A stretch of DNA of 63,876 nucleotides, filler included, from an uncultured bacterium (lineage in GTDB: Bacteria > CAZSTA01): the NCBI GenBank assembly GCA_964609495.1. It is 3 parts of 3 records of this genome, joined end to end, with 100 filler letters (N's around TTAATTAATTAA, not from the genome) between each part and the next. Parts side by side here need not be neighbours in the genome. Positions count along the whole stretch, not along the records: positions 1 to 22,451 come from CAZSTA010000037.1; 2 more parts are not named here. The stretch is one strand, 5' to 3'. The translations under genes were made by a program, and so were the position numbers. Position 1 is the first letter of the stretch. Each line of letters begins with the position of its first letter. Shown piece by piece: positions 1 to 63,876 of this stretch. The notes below the pieces were generated by a model, which saw only the letters and a list, made by a program, of their open reading frames with translations, did not search any database and was not told the origin of the DNA.

Positions 1-156
1 TCCTATAAGTTCGATGATCTTGGCTCTAAGCTGAGTTCTCCATATAGGGTAATTATCACGCCCCTTAGTTAAATATGAGAGCTCTGGTTGTAACTCCGCA
101 GCTATCTTCTGGAGATATTCCTTATTCGAAAAAGGATTCTTTATTTTAATAGGCAT
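1..156 (-). CDS. 5' part of a CDS running off the window edge, possibly an alpha/beta-hydrolase (esterase-type) N-terminus
   Basis: ATG at 156 with AAGGAG RBS; open frame MPIKIKNPFS...IWRTQLRAKIIELIG to the edge; not in the ORF track. Confidence 0.55.
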   Translation of the reverse strand, partial: MPIKIKNPFSNKEYLQKIAAELQPELSYLTKGRDNYPIWRTQLRAKIIELIG

Positions 157-174
157 TATTATTCTCCTTTCTAA

Positions 175-1092
175 CTAAACTTTGCATATCCTATCGAGCA
201 AAAATTTAACAAAGCGTTCGGAATCAACATCTAAGCAAACGTAAGTGTTCCCTTCATCTTCACTCCTGACCGAAGTAGCAACGGTCATCCCACCGGTGAG
301 TTCCCCCTTCGTCTCAACTGCAACCTTCATCCGCTCAGTAGTTACAAAGCTTCTATCGATAGCAACTGCAACCGCTAGAGGATCGTGCATACAGCATCTA
401 TCAGCAGATATTACCGAGAGCCATTTCTCAAGCAATCTCACTAAAGCAGAGGTAAAGGGAGTTCCTACTTGGGATATTCTGTTCACATCATCCCGACCAA
501 TAGTTACCTTCATCGTAACATCTAATCCCACCATAGTTATTGGTATCCCTGAATTAAAGAGTATTCGAGCGGCTTCGGGATCGCTCTTTACATTATGCTC
601 GACTACCGGGAGGTTGACTCCGTTATCTCCTAGGCGAGTAACACCTCCCATCAACACTACCTCCTTTAGATTATGGATTATCCGCGGCTCTCTGATAATA
701 GCCATCGCGACATTAGTGAGAGGTCCGATGGGGATAAGTGTTATCTCATCCTTATTAGCCATAACCCGATCTATGATGAAGTCCACGGCATGTTGAGATA
801 TAGGCTCGATCTTCTTATCCTCCGAAGTGAGGACTCCTTCTCCCTCATACCCTCCCCACGATACCTCTCTTTCTCGTAAGAGAGGCACTTCGATCCCCGC
901 GGCTACAGGGATATCGGGAAAACCTGCCAATTGCATCAACTTCATAGCCAATCTAGCCCTAAGATGGACATCACCGTAAACAGTGGTAACTCCTTCTAAC
1001 TCGATCTCCTCCGATCTCAAGCACAAAGATAAAGCCATCGCATCATCTACATCAGAGCCAATATCGGTGTCCAAGATAACTCTAATGCTCAT
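175..1092 (-). CDS. Nucleoside hydrolase (IU-NH/Rih family)
   Basis: N-terminal DTDIGSDVDD motif, IGPLTN, EHNVKSDPEAA, HDPLA. Confidence 0.92.
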   Translation of the reverse strand: MSIRVILDTDIGSDVDDAMALSLCLRSEEIELEGVTTVYGDVHLRARLAMKLMQLAGFPDIPVAAGIEVPLLREREVSWGGYEGEGVLTSEDKKIEPISQHAVDFIIDRVMANKDEITLIPIGPLTNVAMAIIREPRIIHNLKEVVLMGGVTRLGDNGVNLPVVEHNVKSDPEAARILFNSGIPITMVGLDVTMKVTIGRDDVNRISQVGTPFTSALVRLLEKWLSVISADRCCMHDPLAVAVAIDRSFVTTERMKVAVETKGELTGGMTVATSVRSEDEGNTYVCLDVDSERFVKFLLDRICKV

Positions 1093-1293
1093 TTTAACCT
1101 CCAGTAAGAATATAAAGATTTATCGCTATTAATGATAACATATATTTGCCCAATTGTCTAGAGGCTAAATAGAATGACGGATAAGGTTTTGTGATAGCTA
1201 TTTTATATGATGGAATGTGACTCATTTAGAAGATGGGGATTTTTTATAACCATCCAACCTATGTTATATTTTAAAAAAATATTAGTAAAATAC

Positions 1294-1335
1294 TTGACAT
1301 TAATAAAAATTTATGGTATAATTTAACTAAGTTAA
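1294..1335 (+). promoter_or_regulatory. Sigma70 promoter with adjacent palindromic operator
   Basis: TTGACA(1294)-17 bp-TATAAT(1317) with TG extension; palindrome TTAACT-A-AGTTAA at 1323-1335 before the MarR gene. Confidence 0.75.
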
Positions 1336-1356
1336 GTGATCTTTGGGAGGTACAAG

Positions 1357-1890
1357 ATGGAAAACTCTGTTATCTACTTAGAGAAGATATCTAAACTATT
1401 CTCCCGCTTCGAACAGGAGATATCTAAAGAGATAGAGGGGCTAGATATAACTTCCTCCCAGTTGCAGGGATTGATATACATATCTCAGCATAAGGGGTGC
1501 TTGATAGGGAATATAGCGAATGGGTTATCAATAAGCTATCCTGCGGCTACTAAGCTCACGGATCGTTTGGTGGGAAAGGGATTAGCTCTTCGGAAGGAAG
1601 GCGAGATAGATCGGAGATTGGTAAAGGTTAGCTTAACTCCCAAAGGTGAGGAAATTCTGAAGAAGGTAACTCAAAGGAGAAGAGAGAAGCTCTATGAGAT
1701 AACTCAACATATCGGATCTAAGGAGATGGCGGAATTGGTGAGGATGTTAGAGGAACTTTTAAGAGCTGTCCTACAAGATGAGGATATGATTGAGGATATA
1801 TGTCTTCACTGTGGGAGCGATCATTCTCCAGATTGCTTAGTGAACAAAGCTTATCTGGCTTCAACTGGTGCCGAAATAGAAAAATCCTAA
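1357..1890 (+). CDS. MarR-family transcriptional regulator with C-terminal CxxC-x3-H-x3-C tail
   Basis: wHTH motif [18 protein letters not shown]...[21 protein letters not shown] before ATG 1357. Confidence 0.88.
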
Positions 1891-1907
1891 AAAAGGAGTG
1901 GTTCACT

Positions 1908-2603
1908 GTGATCATTGAGACCTTGAAGAGAGATATACAGGCGGTATTTGAGAGGGATCCGGCCTCCAGAAGCGTTTGGGAAATTATCCTCTGCTATCCG
2001 GGATTCCATGCATTATTCTTCTATCGTCTCTCTCACTGGCTATGGGAACAAAAGCTGTATCTTTTAGGTAGATTTGTATCCCATTTAGGTAGATTTTTCA
2101 CTGGCATAGAGATTCACCCTAGGGCTAAGATAGGACCTGGTTTCTTCATCGATCATGGGATGGGAGTAGTAATCGGCGAGACCTCTGAGATAGGTGAAAA
2201 TGTCACCCTCTATCATGGAGTAACCCTAGGAGGAACGAGCTGGAAGAAGGAGAAACGGCATCCTACTATCGGCAAGAATGTGGTTATTGGAGTTGGAGCG
2301 AAGATATTGGGTCCATTTAAAATAGGTGATAATAGCAGAATAGGAGCAGGGTCTGTAGTGGTGAAGGAAGTTCCTCCCAACTCGGTGGTAGTTGGTGTTC
2401 CAGGTAAGGTTATTTTCAAAGATGGCAAGAAGATGAAAGATAAGATAGACCTTGAGAAACACATCCTGCCAGACCCGGTAGCGAAAGCGGTTGAATGCTT
2501 GATAAAGAGAGTTCAAGAGTTGGAAAAGGAGGTAGCTGAACTCAAAGAGGAGAGAGGGAAGGAACTCGAGGATAAGAAAGAGATAGTCGAAATTGTTCAT
2601 TAA
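1908..2603 (+). CDS. cysE: Serine O-acetyltransferase
   Basis: RDPA...[32 protein letters not shown] hexapeptide repeats; AAGGAG RBS before GTG 1908. Confidence 0.95.
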
Positions 2604-2641
2604 GAAAGGGGAAGCTGAGATGTGTCCGAGCCAATTAAAGC

Positions 2642-2670
2642 TTGACAATGATCTGAAAATGTAATACAAT
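2642..2670 (+). promoter_or_regulatory. Sigma70 promoter for pncA-pncB
   Basis: TTGACA-17 bp-TACAAT. Confidence 0.6.
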
Positions 2671-2710
2671 AAAGTTGAAAAGATCGCTAAGTGAGGAGGC
2701 ACTGGGAGAA

Positions 2711-3241
2711 ATGAGGAAGGCTGTTCTGGTTATCGATATGACTAGGGGATTTTGTGAAGAAGGATATCCTCTCTATTGCGGAGAGGCAATTCGAAATATA
2801 ATCCCTAATGTCCAGAAGTTATTGAAGAAAGCTCAAGAGGAAGGGACTAAGATCATCTATATCTGCGATCATCACGATCCTGGTGATCTCGAATTTGAGA
2901 CGTTTCCTCCCCACTGTATAGAAGGAACAGCAGAAACAGAGATTATTCCAGAATTGAAGGATAACTTCCCCGGAGAGGTGGTTCCCAAGAAACGTTATAG
3001 CGTATTCTATAATACCAATTTGGATGAGATACTGGAGCGAGAAGGGATAGAGAAAATTCTTATCAGTGGAGTTTGCACCGATATCTGTGTTATGCATAGC
3101 ACCGCTGACGCTCGCAATCGCGACTATCCTGTTGAAGTATATGAGGATTGTGTGGCTAGTTTCAATGAGGAGGCTCATCATTTCGCGTTAAAGCATATGA
3201 AAGAGAGCTTAGGGGCTGAACTTGTTAGGATTGGAGAATAG
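2711..3241 (+). CDS. pncA: Isochorismatase-family cysteine hydrolase, probably nicotinamidase
   Basis: VIDM, D-H-H...PPHC metal ligands, K-x-RYS, GVCTDICV; adjacent to pncB. Confidence 0.85.
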   Translation: MRKAVLVIDMTRGFCEEGYPLYCGEAIRNIIPNVQKLLKKAQEEGTKIIYICDHHDPGDLEFETFPPHCIEGTAETEIIPELKDNFPGEVVPKKRYSVFYNTNLDEILEREGIEKILISGVCTDICVMHSTADARNRDYPVEVYEDCVASFNEEAHHFALKHMKESLGAELVRIGE

Positions 3242-3289
3242 AAAGAAGAAATATGCTCAATTTCTATTTTTCCGATAAGGAATGGGAAA

Positions 3290-4294
3290 GTGAATAAAAC
3301 CCCCAATTTTGATATTCCTCCTACTATTCTAAATGGGGATACCGCAGATATATACTTCGTCAGAGCTAAGACCACCTTGGAGAGAGAGGGATTGAATACT
3401 CCAGTTACGATGGAGATATTTCCCTCCAGAGCTGGACTCCTTTGCGGGATGGAGGAGGTTCTGGCTCTACTCGATAAGGTGCTCGAGGAGAAGGCTCGTG
3501 TTTGGTCACTATCCGAGGGAGAGCGATTCGAGAGGAAGGAAGTCGTCCTGCGGATACGAGCGCCTTATAACTCCTTCGGAATCTATGAGACTGCCATCTT
3601 GGGAATGTTAGCCCACTGTAGTGGTTGGGCAACTGCCGCTCGAGAATGTGTCGAGGCGGCGGGCGATATTCCCATAATCAGTTTTGGCGCTCGTCATGTT
3701 CATCCCCTCGTCTCCAGTAGAATGGAGTATGCCGCTATTATAGGAGGATGTTCAGGGGGCGCTACTCCAGCCGGGACTAGACTGGCTGGACTTCTCCCTT
3801 CAGGGACTATGCCTCACGCTATGATGCTCATCTTTGGAGACACGGTCGAAGGGGCTTTAGCCTTCGATAGGCATATGCCTGATGAGGTGGATAGGATAGT
3901 TCTGGTTGATACCTTCAAGGATGAAGGTGAGGAGAGTTTACGGGTGGCAAGAGCTTTGAAAGAGCGACTCTCTGGAGTGCGCTTAGACACCCCTTCTGAG
4001 AGGGGAGGAGTAACCGCCGATCTGGTAAAGGAGGTTCGAGCGAGGTTAGACCTAGAAGGATTCAACCAGGTCAAGATCATAGTCAGTGGAGGTATAGATC
4101 CAGATAGAATCAGATATTTCCTCGATAATAACGCAGAGGTCGATGGCTTTGGAGTGGGGAGCTATATTAGTGGGGCTAAGCCCATAGATTTCACTGGTGA
4201 TTTGAAAGAGATCGATGGTAAACCAGTGGCTAAGAGAGGTAGGATCCCTGGGATCACTCCCAATCCCAGATTGAAAAAGCATCCAAGAAAATAA
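3290..4294 (+). CDS. pncB: Nicotinate phosphoribosyltransferase
   Basis: TADIYF, SFGARH, GTMPHA, LVDTF, GVRLDTP, SGG, FGVG motifs. Confidence 0.92.
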   Translation: MNKTPNFDIPPTILNGDTADIYFVRAKTTLEREGLNTPVTMEIFPSRAGLLCGMEEVLALLDKVLEEKARVWSLSEGERFERKEVVLRIRAPYNSFGIYETAILGMLAHCSGWATAARECVEAAGDIPIISFGARHVHPLVSSRMEYAAIIGGCSGGATPAGTRLAGLLPSGTMPHAMMLIFGDTVEGALAFDRHMPDEVDRIVLVDTFKDEGEESLRVARALKERLSGVRLDTPSERGGVTADLVKEVRARLDLEGFNQVKIIVSGGIDPDRIRYFLDNNAEVDGFGVGSYISGAKPIDFTGDLKEIDGKPVAKRGRIPGITPNPRLKKHPRK

Positions 4295-4308
4295 AGGAGG
4301 TATTAGCT

Positions 4309-4539
4309 ATGCCAATCTATGAATATAAATGTTCGGATTGCGAATCTGAGTTCGAGATATTAGTCAGAGGAAAGAATGAAAAGAAACTTCATTGCCCACA
4401 GTGCGGGAGCGAAAATATAAGTCGTCTCTTTTCAAGCTTTGGTGTTAGTATGGGGTCTTCATCCCAAACGAGTGTTTCTTCGAGTTCATCTTCAGCTTGT
4501 AGTGTCTGTACTTCCCAAAGCTGTAGCATCTGCAAATAG
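4309..4539 (+). CDS. FmdB-family zinc-ribbon protein
   Basis: MPIYEYKCxxC...CPxCGS plus C-terminal Cys cluster. Confidence 0.9.
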   Translation: MPIYEYKCSDCESEFEILVRGKNEKKLHCPQCGSENISRLFSSFGVSMGSSSQTSVSSSSSSACSVCTSQSCSICK

Positions 4540-4557
4540 GCAAGGAGGGGAAGTATA

Positions 4558-4947
4558 ATGTATAGCGATTTAGTTATGGAACACTTCAGTAATCCCCGCA
4601 ATGTGGGAGAGATGCCAGATGCCGATGGAGTTGGAACAGAGGGTAATCCCGTATGTGGTGACATTATGAGAATCTATGTCAAGGTCAATAATAACCACAT
4701 CGAGGATATTAAGTTCAAAACCTTCGGGTGTGGAGCAGCTATCGCTACCAGCAGTATGGTAACCGAGATGGTCAAGGGTAAAACTCTGGACGAAGCGATG
4801 GAGATATCCAATAAAGCTGTAGCTGAGGCTTTAGGAGGATTGCCATCAAATAAGATGCACTGTTCCAATTTGGCAGCAGATGCTCTCCACAAAGCTATTG
4901 AGGATTATCGTTCCAGGCAGGCCGAGAAATCCGACAAGGGGGAGTGA
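4558..4947 (+). CDS. iscU: Fe-S cluster scaffold protein (IscU/NifU-N)
   Basis: HFSNPRNVG, GNPVCGD, FGCGAAIA, KMHCSNLA. Confidence 0.95.
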   Translation: MYSDLVMEHFSNPRNVGEMPDADGVGTEGNPVCGDIMRIYVKVNNNHIEDIKFKTFGCGAAIATSSMVTEMVKGKTLDEAMEISNKAVAEALGGLPSNKMHCSNLAADALHKAIEDYRSRQAEKSDKGE

Positions 4948-5147
4948 TAAAAGTGGATGTAGAAAACATCAATAAAGCCGGAAAGGGAGAAACTTGTTGC
5001 TGTCCATATTGCGATCAGGAGTTGTTCATCGATGCTCCATTCTGTGTGCCTTGTGGAAAGAAAATCCTATTTTGCCCGGAGTGTGGAGAACCTTTGCCTC
5101 AATCTGCTGAGAGATGCGATAGCTGTGGAGCTGAAATCGAGAAATAG
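4944..5147 (+). CDS. Double zinc-ribbon protein
   Basis: Four CxxC pairs in 67 aa; GTGA overlap with the iscU stop. Confidence 0.75.
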   Translation: MIKVDVENINKAGKGETCCCPYCDQELFIDAPFCVPCGKKILFCPECGEPLPQSAERCDSCGAEIEK

Positions 5148-5439
5148 AGAGTTGTGATTCTCTAATAAATATTAGTGTTGGAAATAAACATTTCTAAGCT
5201 CGCTTATAGTGAGGTTTCCCTACTTTCAGAGCCTTACATCTACCCGCAAAGATATCTCCAAAAGCTAGTTATAATGTGATTTGACATCCGAAAATCCCGA
5301 AATAAATAGAGATTAAGGAATCGCAATCTAAATGTATCGCTCAGTTCAGTCCTCCAAATTGTACAGAAATTAAGACCGAAGAAAGGTCTGGCAGTTGCTG
5401 GAACTTCCTTGGAAATTCTTAAGAACAGGGGGGGTTAAG

Positions 5440-8400
5440 ATGAAACATTTAGTAAGGGAGGGGTTAGGTTTGACCATCCCAAAAGTGCCCGCTTGCAGTA
5501 AAGTGCTTCTATTAGTTGGGGGGCTCTGTGTAGCGGTCATGCTGTTTACGGGTCTGGTAAGTTTGCCAGCGCAGGCCCAAGCTTATATCTTCAGTGGCCA
5601 TGTCTACTGGGGTAGTCCCCCTGATACAAGTCAGGGCCTCGGTGACGTTACCATCGAACTTTACGGAGATCGGGACGAATGGCCTGAGGGCGGGCCGAAA
5701 ACTCTACTCGCAGCGACTATGACCAATGAGGCAGGCGAGTTTAGATTACATTGGCAGTCGAGAGACGTTGAGTTTCCCTACTATCATGTCATCGAGGTGG
5801 ATCCGCCCGATGCCGTCTCCACCGGTGCCCAAGCTGGGTCACCAGGCTACGTCAAGAACTTCGATGTGGTCTCCTATCTGGACATACCACCAGGTACCTA
5901 CGCAGATATCGCGTTCTGGGATCAGTATCCGCACGTGCCCCCGTCGCTGGGTGACGAGTTTCCCGAATTGGTAGTTGCAGAACTCGGCTTCAGTCCTCCG
6001 AAGCCCCAAGCTGGCGATGAACTGATCATCGAAGCAGTGATCGAGAACGCCGGCGATGCCCCAGCTGACGAGGTGTCAGTAGTGTTTAGAAACGATAGCT
6101 GGGAAGGGTGGGCAACTATTGAACATATCGCGGCTGGAGCACGAGCGATAGCCAGAATCGTTGAGACAGCTCCCGAGCCCGGCGAATACCTCGTGACTGC
6201 GATAGTCGATCCAGAGAACCTGATCAAAGAGCACAATGAGCAAAACAACGAAGCACGGGAAATTATGGTGGTGATTGGAGGGCCACTTGCCGAGGGCTGG
6301 TGCTGTAAAGACGCCCAGGTGTTCTCTTCCTCCGAGCCCGAATGTCGCGAAGAGGAAGGTAGCTTCTTCTCCACCGAGGAAGAAGCCCGGGAGTATTGCC
6401 AGCCTGAGGAACTTCGTAGGGGCTNNNNNNNNNNNNNNNNNNNNNNNNNNNNNNNNNNNNNNNNNNNNNNNNNNNNNNNNNNNNNNNNNNNNNNNNNNNN
6501 NNNNNNNNNNNNNNNNNNNNNNNNCTTCTTTTCCACCGAGGAAGAAGCCCGGGAGTATTGCCAGCCTGAGGAACTTCGTAGGGGCTGGTGCTGTAAGGAC
6601 GGCCAGGTGTTCTCTTCCTCCGAGCCCGAGTGTCGCGAAGAGGAAGGTAGCTTCTTTTCCACCGAGGAAGAAGCCCGGGAGTATTGCCAGCCTGAGGAAC
6701 TTCGTGAGGAGCTTCCTGACTTAACAATTATCGAGATAGATTTTGATACTAGAACTCCTTCTGCTGGCGAGGAAGTAACGATAAGAGCACTCATTAGCAA
6801 CATAGCCAATGCGCCAGCTGAGGAAATCCCAATCATCTTTATAGTTGATCAACAGAAGCTTGCGTGGGAAACCATTAGCCGTATACAACCTGACGGGCAA
6901 GAAGTAGTTATAGCTACCTGGACGGCGACAACCCCTGGTGATCACACTCTATACATAGAGGTTGATTCGGATAACCTGGTTCGGGAACTTAACGAGGAAA
7001 ACAATGAAAAGAGTGCAATTCTGACAGTGAAGTTGGAAGAAGTAGTATCCCCGATCCCTATCGTCCCCATTCCGGTGTCATACCATTCAAAAAACCTAGG
7101 ATTGTACTCCAAAAAGGAAGTATTCCTAATATCTGACGAGAACTGGCGATACGTGTTGAAGCTGGTACCCTTGGCTACCTGGAGTAACCCAACTAACAAA
7201 GTCCTGGTCGCCAGCTATCCAACACTCATTTATCATCGAGAAGGTGACAACTTTGATGCCGATGCCATCATTCGCTTCCTCCAGCAATATAACCCATCCC
7301 ACCTCGCTACCTTCGGGGATACTCCTATGGAACTGAATAAGTTGCTGGTCGCCCCGAAACCCACTGGGGCTGGACTGACAGGGAAAATCTTAGAGTACAA
7401 GATGGACAGCTATCTATTCTTCTGGACATCCATAGATAGAGTCGTAATCTCAGAGGATGATTATGAGGCTGGTTTAATGGCTTCGGTCTTCGCTTCATAT
7501 CTCAATGCACCACTGCTCTTCGATGGACACTTCAAGCCCAACGTACTCAACAATCGGCATGCCTACGTCGTTGGCAAGGTCAGCCCGACCACAGAGCAGG
7601 AAATCAAGAAAAGGTGCAAACCGACGAGTGAGAAAACTCATTACAGCTTAGAGGAGCTGCGTAAGGCATATGTAAGCTGGACAGGCACAAATAAGGTGAT
7701 CCTCGTGAATCCCAATGATCTTAATATCGTGGCAAATAAGAAGTTTAAACCAGAGAAGAGCTCGTCCATTTCCAGCTTATACGGCAAGCACTCTCTAGCA
7801 GCACCTTTCCTAGCAGCAGCCAAGTTCGAAGTGATCATTTCCACTGAGGTAAATAATTACCTAGCAGTAGATAACTATGTTGAGAATACCCTTGATACCT
7901 TGAAGCTCCCAGGGCCGTTAACCTATCTCACCATCGTAGCCAACCCCAGGGCTATTCCTATGGCCAGGGAGAACAGAGACACAAAGCCTGCCTTGTGGGG
8001 AAATAGGGCGGTATTCGAAGAAATTGATGTTTCAAAGATTGATTCCCATCCTCTGGAGATCTCACTCGTTACTTACAACACCTCTACCGGAAGTGTAGGT
8101 TCACAGATTATCACAAGCACGAAGGCGGATCCGTTATCTCCAGCAATCTATAAAGATAAAATCGTTTGGCAGGATCTCCGCAACGGCAACTGGGATATCT
8201 ACCTATACGACCTGGCCAAGAATATCGAGAAGCCGATTATCTCTAACAATAGCAACCAGACGATGCCCGCAATTTATGGAGACAAGATCGCCTGGCAAGA
8301 CAACAGAAACGGCAACTGGGATATCTACATGTATGATCTCACCCAAAAGAAAGAGATCCGAATCACCACCGACACACATGACCAGGTGAATCCCGCAATT

Positions 8401-9747
8401 TACGGGGACAAGATCGTCTGGCAAGATAACAGAAACAGCAACCAATGGGATATCTATATGTATGACCTCAGCAAAAAGAAAGAGAGCCGAATCACCACTG
8501 ACAAACGTGCCCAAATGAATCCGGCAATCGACGGAAGTGTGATCGTCTGGCGAGACAAAAGAAATAGTGAACAATGGGACATCTATATGTATGATCTCAA
8601 CCAAAAGAAGGAGATCCAAATCACTACTGACAATAATCATCAGTTACATCCTAGCATATCCGGGAAAAGAATCGTCTGGGAAGACTACCGACATGGGAAT
8701 CCGGCTGTGTATATCTACGACATAGCAACAAAAACAGAGAAGCGGCTCACTACCGGTGACAACAAACAAATTGTCCCTGTTATTCAGGGAGATCACGTCA
8801 TATGGTACAGCGAGGGGAAAACGGGTGTTCCTCCGGTTCATGTGGCGCCACCTGCTGGACCCCACGGGGGCCACTGGCTAACGTATTTCTATGAGATTTC
8901 TACGGGGAAATGTATGTATCACCAAAACCTACTTACTCATGTGCATTCGACTTTTCGACAAGAGGCAGACGGAAGATACTACGGAAGCTTCGTCAACTAT
9001 GGAAAGCAAGACAGAGCTGTAGGAAGAATCTTCGGTGCTACCGTTTCGGATGTGTCGGCGTATATCGCTCGGGACCTCTTTTTTGACGATATAAAACCCA
9101 AAAAGAAAGATGCCTTGCTTATAGTACTGGAGGATCATCAGGACGAAACGCGTTACAAGGAAACAGACGGGGCTGCCTTATATAAATATGCTACAGACAC
9201 CTATTGGACCACAGACGTTCATAAACAGTTTGACGCAGTGCACTTCTATGCTGGGGCAGATAAGGGGGCAGCAAAGGCCCCCGCTGTAAACAAGAATATC
9301 GCCACAATACAAGGTCTATATGATGATAGCTACCTGATTCTGTATGCCGATCACGGAGGGCCGAGCGGCTTTGACAACGTAGTCACTAGCGCTTATCTTC
9401 AAAACAAAAAGGTATCTCTGTTGCCCTCAACTATCCTTGATATAGCCTGCGCCACCGCCACCGTCCTTTGGGGGTATATCCCAACGGAAAACAACTTCAC
9501 TATAGAGAATATACGGCGTGGAGCCATGATCTACATGGGTGCAGTTGATAATTCCTACTGGCATCGCATGTTCGACAATATCCTTAAAGGCGTCTTCATT
9601 GATGGAAAAACAATTGGTCAGGCCTATTTAGAAGCTAGAAACGAAGAATACCAAAATTGTATTGCTAAGCCTCCCCCCTGGCCGTGCGGAGATCCCTATT
9701 ACGCTCTGATTGGAGACCCTACTTTTAAACCGAGGTGGTGGAAATGA
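5440..9747 (+). CDS. Large secreted multidomain protein: signal peptide, two CARDB domains, Cys-rich repeats, and a peptidase C25 (gingipain)-like domain with inserted beta-propeller
   Basis: Hydrophobic leader ending AQA; VDPENLIKExNExNN CARDB motifs; PAIYGDKIVWQDNRNGNWDIYMYDL repeats; VGRI, YADHG, DIAC, LIGDP C25-type motifs; start uncertain; spans a 100-N gap. Confidence 0.75.
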   Translation: MKHLVREGLGLTIPKVPACSKVLLLVGGLCVAVMLFTGLVSLPAQAQAYIFSGHVYWGSPPDTSQGLGDVTIELYGDRDEWPEGGPKTLLAATMTNEAGEFRLHWQSRDVEFPYYHVIEVDPPDAVSTGAQAGSPGYVKNFDVVSYLDIPPGTYADIAFWDQYPHVPPSLGDEFPELVVAELGFSPPKPQAGDELIIEAVIENAGDAPADEVSVVFRNDSWEGWATIEHIAAGARAIARIVETAPEPGEYLVTAIVDPENLIKEHNEQNNEAREIMVVIGGPLAEGWCCKDAQVFSSSEPECREEEGSFFSTEEEAREYCQPEELRRGXXXXXXXXXXXXXXXXXXXXXXXXXXXXXXXXXXFFSTEEEAREYCQPEELRRGWCCKDGQVFSSSEPECREEEGSFFSTEEEAREYCQPEELREELPDLTIIEIDFDTRTPSAGEEVTIRALISNIANAPAEEIPIIFIVDQQKLAWETISRIQPDGQEVVIATWTATTPGDHTLYIEVDSDNLVRELNEENNEKSAILTVKLEEVVSPIPIVPIPVSYHSKNLGLYSKKEVFLISDENWRYVLKLVPLATWSNPTNKVLVASYPTLIYHREGDNFDADAIIRFLQQYNPSHLATFGDTPMELNKLLVAPKPTGAGLTGKILEYKMDSYLFFWTSIDRVVISEDDYEAGLMASVFASYLNAPLLFDGHFKPNVLNNRHAYVVGKVSPTTEQEIKKRCKPTSEKTHYSLEELRKAYVSWTGTNKVILVNPNDLNIVANKKFKPEKSSSISSLYGKHSLAAPFLAAAKFEVIISTEVNNYLAVDNYVENTLDTLKLPGPLTYLTIVANPRAIPMARENRDTKPALWGNRAVFEEIDVSKIDSHPLEISLVTYNTSTGSVGSQIITSTKADPLSPAIYKDKIVWQDLRNGNWDIYLYDLAKNIEKPIISNNSNQTMPAIYGDKIAWQDNRNGNWDIYMYDLTQKKEIRITTDTHDQVNPAIYGDKIVWQDNRNSNQWDIYMYDLSKKKESRITTDKRAQMNPAIDGSVIVWRDKRNSEQWDIYMYDLNQKKEIQITTDNNHQLHPSISGKRIVWEDYRHGNPAVYIYDIATKTEKRLTTGDNKQIVPVIQGDHVIWYSEGKTGVPPVHVAPPAGPHGGHWLTYFYEISTGKCMYHQNLLTHVHSTFRQEADGRYYGSFVNYGKQDRAVGRIFGATVSDVSAYIARDLFFDDIKPKKKDALLIVLEDHQDETRYKETDGAALYKYATDTYWTTDVHKQFDAVHFYAGADKGAAKAPAVNKNIATIQGLYDDSYLILYADHGGPSGFDNVVTSAYLQNKKVSLLPSTILDIACATATVLWGYIPTENNFTIENIRRGAMIYMGAVDNSYWHRMFDNILKGVFIDGKTIGQAYLEARNEEYQNCIAKPPPWPCGDPYYALIGDPTFKPRWWK
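6295..6705 (+). repeat. Intragenic 126-bp (42-aa) Cys-rich tandem repeat, at least 3 units
   Basis: GWCCKDxQVFSSSEPECREEEGSFFSTEEEAREYCQPEELRR units start at 6295, 6421 and 6583; gap 6425-6524 lies inside the array. Confidence 0.9.
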
Positions 9748-10943
9748 AAAGAATAATAGTTTTTCTGTCCCTGTTTCTTTTGGCTTGTCTTTTACCGGTC
9801 GGAGTCGCCCAAGCAACTGGGTTCTCTCTAAAAACGGCTCAGCGGATTTACAAACCCGGAGATACGATCCTGGTTACAGCAGATCTTTATAATGACTACG
9901 AATCTGAAGCTGATGTTGTTCTTGAGTGCCTTTTGACAAGCCAAACAAAGATAAGTTATGACAGACTAGTTTATCACCCTGTCACCTTAGGCCCAGGTGA
10001 GTCGAAAACGGTCACTTTGTACGAGATCTACGTTACTGAAGATTTCCCCTCTGACGAATATAGAGTTGTCGTTAAACTGGTTATGGACAATATCGTTGAA
10101 GATGAAAGAGAGATCATCTTCCTGGTTGAGGATACACTTGAGGAAATGGTCTTTGGCGTTCATCTCTGCAAAGATAGAGAATGCGAACACGAGTCTAGCG
10201 TTTTTATACAAGGTGACAATGTCTATGTAAGTTACGAGTCGCCCATTAATGGCCTCCAAGTTACGGGAACTATCTCTTTCCCTGACGAGTCAAAAGAACA
10301 GATAGCTCTGCCTACAGCACTTCAAGCAATGCAGACTGGCTCGTATGTTTTGCTGGTGACTGCTTCAAAGGAAAGATACAACCGCGAAACCGAAGAAATA
10401 AACTTTGCAGTTATTGAAAAGGAGCCCCGTATTCCTGAAGTTCTCTTGGCTGACAGTTTTGAAGATGGAATAGCCGATGGCTGGGAGCTGGAGCCAGGCT
10501 GGCGGGTAGAACGGGAGGACGGGAATTACGTCCTCAGCGGAGAAGGCCATAGCTGGGTACGGTTAGAGACAGGACTGGACTGGACCGATTATTCCTTCCG
10601 GTTCCGCCTTAAACTCATTAGAGGCGGGATTCACTTAAACTATCGGGTGAGCAGTGAAGGGAGATACTTCATTGGTTTCGGGGAAGAAGGCGTTTATCTG
10701 AACAAGGAAACTCCTTGGGGAAATTTCTTCGACCTGGCTGGAAGTGACGCATACCATCGTCTTGAGGTCTGGTATGATGTGAAGATAGTGGGTGAGGGAG
10801 GACATCTTCAGGTCTATGTGGATGGGATTTTGAAGTTGGATTATATCGACGATGCCCCTCTCACATGGGGTAATATCGCCTTTGAGACCCTGGAGGGCTC
10901 TCATGCCTATATAGACGATGTAGAAGTCACTGGACTGAGATAG
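9744..10943 (+). CDS. Secreted protein with Ig-like N-terminal region and C-terminal DUF1080/concanavalin-like beta-sandwich
   Basis: Signal peptide MKRIIVFL...AQA; ATGA overlap with upstream stop; DSFEDG..GW...WTDYSF...WYDVKI...GNIAF...IDDVEV pattern. Confidence 0.65.
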   Translation: MKRIIVFLSLFLLACLLPVGVAQATGFSLKTAQRIYKPGDTILVTADLYNDYESEADVVLECLLTSQTKISYDRLVYHPVTLGPGESKTVTLYEIYVTEDFPSDEYRVVVKLVMDNIVEDEREIIFLVEDTLEEMVFGVHLCKDRECEHESSVFIQGDNVYVSYESPINGLQVTGTISFPDESKEQIALPTALQAMQTGSYVLLVTASKERYNRETEEINFAVIEKEPRIPEVLLADSFEDGIADGWELEPGWRVEREDGNYVLSGEGHSWVRLETGLDWTDYSFRFRLKLIRGGIHLNYRVSSEGRYFIGFGEEGVYLNKETPWGNFFDLAGSDAYHRLEVWYDVKIVGEGGHLQVYVDGILKLDYIDDAPLTWGNIAFETLEGSHAYIDDVEVTGLR

Positions 10944-11308
10944 ACTTCCAAGTATTGGTTCGGGACTCTATTCTCCAGGCAGATTAGGTCTATGATTAGC
11001 TTATAACGAGCAAAATAGCGATTCACTTTCTTACAATTTGGATGACTGAATTGAGCGATATAATTAGACTGCGATTCCTTAATCTCTATACTCCTCATTT
11101 ATTTCGAGATTTCCAAATATCGAATCAAATTATAAACGACTTTTGGAGCTATCTTTATAGCTGAATGTAAGGATCTGAAAGTGGGAAGACCTCACTATAA
11201 GCGAGTTTAGAGATATTTATTTCCAACACTAAAATATATATAGGGGCAGGTGATATCATCTGCCCACTTAGCGTCTATAAAGTCTGTTGATGGAAGGAGT
11301 GCTCGATT

Positions 11309-12370
11309 ATGGTAGATGCAGGTGCTTTAAGAGGATTCGCGACAAAAATTTTAATGAAGTTAGATGTCCCTGAAGATGATGCTAGAGCGACTGCTGACGT
11401 ATTAGTCAGTGCAGATCTCAGAGGGATAGATTCTCACGGAATTGCTCGGTTATGGAGATATGTAACTGGACTAAAGAGAGGATTGATAGAAGCCAATCCA
11501 GATATAAAGGTTGTAAAGGAGACACCGACCACCCTTCTCCTTGATGCTGGAAACGGCTTAGGTCAGGTGGCGGGCGTCAAAGCTATGAAGAGATGTATCG
11601 AGAAAGCTCTAGAATCTGGAATGGCTTTCGTTGCAGTCCGCAACAGCAATCATTATGGCATAGCTGGATATTATGCGATGATGGCTCTTCAGCATGATAT
11701 GATGGGTTTATCCCTTACAAATTCCAGCCCTTTAGTAGTCCCTACCTACGGGAAGGAGGTTATGTATGGAACTAACCCGATCGCCTTCGCTGTCCCCACC
11801 GGTGAGGAGAGACCCTTCGTGTTAGATATGGCTACTAGTGTAGTTCCCGTCGGCAAGATCGAGGTCCTGAGAAGAAAAGGGGAGAAGATACCTCCTGGCT
11901 GGGCAGTCGATAGCGAAGGGAGGTTAACAGATGATCCCGATCTAGTTGTTAAGGAAGGAAGACTACTACCCCTTGGGGGCACTGCTGAGATGAGAGGATA
12001 TAAGGGCTATGGTTTAGGTGTATCGGTAGATATCCTCTGTGGACTTCTCTCCGGAGCAGCTTATGGGCCTTATATCACTCGTTGGCATATGGGAGGTCGC
12101 AATGAGCCTGTCCGATTGGGGCATTTCTTCGGCGCGATAAAAATCGAGGCTTTCAGACCTATAGATGAGTTCAAGAGAGATATGGATGATATGATCCGAA
12201 AGCTGAAGGAATCTCCCAAAGCTGAGGGGGAAAACAGGATATTCATCCATGGCGAGAAGGAGTATGAGATGGAGGATAAGAGGAAGAGCGAGGGGATTCC
12301 ACTCCATCCTAAAGTAGCAGACAATCTCAAGGAGATAGGTGAGGAATTAGGAGTTGAATATAACTTATAA
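11309..12370 (+). CDS. Ldh_2 family (malate/L-lactate/sulfolactate-type) oxidoreductase
   Basis: ADLRGIDSHG, RNSNHYG, GTNPIAF, LDMATS, KGYGL. Confidence 0.92.
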   Translation: MVDAGALRGFATKILMKLDVPEDDARATADVLVSADLRGIDSHGIARLWRYVTGLKRGLIEANPDIKVVKETPTTLLLDAGNGLGQVAGVKAMKRCIEKALESGMAFVAVRNSNHYGIAGYYAMMALQHDMMGLSLTNSSPLVVPTYGKEVMYGTNPIAFAVPTGEERPFVLDMATSVVPVGKIEVLRRKGEKIPPGWAVDSEGRLTDDPDLVVKEGRLLPLGGTAEMRGYKGYGLGVSVDILCGLLSGAAYGPYITRWHMGGRNEPVRLGHFFGAIKIEAFRPIDEFKRDMDDMIRKLKESPKAEGENRIFIHGEKEYEMEDKRKSEGIPLHPKVADNLKEIGEELGVEYNL

Positions 12371-12398
12371 ACTTCTTCTTAGGAGGTTATCCGATCTT

Positions 12399-13055
12399 AT
12401 GGAAAAATCTGAAGAAAACCGCAGAATATATGATGTAACCATCTCTATTAGACCTTCAATGCCTACCTTCCCCAACGATCCAAAAGTTAATATAACTCGT
12501 ATCTCTGAGATCTCGAAGGGGAGAACGGCAAATGTTTCGTTAATAAGTTTCGGCTCTCATACTGGAACTCATATTGATTCACCTTATCACTTCATCGAGG
12601 AGGGGATAAAGGTCGATGAACTTCCCTTAGAGGTTCTAATAGGAGAGGCTTTTGTCTATGAGATCGAGACTGATGAGGTGATAACTGCTGACCACCTGGA
12701 AAATCTCGATATTCCATTCGAGGCTCAACGCATTCTCCTTAAAACGAATAATTCCGATTTATGGCGAGAGAGTCCCACCGAGTTCAGAAAGGATTATATA
12801 TCCCTCAGAGACGATGCCGCTCGCTGGATAGTCCAACGAGGGATAAAGTTAGTGGGGGTAGATTATCTATCGGTGGGGGGATTAAGTGGCGATGGGGTGC
12901 AGGTTCATCGAACCCTATTAGCCGCGGGAGTGATAATAGTAGAGGGGTTAAATCTAGCCGAGGTCGAACCGGGAAGATATCAACTCGTCTGTCTGCCTAT
13001 GAAAATAGAGGGCGGAGATGGCGCTCCTGCCCGGGTAATCTTGCTCGAGAGTTGA
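12399..13055 (+). CDS. Cyclase family protein (kynurenine formamidase-like)
   Basis: HTGTHIDSPYHF, GVDYLS, GDGAPARV. Confidence 0.9.
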   Translation: MEKSEENRRIYDVTISIRPSMPTFPNDPKVNITRISEISKGRTANVSLISFGSHTGTHIDSPYHFIEEGIKVDELPLEVLIGEAFVYEIETDEVITADHLENLDIPFEAQRILLKTNNSDLWRESPTEFRKDYISLRDDAARWIVQRGIKLVGVDYLSVGGLSGDGVQVHRTLLAAGVIIVEGLNLAEVEPGRYQLVCLPMKIEGGDGAPARVILLES

Positions 13056-13058
13056 TAA

Positions 13059-13520
13059 TCACACCAGATTCAAATATTTCAACTTATCTTGTAAAGTTAC
13101 CCAGTGGATCCCCTTCCAGAAATATTGAGAACAACGCTTACATTTTTTAAACTCGTAACCCTTCCCTAGAACTACAGGGGGAAGCTCTGCTCTGATGTTC
13201 TCCTCTTCTACCCTGTGTAAAGGACTATTACATTTAGAGCATCGGGAGAAAAGCTTGTTCTCATCTATATGAAGCTGAAAGTGAAACATAACTTGTCCTA
13301 GTTGCTCATCAGCATCATTGCTCTTCAGGAAGTATATCCAAGGTAGCTTCCTAAGATATTTAACTCTGGAAAGGAGAATCCTCCCCTCTTCCTTAGCGAT
13401 ATCTATGACCTCCTCATAATCCTTATCTTTAATCAATTCGGTATCGAAACCCAATATCCTGAGCAATATCGCTAGCTTAGTTAATCTATATACCAAAAAT
13501 TTAGGCTCTGAGTAGCTCAT
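13059..13520 (-). CDS. Mut7-C RNase domain protein
   Basis: LRILGFDT, EGRILLSR, SRCSKCN, CxxC-x3-FWKGxHW. Confidence 0.85.
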   Translation of the reverse strand: MSYSEPKFLVYRLTKLAILLRILGFDTELIKDKDYEEVIDIAKEEGRILLSRVKYLRKLPWIYFLKSNDADEQLGQVMFHFQLHIDENKLFSRCSKCNSPLHRVEEENIRAELPPVVLGKGYEFKKCKRCSQYFWKGIHWVTLQDKLKYLNLV

Positions 13521-14316
13521 CTCTGTTCACCTTTTTAAGGATAGCTATGATCTGAGAGTTATGCTTCTCTCCCAAATCGGCTTCGATGTCCAATTCTCCC
13601 AAGAGCTTAATTATAGCGAAGTTGGTTAGTCTGCAGAGAAGGTCTAATTCATTAGGGGAGATGATTCTACATATAGCTTTCTCTTGGAAACCGCTATATT
13701 TTCCCTCTTCTTGTGATATGATAACCTCTCGAAAACTTTCGTATAAATTATTATAGGAATATAAGGTGGTTTTATGCTTCTGAATCCACTTTTCATCTTC
13801 GCTTACGGGAATAGTTCTCTCCCAATCCCTATCAATGAAATGTCCCCCTTTAAACATCAACCAGAAGTTAGGGATCTGAATTACAAATAACCCCTCCTCT
13901 CGCAAAGCTCTTCTCACTCTCTCGAATAATCCTATAAGCTCATCATTATCTGAGAAGATCATCAAGGTATTAAACATAATTATTGCGGCTTCGAAGCTCT
14001 CCTCGAAATCTATATCTAATACATCTTGGCAGATATACTCAATCCCCAGATCGGCGCTTCTACTCTTTGCTATCTCTAAAACGTAGGGATTATTATCAAC
14101 TCCGATCATCTTATAATCTCGCTTGGCAAGTCCTATACAATGGCGACCAGTCCCACAGGTTAGATCTAAAACATTGCGAACATTCTTGCCGCCATATCTG
14201 GAGAATATCTCGTCTAAGAGATCGCACTCCTCCTTGGTCCAGATAGGATTATATCCACATCTATCATACCACTGGGCATATTCCTTTTTTCCAGTTACAA
14301 AGGGGATTCTGGTCAT
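13501..14316 (-). CDS. Class I SAM-dependent methyltransferase
   Basis: VLDLTCGTGRH motif I, GVD, QDV. Confidence 0.88.
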   Translation of the reverse strand: MTRIPFVTGKKEYAQWYDRCGYNPIWTKEECDLLDEIFSRYGGKNVRNVLDLTCGTGRHCIGLAKRDYKMIGVDNNPYVLEIAKSRSADLGIEYICQDVLDIDFEESFEAAIIMFNTLMIFSDNDELIGLFERVRRALREEGLFVIQIPNFWLMFKGGHFIDRDWERTIPVSEDEKWIQKHKTTLYSYNNLYESFREVIISQEEGKYSGFQEKAICRIISPNELDLLCRLTNFAIIKLLGELDIEADLGEKHNSQIIAILKKVNRDELLRA

Positions 14317-14495
14317 ATTAATTCTGGCTTCTCCTTCTTCTATTTGTTGTAGAAATGAAAAGATCACGAGGGCACAAAGATCGATATTTCAATTCCTCTT
14401 TCAGTTCCGCAAGCGGAATTATCTTAATTTCAACTTAACCCAACTCCTGCTATCCGAAATCGTGCTCTCGTGATCTGATAGTAATCTTCTCGCAG

Positions 14496-15488
14496 TTAAA
14501 CTTTAACTTCTACCATCTTCCCTTTCTTTATCGAATCTACAGCGGAAAATACCATAGCTAAACTATTCAGGTTATCCTTCCCCTCGGTTTCGGGGGTCTT
14601 CCCCTCCCTCAAAACCTTAGCGAATTCATCTAAAATATAGGCTTGTCCGATCAATTCCATATCAACTAATTTCTCCTCAGTTTTAGACATCGGATCGGAG
14701 GAGGAATATACCTTATCATCAAGCCAATAGATCCCTCCCTGAGAACATTGGATTCTCCAATCACCATTCCAAGGGGTTTCATTGCCTTGAGCGACCCAGC
14801 TTCCAAAATAATGAACGATCATCCCATTAGTCATCTCTATGATTATAGCCGCTGAGGGATCTTTCTCGAACCAACTCCAGTCGGGCTTCCAACTCTTCGC
14901 ATAGATAGTAACTGGATCCGCATTAAACATATATCTCATAAGGTCGAAGTGATGGATTGACATATCTATCACCAGAGGATAGTCCATCGTTAAGCGGAAG
15001 GAACCAGGGAACTTAGGACCCTTCTGGAAGACAACCCCGGCGTATCCCAAATCCCCGAACTTCTTCTCATCGAGCAGTTTTCTGATCGTTCGAGGTCGAG
15101 GGTTAAACCTATAATTTTGAGCTACTGCGTATGGCAGATTGCGCTTATCAGCCTCTTCCACGATCTTGAGGGCATTCTCCATAGTATCAGCCAAAGGTTT
15201 CTCCGAGAGCACCGGTAATCCAGCTTTAAACGCCTTGAGGCAGACTTCAGCTCTGAACATAGGAGGAGTTATATCCAATAAAGCATCAGCCTTAACCTCC
15301 CTCAGAGCCTTGTCGAGATCAGTATAACATCTATCCTCTGGCATATCGCACTTAGCGGCAGCTTTTTGCAACATCTCCTCGTTTATATCGACATAGGCTG
15401 CCGCCTCCCAATCGGAGGATCCATAAACTACATTAACCCAAAAAGCCCCCATACCTCCCACGCCTACTTGAATAATCTTTAATGGCAT
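14496..15488 (-). CDS. Gfo/Idh/MocA oxidoreductase
   Basis: VGVGGMG, SEKPLA, QNYRF, DMSIHHFD. Confidence 0.92.
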   Translation of the reverse strand: MPLKIIQVGVGGMGAFWVNVVYGSSDWEAAAYVDINEEMLQKAAAKCDMPEDRCYTDLDKALREVKADALLDITPPMFRAEVCLKAFKAGLPVLSEKPLADTMENALKIVEEADKRNLPYAVAQNYRFNPRPRTIRKLLDEKKFGDLGYAGVVFQKGPKFPGSFRLTMDYPLVIDMSIHHFDLMRYMFNADPVTIYAKSWKPDWSWFEKDPSAAIIIEMTNGMIVHYFGSWVAQGNETPWNGDWRIQCSQGGIYWLDDKVYSSSDPMSKTEEKLVDMELIGQAYILDEFAKVLREGKTPETEGKDNLNSLAMVFSAVDSIKKGKMVEVKV

Positions 15489-15509
15489 ATATTGAACACT
15501 CCTTTAGTT

Positions 15510-15776
15510 TTAATCTTCTTTTGCTAGTATTCCTATTTCTACCGGTCGAAGAGGAGGACGATAGCTAGAGTCTATAATCTCACTTAAAGGGATATTTAAC
15601 TCTTGAGCTATCAAACCAGCTACCAATCTTCGGCATGTCCTCCCTTGACATAATCCCATTCCCGCCCGAGTCGCCCTTTTTATCTCATCAACACTGCGCA
15701 ATCCAGATCTTATAGCCTCTCTGATCTCTCCTGCGGTGACCTCCTCACAGCGACATATAATCACGCCGTCATCCAT
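15510..15776 (-). CDS. BFD-like [2Fe-2S]-binding protein
   Basis: ICRCEEV...TRAGMGLCQGRTC...RPP. Confidence 0.9.
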   Translation of the reverse strand: MDDGVIICRCEEVTAGEIREAIRSGLRSVDEIKRATRAGMGLCQGRTCRRLVAGLIAQELNIPLSEIIDSSYRPPLRPVEIGILAKED

Positions 15777-15790
15777 TTGCCTCTATCTCC

Positions 15791-16762
15791 TCAGATCAGA
15801 TTAAGATTCTGCATCACTAAGGCTACCGCCCCTAAGACTCCTGCATCGTTCCCCAATTCAGCTAGGACGATCATAGCTGGATTCGCCTGCATAGCCCTCT
15901 CCCTCAAAGTCTCTCTTATCGGCTCTAGCAATAGATCCCCAGCATGCGATACTCCGCCTCCCAAGACGATTATATCGGGGCTCAGCACATTTATCAGGTT
16001 ACCTATGCCAATTCCTAGATATTCCCCGGTCTTTTTCCATATCTTATTGGCTAGCTTATCGCCCTGGCGCGCGGCAGTGGCTAACACTTTGGTATCGATC
16101 TTATCCAAATCTCCACCTACAAGCTCGGGGATTATAGATTCCTCTCCAGAGGATAAGGCTTCCTTAGTTCTTCGCACCATATTCGGAGCAGAGGCAAGAG
16201 CCTCCATACAACCCCTATTTCCACAGTTGCAACGATAACCATTCGGCTCGATGGTCATATGTCCTACCTCGCCCGCTCCATCGTCAGAGCCATGATAGAG
16301 CTTACCATCAATTATTATCCCACCGCCGATGCCAGTCCCTAGAGTGAGCAATACCATATTTCGGCTATCCTTCCCCACTCCAAATACCTTCTCCCCTAAA
16401 GCCGCGAGGTTAGCATCGTTATCCAGCCAAGTTCTTATACCTGTTCCCTCCTCGATTATCTTCTTCAAGGGTAGATTTCGCCAATTGAGGTTGGGAGCAT
16501 GGTAGATAATCCCTTCCTTGATATTCAAAGGACCAGGGGCTCCGACTCCAATACCTATGACCTCATCCTTAGTTACCTTTCCCAGCTTGATTACCTCTTC
16601 TATAGCAGATATGATCTGATTAATTACCACCTCCTCGCCCTTAGGAACATAAGTTGGAAGACTGGTCTTAGCTATAAAATTCCCCTTTAGATCGTTAAGT
16701 GATACTTTTACATCAGTTCCACCTACATCAACCCCAATTATGTATCCCTTAGAGATATCCAC
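15791..16762 (-). CDS. ROK-family sugar kinase (glucokinase-like)
   Basis: GVDVGGT, NDANLAALGE, TLGTGIGGG, GEVGH, CNCGNRGCME. Confidence 0.92.
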   Translation of the reverse strand: MDISKGYIIGVDVGGTDVKVSLNDLKGNFIAKTSLPTYVPKGEEVVINQIISAIEEVIKLGKVTKDEVIGIGVGAPGPLNIKEGIIYHAPNLNWRNLPLKKIIEEGTGIRTWLDNDANLAALGEKVFGVGKDSRNMVLLTLGTGIGGGIIIDGKLYHGSDDGAGEVGHMTIEPNGYRCNCGNRGCMEALASAPNMVRRTKEALSSGEESIIPELVGGDLDKIDTKVLATAARQGDKLANKIWKKTGEYLGIGIGNLINVLSPDIIVLGGGVSHAGDLLLEPIRETLRERAMQANPAMIVLAELGNDAGVLGAVALVMQNLNLI

Positions 16763-16856
16763 TTGAATATCAATCCTTTCTAACCCAAGTTTCTCTAAAA
16801 CATCTCTATTATAGATTAACGATATTGAAAAATCAAGCGATTTCGTGAGAAAGCGA

Positions 16857-17013
16857 GTAAGCATGTAAACTTTTGTGCTGGGGAAGATATGATTCTCCCC
16901 TCACCCTATCTCTCTCCCACGAGGGGAGAGGAAACGTAATTGAGAGGCTCTCTTGATCTTTTATTCCCCCCTCCCTCGATGGGAGGGTGATCTAAGGTGG
17001 GTTCGAGATCTAA
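16857..17013 (+). repeat. REP-doublet/MITE-like repeat, copy A
   Basis: CCCTCACCC..CTCTCCCACGAGGGGAGAG and CCCTCCCTCGATGGGAGGG hairpins; collinear with the reverse complement of copy F. Confidence 0.85.
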
Positions 17014-17103
17014 CAGGAGAAAAATCTTCAATAGTCCCGTTAATTCAGCAAAGACCAAAAGGAGAGGGGAAATTATCTCTCCTCCAACCTCAGTGAGCGA
17101 GAT

Positions 17104-17697
17104 CTAAAATAATCCCATCTGCTCGGTATAAGGGGTTATCTCAACTCCTTCATCCAGCAATTTCTTTAGCTTTGCAAAATCCTCCTCAAGGGGCTTACGT
17201 ATCGCAGGTTGATGTAAAGCCGCCGCAGGATGAAAGATGGGAAAAACCACGAAATCCTTGACTTGGAACTTTTGTCCATGCACTTTGCTGATCCCGACAT
17301 TCTTCTCCAATATCAACCTTGTAGCGAAATTCCCCAGGGGGCATACGATCTTAGGCTTGATAATTTCTATCTGCCTAAGGAGATATGGCTTACAGGTCTC
17401 GATTTCATCAGCTAAGGGATCCCTATTATCAGGAGGACGACATTTCAAAACATTGGCGATGTATACCTGAGATCTCTTAAGTCCAACTCCCTCCAGAAGC
17501 TCATCGAGAAGCTTTCCTGCCGCTCCTACGAAGGGAATACCTTGTTTATCTTCATAATACCCCGGGGCCTCCCCTATGAATATAATATCAGCATCGCTAC
17601 TTCCTGAGCCAAAGACTAGCTTAGTTCTGCTCTTACTCAGAGCACATCTCTCGCAATCCTTGATCTCTTCGTAAAACTCTTGTAAGGTCTGAGTCAC
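17104..17697 (-). CDS. Uracil-DNA glycosylase family 4
   Basis: CxxC, GEAPG..ED..G.PFVG.AG, NVLKCRPP, FHPAA. Confidence 0.95.
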   Translation of the reverse strand: MTQTLQEFYEEIKDCERCALSKSRTKLVFGSGSSDADIIFIGEAPGYYEDKQGIPFVGAAGKLLDELLEGVGLKRSQVYIANVLKCRPPDNRDPLADEIETCKPYLLRQIEIIKPKIVCPLGNFATRLILEKNVGISKVHGQKFQVKDFVVFPIFHPAAALHQPAIRKPLEEDFAKLKKLLDEGVEITPYTEQMGLF

Positions 17698-17768
17698 AAA
17701 TACTACCTCCTATAATAGTGAACGATATAAATCAAAAGAAAGCTCCTGATGGAAGTCTTGAAGAGTGG

Positions 17769-18095
17769 TTATTTCAGGAAATCCTCTCTAATGGGGCTAA
17801 AAACATCTATAACTATCGTTTCTTTATCTCCTACCTTAACCCCATGCTCCACGTTTGAAGGAATAAGACACAGCTCTCCAGCCTCCAACACCCTTGTCTC
17901 ATCTCCTAGGGTAAATTCTAATTCCCCTTTCAATACATACGATATCTGCTCATGAGGATGTTTATGTCTGGGAAGTGAGATATTCGGCTCGAACTCAAAA
18001 CGGCACATCATCACCTTTTCCCCAGTGATCAACTTACGAGTCAATCCCTTGATAACTTCGACTCCCTCGATATCATTCCAACCAGAAAAACCCAT
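17769..18095 (-). CDS. Cupin domain protein
   Basis: HKHPHEQ...IPSNVEH...DVFSPIRED. Confidence 0.9.
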   Translation of the reverse strand: MGFSGWNDIEGVEVIKGLTRKLITGEKVMMCRFEFEPNISLPRHKHPHEQISYVLKGELEFTLGDETRVLEAGELCLIPSNVEHGVKVGDKETIVIDVFSPIREDFLK

Positions 18096-18141
18096 TTCTT
18101 AATTCTCCTCATTTGATTTTAGTAGTGTAAATAATCCACCT

Positions 18142-19335
18142 TTAAGACGCAAACCTAACCACCCCGCCCACTTTATCCCGATGAGAATTTATAACTTTTT
18201 GTAACTTCTTTAGAAGAAAATCTATTTCCTCTTCAGTGTTAAAGTAAGCGGTCGATATCCTGAGTCCGTTTAACTCATCAACTACACGAGTAAATATCTT
18301 CCATTCATCTTTGAGATGAATGGACAATTCTCTAGCATTAAAACCCTCCATTGAAAAAGCGATCATTGCTGAGGATAGTTCCCACTCATAAGGGGTATAT
18401 AAAGTTGTTCCGGATAACTCCATCACCCTATCTTTTAGGTATAACGATAACTCCTTGAGTCGAGCTTCGATATTGTTCCAACCCAAGCCCTCGAGCCAAT
18501 CGAGAGCGAAGCTCAATCCCACATACTTAACTATATCTCGCGTTCCATACTCGAAGCATCGCGCCGAATGTTTAAGCTCCAATCCCCTCTCCATAGAGAA
18601 GGAACACTCTGATCCGGCTCCTACATGAATGGGCAATAATTCCTCTATTCTATCTTTGTTCACATAAAACATTCCTGTTCCCTTAGGACCACATAACCAC
18701 TTATGACCATTAGTGGTGTAGAAATCACATCCCATCTTCTTGACATCGATCGGAAATTGACCTACCGCTTGCGCTCCATCGATCAGAGTAAGTATCCCTC
18801 TCTCCCTAGCTAGATCGCATATCTCCTCGACTGGCACCCTGATCCCAGTCTGAGTGCTGACCTGGCTTGTTCCGATCAATCTAGTTTTTGGGGTTAGAGC
18901 AGAACGCACATTCTCCAAAGTTTCTTGAGGATCAGGGTCAACCTCGAAGAATTTAAGACAAGATGAACATCGCTGGTGGAGATAAGTCCAAGGATAGAGC
19001 ATCGCTGGATGCTCCTGATTAGAGATCACCACCTCATCATCAGGTTGCCAGGTTAGGCTAGAGATGACTAAGTTCACTCCATCAGTAGCGTTATTGGTAA
19101 AAGCGATCTCCTCCGCTTGGGCACCTAATAGTTGAGCGATTCTCTCCCGTGATTTTTCTACCTCTGGATAAAATTTAGAATAGGTGGCGAGTCCTCCACC
19201 TTCTAGGGAGGCGGAGGCCTCTATTATCTTGTCCAAAACGGGCTTGGCAACTATCCCCACCGTTCCCATATTAAGATACACATATTCGTCCAGAATAGGA
19301 AAAGCCTCTCTTATTTTCGCTATATTAAGGGTTAT
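18142..19335 (-). CDS. PLP-dependent class V aminotransferase (cysteine desulfurase/lyase-like); probable ATA start
   Basis: IREAFPIL..YLN, EHPA, DGAQAVG, GHKWLCGP; frame extends to ATA 19335 behind GAGGTGA. Confidence 0.88.
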   Translation of the reverse strand: MTLNIAKIREAFPILDEYVYLNMGTVGIVAKPVLDKIIEASASLEGGGLATYSKFYPEVEKSRERIAQLLGAQAEEIAFTNNATDGVNLVISSLTWQPDDEVVISNQEHPAMLYPWTYLHQRCSSCLKFFEVDPDPQETLENVRSALTPKTRLIGTSQVSTQTGIRVPVEEICDLARERGILTLIDGAQAVGQFPIDVKKMGCDFYTTNGHKWLCGPKGTGMFYVNKDRIEELLPIHVGAGSECSFSMERGLELKHSARCFEYGTRDIVKYVGLSFALDWLEGLGWNNIEARLKELSLYLKDRVMELSGTTLYTPYEWELSSAMIAFSMEGFNARELSIHLKDEWKIFTRVVDELNGLRISTAYFNTEEEIDFLLKKLQKVINSHRDKVGGVVRFAS

Positions 19336-19476
19336 AGCTTATCACCTCTATTCAATTTCAAGCAAGCAGATTTACCTTGCTTCGATTTATACTATGGGCC
19401 TAACTTCTATAAGTTTCTATGAAACGGCGAATCGAACGATCATAATCACCTCCATATACAAGGTATAAACTTAATA

Positions 19477-20328
19477 TTATACGATTTGATCATCTTCTCC
19501 TTTAACATACTCGATAAAGACTTGACGATAGGGAAAGGGGATCTCTATTCCCGCGGCATCTAAGGCTTTTTTCATCTTCTCCTGCAATTCGAATCGCAGA
19601 GGGACCTCCTGGTAGATATCTTTAGGCCATACCCTCAATTCTAAATTCACACTAGAATCTCCTAGGTCAGTCACAACCACATCCGGAGCAGGATTCGTCG
19701 AGATCCTCCCATCTCCTTCAATCGTACTCAGCAGAACTCTTCTAGCTTCATCTATATCCTCTTTATAAGCAATGCCTATAGGGACACCCAGACGTAATGA
19801 ACCGCTTAAGGTATGATTGATTATCTTAGAATCAACGATCAGACTATTAGGGAGAGAGACTATTTCATTATTCAAGGTCCTCATTCTAGTGGAGCGAAGA
19901 GTTACTTTAGTTATCTTACCATAGGTATCAGCTATCTCCACCATATCCCCCACGCGAAATGGCTTATCCCAGAGAATTATTATACCAGCTATCATATTCG
20001 ATAGTGTATCCTTAGCTGCAAAACCGATAGCGATACCCGCGATTCCCAAACCGCCAAGTAGAGGCATGATTTTTACTCCCACCTGGTCAGCAGCCATAAT
20101 GACTGCCAGGACTATAATAACATATTTCACTATGCTGGTAAATAATTCAGCTATAGCCCTTTCAACTTTAGCTTTATCAAGAGCTTTAATTAAGAGAGCA
20201 TCTAATATCCTATAGCTCACATATCCTATCACTAGAATAATAATAGCAGTTAATATTCTAGGGACAAAATTTATAAACTTAAGGTAAAATAGTTTAAGAG
20301 CGCCTATCTCTTGAGCAAAAATATCCAT
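19477..20328 (-). CDS. mscS: Small-conductance mechanosensitive channel
   Basis: GIAIGFA, KPFRVGD, LRST, LPNS, GIEIPFP. Confidence 0.92.
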   Translation of the reverse strand: MDIFAQEIGALKLFYLKFINFVPRILTAIIILVIGYVSYRILDALLIKALDKAKVERAIAELFTSIVKYVIIVLAVIMAADQVGVKIMPLLGGLGIAGIAIGFAAKDTLSNMIAGIIILWDKPFRVGDMVEIADTYGKITKVTLRSTRMRTLNNEIVSLPNSLIVDSKIINHTLSGSLRLGVPIGIAYKEDIDEARRVLLSTIEGDGRISTNPAPDVVVTDLGDSSVNLELRVWPKDIYQEVPLRFELQEKMKKALDAAGIEIPFPYRQVFIEYVKGEDDQIV

Positions 20329-20490
20329 TATAATATTATCTCCTTTCCTTTATATAAAACTGATAATCTGCAAGGATCCACTAGCCTTATCTGCGATTAA
20401 CTTACCGTTCTCAATTTGTTAATTCGAAAAGATAACCTTCTTCACAACACTCTGAGTAGCTATCGCATCCATAGTCTGAGAAAAAGGGAT

Positions 20491-21288
20491 CTATTCCCTC
20501 TCGGCATCTAAAGCTTTTTTCGCCTTTTCTAGTAATTCGGATAGCAGAGGCACCTCCTGATAGGGATCTTTAAGCCGTACTCTCAGTTCTAAATTCATGC
20601 TAGAATCCCCCAGGTCGGTTACAACCATACTCGGTGCAGGATCCGTCAAGATCCTGTCATCTCCCTCAATTGTGCTCATCAGGATTTTTCTGACTTCATC
20701 TACATCCTCTTGGCGAGCAATGCCTACCGGGACCCACAGACATAATGAACCGCCTAGGGTATGATTAATTATCTTAGAACTGATGATCATATTATTAGGG
20801 AGGGAAACTATTTCATCTTTCAAGGTTTTCATCCTAGTGGAGCGAAGGGTTATTTTAATCACCTTGCCAAAGCTACTAGCTATCTCCACCATATCTCCCA
20901 CGCGAAATGGTTTCTCAAGAAGGATTATTATACCTGCTATCATATCCGATATCGTCCCTCTAGCCGCAAAGCCAATAGCGATACCAGTGATTCCTAAACC
21001 GCCGAGTACAGCCGCGACTCGTATTCCCAAATGATCAGCAGCCATAACGATTGCCAGGGCTATAATGACATATTTCACTATGCTGGTAAACAATTCAGCT
21101 ATAGGTTTTTCAACTTTAGCCCTATCAAGAACTTTAGTTAAGAGAGCATTTAATATCCTGTAGCTCAAATATCCTATCACTAAGATAATAATAGCGATTA
21201 CGAGTCTAGGGATAGAATCTATAAACTTAAGGTAAAATAGTTTAAAAGTGCCTATATCTTCAGTTATGTCTTCAGTAAAATTATCCAT
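20491..21288 (-). CDS. mscS: MscS paralog, C-terminally truncated
   Basis: Close paralog of 19477-20328; stops just before IPF and lacks the terminal strand. Confidence 0.85.
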   Translation of the reverse strand: MDNFTEDITEDIGTFKLFYLKFIDSIPRLVIAIIILVIGYLSYRILNALLTKVLDRAKVEKPIAELFTSIVKYVIIALAIVMAADHLGIRVAAVLGGLGITGIAIGFAARGTISDMIAGIIILLEKPFRVGDMVEIASSFGKVIKITLRSTRMKTLKDEIVSLPNNMIISSKIINHTLGGSLCLWVPVGIARQEDVDEVRKILMSTIEGDDRILTDPAPSMVVTDLGDSSMNLELRVRLKDPYQEVPLLSELLEKAKKALDAERE

Positions 21289-21372
21289 CAGGACGTTACT
21301 TCCTCTCCTACTAACTTTGTATAAAGCTGCCAGATCCGTAAGGATCCGACAGCCTTATCTTCGATCAATTTA

Positions 21373-22353
21373 TTAATCTGAGAAGATAACCTTCCTCACG
21401 ACGTTCTGAGTAGCTATCGCATCCATAGTCTCCTGAGCCTTCTTCAAAGCGGCGACATCTAACTTGTCCAGCAACTCCCACGTAGCCTTGGTATTCTTAA
21501 TCGCCATCGTTGCCGCCTCCACTCCGTCCTCCCGATAGGGAAACATATCGAGTGCGAACCAGCCTTGATAATTCGTTTCCTTGCAGTAGTAGAGGAACTC
21601 CAGAGTCTCCCAGAAGTTAATAACACCAGCGATCATATCATCATCCCATTCGCCATAAGCATCATTGAGATGGACATTGAAGAGTTTACCACGGCGATTA
21701 AGATAGGCAACGGACTCGCCCGGATTCTCGCGGCTCATCAAAGCATGTCCGAAGTCGATGGTCACCCCGACATTATCCAAGCCCACTTCTAGAGAAAGTG
21801 CCAGAGCCTTGCCCACACTACCGATCGTCATATGGGTGCGAGGTTCCTTTAATTTATATTCAACCCCTACTTTAATATCAGGAGCGGCATACTCACCGAT
21901 CTCCCGAACTCCACTGACCTCTAAATCCCATTGAGTAGTATAATCCACTTGGAATGGATAATCGAAACCATCTGCTCCCAACCAGAGGGCAGCGCCAGGA
22001 GAACCTATCTCCCTAGCAAGATCGACCGACTTCCTAGCCTCCGCGAGCGCATCCGCCCTTATCTTCGGATCGCGGTTGGTGAAAGCACCATGCTTGAACT
22101 TGGGATCGCTCCAAACATTAGTATTAACATTAGAACAGAGCAAGTTACCATCCTTCAAAAGCTTCTTGAGCTTATCTACAGTTATAGAATCGAAGTCAGT
22201 CTGATGAACCTCTACAGCTTGTGCCCCTTCTACCCTAGTTGCTCTCTCTATCATCTCCTCAACGCTGACTTCAGGCCCATAACCTCCACTTGCGAATCTA
22301 TCGGCGGTCTTTCCCAAAACCCATAAACCTGTAGAGAATTTCGGTTCTGCCAT
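21373..22353 (-). CDS. Xylose isomerase-like TIM-barrel sugar isomerase
   Basis: WLGADG, EYKLKEPR, DFGH, HLND..WDDD, LDMFP. Confidence 0.85.
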   Translation of the reverse strand: MAEPKFSTGLWVLGKTADRFASGGYGPEVSVEEMIERATRVEGAQAVEVHQTDFDSITVDKLKKLLKDGNLLCSNVNTNVWSDPKFKHGAFTNRDPKIRADALAEARKSVDLAREIGSPGAALWLGADGFDYPFQVDYTTQWDLEVSGVREIGEYAAPDIKVGVEYKLKEPRTHMTIGSVGKALALSLEVGLDNVGVTIDFGHALMSRENPGESVAYLNRRGKLFNVHLNDAYGEWDDDMIAGVINFWETLEFLYYCKETNYQGWFALDMFPYREDGVEAATMAIKNTKATWELLDKLDVAALKKAQETMDAIATQNVVRKVIFSD

Positions 22354-22451
22354 CTTTCCAATCAACCTCCTTATAAATTAGCTGCTAATAGAAACGACCT
22401 AAAATTAATGCTTAAGACCTAACCCACTGTGACTAGTTGGACCGATGATCG

Positions 22452-22550
22452 NNNNNNNNNNNNNNNNNNNNNNNNNNNNNNNNNNNNNNNNNNNNTTAAT
22501 TAATTAANNNNNNNNNNNNNNNNNNNNNNNNNNNNNNNNNNNNNNNNNNN
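22452..22550. other. Artificial contig linker
   Basis: N-run, TTAATTAATTAA (stops in all frames), N-run. Confidence 0.95.
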
Positions 22551-22676
22551 NTTCTTTGAAGCTATTTAAATTCACCTGACTGTAAGGCACTTTCCAGATA
22601 AGAGGCGACTAATTGGAGTTGCTCTTTATAATCAGTTCGAGAGGTTGAGTAATTTATCATATCGGATGATTGACCC

Positions 22677-23966
22677 CTACTTCTCACAAACACTTCTCAT
22701 CATATCCATAAAGCCAGGGAATGATACATCTATACATTCTGCCCCCTCTATTATCGTCTCCCCTTCAGCTACCAACCCCGCAACGGCTAAGGACATCGCC
22801 ATTCGGTGATCTAGATAGCTATTAACTATCGCTCCTTTGAGCTTACCTCCTCCAGAGATGATCATTCCATCGGGTTTCTCCTCAACCCTCGCAGATAACT
22901 TCCTCAACTCGCTTACCATAGCGGCGATACGATCCGTCTCCTTAACTCGCAATTCAGAGGCGTCCTTGATGATCATCTCCCCTTCAGCGCGAGTTCCAGC
23001 TACGGCTAAGAGCGGTAGCTCATCTATCAACCTAGGTATTATATCCCCCCCAATGGTAACGCCGTGTAACTCGCTTCCCTTCACCGTGATATCAGCTACC
23101 ATCTCGCCCGATATCTCCTCGATATTATCGATTTGCAAATCCGCAGACATCTCCCTTAAAACCTCTAATATCCCCGCCCTAGTAGGATTAATCCCCACTC
23201 GCTCGATAGTTAATTCCGATCCCTCAAGCATAGCGCCAGCAGTGAGGAAATAGGAGGCGGAGGAGATATCACCAGGAACGGAGATCGGTTTGCCTTGTAA
23301 AGAGGGAGAGCCAGTTATGGTGACAGTAGTTCCCTGCCTATCGATCTTCGCCCCTAGGTAAGATAGCATCCTTTCCGTATGATCTCTCGATCGGCTGGGT
23401 TCAGTAACCCTAGTTTCCCCCTCAGCGTTCAGTCCAGCTAAGAGTATGGATGATTTGACTTGGGCACTCGCTACCGGGGTGTGATAATCGATTCCTCTTA
23501 ACTCTCCTCCATACACACTTAGAGGAGCGAGGCGACCACCATTCCTGCCCCAGATCTTGGCGCCCATCTCTCTTAAAGGATCAACAACGCGCCCCATCGG
23601 ACGCTTACGCAGAGAAGCATCTCCAGTCAGCACCGTATAGAAAGGTTGACCAGCTAAGATTCCGAGCATAAGACGCATAGTGGTCCCTGAATTTCTCACG
23701 TCTAAGATATCTCCTGGCTCTCTGAGACCTCTTAATCCACAACCGTGAACGATTAATCTATCCTCTCCCATCCTATCTATCTCGACTCCTAGCTTCTGAA
23801 AGCAATTCAGGGTGCTTAGACAATCCTCTCCTGCTAGAAAACCATCTATCTCGGTTACCCCTTGAGCTAAAGAGCCGAACATCACCGCTCGATGAGAGAT
23901 CGATTTATCCCCAGGGACTCTGATAATACCTCTTAAACACTTAACTGGCTTTATCTCTAACCGCAT
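22677..23966 (-). CDS. aroA: 3-phosphoshikimate 1-carboxyvinyltransferase (EPSP synthase)
   Basis: PGDKSISHR, NSGTT, SAQVKS, RDHTE, ELRVKETDR, DHRMAM. Confidence 0.97.
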   Translation of the reverse strand: MRLEIKPVKCLRGIIRVPGDKSISHRAVMFGSLAQGVTEIDGFLAGEDCLSTLNCFQKLGVEIDRMGEDRLIVHGCGLRGLREPGDILDVRNSGTTMRLMLGILAGQPFYTVLTGDASLRKRPMGRVVDPLREMGAKIWGRNGGRLAPLSVYGGELRGIDYHTPVASAQVKSSILLAGLNAEGETRVTEPSRSRDHTERMLSYLGAKIDRQGTTVTITGSPSLQGKPISVPGDISSASYFLTAGAMLEGSELTIERVGINPTRAGILEVLREMSADLQIDNIEEISGEMVADITVKGSELHGVTIGGDIIPRLIDELPLLAVAGTRAEGEMIIKDASELRVKETDRIAAMVSELRKLSARVEEKPDGMIISGGGKLKGAIVNSYLDHRMAMSLAVAGLVAEGETIIEGAECIDVSFPGFMDMMRSVCEK

Positions 23967-23982
23967 AACTCTCCCCTCGAAC

Positions 23983-25089
23983 TCAGCGTCTTCTAGCCGC
24001 AAAACCTTCTCTTCTCAAGATAACTAAAGCTCTCTCTAAGGACTTGTTATCCTCAAGCTCCAGCTTCATTGTTCCCCGCTCTTCCTCCCTTATGTGCATT
24101 ATCTCAATATCTCTGATATTGATATTTTCCCCCTTTAGAGCTGAAGAGATGCGACTGATCACCCCTGGCTTATCGGGAACTGGTATCACTATCTCATAGA
24201 TGGATGGTAATAATCCCTTTCCAGTGCGAGGGATGTTATCCCTCAACTTCTTCGCCCTCTCAAAGGTTTCCATCAATCCATCATCGCTCTCTCCCTTTAT
24301 GAATTCTTCCATCTCCTCGATCGTGGCTTTGAAATCGTTCAATACTCTCAAGATAACATCCTTATTCGTAAGGAAGATATCCCTCCACATAGCTGGAGAG
24401 CCGCTCGAGACTCTGGTGGTATCGCGAAATCCTCCTGCGGCTAAGGATAGGAGTTCACTATCGGAGGCGGATATCTTTCCCACAGTATTCATAAGACATA
24501 CCGCCGCAAGATGAGGAAGATGGCTCACCGCGGCTACGATCCTATCGTGTTCCTCAGGTGAGAGCTTGACTATCTGCGCCCGAATCCTCTCCAGAAGAGC
24601 GGAGAGCGTATCGACCGCCGAGGGATCAGTTTTGGAGGTAAGGGTCAGGACGTAAACCGCGTTTTCGAATAGATAGGGATCAGCCGCCTCTATCCCTATC
24701 TGCTCTGAGCCAGCCATCGGATGTCCTCCCACATAGAAGATGTCAGAGGGAAGCATCTCTTCCACTCTCTTTACGACCCTCAATTTAGTGCTTCCCACAT
24801 CCGAGATGATAGCTCTTGGTTTTAGGTAAGGGATGATCTCCCTGATAATCTGAACGATTGTCCTCACCGGAGTAGCTACTATAACTATATCTGCATCCTT
24901 AACTCCCTGACTGAGCTTCACAGTTCCTCTATCTATCGCCCCGATCTCAGTCGCGATCTTTATAGCTCTCTCATCTAAATCGACTCCTATGATCTCACTG
25001 CCCAACTCGTTTCTCTTGAAAGCCATAGCTAAGGAGCCACCGATCAACCCTAAACCCACTATGGAGATCTTAAAAGGAAATTCAGACAT
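23983..25089 (-). CDS. tyrA: Prephenate dehydrogenase with C-terminal ACT domain
   Basis: GLGLIGGS, DVGSTK, GHPMAGSE, HD..VA.VSHLPH, FRDTTR, PDKPG. Confidence 0.95.
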   Translation of the reverse strand: MSEFPFKISIVGLGLIGGSLAMAFKRNELGSEIIGVDLDERAIKIATEIGAIDRGTVKLSQGVKDADIVIVATPVRTIVQIIREIIPYLKPRAIISDVGSTKLRVVKRVEEMLPSDIFYVGGHPMAGSEQIGIEAADPYLFENAVYVLTLTSKTDPSAVDTLSALLERIRAQIVKLSPEEHDRIVAAVSHLPHLAAVCLMNTVGKISASDSELLSLAAGGFRDTTRVSSGSPAMWRDIFLTNKDVILRVLNDFKATIEEMEEFIKGESDDGLMETFERAKKLRDNIPRTGKGLLPSIYEIVIPVPDKPGVISRISSALKGENINIRDIEIMHIREEERGTMKLELEDNKSLERALVILRREGFAARRR

Positions 25090-25094
25090 TCGTA

Positions 25095-26108
25095 TTAAAC
25101 CTGCCTTCCTAGAGCCTCAGCTACTCGTTTAACTTCCTCCACCAATTGCCCGAATTCCTCCGGGATTAGAGATTGAGGTCCATCCGAGATAGCTTTCTCA
25201 GGATTGGGATGAACTTCTACCAGTAAACCATCAGCACCAGCCGCGATCGCAGCTCTAGCCATCGGTATAACCAGACTCCGCCGGCCAGTGCCATGGCTGG
25301 GATCAGCTATCACTGGGAGATGGCTCAATTGCTTAACTAGAGGGATAGCATTTAGATCAAGAGTATTCCTAGTATAGGTCTCAAAGGTCCTTATCCCTCG
25401 TTCACACAATATAACGTTGAAGTTCCCCATATCCAAGATATACTCCGCGGAGAGAATCCACTCCTCGACTCGTGCGCTCATCCCTCGTTTTAAGAGCACC
25501 GGTTTATTCGTTCTTCCCACCTCCTGCAACAACATGTAATTCTGCATATTGCGTGTTCCGATCTGGAAGATATCGGTATATTTCGCTACCATCTCGACAT
25601 GTTGAGGGGACATAACCTCGGTTACGATCGATAGCCCGGTCTCCTCCTTGGCTTGAGCTAAGATCTTGAGTCCTTCCTTCCCCAATCCTTGAAATTTATG
25701 GGGAGAGGTGCGAGGTTTGAAAGCGCCGCCTCGCAATATCAAAGCACCGGCCTCTTTTACAGCCTTAGCTGTCTCCATAACTTGCTCATAGCTCTCCACC
25801 GCGCATGGCCCTGCCATTAGGACGATCCTGTTCCCTCCGATCTTTATCCCATTAACATCAACAATAGTATCCTGCTCCTTGAAGATTCTGCTGGCTAGTT
25901 TAAACGGACGCATAATAGGGACTACCTTCTCCACTCCTGGGAAAGCCTCCAGAGGCTCGTCCCGAAGGGGCTTCTCATCCCCGATAGCGCCAATTATAGT
26001 CCTCTCTATTCCAGTGGAGAGATGGGTCTTAAACCCTAGCTCGTGAAGACGCTCTACAACATGCTCTATCTCCTTTTGCGTTGCATCTGCCACCATTACA
26101 ATAACCAT
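25095..26108 (-). CDS. aroF: DAHP synthase (type I-beta)
   Basis: [32 protein letters not shown]. Confidence 0.96.
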
Positions 26109-26134
26109 TATTATTCACTCCTTAAAAACTATAC

Positions 26135-26500
26135 TCATCCATTCTCTAAATCTGGTCTTAAACTTTTGGCTTTGTTTAGATATACATGCTTTATTTCCTT
26201 CTGCGTCTTCTCGGTATTAACCAAGATCAAAACTCGAACTACCCTAGAGAGTGTTCCTGAAACATCCATCTCTTGAGCACAAGTTCGAGGCACAAATTCC
26301 CATCCAGGTCTCCGAGCCGCTAAAGCCGGAAAAGCGGCATTTAGATCGGAAGTGGCGGTGAAGAGCATACTAGCTACATCCTCAAGCTTTATATCATTAG
26401 CCCTTATGATCTCATCCAACAGCTCAGATGTGCCCTCTACTATAGCCTGTTTGGTATTCTCCGAAATAACTGTAGCTCCCCTAATACCGCGAACTGCCAT
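26135..26500 (-). CDS. aroH: Chorismate mutase, AroH class
   Basis: VRGIRGA, DL.A.FPA, CAQEM.V, HVYL..A..LRPD. Confidence 0.93.
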   Translation of the reverse strand: MAVRGIRGATVISENTKQAIVEGTSELLDEIIRANDIKLEDVASMLFTATSDLNAAFPALAARRPGWEFVPRTCAQEMDVSGTLSRVVRVLILVNTEKTQKEIKHVYLNKAKSLRPDLENG

Positions 26501-26535
26501 TCCACCATCTCCTAGCTGTCCAGATTGATAATTCA

Positions 26536-27819
26536 CTAATTACCGACCTTATTGGAGTGAAATTCGTTCTCCAATATCTCCAATATATCCTCCTGCGACT
26601 CAACTACCTTCGCCCTATCGGCTATCAGCTCGTTATATAGAATCGAGGCTCTTCCCTCTACAAAATCCCTCTCCGATATGGGGGTCTCCTGATGAATTAT
26701 CAGAGGGATATTATTATCTAAGGCGAACTTAGCCGCCTCGAGATTCTTCATATTCCCATGACCGATAGGAATATTAGTTAGGATTACTACATCAGCCTTT
26801 TCGATAGCTCGTAGATTGAGCTTATGAGTATCCTCCCTTATCGGAGAGAAAGGTATCTCCTCAACCACCTCTACCCCTAGAGATATAGCTAGTTCCCAAT
26901 CCGAATCTTTGACGTTTAAAGCTCCAACAGTTATTTTATATCCCTCTTTGCACAGACGAGAGATTACCGTCTGACCTGCTCCTCCTCCACATATTATATG
27001 CACTCTCAAGGTCTTGGTGAATAAGCTTCTCTTCTGATTCGGATAGGGGATCACCAAGGGTCTATTAGAAAAGGTATCCTTTCTTATAATCACTTCCGCG
27101 TTATATACCGCCTTTATATTATCAGCGGTTATAACTTCCTCGGGGCGACCAGAGGCGAATATCTTCCCTTTATTAAGCATTATAAGATAATCACAATATT
27201 GGGATGATAAGTTTAGATCATGGGATACCGCGATAATCGTTAAATCCTCCTCTTTATTGAGCCTTTTGATAAGATCGAATATCTCCAATTGATAATTTAT
27301 ATCCAAGTGGGAAGTAGGTTCATCTAAGAGCAGAAGAGTTGGCTCTTGCGTCAAAGCTCTAGCGATAATAACCCTTTGCTTCTCCCCACCCGATAGCTCC
27401 GTAAAGGGACGATGAGCTATATCCCAAGTATCCGTAAGTTGCATCGCTCTCTGGGCGATCTCTCTATCTCTCTCCCCCTCCTGGGAAAATCTTCCTATAT
27501 AGGGCGCTCTTCCCATAAGGACTATCTCCCAGGCGGTGAAAGCAAAGGAGATCTCGCCATCTTGAGGAACGACCGCGACTCTCCTAGCTAGATCTCTCCT
27601 CTTAAATAATTTGATATCCTTCCCCTCTAGGATGATATCTCCCTCAGAAGGTTTTAACACCCGACTTATATTTTTCAACAGAGTAGATTTCCCCGAGCCA
27701 TTAGGCCCTATGATCCCCACGAACTCCCCTCTATCTATGGAGAAACTTATATCGTGCAGAACCTTTATAGTCTCATAGTCGAAGTTTACGTTACGAACTT
27801 CTAGTGAAGTTTTGAGCAA
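26536..27819 (-). CDS. Iron-chelate/cobalamin-type ABC transporter ATP-binding protein with C-terminal extension
   Basis: GPNGSGKST, LSGGEKQR, LLDEPTSHLD, HDLN; extension VHIICGGG. Confidence 0.9.
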   Translation of the reverse strand: MLKTSLEVRNVNFDYETIKVLHDISFSIDRGEFVGIIGPNGSGKSTLLKNISRVLKPSEGDIILEGKDIKLFKRRDLARRVAVVPQDGEISFAFTAWEIVLMGRAPYIGRFSQEGERDREIAQRAMQLTDTWDIAHRPFTELSGGEKQRVIIARALTQEPTLLLLDEPTSHLDINYQLEIFDLIKRLNKEEDLTIIAVSHDLNLSSQYCDYLIMLNKGKIFASGRPEEVITADNIKAVYNAEVIIRKDTFSNRPLVIPYPNQKRSLFTKTLRVHIICGGGAGQTVISRLCKEGYKITVGALNVKDSDWELAISLGVEVVEEIPFSPIREDTHKLNLRAIEKADVVILTNIPIGHGNMKNLEAAKFALDNNIPLIIHQETPISERDFVEGRASILYNELIADRAKVVESQEDILEILENEFHSNKVGN

Positions 27820-28133
27820 GATTTGATCACCCCTTAGATCCCGAACATTCGGGTATCAAGATAGCTTCGAAAGTCGATTATACTCACTCTAATTACATAA
27901 CTCAGTTCAGCAACTCAAATTACAAGAGACTGAATCGCTACTTTGTTTGCTAAGGCCAATCATAGAACTATTGCTTCGAAGATAACTTAGATATAAAACA
28001 CGGAAACACAAGGCCGAGATAGGTGAGGCTAAAATCTACATCTACGACGGTGTTTCCGCGGACTAGGATTACCATTATTTTTGAATAGAGCTTGAACTTT
28101 TACTAACAGCTCAGAGATACCCCTACTCACCGA

Positions 28134-28487
28134 TTATTCACCACTCGGAGGGGCTTCCTCCTCGGTCAACTCCTTCTTCTCTTCCTCGCTTAACTGCTTA
28201 GTCTCTCCCTCCTTCTTCTCGATCTCAGGTGCAGGAGCAGTTACCTCTGAACTCTCTATCTTCTCCTCAACCTTAGCTTCCTCAAGGGATGGCTTTTGCT
28301 CTTCTCTCTCTTCGGCCTCCTCTGGCTTCCCTTTCTCCCTCTGAGCATCAGATATGATCTTTAAGCCGATCAATACTAGGATGATGGGCCATAACCTCCC
28401 AATATTGAATCTGAAGAAGCCAAAGTTACCGAGTAAGATAAAAGCTCCTACTATAACCAATATCCAACCTAGAGTAGAACTTGTCAT
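28134..28487 (-). CDS. LiaF/DUF5668-like small membrane protein with acidic tail
   Basis: G.IL.IVG...LL.N...LWPIILVLIGL transmembrane pair. Confidence 0.7.
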   Translation of the reverse strand: MTSSTLGWILVIVGAFILLGNFGFFRFNIGRLWPIILVLIGLKIISDAQREKGKPEEAEEREEQKPSLEEAKVEEKIESSEVTAPAPEIEKKEGETKQLSEEEKKELTEEEAPPSGE

Positions 28488-28490
28488 TAT

Positions 28491-29216
28491 CTATCTACCT
28501 CCTTTTTTGATTTGCTTAAGTTTCTTTATCTCTTCCCTCGTTAGTATTCTATAATCGCCAGATTTTAACCCCTCAAGGTTTATATCTCCTATGCTTATCC
28601 TCTTCAAGGCAAGAACTGGATGACCCACAGCCTTACACATCCTCTTTACTTCCCTCTTTCTCCCCTCCCGAAGAGTTAGAAGAAAAACTGATCTTCGAGG
28701 ATCGCTAGATAATAGTTCGACTTCCGCTTCTGCCGTTCGTCCATCCTCTAACTCAACTCCCCTACTCAGTTTATCAAGACTTTCCTTATCAATAACTCCC
28801 TTAACTTCCACTCGATAGGTCTTAGGGATTTGATAGCGAGGGTGAGTCAAAAGATCGGCTAATTCTCCATCATTAGTTAGGAGGAGAAGTCCTTCTGTAT
28901 CAAAATCCAATCTCCCTACTGGATAGACCCGCTCCTTTATATCAGGTATCAGGTCTAATACTGTGGGACGCCTGTATGGATCGGATACTGTAGAGAGGTA
29001 GCCCTTAGGCTTATTTAGAACGAGATAAACTTTATCTTCCTTCTCGTTTATCAGTTCCCCATCGACTCTGATCTCATCCCTTTGGGGATCTACCGAACAT
29101 CCCAGCTCAGTTACTACCCGCCCATTAACCGTTACTCTACCAGCGGCGATCAGCTCCTCGCTATGCCTTCGAGAGGCAACTCCGGCGTGCGCAAGGAATT
29201 TATGTAAGCGTTCCAC
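28491..29216 (-). CDS. rluB: rRNA pseudouridine synthase (RluB/RsuA family)
   Basis: S4 domain RLHKFLA.AGVASRR, YPVGRLD. Confidence 0.9.
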   Translation of the reverse strand: MERLHKFLAHAGVASRRHSEELIAAGRVTVNGRVVTELGCSVDPQRDEIRVDGELINEKEDKVYLVLNKPKGYLSTVSDPYRRPTVLDLIPDIKERVYPVGRLDFDTEGLLLLTNDGELADLLTHPRYQIPKTYRVEVKGVIDKESLDKLSRGVELEDGRTAEAEVELLSSDPRRSVFLLTLREGRKREVKRMCKAVGHPVLALKRISIGDINLEGLKSGDYRILTREEIKKLKQIKKGGR

Positions 29217-29622
29217 CGCCTACTTCCTCCCTGATCACCACACAACCAAACTCTTTGCCTATCCTCTCCGCTTCTTCCTTATCCTCTCTGCCCCAAACAG
29301 ACCATCCTCCGGTTAGCTCTCCCCCAACATATATATCCACCCTGTTATCCTTAATAACCATTACTTTGGAGTTCTTCTTCCTCATTTTCTCAACTTGACG
29401 CCGAACGACTTCCTCAGCATCGATCTCCATAACTCTTAGGGCGATGAAGAGACAGGAGAGGGCATCTTCCAGCTCCTTCTTCGCAAGTTCCTGATCTCCC
29501 ATCATCAAAGCTCTTAGGGATTCAGCTACTTCCTCATTCAGATGGCTTAGGGCCTGTCTAGGATCGTTCGTCATATACTTCCGATTATCCCAAATTAGTT
29601 CTATAGCCTCTTTAATTTCCAT
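29200..29622 (-). CDS. MazG-like helical domain protein
   Basis: HLNEEVAE...ELEDAL acidic motifs. Confidence 0.55.
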   Translation of the reverse strand: MEIKEAIELIWDNRKYMTNDPRQALSHLNEEVAESLRALMMGDQELAKKELEDALSCLFIALRVMEIDAEEVVRRQVEKMRKKNSKVMVIKDNRVDIYVGGELTGGWSVWGREDKEEAERIGKEFGCVVIREEVGGGTLT

Positions 29623-29692
29623 ATTTAATTTTCCTTTCTAAGCAGCGGTCAAGAAGGTAATACATCTAAAGGATCTTCGATTTTCTATTCCC

Positions 29693-30124
29693 CTATGGAA
29701 AATAGAAATTGAAAACCTTCTTTGCCAGTGAAAAACATTTCTCTGCTATAGTTAGGGATTCTTTGGCGTCCTCTTCGCCAAACAATTGCCAAGGATCTCT
29801 ATAAGTTGCCTCATCACCGTAATCGGTCATAAAATGCTTCTCGAATCCTATCTCCTCAAATAAGGATAATGCTTTGTCTATATCCTCTATCAGATCTTTA
29901 TCTATCATCTTATCTTTGACTAATCGCTTCAATTGAATTGAGGGATTGTGAGATTTCTCGATTGGCTCGAAGATAACTATTATCGCCTTCCCCGAATTTT
30001 CAACTGATAATTGAGAATTATCAACGCAGGATCTCCAACGAGAAAGTGTTAGATCTTGCTTCGCCTCAGTTAGAAATCCCTCAGCTAAACGAAGACGATA
30101 ATGTGCCTCCTCCTCACAATTCAT
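29693..30124 (-). CDS. HEPN domain protein (putative toxin)
   Basis: AE.FL.EA...SQLSVENSGKA...SH...TDYG; overlaps the MNT gene. Confidence 0.85.
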   Translation of the reverse strand: MNCEEEAHYRLRLAEGFLTEAKQDLTLSRWRSCVDNSQLSVENSGKAIIVIFEPIEKSHNPSIQLKRLVKDKMIDKDLIEDIDKALSLFEEIGFEKHFMTDYGDEATYRDPWQLFGEEDAKESLTIAEKCFSLAKKVFNFYFP

Positions 30125-30578
30125 GATATCCCTCCCAATCTATCCCCCACTTCCCCTTAGGTCGCCGTTTCCAACTCCAGTAGAACTCGCCATTCTCCTT
30201 CTTCCTCTCCAGACCAGATTCCTTGATTATCTCCTTTATCCTGAGCAACCGTTTGGACATAAAATCCTTATCGTAAAGGACTATTCCATCCAAGCCTATA
30301 TCCAAGAATAGAGAGGGGAAGTTATTGATGACTTCCTCTCTAGTCTTCGCGATTATGGAGATCCTCTCCTCAAATTTCCCTGTTAGCGGTCTTCTCACAA
30401 AACGAGTTCTCTTGAAGGGGCTGGAAGGAAGTTCCTCAACCACTAAGAAGATGTCATAATCGCTGGTTTCCTTAGCTCCCCCTCTAGCCCTTGAGCCAAA
30501 GAGTACGATAGAGATTAGATAATCTCCTAGGTATTCCTTATAGCACCTAACTAACTTTTCCTTAAAATTGCTATCCAT
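30114..30578 (-). CDS. Minimal nucleotidyltransferase (MNT, putative antitoxin)
   Basis: LFGSRARG...SDYD. Confidence 0.88.
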   Translation of the reverse strand: MDSNFKEKLVRCYKEYLGDYLISIVLFGSRARGGAKETSDYDIFLVVEELPSSPFKRTRFVRRPLTGKFEERISIIAKTREEVINNFPSLFLDIGLDGIVLYDKDFMSKRLLRIKEIIKESGLERKKENGEFYWSWKRRPKGKWGIDWEGYHEL

Positions 30579-30583
30579 CTCAA

Positions 30584-31561
30584 CTAAATATGCATAGCTT
30601 CCCTAACTTCTTCCATCGTCTTCTGAGCCACTTTCCTAGCTCTATTCGCTCCTTCAGCCAGGATCTCGTCGATCTTCTTCGGATCGCTCTCAAATTCTCT
30701 GCGGCGAACTTGAATAGGAGCTAAAGCCTCTAATAAATTCTCGGAAAGCCTGTTCTTGCAATCGACACATCCTAAAGCTCCGCTCTCACAATTCGCCTTG
30801 ATCTCGGCGGTCTCATCGCTACTGTAAACCAAATGGAAAGCATAAACAGGACAATCATCTGGATGACCAGGGTCTCCTTTATATATCTTAGTGGGATCGG
30901 TGAACATAACCTTTATCTTCCGCTTGATATCCTCTGAATCATCAGCCATACAGATATGATTACCGTAGGATTTGCTCATCTTCCGCCCATCAATGCCAGG
31001 TAGGAGAGCGAACTTAGTCAACTTAGCTTGAGGCAGAGGGAATATCTCTCCATAAAGAGAATTGAACCTTCTAGCTATCTCCCTAGCAAGCTCCAGATGT
31101 GGTAACTGATCCCTACCAACTGGAACAGTATCCGCTTTATATATGAGGATATCGGCGGCTTGTAGCACCGGGTAACCTAGGAAGCCATAGTTCACCGACT
31201 CCATCTTCAATTCCTGAATCTTCTCCTTATAAGTAGGAACACGCTCCAACCAAGGGACAGGAGTCAACATAGAGAATAGCAAGTGAAGTTCAGCATGCTC
31301 CTTAACATGAGATTGGACGAAGATCGTGCATCTCTCAGGATCCAGTCCGGCGCTCATATAATCTATCGCTAGCTCCCTGATATTAGATTTGATATCGCTT
31401 GTATCCTCATAAGCTGTGGTGAGCGAGTGCCAATCTACGATCACCGAGAACATCTCATATTCATCCTGAAGTTGCACCCAATTGTGCAAAGCTCCCTCTA
31501 AATTTCCCAGATGTAACTTCCCCGTAGGTTGCATTCCGCTTAAAATCCGTCCTTTAGGCAA
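30584..31561 (-). CDS. trpS: Tryptophan--tRNA ligase
   Basis: SGMQPTG.LHLGN, YPVLQAADI, VGRDQ, KMSKS; TTG start behind AAGGAGG (ATG 31582 is an alternative). Confidence 0.97.
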   Translation of the reverse strand: MPKGRILSGMQPTGKLHLGNLEGALHNWVQLQDEYEMFSVIVDWHSLTTAYEDTSDIKSNIRELAIDYMSAGLDPERCTIFVQSHVKEHAELHLLFSMLTPVPWLERVPTYKEKIQELKMESVNYGFLGYPVLQAADILIYKADTVPVGRDQLPHLELAREIARRFNSLYGEIFPLPQAKLTKFALLPGIDGRKMSKSYGNHICMADDSEDIKRKIKVMFTDPTKIYKGDPGHPDDCPVYAFHLVYSSDETAEIKANCESGALGCVDCKNRLSENLLEALAPIQVRRREFESDPKKIDEILAEGANRARKVAQKTMEEVREAMHI

Positions 31562-31597
31562 TTCATCTTCCTCCTTAAACATAATTGATAAAGTCTA

Positions 31598-32221
31598 TTA
31601 GCCAATCAATATACCAGTAAAAAATTGCACAATCGGCCATATTATTCCACCAATCACTCCTACTAAAAGGAGAGCGAATAGTATGAAGAAACCGTATGGC
31701 TCGATCCGAGAAAAAGCTATAGCTTGCCTCATCGGTAATATCCCGGTCAGGATACGAGATCCATCCAGAGGCGGTATCGGGATCAAGTTGAATATCCCCA
31801 ACAATAGGTTAAGATATATGCACATAAGCAAGAAGCTGAAGAGAGGTCTGGCTGAATAAATGGAGATACCAGAGCTGAGCAATAATCTCCAGATAATTGA
31901 GAATAAAATAGCCAGAGAGAAATTAGCTCCTGGTCCAGCTAAACTTACCCACATCATATCTCGCTTTGGATTCTTGAAGTTTCGAGGATTCACTGGGACT
32001 GGCTTCGCCCAGCCAAATCCTACTCCGCTCAGGCTGGAGATGACAAACATCAAAGTCCCTAGCGGATCGAGATGGATCAGGGGATTCAAAGTCAAGCGCC
32101 CGTTGTCACGAGCAGTAGGATCTCCCAATTTATCGGCTACCCATCCGTGCGAATACTCGTGAAAGACGATAGCTAGTAAGAATATAGGTAAAGTTGTGAT
32201 AAAACGCGTTATAAGACTCAA
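31598..32221 (-). CDS. Site-2 protease (M50)
   Basis: HEYSH, LAGP, NLIPIPPLDG. Confidence 0.93.
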   Translation of the reverse strand: MSLITRFITTLPIFLLAIVFHEYSHGWVADKLGDPTARDNGRLTLNPLIHLDPLGTLMFVISSLSGVGFGWAKPVPVNPRNFKNPKRDMMWVSLAGPGANFSLAILFSIIWRLLLSSGISIYSARPLFSFLLMCIYLNLLLGIFNLIPIPPLDGSRILTGILPMRQAIAFSRIEPYGFFILFALLLVGVIGGIIWPIVQFFTGILIG

Positions 32222-34872
32222 TAGCTCTTTATTCCCTCCTCCGCCTTTCGAGAGAGTAATTCCTCGATATATTTTAACTGTTCCTCTCTCGAACGAACTT
32301 TTCCATCCAACTTAGCATCCAAAACCGAGGTCAATAACTCCTTAAATAAAAGACTTGGTTTGAGTCCCATCTCTAATAGATCATTTCCATCTACCTCGAT
32401 CTCAGTGGAACGCAATTTATCCAAGAATAAGCTCATCTTATCTATAGCTATCCGCTTATCAGCTTTAGCCATAAGGAAGAATGTAGCTTCTAAGGGCAGA
32501 GATATTAATTTGTGATAGATAAAGCTGGGCGGATATTCCTTCTCTGCCGAGAGAGCTGATATGATCTTCTGAGCCAACTTCGGAGTATCTGACATAAGTT
32601 CGATATTCTTCTTCGTCAATCTCAATCGGTTACCGATCTTTTTGATCCTCTCAGCTCTAAAATCCTGAAACATAAGGATGAAATATACGAGCCAAACCTC
32701 TACCTGTTGCTTCCTCACTAATTCCTGGTGATAAGAGAGCATCTCCTCCACTCTTCTTAATTCCTCCTCAAGATCTGGGGTGAGCCTCAAATCGGGATGG
32801 ATAAAGCGTAATATATTTAACTCAACCATTCTCTTTATCGCCCTATAGGGAGAAACTTCTCTGAAGAGGATAAGAAGTTCATCTCTTAATCTCTCTCCAC
32901 TCAAATTCTTTATCATATCGAGATCAACCGTATTTTGAATGAAGCCCACCGTTTGTCCTTCAATATGAAAATTATAACGAAGCTCGAATCTTATGGCTCG
33001 AAAGAGGCGAGTTGGATCTTCCACAAAACTCAGGTTATAAAGGACCCTTATAACTCCATTGGCAAGATCCCTCTGCCCCCCGTAAAAGTCAACTAACTCT
33101 CCAAATCTCCTCTTATTCAATCTAATCGCCATAGAGTTGATGGTAAAATCCCTTCTATAAAGATCCTTCTTTATAGAACTGTAGTCTATCTTAGGAAGAG
33201 CGGCTGGATATTCATAATATTCGATTCGGGAGGTAGCTACATCTATATGAAAATCGTCGGGAAGGATTATAACCGCAGTCCCAAAGGCTTCATGGCTTCG
33301 CACCCGACCTCCTAACACCCGAGCCAGAGCTTTAGCAAAAGTTATACCCTCTCCTTCAACAACGATATCGATATCGAGATTCTCCACACCTAATAATAGA
33401 TCTCTAACGAATCCCCCCACTGCATAAGCGGGATATCCCACCTCATCTGCTACTTCACCCACCTTTCTAAGGAGGGAGAAGACCCATTCGGGTAAATTAT
33501 CCTCCATAGGTTTCTTCAAACTACGTCTTATAATGCTCTTTTCCCCATTCACCTTATAAGTAGCAAACGATGTCTTCGGGAGGTTATCTTCCCCATACAG
33601 AGTTCTGAGTAAATCTTTGCGAGTAACGATCCCCAACAAGCGCTCATCCTCCACAACTGGAAGACGACCGATACTGTTCTCGATCATCAACTCCTGCATC
33701 TGCTTTAACGAGGTCTCTGGCTCTATAGTGATGAGCGAACGAGACATAAACCTAGAAACTGGGGTGTTTCCCAAGCCATGATATCCAGCTTTATCTATAT
33801 CTTTGCGGCAGATAATCCCCACCAACTTGTTGCCCTCCATAACTGGTAGGCCACTATGACCATAACGTAACATAATTTTTCTCGCCTCTTCAATAGTGGT
33901 ATTGACATCGATAGTCTTGACTGGCGAGGACATTATATCACCAGCTTTGGAGATCGGTCTTATCTTCTGTCCTACTACCTCTAACAAATCGGCCTCGATT
34001 CTTGTGAAATCCAAGTTTTTTATCGAAGCCGAGGCTGCCTCAGGGTGACCGCCCCCTCCAAATTCCCTAAGCACCTCATCAACATCCAAGGCTCTAGTTC
34101 GACTCCTACCCACCACATAGATATGGCTATCCATCTTCACTATCACGAAGATCGCTTCGGCATTCTCGATATCCACCAACTTGTGGGTGAGCATAGCTAT
34201 CTCTCCCACATACCCACGAACTTCAGCCTGGGCGGTTAGTAATCTTATCCCCTTTATGAAGTATTCCCTAAGAGAGCGGATCAACTTCTCCAAAAGAAGC
34301 CGTTGCCCCTCGGTTAAAGCTCTGGATATAAAGCTAGATACTACGGAGAGCTTAGCCCCCTTACCCACTAGATAGGCAGCCGCTTTGATATCTGCTACTC
34401 TGGTACTTGAAAAGGTCAAACTTCCAGTATCCTCATATATTCCCAAAGCTAAAATCGTAGCCTCCAGAGGGGTGAGAGAGATATTCCTCTCCCTAAGCAG
34501 ACGAACCAAGATAGTGGTAGTTGCTCCCATCTCCTCAGTTATATCCATATCGCTTCTAACATCATTTTCGCTGGGGGGATGGTGATCATAGGTATGAATC
34601 TCTATCCCTGGATTATCCAATACCTTCTCGATGCCACCTAATCGATCTTTCTGCTTAGTATCAACCAAAATCAGACGATCAACTCTATCGAGATCTACAT
34701 CTTTAGGGCTTTTAAGATCGAGAGAATCCTGGTATAGCTCGATAAATTCCTTTACATTTCTATCCAAAGCTCCACCTATGATTAATTGAGCTTCTGGATA
34801 TAGTTTCTTAGCCGCCACCATCGCGGCTAAAGCATCGAAATCGGTAGCGGTATGAGTGGTTATTATCTCCAT
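32218..34872 (-). CDS. DHH-CBS-nucleotidyltransferase (CCA/A-adding tRNA nucleotidyltransferase)
   Basis: DHH and GGGGH motifs, CBS pair, VGGFVRD, DIDIV, RRDFTIN, EDPTR. Confidence 0.92.
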   Translation of the reverse strand: MEIITTHTATDFDALAAMVAAKKLYPEAQLIIGGALDRNVKEFIELYQDSLDLKSPKDVDLDRVDRLILVDTKQKDRLGGIEKVLDNPGIEIHTYDHHPPSENDVRSDMDITEEMGATTTILVRLLRERNISLTPLEATILALGIYEDTGSLTFSSTRVADIKAAAYLVGKGAKLSVVSSFISRALTEGQRLLLEKLIRSLREYFIKGIRLLTAQAEVRGYVGEIAMLTHKLVDIENAEAIFVIVKMDSHIYVVGRSRTRALDVDEVLREFGGGGHPEAASASIKNLDFTRIEADLLEVVGQKIRPISKAGDIMSSPVKTIDVNTTIEEARKIMLRYGHSGLPVMEGNKLVGIICRKDIDKAGYHGLGNTPVSRFMSRSLITIEPETSLKQMQELMIENSIGRLPVVEDERLLGIVTRKDLLRTLYGEDNLPKTSFATYKVNGEKSIIRRSLKKPMEDNLPEWVFSLLRKVGEVADEVGYPAYAVGGFVRDLLLGVENLDIDIVVEGEGITFAKALARVLGGRVRSHEAFGTAVIILPDDFHIDVATSRIEYYEYPAALPKIDYSSIKKDLYRRDFTINSMAIRLNKRRFGELVDFYGGQRDLANGVIRVLYNLSFVEDPTRLFRAIRFELRYNFHIEGQTVGFIQNTVDLDMIKNLSGERLRDELLILFREVSPYRAIKRMVELNILRFIHPDLRLTPDLEEELRRVEEMLSYHQELVRKQQVEVWLVYFILMFQDFRAERIKKIGNRLRLTKKNIELMSDTPKLAQKIISALSAEKEYPPSFIYHKLISLPLEATFFLMAKADKRIAIDKMSLFLDKLRSTEIEVDGNDLLEMGLKPSLLFKELLTSVLDAKLDGKVRSREEQLKYIEELLSRKAEEGIKSY

Positions 34873-34998
34873 TTGGTAGCAACTCTTAAATAAGATAAAT
34901 TTACTAATAAATAGCTTGTAGATATATTGTAACATAATAATCGAGCTTCTGTCAAGTATTTATTGAGAAGGGGATGCATTTAGAATCGGGGATCAAAG

Positions 34999-35209
34999 AG
35001 TCTTTACTTCGTAATGATTTCAGATCGAGTTATAACTCCCCCTCACCCTGGCCCTCTCCCACGAGGGGAGAGGGAACATCGAGATAGAGCTTAAGTCTAT
35101 GCTTCGCATTATTTATCGTCCCCCCCTCCCTCGATGGGAGGGGCTAGGGGAGGGTGATTTAAGGAAATTCAAATCCAAAGCTGCCTAGCACGATATTCTA
35201 CATGCTTAC
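34999..35209 (+). repeat. REP-doublet/MITE-like repeat, copy B
   Basis: Same two hairpins at 35038-35157, with GTCTWTRCTTCGYA motifs and the reverse GTAAGCATGTA motif. Confidence 0.85.
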
Positions 35210-35226
35210 AATATGACTCAAATCAT

Positions 35227-35255
35227 TTGACAAAATGGGAAAAATGTGTTATTAT
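35227..35255 (+). promoter_or_regulatory. Sigma70 promoter upstream of the mutarotase
   Basis: TTGACA-17 bp-TATTAT with TG extension. Confidence 0.6.
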
Positions 35256-35455
35256 TAAAATTAGGTTTTCCTTTTGAACGAAGAGGGAAAGATAAAAATA
35301 AAGGGCCGAAAAGGAGGTGATAAGGGTAGATAGGCAGATCTACCCGGGAAAAGGAAGTTTTCTAAAAAGAGAGAAAGTGTTGGAAAACTAATTTCTCTTT
35401 CTAGGAGCTTTCCCAGAAGGACGGACCATATCTAAATTTGAAAGGAGGTGTCCTT

Positions 35456-37645
35456 GTGAACAAGTATAGAAATACTCTATTAATCGCATTGGCTCTCATC
35501 TTTCTGTTCAGCCTTAATATGGTCTGGGCTGAAGAGACCACGAGAGTAAACATTCAAGGAGCGTTATTCGGCGCGACTTCTGATGGGACTCCTATTGAGG
35601 AATATACGCTGATCAATGACAATGGTGTGATAGCCAAGTTTATTACCTTAGGTGGTACCCTCAGCGAGTTACACGTGCCTGATCGAAACGGCGTTTTGGC
35701 TGACGTCGTGCTTGGTTTCGATACTGTTGCTGACTATGAGAATCCTGATAGAAATCCCTACTTTGGCTGTATCACAGGTCGATACGCCAACCGTATCGCT
35801 AAGGGGAAGTTCTCAATCGATGAGGATAGTTATACTCTGGCGATAAACAATCCTCCCAATACTCTGCATGGTGGGTTCAAGGGCTATAGAGATGTCGTAT
35901 GGAAAGCTACTACTCATTATACACCTGAGGGTCCAGCTATCACCTTCACCTACAGGAGTCACGATGGTGAGGAGGGATATCCTGGCAACCTCGACATAGC
36001 AGTCACCTACACCTTGACGAACGAGAATGAGGTGAAGATTGAGTATTTGGCTACTACCGATAAGCCCACAATCGTTAACCTGACCAATCACAGCTATTTC
36101 AACCTTGCTGGCGCTGGTTCGGGGACGATCTTAGATCATGAGCTGATGATCGTGGCAGATAACTATACCCCAGCGGACGACACGCTGATTCCAACTGGCG
36201 AGATCGCACCAGTTGCAGGAACACCATTTGACTTCACCAAGCCTATGAAAGTCGGTGCCCGAATAGATGAGCCCCGTAAACGCCCGACATTCAGGGGTTA
36301 CGACCACAACTACGTCCTGAACAGCCAGGATGGTTCGCTTGCCTTGGCTGCACGCCTTTATGATCCGGGTTCTGGTCGAGTGATGGAGGTATATACGACC
36401 GAGCCGGGAGTGATGTTGTATACAGGTAATTGGCTTGATTTGAAGTCTGCGAAGGATGGTATGGACTATGTTGAGAACGCTGCGTTAGCCCTTGAGACTC
36501 AACATTATCCCGACTCGCCTAACCATCCGAATTTCCCCTCGGTCATCCTCCGACCAGGAGAGACCTATAAAACAACAACAATCTATAAATTCTACACGAA
36601 ATCGTTATTCGGCAGGACTTCCGATGGGACTCCCATTGAGGAATATACGCTGATCAATGACAACGGTGTGATAGCCAAGTTTATTACCTTAGGTGGTACC
36701 CTCAGCGAGTTACACGTGCCTGATCGAAACGGCGTTTTGGCTGACGTCGTGCTTGGTTTCGATACTGTTGCTGACTATGAGAATCCTGATAGAAATCCCT
36801 ACTTTGGCTGTATCACAGGTCGATACGCCAACCGTATCGCTAAGGGGAAGTTCTCAATCGATGAGGATAGTTATACTCTGGCGATAAACAATCCTCCCAA
36901 TACTCTGCATGGTGGGTTCAAGGGCTATAGAGATGTCGTATGGAAAGCTACTACTCATTATACACCTGAGGGTCCAGCTATCACCTTCACCTACAGGAGT
37001 CACGATGGTGAGGAGGGATATCCTGGCAACCTCGACATAGCAGTCACCTACACCTTGACGAACGAGAATGAGGTGAAGATTGAGTATTTGGCTACTACCG
37101 ATAAGCCCACAATCGTTAACCTGACCAATCACAGCTATTTCAACCTTGCTGGCGCTGGTTCGGGGACGATCTTAGATCATGAGCTGATGATCGTGGCAGA
37201 TAACTATACCCCAGCGGACGACACGCTGATTCCAACTGGCGAGATCGCACCAGTTGCAGGAACACCATTTGACTTCACCAAGCCTATGAAAGTCGGTGCC
37301 CGAATAGATGAGCCCCGTAAACGCCCGACATTCAGGGGTTACGACCACAACTACGTCCTGAACAGCCAGGATGGTTCGCTTGCCTTGGCTGCACGCCTTT
37401 ATGATCCGGGTTCTGGTCGAGTGATGGAGGTATATACGACCGAGCCGGGAGTGATGTTGTATACAGGTAATTGGCTTGATTTGAAGTCTGCGAAGGATGG
37501 TATGGACTATGTTGAGAACGCTGCGTTAGCCCTTGAGACTCAACATTATCCCGACTCGCCTAACCAGCCGAATTTCCCCTCAACTATTCTCCGACCAGGA
37601 GAGACCTATACAACGACAACAGTCTATAAATTCTACACCGAGTAA
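35456..37645 (+). CDS. galM: Secreted aldose 1-epimerase (galactose mutarotase) with two tandem domains
   Basis: Signal peptide; GRYANRI, LHGG, TNHSYFN, YDHN, LETQH each present twice. Confidence 0.9.
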   Translation: MNKYRNTLLIALALIFLFSLNMVWAEETTRVNIQGALFGATSDGTPIEEYTLINDNGVIAKFITLGGTLSELHVPDRNGVLADVVLGFDTVADYENPDRNPYFGCITGRYANRIAKGKFSIDEDSYTLAINNPPNTLHGGFKGYRDVVWKATTHYTPEGPAITFTYRSHDGEEGYPGNLDIAVTYTLTNENEVKIEYLATTDKPTIVNLTNHSYFNLAGAGSGTILDHELMIVADNYTPADDTLIPTGEIAPVAGTPFDFTKPMKVGARIDEPRKRPTFRGYDHNYVLNSQDGSLALAARLYDPGSGRVMEVYTTEPGVMLYTGNWLDLKSAKDGMDYVENAALALETQHYPDSPNHPNFPSVILRPGETYKTTTIYKFYTKSLFGRTSDGTPIEEYTLINDNGVIAKFITLGGTLSELHVPDRNGVLADVVLGFDTVADYENPDRNPYFGCITGRYANRIAKGKFSIDEDSYTLAINNPPNTLHGGFKGYRDVVWKATTHYTPEGPAITFTYRSHDGEEGYPGNLDIAVTYTLTNENEVKIEYLATTDKPTIVNLTNHSYFNLAGAGSGTILDHELMIVADNYTPADDTLIPTGEIAPVAGTPFDFTKPMKVGARIDEPRKRPTFRGYDHNYVLNSQDGSLALAARLYDPGSGRVMEVYTTEPGVMLYTGNWLDLKSAKDGMDYVENAALALETQHYPDSPNQPNFPSTILRPGETYTTTTVYKFYTE
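35562..37643 (+). repeat. 1041-bp intragenic tandem duplication
   Basis: Unit 1 35562-36602, unit 2 36603-37643. Confidence 0.95.
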
Positions 37646-37682
37646 TACATCACTCGCCAGTTCTGGCAAAACGCTAAACTCT

Positions 37683-37713
37683 AACCCCCCGTCAATGACG
37701 GGGGGTTGTTTTT
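37683..37713 (+). terminator. Intrinsic terminator
   Basis: AACCCCCCGTCA-A-TGACGGGGGGTT hairpin followed by GTTTTT. Confidence 0.8.
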
Positions 37714-38173
37714 GACATGAGAACTTGTTGACTTAATGAAACGATAATACGGTGCATGGCCACCCCAAATGGGGGGCCAGCACTTTTTTTTGATAGAACG
37801 GGGGTTTTTTTCCTTTCAATGCTTTTTCGGGATCTTCTGGAACTTGTAAAGATTATTGGTTGGATTTTGGGGGAAAAAATTAAATCAATTTTCATAACCA
37901 GAGCAGGTGTCAGTATATGCCGCATGAGTTAAGGAGTACTCTTAAAAATATTTTCAAAGAATACTTCCAGGACTTTTATCTTATAGAAAATATGCAAAAA
38001 CACTGGACAACAACCTATAAGTGTGATATAATTCTAATTAATGTTCAAGCCGAAGATATTTTAAGAAGGAGGAGGTGATGGGGTCAAAGGAGAGCGTTGG
38101 CTACTATAAATCGCTTTCAGAAATCCTTTAATGGGAAGATGCCAATTTCTAATCAAGAAAGGAGTTGATTACA

Positions 38174-38641
38174 ATGGACATCTCACTCAGATCAGTTGGT
38201 TCTTTTATCATCGGAATAATTATCTTGGGAATAATATCCTCTAATATAGCAGAGGGTAGAGAGCAAGATTTCATTCTTTATCCTGGTGATCCTTTTATGT
38301 CTAATGCGGGCGGGGAAAGGGTATATAATTCTAAATTGAGGATAGTATATGAATCGGCTTTACAGAGTGTAGCTATCTGGGAGTGGGAGATCGATAGCTT
38401 CGAGATAAAAAATGGAAATGCCCATATAATAGCTAAAAAGTATAGGGATGCTTCTGAGGATTTTGTAGGGACTTTATATTTAACTGCCATATCCGAGGAT
38501 AAGACAGGCGCTAGGGTAATTATATTACCTGTAGGTAATCTGGCTGAGTTTGAGGGGATGTATTGGATCGAGGTAGAGGAGATGAGAAACAAATTGCTGG
38601 AGCAGATAGCGATAGCTTTGGGAGAAAATAACGAGCAATAA
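38174..38641 (+). CDS. Hypothetical exported protein
   Basis: AAGGAG RBS, hydrophobic N-terminus; no family recognised. Confidence 0.6.
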   Translation: MDISLRSVGSFIIGIIILGIISSNIAEGREQDFILYPGDPFMSNAGGERVYNSKLRIVYESALQSVAIWEWEIDSFEIKNGNAHIIAKKYRDASEDFVGTLYLTAISEDKTGARVIILPVGNLAEFEGMYWIEVEEMRNKLLEQIAIALGENNEQ

Positions 38642-38846
38642 GAGGTGAATAGTAGCGATGTCAATGCTTCTCGAGACTATCCTATCGAAGCTAGGATCTA
38701 GATTCAGCTTTAATTTTCGTCCACGAGGGAGAGCTATCTGGGCCTCTCCGCTGGCAGGTTGAAACTTTTTGAAAATCTATTCTTATTAAAGCTAAGCGAT
38801 ATTTTTGATTACTAGAAGTCTAAATAAAGGAGTGAGGAGATCTCTT

Positions 38847-39404
38847 ATGAATAAATTTTCGGTAACAGCTTTAGTTTTAGCTTTGGTTTTTATGCTCTTT
38901 TCTCTGTCTGTTGAAGCAGGAACTCCAGAGTTATTATCCAAGAATGGAAAGATCTTGAAGGAACTTACGAGCATAGAAGCGTTTGAGAGCTATAAAGCGA
39001 CTCTTAAGGAGGATAAAATCGCTCTTAATCTCGAGGGAGCTACTGCGGTTGAGATAGAAGGCATAATAGTAGCTGTTGTTCCTCTTGCTCAGGATAATCT
39101 CCCCAATAAGATATCAGAACGTACTCTTCTGGGAGTGTATATAGAGAAGGATTCGGGGAAAACTATCGTAGGGGCGTTATCTGTTACCCCGGTAGGTAAG
39201 GATTATATAGCTGATATAGCGACGCCTGAGGGAGATACTATATCTGAACATATAGCTGAAATAGGAAGATTAAAAAAGGCGCTAGATGCTTCTATCGCGT
39301 TGCTCTATTCTGATGGAAGCATCGAGGTCAGTTGGAAGAGGATCAAGGTCTCCATCAGCGGTGAGCCCTTGATGAGAGCTAGGGGAGAAACAGGAGATAT
39401 GTAA
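38847..39404 (+). CDS. Hypothetical secreted protein
   Basis: GAGGAG RBS; signal peptide ending VEA; hairpin terminator at 39417-39447. Confidence 0.65.
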   Translation: MNKFSVTALVLALVFMLFSLSVEAGTPELLSKNGKILKELTSIEAFESYKATLKEDKIALNLEGATAVEIEGIIVAVVPLAQDNLPNKISERTLLGVYIEKDSGKTIVGALSVTPVGKDYIADIATPEGDTISEHIAEIGRLKKALDASIALLYSDGSIEVSWKRIKVSISGEPLMRARGETGDM

Positions 39405-39491
39405 TTGGGAGATAAAGATCGGAAGCTTGAGCTTTCCGATCTTTTTATCTTATCCGCAGACAATTTTATAGTTTAGACCTAAGGAGGAGGT

Positions 39492-40085
39492 ATGATGTAT
39501 ATATATAAAATTATATTGTATTCGGTAGCCTTATGTTTGCTGACTTTGGCATTGGGAGCAGGTTGTGGTAGTTTGATCTCTGAAGAGGAAGAGATCCAAT
39601 TGGATTTCGACTACATCTCCCTAGGCGAAACAGGAGATATGTCCATCATCAAGGCGGTAGTTCCTCAAGAGAATATAGGGTTCTATAAGAAATATAGGAA
39701 TATAAACGATGATAAGACTTGGAAGAAACATAAGAGTAGAATCGTTAAGATCAAATCGGTCAAGTTCTCAGGAGTAGCTCGTAACGGAACTGGAAGTAGA
39801 ACTAATCCCGAGCCAGCCTCGGCATTGCTCTTCTTAAGCGATAAGGATAATCTCGATTATAACAACATCGAGGATCAAGGAATTCCCTTCCTCAGAATCG
39901 ATTTTGCGAGTGGGGAGAAAGAGAAAACTATAACCAATGAGACAATCAGTGACTTAGCTAAGATCGAACCCTTACTGAAAGGGGGGACCTTCTACATCTA
40001 TGCGAAGGGGATCCCTTATAAGAGAGTAGCTATTGTCGTCAGAAATTGGTATCTGAAGGTAAGGATCAAAATAAGAATTCTATGA
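39492..40085 (+). CDS. Hypothetical lipoprotein
   Basis: AGGAGG RBS; lipobox-like LGAGC. Confidence 0.65.
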   Translation: MMYIYKIILYSVALCLLTLALGAGCGSLISEEEEIQLDFDYISLGETGDMSIIKAVVPQENIGFYKKYRNINDDKTWKKHKSRIVKIKSVKFSGVARNGTGSRTNPEPASALLFLSDKDNLDYNNIEDQGIPFLRIDFASGEKEKTITNETISDLAKIEPLLKGGTFYIYAKGIPYKRVAIVVRNWYLKVRIKIRIL

Positions 40086-40187
40086 GATAGATTCGATGAA
40101 TTATGAATGGGGAGTTAAATAAGAAGGTTTAAAATCCACATCTCACCAGGGTGATGGTGTGGATTTATCTATAAGGTCTATCAACTC

Positions 40188-40604
40188 GTGGTTTCTTTAC
40201 GTCTATGCCGAGCCGATCTCAATTTGGATAATGCGATCTTAGATGAAGACGGTCGTATTCGTTTTATAGATTGGGAGTGTAGCGGTTGGGGAGATCTTGC
40301 TTTGGAGCTTGCTGAGCTGCGCTGGCATCCTAAATCCCAGATGATCACCGATGAACAGTGGAATTGGCTGTGGGAAAATTACGAGATACCAGCAGAAGAT
40401 AAGGCACTTCATTTACGAAGAGAGATATATGAGCATCTTATTCTAATTTGGTGGTGTCTGCGAACTTTGCAGTATATCATCGAAAGAGCTACAGGAAGAG
40501 GAAAGCGCTTAGTTGATATTTCCAATATCTCGCTTGAGGAAAAGCGGGAGCAATTTTGGTATTATTTTGAAATGGCGACCAATAGATATCTCAATAAGCC
40601 TTGA
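40188..40604 (+). pseudogene. C-terminal fragment of an APH/choline-kinase-like phosphotransferase
   Basis: CRADLNLDN...FIDWECSGWGD motifs, no N-lobe and no clear RBS. Confidence 0.6.
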
Positions 40605-40684
40605 GAGTGGGGATCGTAAATAACTATTCATCTCTAAGTGAGGGGGATAGAGAACCAATATTTTTAAGAAAGGAGTTTTAAAAT

Positions 40685-41164
40685 ATGGCTAAAGTGTTGA
40701 TAATCTATTATTCTAGATCAGGTCATACCAAGAGTATGGCTGAATGTGTAGAGAGAGGAGTTAAATCCCAGGGAGTAGAGGTCGAGACTAAGGCGGTTAA
40801 TGATGTTAAGCTGGAAGAACTGCTTGAAGTGGATGGCATAATAATAGGCTCTCCCACTTATTATGGAACGATGTCGGCTGAGATCAAGAAACTCCTCGAC
40901 GATAGCGTTAAGTATCACGGAAAGCTGGAAGGAAAGGTCGGAGCGGCCTTCTCATCTTCAGGAGGGCTCGCTGGTGGAAACGAGACTACGATTATGGATA
41001 TTTTAAAGGCTATGTTGATCCACGGGATGATAATTCAAGGCGATCCCCAGAAAGATCATTATGGACCTGTATCCGTAGGAAAGCCGGACGAGAGGAGCGA
41101 GGGAACTTGTGAGAGATTAGGAGAAAGGGTAGCTCAGTTAATCAAGAAGATTTGTAAGGAATAG
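40685..41164 (+). CDS. Flavodoxin/WrbA-like FMN protein
   Basis: YYSRSGHT, GSPTYYG, GKVGAAFSSSG..GG.ET. Confidence 0.9.
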   Translation: MAKVLIIYYSRSGHTKSMAECVERGVKSQGVEVETKAVNDVKLEELLEVDGIIIGSPTYYGTMSAEIKKLLDDSVKYHGKLEGKVGAAFSSSGGLAGGNETTIMDILKAMLIHGMIIQGDPQKDHYGPVSVGKPDERSEGTCERLGERVAQLIKKICKE

Positions 41165-41197
41165 TTATCTGAGCTTTAACTCTAGTTATATTCCACC

Positions 41198-41507
41198 ATA
41201 AGGCATGTAAAATCTTGCTAGCAGATTTTTGGGAAAATTCATAACAAATTTCGCTCATATTGGAATAGCGTGCCTAGCTAAAAATGTCTATACTTAGCAA
41301 TAAAGGAAACTTTTGCCGGTAACAAAACTCAAGGTTCAAAAATTTCCTTTACCCCCTCCTCTAACCCCTCTCATCGAGGGAGGGAAAGATAGGAAGATTA
41401 ATTTCTACTTGGATGTCTTCTCTCCCCTCGTGGGAGAGGGAACGATTATTCCCCCCGCCCTTGACGGGAGGGGGTCAGGGGAGAGTGATTTATTTGAATC
41501 TACTTAA
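41198..41507. repeat. REP/MITE-like repeat, copy C (three hairpins)
   Basis: Hairpins at 41350-41487; flanks shared with copy E (GCTCA.ATTGGA...TAGCTAAAAATGTC and TATTTGAA.CTACTTAA). Confidence 0.8.
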
Positions 41508-42637
41508 AATTCCTGAAGAAGGGTAAGCAACTTCCGATCTAGCTTGTGCTCATACCAGTCTTCATAATTTACATCCTGACGGCCGGAATCGAGTATCCCA
41601 AAGGACCCTCGGAAATTCCAGAGCGCATATCCGATCCCATAGGAGGTCAAGATCTCTAGGACATCACGGAGCCAGTCGAGGAATACCTTATGGGGAGTGT
41701 AACTGAACGCTCCGCCTTCTCCGCAGTGGACACCAACCCCCTGGCGGGCGAGGTTAGCCCACTTTTCGTAGTATTCTTCCAGATCTTTTCGATCCCAAGG
41801 CTTGCCGTAGTGTAATCCTCCAGGCCAGGTAGGTTCGGGCCAATTCTCACCGCCGACCCAACTCGCCTTATAGTGACTCACTCCCATTGGGTCATATGCC
41901 CGACAGCTCTGAGCGATTCCAAGATCCACAAGTTCAGGGCAGGGATCCCGCCCCCAACTAAGTCCATCGGCGATGATCAGGCGGTCGGGATCAACCTCTC
42001 GAATAGCCCGAGTGACAGTGCGGATGACCCGCTCGTGATCGGCACGAGTCATACCTCTCCTAGATGGAGCTGGCGGTTCATTCACCAGATCAAAGCTGAG
42101 CTGATCTGATGAGATACCAAGGTAGCGCTTGGCGAAGAGTTGCCAGTGAAAGCAAAACGCCTCCAGCGCTTCTTCATCTTTCCAGAGATTGAAGGGTTCT
42201 TCTCGCTCAGGATTCACAGAATACCCCGGCGCCCGGTGGAAATTAAGGGATACATGAATACCATACTTTCGCCCCAAACTAACTGCCCGATCGATCTTTT
42301 CGAGCATAGGCTCGTGCAATTTATATATATCATCTCCTTCTATCCATAAAAGATAGCACATAGGCAAACGCACAAAGTCGAATCCCCAATCAGCGATCCA
42401 ACGAAAATCATCCTCGCGAAAGTTCCCCTCGCTGTTGACGGTGAACATCTCAAGCAGATTGAATCCCCGCCAGCGGGGGAGAACAGTCTGAGCAAGTTCT
42501 GACATCTCTACCGCCTCCTTTGAATCCCAACCCTCTAAGAACATAGAGGTCGCTCCAAACGTCAATACTCCTGTGCCGACTATCTTTAGGAACTGTCTCC
42601 TGGATATCTTATTAATCTCCTGAACCGTAGATTTCAT
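41504..42637 (-). CDS. Glycoside hydrolase family 5 with Tat signal
   Basis: SRRQFLK leader; WRGFNL, FDFVRLP, LVNEP acid/base, HCGEGG nucleophile, ALWNF. Confidence 0.88.
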   Translation of the reverse strand: MKSTVQEINKISRRQFLKIVGTGVLTFGATSMFLEGWDSKEAVEMSELAQTVLPRWRGFNLLEMFTVNSEGNFREDDFRWIADWGFDFVRLPMCYLLWIEGDDIYKLHEPMLEKIDRAVSLGRKYGIHVSLNFHRAPGYSVNPEREEPFNLWKDEEALEAFCFHWQLFAKRYLGISSDQLSFDLVNEPPAPSRRGMTRADHERVIRTVTRAIREVDPDRLIIADGLSWGRDPCPELVDLGIAQSCRAYDPMGVSHYKASWVGGENWPEPTWPGGLHYGKPWDRKDLEEYYEKWANLARQGVGVHCGEGGAFSYTPHKVFLDWLRDVLEILTSYGIGYALWNFRGSFGILDSGRQDVNYEDWYEHKLDRKLLTLLQEF

Positions 42638-42687
42638 CTCCTTTCTCTTCACGATAAAATTGAGATTCAGTAGATCACAATGTTAAT

Positions 42688-42931
42688 ATGTCTTTACTTC
42701 GCAATTACGAATGTAAAGACCTTTCATTCACTGAAGATAGTCTATATTTCAATACGAAGTATAGGCTATTCCCCCCTCTCCCACGAGGGGAGAGGGGACG
42801 CTGAGATTGAGCTGAAGCCCTTTATTTCCCCCCGCCCTTGAGGGAGGGAAAGGGGGAGAGTGTAATGCGAAGCATAGACTTCTAGAGTTTGCTAGAGCAA
42901 GAGAAGAATCTTCAAATACGAAGTATAGACT
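42688..42931 (+). repeat. REP/MITE-like repeat, copy D
   Basis: Hairpin doublet 42771-42861 enclosed by inverted GTCTTTACTTCGCAA / TGCGAAGCATAGAC motifs. Confidence 0.8.
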
Positions 42932-42959
42932 TTTGGTGATCTACTGAGATTAGCTAATA

Positions 42960-43946
42960 TCAGGGGCAATCGGTCCAATCGAAGACTATCGCCAACCGCG
43001 GGGATCTTTTGTGCAAGAGGTCCTGGTACGCCTGCTGGGCTTCACGGGGAGGAACTTTTGTGTAGAGATCGTTGACCTTAATGCGTCCCTCAGCCAGCCA
43101 CCTCAGCGCAGCCGCGAGATTGCCGAAGATACTATTAGTACGGAAATCCGTTGTCTGCCAGGGCAGTTCCCATTCCCAGCCGCTGCGCATAACAACGTAC
43201 TTGAAGAAGATAGTATGTAGCAACTCGTGAGCATAAAGATCGGTTTGGCGTTTCCATGGAGTAGCCACCAACACCACTTCCCCGCGCTTTCGCACGATGT
43301 GGCATCCATCCAGAGTCGCTTGTTCGTGACCAGAGCATTCGAGCACCAAACCTACCTGGCCAGCGATATTCGGATCATCAAGAGGAACTGCGGGAAACAC
43401 CGGCTTGATCCCGGTTTGCAAGGCAATATCGCGTCGTGAGGCATTGGGTTCACACGCCATCACGTCATAGCCACAACTTGCAAAGACCTTCGCTGCCAGA
43501 TGTCCCACGAGGCCTAATCCCATCACCAGAACCTTTTCGGGTGGTCGAGCGCTGGTTGTGGTCAAGGTGCTCATAGTGACACCCATCATACGCGCAAAGG
43601 CACCGATCTCGGGTGATAAGCCCTCAGGTAAAAGTAATACTTCTTCCCGATTGAAACGTTGGAACGATCGATGAGGACCCATACAAAAGACGTGATCTCC
43701 TGCCTTGGTATCATTAACTTCGCTGCCAACGGCATCGACCTCAAAAACCGCCGCATAGCCTGGTAAATATGGAAAGGTCGTCCCCTGATAGCAACCAGCC
43801 AGCTCGGTGCCTGCGCTGATGAGCGTCACCAACGTTCGCCCAGCGACTTCTCGCGTCGCGAGAGGTCTGATCTCCTGCTCAACAGCCACTAGTTCAGCCT
43901 GTTCTCGTGCAGTTATGGTGACGGAGTATTCTTTTCTAATCGTCAT
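42960..43946 (-). CDS. Zinc-binding/MDR-family dehydrogenase
   Basis: ISAGTE, PGY, GLGLVG, ECSG. Confidence 0.85.
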   Translation of the reverse strand: MTIRKEYSVTITAREQAELVAVEQEIRPLATREVAGRTLVTLISAGTELAGCYQGTTFPYLPGYAAVFEVDAVGSEVNDTKAGDHVFCMGPHRSFQRFNREEVLLLPEGLSPEIGAFARMMGVTMSTLTTTSARPPEKVLVMGLGLVGHLAAKVFASCGYDVMACEPNASRRDIALQTGIKPVFPAVPLDDPNIAGQVGLVLECSGHEQATLDGCHIVRKRGEVVLVATPWKRQTDLYAHELLHTIFFKYVVMRSGWEWELPWQTTDFRTNSIFGNLAAALRWLAEGRIKVNDLYTKVPPREAQQAYQDLLHKRSPRLAIVFDWTDCP

Positions 43947-44779
43947 CGTATTGTTACCCCCATTTCCTTTGCGATTGATCTAACGTGATCGGCAGCCAGC
44001 GCATATTCTTCCTCAGTCTCCATATGCTCCAGCATAAGCGGAGTGTCTGGATCCAACTTGTTTAGCTCTTGCAGAAACACATAATAATCGAGATTCCCCA
44101 AACCAGGACGGACTTCATCGAGATGCACAGTGAGTTTTCCCGACAGGGCGATATCCTTAGCGTGACAGCTCCTAATATACGGACCGAGCTTCTCAAAGCA
44201 CTCACGGATGAGGGCGCCGTTATTGTAGAACCTTTGGGGACTACAAACAAGGTTCACTGGATCCAAATGAACGGCAAACTGTTTTCGGTCAATAGCACGA
44301 ATAAGTCTGAGGTAGGAATCCGCCGAGTCCGGATACATCCACGGCATAGTCTCCAGCGTCCAGAAAGTTCGAGTTGGTTTAACAGCATCTATTATCTTTC
44401 GAATCACCTCCACGATTAGGTCAAAGGTCTCCTCAGTGAAATTATCGGGATGTGGGCCATCCCACTGTTGGCCGCGTGATCCAGCAATATTGACACAGCA
44501 TCGAGCACCGATCTTATCAGCCAGAGCTAGCTGTTCCTGGCACAATGAGAGAGCTGAGCGATATGTTTCTTCATCGGAGCTTAAGGGATTGCTCCAAGCT
44601 CCCACCTCGGATATCACTATATCCGCCCTTTTCGCGGCATCGGCGTAGGCTTGGATAGTAGCATCGTCAGCTCCCCTCTCCACCGGACAATACGCGGCAC
44701 TATATCCATAATGTCGCAATGCCGCGATCCAACGCTCAGGATCGGGACAATCCGTAAATACATTTCCCCCTAGCCTCAT
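43943..44779 (-). CDS. Sugar phosphate isomerase/epimerase (TIM barrel)
   Basis: EVGAWSN, LETMPW, HLDPVN, HAKD, LEH. Confidence 0.88.
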   Translation of the reverse strand: MRLGGNVFTDCPDPERWIAALRHYGYSAAYCPVERGADDATIQAYADAAKRADIVISEVGAWSNPLSSDEETYRSALSLCQEQLALADKIGARCCVNIAGSRGQQWDGPHPDNFTEETFDLIVEVIRKIIDAVKPTRTFWTLETMPWMYPDSADSYLRLIRAIDRKQFAVHLDPVNLVCSPQRFYNNGALIRECFEKLGPYIRSCHAKDIALSGKLTVHLDEVRPGLGNLDYYVFLQELNKLDPDTPLMLEHMETEEEYALAADHVRSIAKEMGVTIR

Positions 44780-44824
44780 CGTTCAATCCCTCCCTGCTTG
44801 CTCAAACTCGCTCCTGCTTGGGTT

Positions 44825-44924
44825 NNNNNNNNNNNNNNNNNNNNNNNNNNNNNNNNNNNNNNNNNNNNTTAATTAATTAANNNNNNNNNNNNNNNNNNNN
44901 NNNNNNNNNNNNNNNNNNNNNNNN
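44825..44924. other. Artificial contig linker
   Basis: N-run, TTAATTAATTAA, N-run. Confidence 0.95.
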
Positions 44925-44978
44925 AGAGAGGGAGGACACACGGTTGGGGCTGGTGTTGTCGCCGAAATCATCGAGTGA
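44925..44978 (+). CDS. tuf: 3' end of elongation factor Tu (partial)
   Basis: REGGHTVGAGVVAEIIE* matches the conserved EF-Tu C-terminus; not in the ORF track. Confidence 0.9.
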   Translation, partial: REGGHTVGAGVVAEIIE

Positions 44979-45002
44979 GGAACTCTGGTTATAATCTATG
45001 AT

Positions 45003-45079
45003 GGGCCTATAGCTCAGGTGGTGAGAGCGCACGCCTGATAAGCGTGAGGTCCCTGGTTCGAATCCAGGTAGGCCCACCA
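45003..45079 (+). tRNA. tRNA-Ile(GAT)
   Basis: GGGCCTA/TAGGCCC acceptor stem, CTGATAA anticodon loop, GGTTCGAATCC, encoded CCA. Confidence 0.97.
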
Positions 45080-45130
45080 GTTGAGATAGTGATCCGAGGC
45101 GAGGGATGAATTCCTTGACTCGATTTTGAG

Positions 45131-45206
45131 GGGGATGTAGCTCAGTTGGGAGAGCGCCGCCCTTGCAAGGCGGAGGTCAGCGGTTCGAACCCGCTCATCT
45201 CCACCA
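45131..45206 (+). tRNA. tRNA-Ala(TGC)
   Basis: GGGGATG/CATCTCC with G3:U70, TTGCAA anticodon loop, GGTTCGAAC, encoded CCA. Confidence 0.97.
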
Positions 45207-45313
45207 TAATAAATTCTTTTAGATAGGAATGGCTAGCGACTGAGGTTTTGCCAAGGGCAAGCGGTAGAAGCTAGCCTTTATTTATATATTTAAGAAAGGG
45301 TGAGGACAAAGAT

Positions 45314-46420
45314 ATGGAGTTCGCTAGGAGGGTGGCAAATATAGATCTATCAGGAATTCGCAAGATCTTTGAAGCGGCAGGATCAGGAGCTATCAACTTA
45401 GGCTTAGGACAGCCCGATTTCGATACTCCTGAGCATATTAAGGAGGCGGCAATACAGGCTATTAGGGATGGATTTACTAAATATACTCATAATGTTGGGG
45501 AACTTCCGCTTCGGGAGGCTATCTGTGAGAAGTTCAAATGTGATAACGATATTGAGGTGAAGCTAGATGAGATAATCGTTACTGCTGGAGCTAGTGAAGC
45601 CTTACATCTAGCTTTAGAGGCTTTAGTAGGCCCTGGCGATGAGGTGCTAATTCCAGATCCTAGTTTCGTCTCCTATGCGGCTTTAACTAAGGTCGCAGGG
45701 GCAACCCCGGTTTATATTCCTTTGGACGATAATCTTCATCTACAAGCAGATATTATCTCTGAATATATAACTCCTAATACTAAGGTGCTAGTTATGAATT
45801 CTCCTTCCAATCCGACTGGAGCGGTTCAAACTGCTGAGGAGATAGAGGCTATCGCCGATTTGGCTTCCGAGAGGGGGCTAGTAATAATCTCTGATGAGGT
45901 ATATGAGCACTTCATCTATGAAGGAGAGCATTTCAGTCCCGCTAACTTTTACGATGGGATTATCACTATCAATGCTACCTCTAAGACTTATGCGATGACC
46001 GGTTGGAGATTGGGATATCTATCGGCTCCGAAGAATTATGTGGAGCAGATGTTAAAGATCCACCAGTATTGTCAAGCTTGTGCCTGCTCTATCTCTCAAA
46101 GAGCTGCTTATGCTGCTTTAACTGGCCCTCAGGATTCCGTAGCGAAAATGAGAGATGCTTTTAGAGAGAGAAGAGAATTATTGCTAACGGGTCTTAAAGA
46201 TCTCAACATCGACTGCATAAAGCCCGCGGGGGCTTTCTATGTTTTCCCTGAAGTGGAGAATGAGATGGATAAGGTAAATAAACTGTTGGCAAGAGGGGTC
46301 ATAACTGTCCCCGGGACTGCTTTTGGAGAAGAAGGTAGAGGACATATCCGTCTATCTTATGCTACCTCTGCGGATAATATCAAGAAAGCTCTGGAGATAA
46401 TGGCTGAGGTATTGTCTTGA
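45314..46420 (+). CDS. Class I/II PLP aminotransferase (aspartate aminotransferase-like)
   Basis: GQPDF, NSPSNPTG, SDEVY, SKTYAMTGWRLG. Confidence 0.93.
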   Translation: MEFARRVANIDLSGIRKIFEAAGSGAINLGLGQPDFDTPEHIKEAAIQAIRDGFTKYTHNVGELPLREAICEKFKCDNDIEVKLDEIIVTAGASEALHLALEALVGPGDEVLIPDPSFVSYAALTKVAGATPVYIPLDDNLHLQADIISEYITPNTKVLVMNSPSNPTGAVQTAEEIEAIADLASERGLVIISDEVYEHFIYEGEHFSPANFYDGIITINATSKTYAMTGWRLGYLSAPKNYVEQMLKIHQYCQACACSISQRAAYAALTGPQDSVAKMRDAFRERRELLLTGLKDLNIDCIKPAGAFYVFPEVENEMDKVNKLLARGVITVPGTAFGEEGRGHIRLSYATSADNIKKALEIMAEVLS

Positions 46421-46456
46421 AGGACAGTTGTGAATAACAAGGAAGGAGTAAATGAA

Positions 46457-47155
46457 ATGAGAAATAGAGAGCGAGTGATCGAGTGTTTGAAGGTTTTTCC
46501 CAAGCTATATTTCGATAAAAATGAAACTTTGCTCCCCTCTAAGATGGGGTATTTCATCTATCGGAAAGGAGTTGATAAGAGTCCGATAGAATCCCCCACC
46601 TTTCCCAGAAGATTATCCTTTATCCATCATAGCTCGGTTATATGTGAATTCTCTCTCTGGTATGATGCCGATATATCTCATCTCTATGAGCTGGAGCATA
46701 TATGGGTTTATGCCGATGATAACGATAAAGTGGTGAAGATCGAGGCTAGCTTTCATGGGAGCTTCAGTGGGTTCTCTCCAGAGGATAAACTTCTCGTTGA
46801 ACCGGGAAAGCATGCTCACTGTAGTTCGATAGAGCAATTTCCATTAAGCATAGAAGAATCGACTCGGATATGTGAAAATCCGGGGAGCGAAGGATTATTG
46901 ATAATAGGTTTGAACGCACCAGAGCTTCAAGATTTTAAAGAGGAGTTGAGAATAAGCTATAAAAATGAGGAGATAGATGGCTTAATAAGAGAGGATTTTC
47001 AGAAGTATGCTTTTACTCCTTCTTATGAGATGATAGAGGAGTTTATTCCTTCAGAGGATATATTATGTCCTTGGGAGGAGTTGAGGGAGTATATAAAGAC
47101 TTTTCTGTATGATAAACTTTCGGAATTGAAAGCGAAAAGCGGGGAGAAGATGTAG
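46457..47155 (+). CDS. Hypothetical protein
   Basis: AAGGAG RBS; conserved-looking WYDADISHLYELEHIWV, ASFHG and PGKH; precedes a HAD gene. Confidence 0.65.
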   Translation: MRNRERVIECLKVFPKLYFDKNETLLPSKMGYFIYRKGVDKSPIESPTFPRRLSFIHHSSVICEFSLWYDADISHLYELEHIWVYADDNDKVVKIEASFHGSFSGFSPEDKLLVEPGKHAHCSSIEQFPLSIEESTRICENPGSEGLLIIGLNAPELQDFKEELRISYKNEEIDGLIREDFQKYAFTPSYEMIEEFIPSEDILCPWEELREYIKTFLYDKLSELKAKSGEKM

Positions 47156-47158
47156 CGG

Positions 47159-47905
47159 ATGAAGAGAAGACTTAAAGCTGTTATATTTGATATGGGTGGA
47201 ACTTTACTTGACTTCGATTCTATTCCCTGGCAGGAAGCAGAAGCTCAAGGATATAAAAATGTATATGATAGGCTGGTAAATGATGGATATTCACTTCCTT
47301 CTGAAGATGAGTTTATTCAGTCGCTAAGGGAGATTGTTGAGGAATATTGGAGCAGAGCTATTGATAAAGGAGAAGGAGTTAGTTTAGAAGATGTATTCGC
47401 GGAAATCTCTAGTCGCTTTAGCCTATAGCTACCCGATTCCGATCTGCTATCCTATATGTGGAGTTACTATTACCCGCTCTCATCTCAATTATCCGTCTTC
47501 GATTCTACCAGAGAGACTCTAATTGCTCTGAAGAGGAGAGGATTGAAGATCGGTTTAATATCTAATACCCTTTGTCCAGGAGAGCTACATCAGGAGGAGC
47601 TACGTCGGTTCGATATACTGGAGCTATTCGATGATCTGAAGTTCTCCTCCGATTTCAGATACGCGAAGCCTCATCCCTCTATCTTCCGCGCTTCTTTAGA
47701 AGCTCTAGGGGTTGAGCCAGAGGAGGCGGTCTTTGTAGGAGACAGGATAGTTGACGATGTCTCCGGTGCTCAAGGAGTAGGGATGAAGGGGATATTGAGG
47801 GAGTTGGATAGCAGAGAGGAGAAGAGCGATATTACAATCCCCGATGGAAGGATCAGATCATTAAGGGAATTAGAGGATATACTCAGTCAGCTTTATTTCT
47901 TATGA
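47159..47905 (+). pseudogene. HAD-family hydrolase interrupted by in-frame TAG (47426-47428)
   Basis: Motif I FDMGGTL in the first ORF; SN, KPHP and VGD...DV in the second ORF, same frame. Confidence 0.8.
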
Positions 47906-47924
47906 ATAGGAGGATTTAATTATT

Positions 47925-49319
47925 ATGAGAGAACTTATGGAGGATATAGTTAAAGAGGGAGGGAAGAAGGGCGCTGAATTTTGTGATGTGAGAATGGTGA
48001 CTATGACTGGGACCTCTATCAGAATCGAAGATGGAGTCGCCAAGGAGCTTATGGCTCCCCGCGACTATGGAGCCTGTGTTCGAGTCCTCTACAATGGCTA
48101 TTGGGGCTTCGCCTCGACTAATATAGTCGATAAAGCTAGTTTGGAGGAGACCCTTTTCAGCGCAATCGACTCGGCTAGGGCTAAGACGGTAGGGGAGAGG
48201 ACTAAGATCGTCGAGGTGAAGCCTCACGAGGATAAAGCGATCAGTAAATACGAGATCGATCCGCGAGAAGTTAGTGAAGCGGAGAAGATGGAGCATCTAA
48301 GAGGATTGGAGGAGGCGGCCCGGCAATATAGTGATAAGGTAGCCAATACTGTGCTTGGTTATGGCGATGGAGTTATGCAAGAGGTGGTTTGTAATTCCTT
48401 CGGTGTTTATACTGATCAGACCTTAGTTCGCACTAGGTCTTCGATTGTGGTTACTGCAAAGGAAGGGGATAATAGACAGTCGGCTCGTCGCTCGATCGGT
48501 AAGCTCTCTGGCTTTGAGCTTATTAAAAATACCGATCCTGAGAAGTTCGGTATAGAAGCGGCGAAAGTAGCGGTTGATCTACTTAAAGCGGATAAAGCTC
48601 CCGCGGGTTCGTTCCCGGTTATTATGGACCCTGGTATCTCGGGTCTATTCGCTCATGAAGCTTTGGGACATAATGCTGAGGGCGATTTGGTAGCTTTTCA
48701 TGAGAGCATCATTGAGGGGATGGTGGGAGAAAAGATCGCAAGCGAGGCCGTTACCTTAATCGATGATGCTACTTATGAGGATTATACCTATAGTGGATGT
48801 TACTACTTCGACTCTGAAGGAACTCCTGCTCAAAGAAGGGTTATCATTGAGGAGGGGGTATTAAAGGGATATATGCATAGTTTAGAGACCGCGGCTCTTC
48901 TCGATGCCCAGCCGAATGGGAGCTGTCGCGGTTATCTGCACCAGAATATCCCGATAGTTAGAATGAGTAACACCTTCTTCGCTCCCGGAGAATATACCTT
49001 AGATGAATTGATGAATGGGATCGAGCTTGGTTTGTTGGTGAAGGGCGCTAACTGGGGATATGTCTTTGTGGAGAGAGGGCAATTCACCTGCAATATCGAG
49101 GAAGCATATATGATCCGAAATGGCAAACTAGCCGAGCGGATCAGCAATGTGAGCATCGGAGGATTGACGCTCGATACTTTGAAGAGGATCGAAGGCTGTA
49201 GCAAGGAGTTCGATCTCAGGCTCTCCGGCGGGATGTGTGGCAAGGGACAACCGATGTGGGTCGATGCTGGTGGCCCTTATATGCTCGTTGGAGATGTGGT
49301 AGTAGGTGGGTATAAGTAG
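47925..49319 (+). CDS. tldD: TldD metalloprotease
   Basis: HEALGHNAEGD, DSEG, RMSNT, CGKGQ. Confidence 0.92.
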   Translation: MRELMEDIVKEGGKKGAEFCDVRMVTMTGTSIRIEDGVAKELMAPRDYGACVRVLYNGYWGFASTNIVDKASLEETLFSAIDSARAKTVGERTKIVEVKPHEDKAISKYEIDPREVSEAEKMEHLRGLEEAARQYSDKVANTVLGYGDGVMQEVVCNSFGVYTDQTLVRTRSSIVVTAKEGDNRQSARRSIGKLSGFELIKNTDPEKFGIEAAKVAVDLLKADKAPAGSFPVIMDPGISGLFAHEALGHNAEGDLVAFHESIIEGMVGEKIASEAVTLIDDATYEDYTYSGCYYFDSEGTPAQRRVIIEEGVLKGYMHSLETAALLDAQPNGSCRGYLHQNIPIVRMSNTFFAPGEYTLDELMNGIELGLLVKGANWGYVFVERGQFTCNIEEAYMIRNGKLAERISNVSIGGLTLDTLKRIEGCSKEFDLRLSGGMCGKGQPMWVDAGGPYMLVGDVVVGGYK

Positions 49320-49362
49320 ATCGACTTCGCTGATTTCGGATAATGCGAAGGTGATGAGAGAT

Positions 49363-50148
49363 ATGCAAATAAGTGCAACGTATCCGACCATTGAACACAC
49401 CCAGGCTTCAGAAGTCGTTGTAGATTTCTTCTCCGTATGTCCAGATGTAGAAGCTGTTATCCTTATAGGCTCTTGTGCGCGTGGGAAAGCCACTCCTGAT
49501 AGCTGTCTGGATTTCCTGGTGCTTGTGCTCCCTGAAGTGCTTTCAACCGAAAAGGCTGCCCTAGAACAACGATGGAGCAACTTCTATGAGACAGAGGACG
49601 TCTTCAAGGTGTTGAGGCAGGTGGGAAAATATTCGCACGTTGACTTAGACTTCATCAATGGCTGTTTTGTGCCCAAACCGCGCAGTCCGACTTCCGGACC
49701 GGATGAGTTCGAATTAGAGATAGGGAACACTCTAGTATATAGCGTTAGCCTCTGGGAACGTAGTAATTACCTCGAGTATCTTAAAGCCCGGTGGCTACCG
49801 TATTACGATGAATCGCTTCGCCGAAAAAGACTGGCTATGGTGCGTCGCTATTGCCTTGACAACCTCGATCACATTCCTATGTTCGTGGATTGGGGCTTAT
49901 ACTTTCAGGCTTTCCACCGACTATATGACGCTTTCCGAGAATTTCTTCAGGCTCTTTTCATTTCTCGCGGAACTTACCCTATCGCTTACGATAAGTGGAT
50001 CCGAGAGCAGATCGAGGAGATTCTGGGAATGCCGGAACTCTATCAACAATTGCGGAAGTTCTTTGAGATCGAACACTTTGAGAGTCAAGAGATCTCTCGC
50101 AAAGCAGAGGCTTTAGGTCGTCTTCTGAAGGAATATGTTGCGGAGTGA
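49363..50148 (+). CDS. Nucleotidyltransferase-domain protein
   Basis: GSCARG...DSCLD; C-terminal helical region YPIAYDKW. Confidence 0.75.
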   Translation: MQISATYPTIEHTQASEVVVDFFSVCPDVEAVILIGSCARGKATPDSCLDFLVLVLPEVLSTEKAALEQRWSNFYETEDVFKVLRQVGKYSHVDLDFINGCFVPKPRSPTSGPDEFELEIGNTLVYSVSLWERSNYLEYLKARWLPYYDESLRRKRLAMVRRYCLDNLDHIPMFVDWGLYFQAFHRLYDAFREFLQALFISRGTYPIAYDKWIREQIEEILGMPELYQQLRKFFEIEHFESQEISRKAEALGRLLKEYVAE

Positions 50149-50171
50149 CTTAGACGGTGCATCGCCTAACA

Positions 50172-50432
50172 CAGAAATTTGTCGAAAAACCCCTTGAAAG
50201 TGGTTAGTTTTTACTTTCTTCGGGAGATGTTATGTTATTGATGTAGTTGATGAGAATGAATATTTATATAAAAGATCGAGAGAAATCCGAACTCTTTAAG
50301 CAGCGACTCTAAAGACATTAGGGAAAATTCTCACCAACTCCGCCAGCTTATACTTCTTTCCTCTCTTGGGGATTTTACCTCTTCCCTTATATACTGGTTT
50401 ATCCCAAGCCACTGCATCTCGTCTCAATCTGG
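50172..50432 (-). mobile_element. IS remnant (DDE transposase fragment and probable terminus)
   Basis: Minus frame TRLRRDAVAWDKPVYKGRGKIPKRGKKYKLA resembles the IS4/IS701-like RLR.D...GRG.P.K.G motif; putative end CAGAAATTTG at 50172. Confidence 0.55.
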
Positions 50433-50523
50433 TTCAGTCTTCACTTTACCGGTTATAATCATATTCTTCTTCACCCAAAGATATTTCATCGAGGGTATTA
50501 CTCTTACCGGGGTGAAGGGATAG
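50431..50523 (+). pseudogene. C-terminal remnant of a carbohydrate ABC permease
   Basis: TLPVIIIFFFTQRYFIEGITLTGVKG* is the typical MalG-type C-terminus. Confidence 0.75.
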
Positions 50524-50541
50524 AATAGATAAGGATGACTT

Positions 50542-51310
50542 ATGCTTGGAAATACTATAAGGTTAAACAAATTATTTTCTGATGGTGAAAGAGTAGTTGT
50601 AGTAGCTGTTGATCATGGAGAGTTCTTTGGCCCTATCCCTGGCTTGATAGATTTACCCCAAACGGTTGAATCGGTTAAGGAAGCGGATGCGATATTGATG
50701 AGCCCAGGGATGGTTGAGCATTGTTCGGATACCTTCTCCAGACGGGATTCTCCTATGTTGATAGTACGCCTAAACTGGAGTTCCTCCTATTGCTTCCAAT
50801 GGAATTATAACGATTCGATAGTAGCGGATGTGGTTTCACCTCAGGAGGCTTTATATTTAGGAGCAGATATAGGTATGGCCTCTCTTATATTAAAGACCGA
50901 GTCGGAGAGGGTGGATACTGAGAATGTGGCTAACTTCGCCGAGATAATAGGGGAGAAGCGTAAGTGTGGACTGCCCGTAATTGGAGAATATTACCCTTGC
51001 AATGTGGATAAATTGACCCCTGAGGATCTTCACGAGCAGGTCTATATAGCCTGTCGGATTATAAGCGAATTGGGTGCAGATGCAGTAAAGACCTTCTATA
51101 CTGGTGAGAAATTTAACGAGGTAGTTGAGGCCACGCCGATCCCTATTCTAACTTTAGGGGCGGAGAAGATGGAGAAGGAGAGTCAAGCTCTACAACTAGC
51201 CTATAAGGCGGTTAATGCTGGAGCAAAGGGAGTGATCTTCGGTCGGAATGTGATTCAGGCTAAGAACCCAGAGATATTCCTTAAAGCTCTGAAGAAAGTT
51301 GTAAAAGAGG
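50542..51310 (+). CDS. Class I aldolase (DhnA/LsrF family); 3' end lost in gap
   Basis: VAVDHG, ELGADAVKT, GVIFGRN. Confidence 0.85.
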
Positions 51311-51624
51311 NNNNNNNNNNNNNNNNNNNNNNNNNNNNNNNNNNNNNNNNNNNNNNNNNNNNNNNNNNNNNNNNNNNNNNNNNNNNNNNNNNNNNNNNNN
51401 NNNNNNNNNNCTATCTCTATCACTTTATAAGCCTTCTGGGGAAGACTCCTAAGATATTTCTTGATACTTATATATCTGTTCCCTACTAGTATCCTAAGAT
51501 TACTCTTGCCAGCAGGGATCCAATGCTCCCCCTTTTATTTAGTCCTCTCTTAATCGAATCTGTATTCATTCCAGATCAATTCGTTGATGGATGGTTGTCC
51601 ACTTTATCCTCCGCTTGCGATTTC

Positions 51625-51672
51625 GGACAACGTTCTGCGTATTGGCGAAGTGCAGAAGGCATTACGTTATAT
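51625..51672 (-). other. Degenerate attC-like site
   Basis: Minus strand ATATAAC...GCACTTCGCCAATACGCAGAAC-GTTGTCC just downstream of the cassette stop; only 48 bp. Confidence 0.45.
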
Positions 51673-52689
51673 GAACACAGCATACTTTGCATCAAAGTTC
51701 ACTTAATATCTTCTCTAATGCTCTTAGTCCAGATTCCTCAGCGTTTCGAGCCTTTCTCAGGTATTTTAGAGCAACGCTTGAGCGATTTGTATCCTTAACT
51801 TCGTCGCCTTTTGGCGGGAATGGAAATACTCCAGATACATTTTCTAAGTTTTGTGCAACCACTTCATAATGTCCTATAGCCTCGTCGAACAATGAACTGA
51901 ATTTGTCATCAAGGCGCTCCTTAGCTTCTTTTAGGAATTGTACTGCAAAACCTCGACACTCACTCCATACGGCGGAATTATATGCCATACCGAAGTTATC
52001 GGCTTTGCCTATCTCCAAGGCATTTATCCAATTGTCAAAACCAGCTATACCTGCTTTGTATTTAGGGTATATCCACTTTGCTGGACTCTTGGCATGCTCC
52101 AGGGCGAATTCCAAAGCATCCTTAACAGTTTTGATGTCATCCGCAGCTTGACCGGGTTTCACAACATACATCTCTAGGATGCCGATCTCCGTATCGCCAA
52201 GCTCATCCCACGGTTTGGGGCCCTTGCCCGAATCACACTGCGCACCTGAGAAGTAGTATCCTTCATCATCGTAGCCATAGACAACCTGGAATTCGGGGAT
52301 ATCCAACTCCCAGCCATAACAGGGCAAGCCTTCATCAATAGCCTGTTTCGTCTTTTCCCAGGCGAGCTTCTGCTTATCGGCAAAATCACTGTGCGATTTA
52401 TCGCTTAATACTCCGTCGATCGTATAACCGATGTTGTTTCCAAGCTTGAAAAGCATCTCCGTGTGCCAGGCCGTAGGTCCGCTTGGGCAGACAACTTCGT
52501 GCATATTGATGATGAGCGCATGCCCAGTTGCCCCAAACAACCAGGCGTCGGAGACATCCAAATTCAAGTGCTCGAGACAACCCTTAATACAGCCAAGATG
52601 CGAAACCCACCTTGGTTTCCATCTTAAACCTTCAATCTCCTTTTTCATTTCTACCTCCTCCTTGTTTCAAACCGCCGTGTTCATATAAC
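51666..52689 (-). mobile_element. Integron-type gene cassette
   Basis: Single ORF bracketed by the perfect 13-bp inverted pair GTTATATGAACAC / GTGTTCATATAAC. Confidence 0.6.
51692..52648 (-). CDS. Hypothetical protein, possibly BtrH-N/papain-like fold
   Basis: GGAGGAGG RBS; WLFGATGHA, CPSGP, VVYGYDD motifs. Confidence 0.7.
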   Translation of the reverse strand: MKKEIEGLRWKPRWVSHLGCIKGCLEHLNLDVSDAWLFGATGHALIINMHEVVCPSGPTAWHTEMLFKLGNNIGYTIDGVLSDKSHSDFADKQKLAWEKTKQAIDEGLPCYGWELDIPEFQVVYGYDDEGYYFSGAQCDSGKGPKPWDELGDTEIGILEMYVVKPGQAADDIKTVKDALEFALEHAKSPAKWIYPKYKAGIAGFDNWINALEIGKADNFGMAYNSAVWSECRGFAVQFLKEAKERLDDKFSSLFDEAIGHYEVVAQNLENVSGVFPFPPKGDEVKDTNRSSVALKYLRKARNAEESGLRALEKILSEL

Positions 52690-52730
52690 TTGTTTCTATC
52701 AGCGTCCTTCTCTCCAGCTTTCAGATATAC

Positions 52731-52796
52731 TAAAAACCCTTGCTCGAACATCTATATCTATTATAACAAACATTTGTTCGATTACAAGGGTTTTTA
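52731..52796. promoter_or_regulatory. Face-to-face promoters with LexA-type box
   Basis: Minus strand TTGTAA-16-TATAAT containing CGAACAAATGTTTG (52767-52780); mirrored plus-strand TTGCTC-16-TATAAC with a CGAACA half-site. Confidence 0.6.
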
Positions 52797-52964
52797 ATAA
52801 AAATTTTCGGAAATACTGACTATATGTGTCAGGATTTGTCAGAAAATTTCAATTTCTATCTTTAAGTTTGAAAGCTATTATCCCTCCTATAATTTAGAAG
52901 TCGATAGAGTGTTAGGAGGGGCATCAGTTTATACAGGGGAAGCGCAGAATTCGATCTAAGCTAT

Positions 52965-53576
52965 CTATCCATTTGCTGACTTCTCCTCATCCTCAACGAT
53001 GAGTCCTCCTGATACGATCATCTTTAGACCTGTATTGGCGGAAATATCTAATTCTATTACTTCATCTTTAGGCACTTGAACCAGCATTCCCGAGGTAGGA
53101 TTAGGAGAGGTGGGAATAAAGATATAGACAAGCTCCTTTCCAGTCTTATCTGTGATCTCCCGGGGACTATCGCCAGTGGCAAAGCCCAGGGTGTATATGC
53201 CCGCTTTGGGATATTCAATGAGAACTACCTTTTTGAAAGCCTTATGCTCTCTCGAGAGGATGGTAATAGCGATCTGTTTCAAAGATTTATATATATCTTT
53301 TACCACCGGAATTTGCTCCATCCATTTTTCATATAAAGAGATGATCTTGCGTCCTATAATATTGGTAGCCAGAAGCCCGGTTATCAAGACGATGAGTAGA
53401 GCGATCAGCAGTCTTAATCCAGGTATATTTAAGGGATTAAGTGTCTCAATGGGGATAAGCTCTAAGAAGGAGTTTATAGCCATATATAATAAATTTAAGA
53501 TATAGATGGTAACGATCAGGGGAAGCAGAACCAAGAGTCCATTAATGAAATACATTCTGAGTTTGCCCAGCATCAA
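52965..53576 (-). CDS. DUF502 membrane protein
   Basis: GLLVLLP, IP.V..IY, VLIEYP, PTSPNPTSG. Confidence 0.92.
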   Translation of the reverse strand: MMLGKLRMYFINGLLVLLPLIVTIYILNLLYMAINSFLELIPIETLNPLNIPGLRLLIALLIVLITGLLATNIIGRKIISLYEKWMEQIPVVKDIYKSLKQIAITILSREHKAFKKVVLIEYPKAGIYTLGFATGDSPREITDKTGKELVYIFIPTSPNPTSGMLVQVPKDEVIELDISANTGLKMIVSGGLIVEDEEKSANG

Positions 53577-53631
53577 TTTTTACCTCCAGATTTCCTTTCA
53601 AGTTTCGCATTAAATCTCATAAATTAGGCCG

Positions 53632-54591
53632 CTAGGTTATTGCCAGGCTCCGTTCCTTTCTCTTTATAACTCTCTTTGCCGCCTCTACTATATTCTGTGC
53701 TTTTAACCCATATTCTCCTAGCAGGTCATCACCAGAGCCAGATTGCCCGAATAGATCCCTCACCCCGATTCTCTCCATAGGAACTGGCTTATTCTCCACC
53801 AGAACCTCAGCTACAGCACCACCTAATCCCCCTATGATGTTATGTTCTTCAGCGGTCACTATAGCTCCGACCTCGCGAGCAGCGTTTATTATCGCTTCTT
53901 CATCGAGCGGTTTTATGCTGTGCATATCTATCACTCGAGCCTCAATACCTTCGGAGGCTAATTGATCGGCAGATTCTAAAGCTTGCGAGACCATAACTCC
54001 ACAAGCTATGAGAGCAACATCATGACCATCTTTTAAGATATTGGCTTTGCCTATTTCGTAATTGATATTCTCATCGTAGATAACTGGGACCTTAGATCTC
54101 CCTAATCTAATATAGAATGGACCATATCTCTCCGCCGCAAGGCGCACAGCTCTATCGGTTGATACTGCATCGGCTGGCACTAATACCGTCATATTGGGAA
54201 TAGCTCGCATAATAGCTAAATCCAGTAGGGCTTGATGAGTTGCTCCATCCTCTCCTACAGTTACTCCCGCATGAGTAGCTACTATTTTAACATTAAGGGC
54301 AGGATAGGCTACCGAGATAGTAACCTGATTACAAGCCCTCTCGGAAGCGAAGATAGCGAAGGTACTGGCGAAGGGTATCTTCCCGGCAGCCGCTAATCCC
54401 GCCGCGGTGCTTATCATATTCTGCTCGGCGACGCCCATATCGAAGAAACGTTCGGGGAACTTCTCAGCGAACTTCTTGGTATAAGTGGATTTCGCTAAAT
54501 CCGCATCTAAAACCACTATATCTTTATTCAACTCTCCCAGTTCGGCTAAAGTTTTACCGTAGGCAGAGCGAGTTGCGATCATCTCAGCCAT
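53632..54591 (-). CDS. Transketolase, C-terminal subunit
   Basis: GVAEQNM, GEDGATHQ, EEHNIIGGLG. Confidence 0.95.
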   Translation of the reverse strand: MAEMIATRSAYGKTLAELGELNKDIVVLDADLAKSTYTKKFAEKFPERFFDMGVAEQNMISTAAGLAAAGKIPFASTFAIFASERACNQVTISVAYPALNVKIVATHAGVTVGEDGATHQALLDLAIMRAIPNMTVLVPADAVSTDRAVRLAAERYGPFYIRLGRSKVPVIYDENINYEIGKANILKDGHDVALIACGVMVSQALESADQLASEGIEARVIDMHSIKPLDEEAIINAAREVGAIVTAEEHNIIGGLGGAVAEVLVENKPVPMERIGVRDLFGQSGSGDDLLGEYGLKAQNIVEAAKRVIKRKERSLAIT

Positions 54592-54628
54592 TAAATATTC
54601 CTCCTTGTGAAAAGGTGTTGGATCAAAA

Positions 54629-55459
54629 TTAAGTTTCTAATTCGCACAGAGCGGCTTCCATTTGTTCTTGAGTAGGGGCTTTGCCGTGAAAATCTACCAC
54701 ATTTTCCATAAATGATACCCCCTTACCCTTTATCGTGTGAGCGATGATTATCGTGGGTTTGCCTCTATATTCCAGAGCCAAAGCTAAAGCGGTCAGAATC
54801 CCTCTGAAGTTATGTCCATCTATCTCTATAACATTCCAATTGAAAGCTCTCCACTTATCAGCCATCGGGGAGGTGGACATTATCTCCTCCACCGGACCAT
54901 CGATTTGGAGACCGTTATAATCCAAGATGGCGGTGAGGTTATCAAGTTTATAGTGAGCAGCTGCCATCGCGGCCTCCCAAATCTGTCCCTCATCTGACTC
55001 TCCATCGCCGATCATCGCATAGACATGATAATCCTTCTCATCTAACTTCCCTGCTAGAGCCATTCCGTTAGCTACGGATAACCCCTGTCCTAGAGAGCCG
55101 GTTGTCATATCCACTCCCGGGGTCTTTTTCATATCCGGATGGCCTTGAAGTATGCTATGCAACTTTCTCAGGGTCAATAGCTCTTCTTTAGGGAAATATC
55201 CAGCTTCGGCTAGAGCGGCATAGAGAGCTGGGGCAGAGTGTCCTTTGGAGAGGACAAAGCGATCTCGATCCTCCCAATCCGGTCGCTGGGGATCTATTCG
55301 CATCTGATGAAAATAGAGAGCAGTTATAATATCGGCGGCAGATAGAGATCCGCCGGGATGTCCGGATTTAGCAGTGCCTGTCATCCTAATAACATCACAA
55401 CGAAGCTTTCTAGCTATAGTCTTTAACCGTCTGATGAGATCCTCATCGATATCTATCAC
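54629..55459 (-). CDS. Transketolase, N-terminal subunit
   Basis: [28 protein letters not shown]. Confidence 0.95.
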
Positions 55460-55480
55460 CAAGGAACCTCCTTTATATTT

Positions 55481-55699
55481 GCTCAAATTGGAGTAGTGTA
55501 TTTAGCTAAAAATGTCCTTACTTCGTAACCACCCTCCCCTACCTCCCCCCAATCAAGGGAGGGGAAAATAATCTCCTCAAGAAAGCTGTTTGATTATGTT
55601 CCCTCTCCCATCAGGGGAGAGGGATAAGTGAGGAGATTATATCTTGAACCCTCTAGCAAAAAGCTATGAATAGGGAGTTATTTATTTGAAACTACTTAA
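55481..55699 (-). repeat. REP/MITE-like repeat, copy E
   Basis: Hairpin doublet 55530-55635 with flanks shared with copy C. Confidence 0.8.
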
Positions 55700-55731
55700 T
55701 AACTTACTCAGGGAAGTGATAATCTCTAATC

Positions 55732-55809
55732 ATTATAGCCAAATAATATCATTTTGTCAAGTAGTAAAAGTATTTTGGTCTTGACATATAACCAAGTTAG
55801 TAGTAAAAT
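55732..55809. promoter_or_regulatory. Divergent sigma70 promoters (transketolase operon / sensor kinase)
   Basis: Minus TTGACA(55760)-17-TATAAT; plus TTGACA(55781)-17-TAAAAT. Confidence 0.7.
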
Positions 55810-55854
55810 TAAAACAGGAAATATCCTTCTCTGAGATCGGGGAGAAGAGAAGTT

Positions 55855-57231
55855 ATGAAGGAACTTTTAGAGAATACGAAAAAGTCTATAGAGGAACTTA
55901 TGAGGCAATTACGGGATCTGAGAGGGAGCTACTCAGGGATAGATGAGAAGTGGAATGATTTGCAGAATAATATTGACGATCTCAGATATTCTTTACATGA
56001 ACTGGAGAGGAAGATAAAGTCTCTCCAGCGAAGTCGAGAGGAATTACTAACTTTATATCAGATCGGGCGGGAAATAAATTCCATACTTGATCTCGATGAG
56101 TTGCTCGAGACAATTATGGATGAAGTTATTCAACTCGTGAGCGCTGAGAGAGGTTTTATAGTGCTGATCGATAAGAAGACCTCTGAGTTAACCTTAAAGG
56201 TAGCTCGACGTTTGGATGAAGGTATCTTTAATGAAGCGCAATTTAAGGTCAGTCGAGGGATCGTGGATGAGGTGTTTAAAAGCGGAGAACCTATCCTATC
56301 TATGGATGCTCAGACCGATCCTCGTTTTGAGTCGAGGCGAAGTGTTATGCTTTATCAGATCAAATCTGTTTTATGTGTTCCCTTAAAGGTTAAGGGAAAA
56401 ATTATAGGGGTGGTATATGTTGATAATAGAATGGGAAGTGGGCTCTTCTCTAAGGATCAGTTAGATCTATTAATCGCCTTTGCTAATCAGGCGGCTTTGG
56501 CTATCCATAATGCCCGATTATTTGCCGCTACAGTCACTTTAGAGGAGCTCAACAGGGCTAAGAATCAACTGATATCTCAGATGGCTCATGAATTACGCAC
56601 TCCTTTGACCTCCATCCAGGCTTTTTCTGAGTTGCTTCTCTCTGGGGATGTAAAGGGTGAGGAGGAACAGAATGAATTCTTAGAGATAATCGATTCGGAA
56701 AGTAAGCGTCTGAATCAAATTATAAGTGATCTTCTGGACATATCTCGCCTCCAGATCAGGAAGGTAAAGCCAGAGAAGGAGGATATCAATTTAACCAGCT
56801 TAATTATGGAAGTATGCAATATGCTTAAAGTCCAGGCAGAGAAGGGAGGATACGAATTTAAGATCGATATACCCTCTGATCTTCCCCCAGTGTTTGCGGA
56901 TAAGAAGCTATTAAACCGAGTTATGGTGAACCTGATAAGCAATGCTATCAAATACTCCCCCGCTGGAGGAGAGATCACAATTTCTGCTAGAGAGGATAGC
57001 GATGAAATCCTCATCTTCATTCAAGATGAGGGGATAGGTATATCTTCCCATGATATTCCTCATATATTCGAGCAATTTTATCGAGTTCAGAGGGGGAGGG
57101 CGGTAGAGGTTCAAGGGACTGGATTAGGGTTAGCGATCGTTAAATCGATAATCGAGGCTCATCAGGGGAAGATTTGGGTAGATAGCGAGTTGGGCAAGGG
57201 AAGTAGATTCTCCTTCACTCTGCCTAAATGA
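55855..57231 (+). CDS. GAF-domain sensor histidine kinase (soluble)
   Basis: Coiled coil, GAF (SVLCVPL, YVDN), HELRTPL, NAIKY, DEGIG, GTGLGL. Confidence 0.93.
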
Positions 57232-57274
57232 GAGGGAGATGCTTCCTAATTCAAAGGAGAGGACGAATTATAAC

Positions 57275-58054
57275 GTGAAGATACTTTTCATCGGGGATAT
57301 CTTTGGAAGGCCGGGACGAAGAGCGGTGCGAAATATACTTCCCCGAATCAAAGACGAGTATGGAGTGGAGTTATTTTTAGCTAATGGAGAGAATGCGGCT
57401 GGTGGTATCGGAATAACTCCACCTTTAGTAGATGAAATATGTTCTTATGGCGTGGATCTTATTACTACTGGTAATCATATCTGGCAAAAAAAAGAGATAT
57501 TGGATATAATAGATACCGATGCTAGGATTATAAGACCTGCTAATTATCCCCCTGATGCCCCGGGGCGATCTTCGAGTATCATAGATCTGGGAGGCGCGAG
57601 AGTTGGAGTTATCAACTTATGCGGAAGAGTATTTATGGGTAATCTAGATTGCCCCTTCCGAGCGGCTGACAGAGAGATCGAGAAGTTAAGAGATGTGGAA
57701 GTGATAATAGTTGATTTTCATGCGGAAGGAACTTCTGAGAAGGTGGCTATGGGGTGGTACTTGGACGGGAGGGTGAGCGCGGTAATAGGGACTCATACTC
57801 ATGTGCAGACTGCGGATGAGAGGATCCTCCCTAAGGGAACGGCCTATATCACCGATGTGGGAATGACGGGGCCTCACGATTCTGTCATAGGGGTTAGGAT
57901 CGATTTGATCCTACATCGCTTCTTAACTCAGATGCCGGTTCGCTTCGAGCCAGCCAAGGAGAATGTTATCCTCTGCGGAGTCATAATAGATGTGGATCCT
58001 AAGTTAGGAAAAGCTCTAAGTATTCAGCGGTTAAGGTTGCCGCTTAACTCGTGA
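57275..58054 (+). CDS. ymdB: YmdB-family metallophosphoesterase
   Basis: GDIFG, NGEN, TGNH, DFHAE, GTHTH, TDVGMTG. Confidence 0.93.
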   Translation: MKILFIGDIFGRPGRRAVRNILPRIKDEYGVELFLANGENAAGGIGITPPLVDEICSYGVDLITTGNHIWQKKEILDIIDTDARIIRPANYPPDAPGRSSSIIDLGGARVGVINLCGRVFMGNLDCPFRAADREIEKLRDVEVIIVDFHAEGTSEKVAMGWYLDGRVSAVIGTHTHVQTADERILPKGTAYITDVGMTGPHDSVIGVRIDLILHRFLTQMPVRFEPAKENVILCGVIIDVDPKLGKALSIQRLRLPLNS

Positions 58055-58076
58055 TGTTCGAGAGGAGGGGATTTTT

Positions 58077-58238
58077 ATGTCTAAGAAAGAGGAGGTTGTT
58101 GAGCCTATAGAGGTGGAATGCCCCAAGTGCGGGGAGACGAGGATAGTGTATATACCCAAAGAGGAGATCCCCAAGTGCCCCCGCTGCAATATCAGGATGG
58201 TGATAAAGGAGCTTTTAAGGGAAGGAAAAAGTTATTAA
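58077..58238 (+). CDS. Small zinc-ribbon protein (53 aa), absent from the ORF track
   Basis: GAGGAGG RBS; MSKKEEVVEPIEVECPKCGETRIVYIPKEEIPKCPRCNIRMVIKELLREGKSY*. Confidence 0.8.
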   Translation: MSKKEEVVEPIEVECPKCGETRIVYIPKEEIPKCPRCNIRMVIKELLREGKSY

Positions 58239-58311
58239 AGGGAAAGGGAAAGTAGAGGATGGGCATCGTCTTCTAAGCTGGATCTTTTCCAGTTATAAAG
58301 GGAGGAATGAT

Positions 58312-61260
58312 ATGAAACGCGAGGAATTTAAGAGACCAGCTAAGAAATATAGAGGGGTCCCCTTCTGGTCTTGGAATGATGATCTTGAAGATGCAGAACT
58401 AATAAGACAGATAGGAGAAATGGATGAGGGAGGATGGGGTGGCTTCTTTATGCACTCTCGCATCGGTTTAGTCACCCCTTATCTTTCGCAAGAGTGGATG
58501 GATAGGATAAAAACTTGTGTGGAAGAAGCTAGGAAACGAGGTATGTTTGCTTGGCTTTACGATGAGGATAAATGGCCTAGTGGATATGCTGGCGGAATAG
58601 TTCCCAAGCAGGGACCTAACTACCGACTGAAGGTGCTAGCTTGTCGGGAGAATCAGAAGTTGGAAGGAACGAAGCTAGTTCAAGTCTTTAGCGGAGATCT
58701 AAGAGAGGGAGTCATGTCCAACTTGAGAGTAGTAGATGCCGGAGCTTGGCCTAGTCCTCGCCCAGCGGATGTAATCCTCTACTTTAGCTCTTGGATTGCT
58801 CCTTTAGGAAATCCCTGGTTTAATGGCTATGCTTATGTAGATAATTTGAATCCAAGAGTAGTTAACGCCTTCATAGAATCCACTTATGAAGCTTATGAGA
58901 AGCAGGTAGGAGAGGAATTCGGTAAAGCGGTGCCAGGGATATTCACCGATGAGCCATGCTTTCTTTTCTTCCACGGTGCACCTATGCCTTGTATCCCTTG
59001 GACTAACGAATTCCCCCAGTATTTCGAGAAGAAGAAGGGATATGATATCCTTTATCATCTACCTTCCCTCTTCTACAAAGTCGGCAATTATCATAAGATC
59101 CGCTATGATTTCTGGAGTGCGATAAGTGATCTATTCCTCGAAAGCTACTCGCAAAGGATCTATAGATGGTGTGATGAACATAAACTGAGATATACAGGAC
59201 ATTATATGGCTGAGGATAATCTATTGAGCCAGATTCACTGGATCGGTAGTGCGATGCCTCACTACGAGTATATGCACACCCCCGGAATGGATCATCTCGG
59301 TCGAAATATCCATAACATAATGACCGCCAAACAGGTGACAAGCGTAGCCGAGCAGTTAGGCAAGGAGAGAGCTTTAACCGAGGCTTATGGCTGTAGCGGT
59401 CAAAATCTATCCTTTGAGGGTAGAAAGTGGATCGGTGATTGGCACTATGTCTTAGGGATAAACCTTCTGAATCACCATCTAGCTCTCTATTCCATGCGTG
59501 GTTGTCGAAAACGAGATTTTCCCCCTAATCTCTACTATCAACAGCCCTGGTGGAAATATAACGATCTGGTGGAGGACTACTTCGCCCGGCTAAGCTATGC
59601 TTTGACTAGGGGTAAGAGGATAAAGGATATCCTAATTATCCATTCCCTAGGCAGCGCTTGGGTTTCCTATCAACCTGACGATTTTGGGGAGGTGGATAGG
59701 ATAAGTCGCTCTTTCGCCGACTTAAGTGAAAACTTGCTTCGCCTTCATCGGGATTATGATTATGGCGATGAGAAGCTCTTGGAGAAATACGGTCGTGTTG
59801 AGGATGGGAAGATAGAGATGGGAGAGTGTTCCTACAAAGTGGTGATCATTCCTCCCAGCGTGACCTTGAGGAATAGCACAGTGAGACTCCTGAATTGGTT
59901 TGCGGATAAGGGAGGAAAGATCATCGCTATTAATCCTCTGCCCTATCTTGTAGAAGGAGAGAAGTCAAGCGATTTAGAGAGGCTTCTCTCTAGGGTGAAG
60001 GTCATAGGAGAGGATAAGGGAGAGCTTAAGAGTGTGCTTGATAAGAGCCTTCCAGCAGAAGTGGAGATAGCAGACGAGGATGGGAGAGAGATCGAGGAGA
60101 TTTGGTATCATCATCGTGTCACAGAGGATAAAGATATATACTTCTTAGCCAACCTCGATCGGGATAGTCATTTCAAGGTTACAGCTAAGTTGAAGGGGGA
60201 AGGTAATCTGGAGGAATGGGATCCAGCGACTGGTAAGATCTGGGCGACCCCTGGTCGCTCCCAAGCCGGATATACTAAGGTCGCTCTATATTTCCCCCCA
60301 GTCGGCTCTCATCTGTTGGTTTTAAACAGAGGAAAGGCAGAGGCGGAGCAATCCTTATCTCCTCGGGGAGAGTTAACGTATGAGATCGAGCTTAGCGGTG
60401 ATTGGAACTATGAACGGGAGAGCCCGAACTCCTTAACTCTGGATTACTGCTCTTATCGAACGAACGATACCGAGTGGAGCGAGAAATTGCCGGTGTTAAG
60501 AGCATTCGAGGAGGTTAAGGAGATGACCGCAGGGATTACTTTCTCCCTGAGATATGAGTTCAAGAGCGATATCGAATTTGACTCCGAAAGGGATATCTTC
60601 TTAGTGCTGGAGACCCCGGAGAGATTCGAGATAATGATTAATGGAAAGGTAGTGAAGTATAAAGATATCGGTTACTGGCGGGATATAAGCTTTAAAAAGA
60701 TCGATATCAAAGGGTATGTCCAACGAGGTGATAACACGATCGAGATCTCGGGAGAATTTAAGGACGATACCGAGCTAGAGAGTTGTTATGTAATAGGCGA
60801 CTTTGGAGTGGAGAATATAGAGGATAGAAGTTTCAAGCTGGTAGAGGAGAGGAGGATCTTGAATTATGGAGATCTTGTGGATCAAGGATATCCCTTCTTC
60901 GCTGGCACTATAGCCTTGAAGCAGGAGATAGGGTTGGATAAGTTACCTGAGGGCAGAGTCTTTTTAGAGCTGGAGGGATTAAATACCATAGTAGCCGATA
61001 TCTTCGTAAATGGCTCTTGTGCTGGGCAGATATATTGGAGACCTCATCGTATAGAGGTAACGGAGCTGATAAAGGAGGGAAGGAACAAGATCGAGATAAA
61101 GCTCGTGAACAGCTTACATAATCTGTTGGGTCCACATCATCATAAGGGGGGAGAATTACTCAGCGTAAGTCCCTTCAGCTTTGTCGATTGGGATAATTGG
61201 AAGGATGAATACACTTTAGTTCCCTACGGACTGGAGAAGGCTAAATTAGTTGTTTATTGA
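58312..61260 (+). CDS. Large glycoside hydrolase (GH106/alpha-L-rhamnosidase-like)
   Basis: PFWSWN, LYDEDKWPSG, IFTDEP, C-terminal beta-sandwich. Confidence 0.8.
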   Translation: MKREEFKRPAKKYRGVPFWSWNDDLEDAELIRQIGEMDEGGWGGFFMHSRIGLVTPYLSQEWMDRIKTCVEEARKRGMFAWLYDEDKWPSGYAGGIVPKQGPNYRLKVLACRENQKLEGTKLVQVFSGDLREGVMSNLRVVDAGAWPSPRPADVILYFSSWIAPLGNPWFNGYAYVDNLNPRVVNAFIESTYEAYEKQVGEEFGKAVPGIFTDEPCFLFFHGAPMPCIPWTNEFPQYFEKKKGYDILYHLPSLFYKVGNYHKIRYDFWSAISDLFLESYSQRIYRWCDEHKLRYTGHYMAEDNLLSQIHWIGSAMPHYEYMHTPGMDHLGRNIHNIMTAKQVTSVAEQLGKERALTEAYGCSGQNLSFEGRKWIGDWHYVLGINLLNHHLALYSMRGCRKRDFPPNLYYQQPWWKYNDLVEDYFARLSYALTRGKRIKDILIIHSLGSAWVSYQPDDFGEVDRISRSFADLSENLLRLHRDYDYGDEKLLEKYGRVEDGKIEMGECSYKVVIIPPSVTLRNSTVRLLNWFADKGGKIIAINPLPYLVEGEKSSDLERLLSRVKVIGEDKGELKSVLDKSLPAEVEIADEDGREIEEIWYHHRVTEDKDIYFLANLDRDSHFKVTAKLKGEGNLEEWDPATGKIWATPGRSQAGYTKVALYFPPVGSHLLVLNRGKAEAEQSLSPRGELTYEIELSGDWNYERESPNSLTLDYCSYRTNDTEWSEKLPVLRAFEEVKEMTAGITFSLRYEFKSDIEFDSERDIFLVLETPERFEIMINGKVVKYKDIGYWRDISFKKIDIKGYVQRGDNTIEISGEFKDDTELESCYVIGDFGVENIEDRSFKLVEERRILNYGDLVDQGYPFFAGTIALKQEIGLDKLPEGRVFLELEGLNTIVADIFVNGSCAGQIYWRPHRIEVTELIKEGRNKIEIKLVNSLHNLLGPHHHKGGELLSVSPFSFVDWDNWKDEYTLVPYGLEKAKLVVY

Positions 61261-61295
61261 TGAATCTTTGAAATACGAAGTATAGACTAAATGAG

Positions 61296-62540
61296 GTGAT
61301 AACTTTGGAAAAGGTTCGGGTAGGTGTTGTCGGGCTAGGATGGATATTTCTCGAAGCACACTTAAAGGCTTATGCTGAGCTTAATGAGGCTAAATTGGTA
61401 GCTCTATGTGACTTCGATGAGGCGAATTTAAAAAGAGGGGAGAGAGCGACCAAAAGAGCGATGGAAAGAAGGGTTAGAGCTTTAGAGGATAGTGGAGATG
61501 AGGATATAGCTAGGGAAGTCAGGAATGATATAGAGGGATTGAGACTTTATTCGGATTATCGAGAGCTACTTGATAAGGAAAGGATAGATCTTATCGATAT
61601 TTGCACCCCTCCTAATTCTCACTCTTTTATAGCGATCGATGCTCTAAGACGGGGGTTAAACGTTATGGCGGAGAAGCCGATGGATAGCTCCTGGCTCGAT
61701 TGTATAGAGGTGCTCGAGGCGGTGAAGGAGAGCGGCAAACTCTACCAACATAATGAAAATTGGATCTACGAACCTCTCTGGTACAATGCTCGCAAGATAA
61801 TAGATAGCGGGGCGATAGGGGAAGTAGTGCTTATGTTTTTGGCGACAGCTCATAGCGGTCCTGAATTTTCCTCCTGGTTCTGGACGCCCGAGATAGGGGG
61901 AGGGGGGGCTCTATTAGATAATGGGATTCATGCTTTGACCACCTCTTGGTTCTTAGTGGGTTTCGATCGCAAGCCAGTCAGGATTAAAGCGGCTGAACCA
62001 TACGGCTTAGCAACGCGGATGAAGAAGAGGATCATCGCTGGACGCTATCAAGATGTGGCAGTGGAGGATGATGCCCATATCCTGGTGGAGTTTGAGGATC
62101 CCGAATCTGGGGCTTGGGCGACCTCTCACGTCGAGGGATCCTGGAGTTGGCGAGATTCTAGGGAGACGATCATAATCGGGACAAATGGCTCGATAGAATT
62201 CATTCACGAGGAGGGAAAGAGCGCGCTGAAGATAACGGATTCCTTTGACAATACAAGGATAATTGAGGTTCAAGGGCCTAGTGGTTTCTACAGAGGTTTC
62301 TACGGAGAGATAAGGAATATGTGTAACTGCGTTGTTACGGGAATTAAACCGATATGTGATGAGCTAATCGGTGCTGAGGCTCAAGCTATGGTGGGTGCTG
62401 CTTATCTTTCCCAAGCTAGGGGCAGAAGGAGCGTCACCCTAGATGAGTTCAAGGAATTTGCGATGGATATCAAGAAGAGGGAGAAAAAGAATGCGTCGCA
62501 GGTTCTAATCGGCGAGTTAATAGCTGGTTTGAGGAAATAA
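61296..62540 (+). CDS. Gfo/Idh/MocA oxidoreductase
   Basis: VGLGWI, ICTPP..H, AEKPM, GGGALLDNGIH. Confidence 0.9.
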   Translation: MITLEKVRVGVVGLGWIFLEAHLKAYAELNEAKLVALCDFDEANLKRGERATKRAMERRVRALEDSGDEDIAREVRNDIEGLRLYSDYRELLDKERIDLIDICTPPNSHSFIAIDALRRGLNVMAEKPMDSSWLDCIEVLEAVKESGKLYQHNENWIYEPLWYNARKIIDSGAIGEVVLMFLATAHSGPEFSSWFWTPEIGGGGALLDNGIHALTTSWFLVGFDRKPVRIKAAEPYGLATRMKKRIIAGRYQDVAVEDDAHILVEFEDPESGAWATSHVEGSWSWRDSRETIIIGTNGSIEFIHEEGKSALKITDSFDNTRIIEVQGPSGFYRGFYGEIRNMCNCVVTGIKPICDELIGAEAQAMVGAAYLSQARGRRSVTLDEFKEFAMDIKKREKKNASQVLIGELIAGLRK

Positions 62541-62551
62541 GGGAGGGGTCT

Positions 62552-63574
62552 ATGAAAGCGGTGATCTTAGACGCTCCTGGTCAGTTGCGAGTTGGAGATG
62601 TTGATATACCAAACAGAAAAGAGGGAGAAGCGCTAGTAGAGATCAAGGCGGTGGGGATCTGCGGATCCGACCTGCGAGCTTGTAAGGGGAAACAGCCCTT
62701 CCTCTCTTATCCCAGAGTTTTAGGACATGAGCTGGCAGGGGTGATAGAGGAGATCGATGATAATGAGCGGGGATTGAAGATAGGGGATAAGGTAGTTATA
62801 GAACCTCTGATCCGCTGTGGTAAATGTTATCCTTGTAGGGTAGCTCGCTATAACTGCTGTGTCGATCTTCAAGTTTTGGGAGTCCATACCGATGGGGGTA
62901 TGGCAGAGTATATAAGCGTTCCTATAGAATTATTGCATAAGAGCAACTCAGATCTGCCCTTCTCCGTCCTAGCTCTAGCTGAGCCTCTGACGATCGGCTC
63001 TCAGGCGGTGAGCAGAGGCAGGGTTCATAAGAAGGATAGAGTCGCTATCATTGGAGCAGGGCCAATCGGATTGATGGCTTTGCAATCCGCTAAGAGTATA
63101 GGAGAGGTAGAGGTAGCTATAGTGGATATATTGGATTCTCGTCTTCAGCTAGCGAAGCGATTAGGAGCGGATCTAACTATAAATGCTGAAGAGGTTGATG
63201 TTGAGGAAGCGGTGCTTGATTTCACCTCGGGGGAGGGAGCAAGCGTTGTCATAGAGGCGGTGGGAGTCGCTGAGACGATAGAAAGCACTATCCAGTTGGT
63301 TTCCTCCGCGGGAAGGATTGTGTTTATCGGTCTAGGGGCGGATAAGGTCTGTTTCTCACCTCATCTCCTCATTAAAAAGGAGGTGGATATATTAGCCTCC
63401 CGCACCAGTTGCTTTATGTTCCCAAGGGCTTTAGAGTTGATCGAGGAGGGAAAGGTTGATGCCGCTTCGATGATCACTCATAGATATAAGTTGGAGGAAG
63501 CCGAAGAAGCTTTCAAATTTATAGAGGAACATCCTGATAAGATAGTCAAGGTAGTTTTAGAGAATCGGGGCTAA
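62552..63574 (+). CDS. Zinc-dependent alcohol/sugar-acid dehydrogenase
   Basis: GICGSD, GHE, CGKCYPC...C, GAGPIG. Confidence 0.93.
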   Translation: MKAVILDAPGQLRVGDVDIPNRKEGEALVEIKAVGICGSDLRACKGKQPFLSYPRVLGHELAGVIEEIDDNERGLKIGDKVVIEPLIRCGKCYPCRVARYNCCVDLQVLGVHTDGGMAEYISVPIELLHKSNSDLPFSVLALAEPLTIGSQAVSRGRVHKKDRVAIIGAGPIGLMALQSAKSIGEVEVAIVDILDSRLQLAKRLGADLTINAEEVDVEEAVLDFTSGEGASVVIEAVGVAETIESTIQLVSSAGRIVFIGLGADKVCFSPHLLIKKEVDILASRTSCFMFPRALELIEEGKVDAASMITHRYKLEEAEEAFKFIEEHPDKIVKVVLENRG

Positions 63575-63625
63575 GTGATCATCTTTATTTATTGGGGGAA
63601 ATAGAAGGCGGAAAATGAAGGATGT

Positions 63626-63811
63626 TAAGTAGTTTCAAAATTTTTTGTCGGAGATGTTCGGGATCAGATTAGACCTTGAACTCATATAAATCACCCTCCC
63701 CTAACCCCTCCCGTCAAGGGAGGGGGAACTAAAGAGAGCAATCTTATCTCAATGTTCCCTCTCCCCTCGTGGGAGAGGGATAGGGTGAGGGGGAATCATG
63801 TCTCGATCCCC
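63626..63811 (-). repeat. REP/MITE-like repeat, copy F
   Basis: Hairpin doublet 63693-63794, reverse of copy A; TAAGTAGTTTCAAA flank motif near 63626. Confidence 0.85.
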
Positions 63812-63876
63812 CTTAGCGAGGAACTAAGAATATGGTACTCCGATTAGAAGTTCAAAGACCAAAAGGCAGAAGATTT

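Follow-up and report, generated by a model that had tools for sequence, protein, structure and literature searches.

Gene content of the locus

The segment described here lies in a window of 63,876 nucleotides (the whole stretch of DNA that was analysed), and its host is an uncultured sediment bacterium. It is located between a zinc-ribbon gene, the last of a Zn_ribbon_8 / NifU_N / DZR gene run, and an Ldh_2 gene (Table 1). Two long inverted arms bound the segment, and only two genes, both for secreted proteins, are found between them. The segment 5173-11231 measures 6059 bp, which is approximate since a 100-N scaffold gap falls inside cargo gene 1.

The product of cargo gene 1 starts with a signal peptide, followed by two CARDB domains, Cys-rich repeats, five beta-propeller repeats (beta_prop_Msarc/PD40) and a C-terminal Peptidase_C25 domain (E 1e-12). 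It also matches the NCBIfam model TIGR04275 with 303.7 bits. The product of cargo gene 2 has a signal peptide and a C-terminal 3-keto-disaccharide-hydrolase (3keto-disac_hyd)/DUF1080-like domain. Homologues of cargo gene 2 were detected as domain-level matches only, in 2 of 401 sampled Chloroflexota genomes. The genes share an ATGA overlap at 9744-9747, with the TGA stop of gene 1 at 9745-9747 and the ATG of gene 2 at 9744-9746, which bears out the translational coupling described in an earlier note on this DNA. That the segment is transposase-less, as also claimed there, agrees with the Pfam and NCBIfam searches, where neither cargo gene showed the domain of a transposase, integrase or recombinase. 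No family was matched by four small or antisense ORFs between or in the arms. The start of cargo gene 1 is 77 nt from the inner end of the left arm, and expression of the cargo probably starts in or just inside this arm.

The GC3 of the cargo is 0.46-0.56, compared to 0.46 +/- 0.04 in 38 other genes of the window, and its codon-usage distance is within the host range. The composition is at most mildly atypical and no GC step was observed across the segment. Since GC and codon usage are not distinctive, a foreign origin was not supported by composition.

Table 1. Features of the segment, its flanks and the third copy of the arm
Feature	Position	Strand	Basis or remark
Left flank gene, 67-aa double zinc-ribbon protein	4944..5147	+	Pfam Zn_Ribbon_1 2e-09, DZR 1.6e-08
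Hairpin directly 3' of the zinc-ribbon gene, left of the insertion site	5145..5164	+	folding of 5120-5172, z -2.47
Left AAATAT (putative target-site duplication)	5167..5172	.	read directly
Left arm (terminal inverted repeat)	5173..5363	+	outer to inner; repeat search, blastn, alignment
Conserved 16-bp tip of left arm	5173-5188	+	
17-bp imperfect palindrome in left arm	5199-5215	+	
Conserved 20-mer in left arm	5306-5325	+	
Cargo gene 1, ~1435 aa	5440..9747	+	Pfam, NCBIfam
100-N scaffold gap in cargo gene 1	6425-6524		
Cargo gene 2, 399 aa	9744..10943	+	Pfam
Right unit inner extension	10968..11031	-	common to copy T, not left arm; pairwise alignment and nhmmer
Right arm (terminal inverted repeat)	11032..11231	-	outer to inner; 9-bp insertion relative to left arm
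Right AAATAT (putative target-site duplication)	11232..11237	.	read directly
Strong hairpin right of the insertion site, 5' of the Ldh_2 gene	11242..11268	+	folding of 11232-11308, z -2.19
Right flank gene Ldh_2 (malate/L-lactate dehydrogenase-like)	11309..12370	+	Pfam Ldh_2 1e-131
Third copy T, solo, decayed	27832..27972	+	nhmmer with right unit alone, E 6.7e-10

The inverted arms and the flanking hexamer

The left arm is an imperfect reverse complement of the right arm, at exactly the coordinates given in the earlier note. A global alignment of the arms had 161 matches and 30 mismatches in 191 columns with one 9-bp indel, and the outer 16 bp were identical, the conserved tip of both arms being TAGTGTTGGAAATAAA. 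The local alignment score was 120, whereas the maximum in 300 shuffles was 14, and the left arm used as a blastn query found the right arm with an E-value of 4e-52. The repeat search of the window returned the arm pairs 5165-5307/11097-11239 (81%) and 5306-5363/11032-11089 (91%). Identity is about 84% and divergence about 16-20%. Conservation is perfect at the tip and in two subterminal blocks; the remaining arm sequence drifts. Each arm has GAAATAAA twice, at 8 nt and at 126 nt from its tip. The first two letters of both arms are TA; being a palindrome, TA may be taken as part of the inverted repeat or as a duplication. The right unit and copy T share about 63 nt more that have no counterpart in the left arm, and the inner ends are unequal, the arm lengths being 191-264 bp.

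Each arm was examined for terminal repeats within itself. The outer 35 nt gave a best inverted match within the same unit that scored 10 in the right and 8 in the left arm, and these scores were equalled by shuffles in 13% and 44% of the trials, respectively. Neither arm thus carries its own terminal repeats, so the pair behaves as the two ends of a single element. This contradicts the composite of two inverted miniature elements suggested in the earlier note, and a MITE-bounded composite of the IMU type was rejected on the same grounds. A composite transposon (IS-cargo-IS) was rejected as well, the arms being 191-264 bp long and their ORFs (36 and 63 aa) having no Pfam family.

A coding origin of the arm is hinted at by the 3-base periodicity of its mismatches, 16 of 25 of which fall in one phase. 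For the 63-aa ORF-B (11098..10907), no homologue candidate of near or longer length was obtained. Its sole phmmer match among 1.84 billion representatives, a 2431-aa repeat protein aligned only with the non-repeat tail of ORF-B, was judged spurious. Since ORF-B has no credible homologue, the arm is not regarded as the beginning of a transposase gene. The arm was also tested as an RNA and rejected: no Rfam match was found at the gathering score or at E up to 1, its segments folded no better than shuffles (z -2.2 to +0.6), and none of the 47 predicted pairs of the consensus fold was compensatory.

The hexamer AAATAT can be read directly outside both tips, as the earlier note had reported. Equal hexamers at both tips are expected by chance at about 4e-4, calculated from the flank composition and likewise from the window hexamer spectrum. 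The hexamer is absent from the inner flanks of both arms. AAATAT is itself an AT-rich hexamer within an AT-rich spacer. We regard the pair as a matching hexamer that is a putative rather than a proven duplication. The insertion site is an AT-rich spacer flanked by two hairpins between the zinc-ribbon and Ldh_2 genes, and 77 nt separate the tip of the right arm from the Ldh_2 start downstream. Across the right tip there is a weak sigma-70-like match directed outward, and no promoter-like site was found in the left arm.

Other copies of the arm

A third copy was detected in the window. With a three-copy nhmmer profile, copy T extends over 27798-27984; it lacks the outer tip (~30-60 nt) as well as some 58 nt in the middle. 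It is found in a housekeeping intergenic region between the genes for an ABC ATPase and a LiaF-like protein, and its outer end abuts the start of the ABC ATPase gene. Some contigs of the metagenome runs match the right arm and then diverge from the window, with loose ends at 11234 (two contigs in X1 and two in X3) and at 10985 (two contigs in X1). Arm variants with internal deletions were also present in the metagenome contigs, as seen by the joints 11062>11199 and 11069>11164. Copy T and the contigs with other flanks show that the arm is one of a family of dispersed repeats whose outer boundary is discrete.

A scan of the window with the tip and block B, allowing up to 3 mismatches, found no further copy, and a weak nhmmer match at 56712-56752, inside a histidine-kinase gene, was discarded. 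The 20-mer scan of the metagenome contigs gave three stretches. Two were the locus itself and one was an isolated 24-nt match in contig L081 upstream of a HrpB-like gene, with no likeness beyond it. Neither plasmids nor phages contained a match to the arm, viral contigs returned 0 and 0 matches, the 5 closest genomes only a 19-nt match (E 0.45), and the 401 sampled Chloroflexota genomes one 25-nt match with a per-genome E of 9.5e-4 that was judged to be chance.

The earlier note had proposed looking for other cargo pairs, for a transposase-bearing copy and for an empty site. Among the window, metagenome contigs, genomes, plasmids, phages and viral contigs searched, neither a second complete cassette or pair with other cargo nor an autonomous copy was found. 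None of the 53 ORFs scanned, out of 56 listed ORFs of at least 90 aa in the whole window, belonged to a transposase or recombinase family. No empty site was seen in relatives or contigs; in the contigs of four runs, which drop rare variants, neither a 5172-to-11232 joint nor a strand-changing joint at the arms, as expected for an inversion, was listed.

The closest sampled relatives of the window are distant. The best identity was 55% for Ldh_2, with the window neighbours present at none of 80 loci, and 56% for TrpRS among the 401 sampled Chloroflexota genomes, where the class of the best genome comprises 5 genomes only. NifU reached 80% at best, in 3 of the 5 closest genomes, and its neighbouring genes were absent there. 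Around Ldh_2 and NifU, no synteny was observed in any relative examined.

Proposed insertion as a mobile insertion cassette

Three features of a mobile insertion cassette (MIC) are present at the locus: passenger genes without a transposase, terminal inverted repeats and a flanking direct repeat. The segment looks like a well-formed but old, putative insertion footprint. We favour an old MIC insertion, moved in trans by a putative DDE transposase, and give this explanation about an even chance. The 6.06-kb segment would then be a non-autonomous passenger cassette that inserted as a whole, in a single event, in the AT-rich spacer with the two hairpins in the zinc-ribbon/Ldh_2 gap of about 100 nt. 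A DDE-type transposase encoded elsewhere would have bound both arms at the conserved tip and at the conserved subterminal blocks. The target would have been cut with a stagger of 6 bp, and repair would have led to the AAATAT duplication. The cargo brought in would be a two-gene secreted-protein operon, CARDB/beta-propeller/C25-peptidase-like plus DUF1080-like. With arms that drifted to 84% identity the insertion looks old; alternatively, the arms may derive from two diverged family members.

A more far-reaching proposal is an undescribed prokaryotic cut-and-paste family, with the arms as its ends. It would have TIRs of about 200-260 bp with a putative outer and inner binding site, a 6-bp duplication and a coding-derived sequence, and would shuttle secreted-protease/surface-protein operons among uncultured sediment bacteria. 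The coding origin is included because the 3-base periodicity of the arm divergence hints at it. We consider this proposal unlikely.

Transposase-less passenger cassettes have mainly been described in pathogens, with resistance, effector or restriction genes as their cargo. If the segment is mobile, large secreted-protein operons of uncultured environmental lineages are also transported by such cassettes, and the arms would suggest an IS family that has unusually long ends and is still to be found. The segment is useful for seeding repeat searches of the source metagenomes.

Comparison with known cassettes

Tn552 of Staphylococcus aureus has terminal inverted repeats of unusual length (~116 bp) and a target duplication of 6-7 bp. 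Unlike the segment, Tn552 codes for its own transposase and accessory proteins.

The earlier note suggested that the segment may represent an undescribed element family. However, the kind has been described, as MICs (PMC4337579, PMC3129680), and related forms are MITE-bounded units (PMC3184786) and restriction-modification units (PMC2853133). As a MIC, the segment would be a further example of a known cassette kind and is not surprising in kind. MICs are transposase-less passenger cassettes bounded by inverted repeats and a target duplication; they are thought or shown to move in trans, and solo inverted repeats occur beside them (PMC4337579, PMC3129680). Like the segment, MIC231 of Bacillus cereus and the TnXax1-IR MICs of Xanthomonas have passenger genes between IS/Tn-type inverted repeats, no transposase of their own and a short target duplication (PMC4337579, PMC3129680). 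As described there, the inverted repeats of the Xanthomonas MICs are 33-97 bp long, whereas the arms of the segment are about 200 bp; the duplication is 5 bp in MICs and 6 bp in the segment. No related IS or transposon with the ends of the segment is known or was found. In contrast to the MICs, the segment is from an uncultured sediment bacterium and its mobility is putative.

In the integron mobilization unit (IMU), two copies of a ~288-bp repeat without transposase flank the cargo, and the unit transposes in trans with a short outer duplication (PMC3184786, PMC5444012). The IMU and other cargo units bounded by miniature inverted-repeat elements (MITEs) resemble the segment in the transposase-less repeat pair around a cargo and the outer duplication. 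However, the IMU copies are presented there as MITEs with their own TIRs and are mutually identical, whereas the arms of the segment have no TIRs of their own and are 84% alike. The restriction-modification units described by Furuta et al. 2010 (PMC2853133) are also transposase-less cargo between long imperfect inverted repeats (60/65 identical in one example) and short direct repeats of 8 bp, and are interpreted there as possibly a non-autonomous transposon. Their insertion was proved by an empty site in a sister genome and their inverted repeats are unique to the unit, whereas the arm of the segment is a multi-copy repeat of three times that length. The MITE survey PMC11602168 has no mention of Chloroflex, TIR length, passenger or cargo.

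Alternative explanations

Several points were counted against the MIC insertion. No autonomous copy, second cargo pair or empty site was found in the material searched, solo copies exist so that the pairing could be coincidental, the arms are 16-20% different and unequal inside, the hexamer is AT-rich in an AT-rich spacer, and the cargo composition is near that of the host. From the earlier claim that large surface-protein cargo is moved in trans, the secreted-protein gene pair was retained; the movement found no counterpart in an empty site or a second cargo.

The main rival is that two independent solo copies of a ~260-bp dispersed intergenic repeat bracket a resident operon by chance, the hexamer being chance or a target preference, and that no 6-kb unit moved. 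Copy T and the contigs with other flanks are such solo copies, and the 84% identity of the arms with their unequal inner ends, the host-like cargo and the absence of a cognate transposase from everything searched would all fit. However, identical hexamers exactly at both tips would be a rare coincidence. Separate insertions should each have their own duplication, whereas the inner flanks are without AAATAT, and terminal inverted repeats are missing within a single unit. Moreover, the inverted order with both tips outward is one of four possible arrangements. The earlier note had named coincidental pairing of an abundant solo repeat as the case against its proposal; this is excluded in part only, and solo copies do exist. 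We consider the chance bracketing rather doubtful, though a serious competitor.

A regulatory module (promoter/operator or small-gene remnant) duplicated in inverted orientation without transposition is improbable. Examples would be a segment invertible by homologous or site-specific recombination, or paralogous upstream regions. The positions of the arms 77 nt before cargo gene 1 and before Ldh_2, the position of copy T at the ABC ATPase start, the sigma-70-like match over the right tip and the 3-base periodicity are in line with it. Yet no recombinase or invertase match was found in 53 of the 56 ORFs, the left arm is without a promoter-like site, and the arm has neither a conserved RNA fold nor an Rfam match. 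The small ORFs have no Pfam family, and ORF-B, the sole one searched for homologues, has none. The flanking hexamers are left unexplained. An inverton or shufflon was rejected since, besides the missing recombinase family, the arms are long and 16% diverged and not short near-identical sites.

Still less probable is an IS630/Tc1-mariner-type cassette, where the true duplication would be the TA starting each arm (TA followed by GTGTTGG...), the long ends would have a putative outer and inner binding site, and the AAATAT identity would be an AT-rich coincidence. Some Tc1-like elements have inverted repeats of about 200 bp with two binding sites, and the TA at both arms and the repeated GAAATAAA would fit this. 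However, the 6-bp identity (chance ~4e-4) is left unexplained, no IS630-like transposase was detected in the window (53 of 56 ORFs scanned), and the arms are alike over their full length and not at two sites only.

An assembly artefact, a chimeric join at a repeat in the metagenome scaffold, is very improbable: the scaffold has N gaps, one inside cargo gene 1, and in several runs the contigs have breaks within the right arm (at 11041, 11100, 11158 and 11202), but independent assemblies confirm the structure of the segment. Metagenome contig L082 corresponds to 4455-5806 at 100% and spans the whole left arm and both its junctions, and L083 (9719-11100, 99.9%) links cargo gene 2 with the right arm. 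The right junction is bridged into the Ldh_2 flank, with no differences, by a run X2 contig (11158-11408).

The inverted arms and their flanking hexamers

The cassette was analysed by repeat search, blastn, alignment and direct reading of the sequence. The earlier note had described two inverted arms, a hexamer repeated outside them and coupled genes between them, and all details of this description were correct. The repeat search of the window detected two inverted pairs that adjoin each other (5165-5307/11097-11239 and 5306-5363/11032-11089). When an arm was compared with the window by blastn, the other arm was matched with an E value of 4e-52. In the global alignment of the left arm to the reverse complement of the right arm, 161 positions matched and 30 did not, a single 9-bp indel was present, and the first 16 bases, the tip, were the same in both arms. 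The local score between the arms was 120, whereas 300 shuffles gave 14 at most. Both tips are directly abutted on the outside by AAATAT, the putative target-site duplication. Regardless of whether the flank composition or the window hexamer spectrum was used, the chance of identical hexamers at both tips was about 4e-4. The cassette length of 6059 bp is approximate because it includes a 100-N gap.

Features of the cassette and of the remaining window
Feature	Position	Strand	Remarks
Left hexamer	5167-5172		AAATAT
Left arm	5173-5363		inverted relative to right arm
Cargo gene 1	5440-9747	+	starts with ATG at 5440; signal peptide
Scaffold gap	6425-6524		100 N, within the repeat region of cargo gene 1
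Cargo gene 2	9744-10943	+	signal peptide; 3-keto-disaccharide-hydrolase/DUF1080-like domain
Inner extension	10968-11031		forms the right unit with the right arm
Right arm	11032-11231
Right hexamer	11232-11237		AAATAT
Third copy, T	~27832-27972		solo and decayed; nhmmer with the right unit alone as query, E 6.7e-10
HEPN and nucleotidyltransferase genes	29693-30578	-
DHH fusion gene	32218-34935	-	905 aa
tRNA-Ile(GAT) and tRNA-Ala(TGC)	45003-45206

The arm as a member of a repeat family

With nhmmer, exactly three copies of the arm were found in the window: T in addition to both arms. Since T and the right unit share about 63 nt that are absent from the left arm, the ancestral unit was at least about 263 bp long. 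Contigs of four metagenome runs were then placed along the locus at a likeness of 80%. Additional contigs matched the right arm and diverged from the window sequence thereafter, and two internally deleted variants were present as well. Loose contig ends were observed at 11234 (two contigs each of runs X1 and X3) and at 10985 (two contigs of X1). Further arm copies therefore exist in those communities, not necessarily in the same genome, and the contig ends mark the arm tip as a discrete boundary.

The arm was not found in 401 sampled Chloroflexota genomes (a tally that takes in four flagged as unpublished, G041, G148, G275 and G347, on which only the counts over the 401 genomes depend), in the 5 closest genomes or in plasmids, phages and viral contigs. 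Apart from the locus, a 20-mer scan of metagenome contigs yielded a single isolated match of 24 nt. The latter, at 5198-5221 of the 99.7-kb contig L081, is identical to the most conserved arm block (5306-5329/11066-11089). It extends to 34 nt at 85%, lies 230 nt from the contig end upstream of a HrpB-like helicase gene and is too long for chance in such a scan; L081 has no other likeness to the arm.

The earlier note had considered a composite of two inverted miniature elements. A single arm is not a self-contained MITE, since it lacks terminal inverted repeats of its own. As an RNA, the arm had no Rfam match, folded no better than shuffled sequences and showed no compensatory pairs. A 63-aa ORF starting in the right arm could not be assigned to a Pfam family and lacked a credible homologue. 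Fully conserved between the arms are the tip, a 17-bp imperfect palindrome and a 20-mer, and the remainder is 16-20% apart. In both arms GAAATAAA is present twice, 8 and 126 nt from the tip. These repeats and the conserved blocks are compatible with putative protein-binding sites. In the outer 128 nt (5173-5300 against 11104-11231), the 25 mismatches follow a 3-base period, with 16 of them in a single phase (corrected P about 0.005). In the left arm alone, the corresponding frame, read inward from the tip, stays open over 36 codons; in the right arm it is interrupted by stops from codon 28 onward. The periodicity and the matching open frame suggest that the repeat may derive from coding sequence.

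Cargo genes and surroundings

Cargo gene 1 encodes two CARDB domains, Cys-rich repeats around the N gap and five beta-propeller repeats of the Methanosarcina type (TIGR04275, 303.7 bits), with 129-nt tandem units at 8191-8703. At its C-terminus a gingipain-like Peptidase_C25 domain was detected (E 1e-12) that the whole-protein Pfam scan had missed. The two cargo genes are coupled by an ATGA overlap at 9744-9747. Contigs of X1 and X3 were about 80% identical to both genes (window 7492-10636) and show that another organism of these samples carries a diverged relative of this two-gene cassette, its flanks being outside the view.

Between the arms no transposase, integrase or recombinase domain was found, as had been stated before, nor in any of 53 of the 56 window ORFs of at least 90 aa (50542-51489, 54629-55486 and 62552-63574 were left out). 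The neighbourhood consists of bacterial housekeeping genes: a quinolinate phosphoribosyltransferase-like gene (QRPTase domains), NifU, aromatic amino-acid genes, TrpRS, a DHH-CBS-CCA-adding fusion and YmdB. In the fusion, a poly(A) polymerase/CCA-adding head domain is joined to DHH, DHHA1 and CBS domains. The cassette follows a double zinc-ribbon gene, 25 nt after its stop, and precedes the Ldh_2 gene by 77 nt; the site is an AT-rich spacer flanked by two hairpins. The composition gave no clear sign of foreign origin.

Proposed mode of insertion

Judged from its sequence, the cassette is a well-formed, old, transposon-like and putatively mobile segment. The reading we favour, with an even chance of being right, is that the cassette entered the site once and in one piece, through a DDE transposase acting in trans. 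Such an enzyme, encoded elsewhere, would recognise both arms and make a 6-bp staggered cut in the target. The inverted arms, the hexamers, the repeat family and the lack of a transposase are observed; the transposition and its enzyme are inferred. Other arm pairs with different cargo and a transposase-bearing copy, for which the earlier note had proposed a search, were not found in the genomes, plasmids, phages, viral contigs or metagenome contigs searched. An empty site was not found either; the closest reachable genomes are distant (best identities 55% for Ldh_2, 56% for TrpRS and 80% for NifU) and none keeps the gene order of the window.

The main alternative is a chance placement of two solo repeats on either side of a resident operon. 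Solo copies do exist and the mobility of the cassette is something we infer, but the hexamers match and the tips point outward, and we consider this explanation rather unlikely. A regulatory or invertible inverted duplication is improbable, and an IS630-like element with TA as the duplication slightly more so. An assembly artefact is scarcely credible: two independent metagenome contigs carry the structure (L082, 4455-5806 at 100%; L083, 9719-11100 at 99.9%), and the right tip is spanned by a contig from run X2.

Comparison with known elements

The cassette can be set beside Tn552, and likewise beside elements of several other kinds. An undescribed element had been proposed, whereas two papers already describe the kind as mobile insertion cassettes, MICs (PMC4337579, PMC3129680). 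As outlined there, MICs have passenger genes inside IS-type inverted repeats, no transposase and a target duplication at their limits; they move in trans, and solo inverted repeats are found beside them. The cassette shares the structural features, namely passenger genes with no transposase, terminal inverted repeats and a short direct repeat at its limits. Its ends have no known IS relative and exceed in length the 33-97 bp stated there for Xanthomonas MICs. The integron mobilization unit carries its cargo between two 288-bp MITE copies, and its transposition in trans produced a 5-bp duplication (PMC3184786, PMC5444012), whereas the cassette is not flanked by self-contained MITEs. A further paper reports restriction-modification genes within 65-bp imperfect inverted repeats with an 8-bp duplication, where insertion was proven by an empty site (PMC2853133).

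Other features of the window

The HEPN-domain gene adjoins the nucleotidyltransferase-domain gene as in a typical HEPN/MNT toxin-antitoxin-like pair. Masked or gap stretches at 22452-22551, 44825-44924 and 51311-51410 comprise two pairs of 44-N runs, the runs of each pair lying 12 bases apart, together with a second run of 100 N. The two tRNA genes, which immediately follow the N-masked stretch 44825-44924, are adjacent as in bacterial rRNA spacers; there is no rRNA match in the window.
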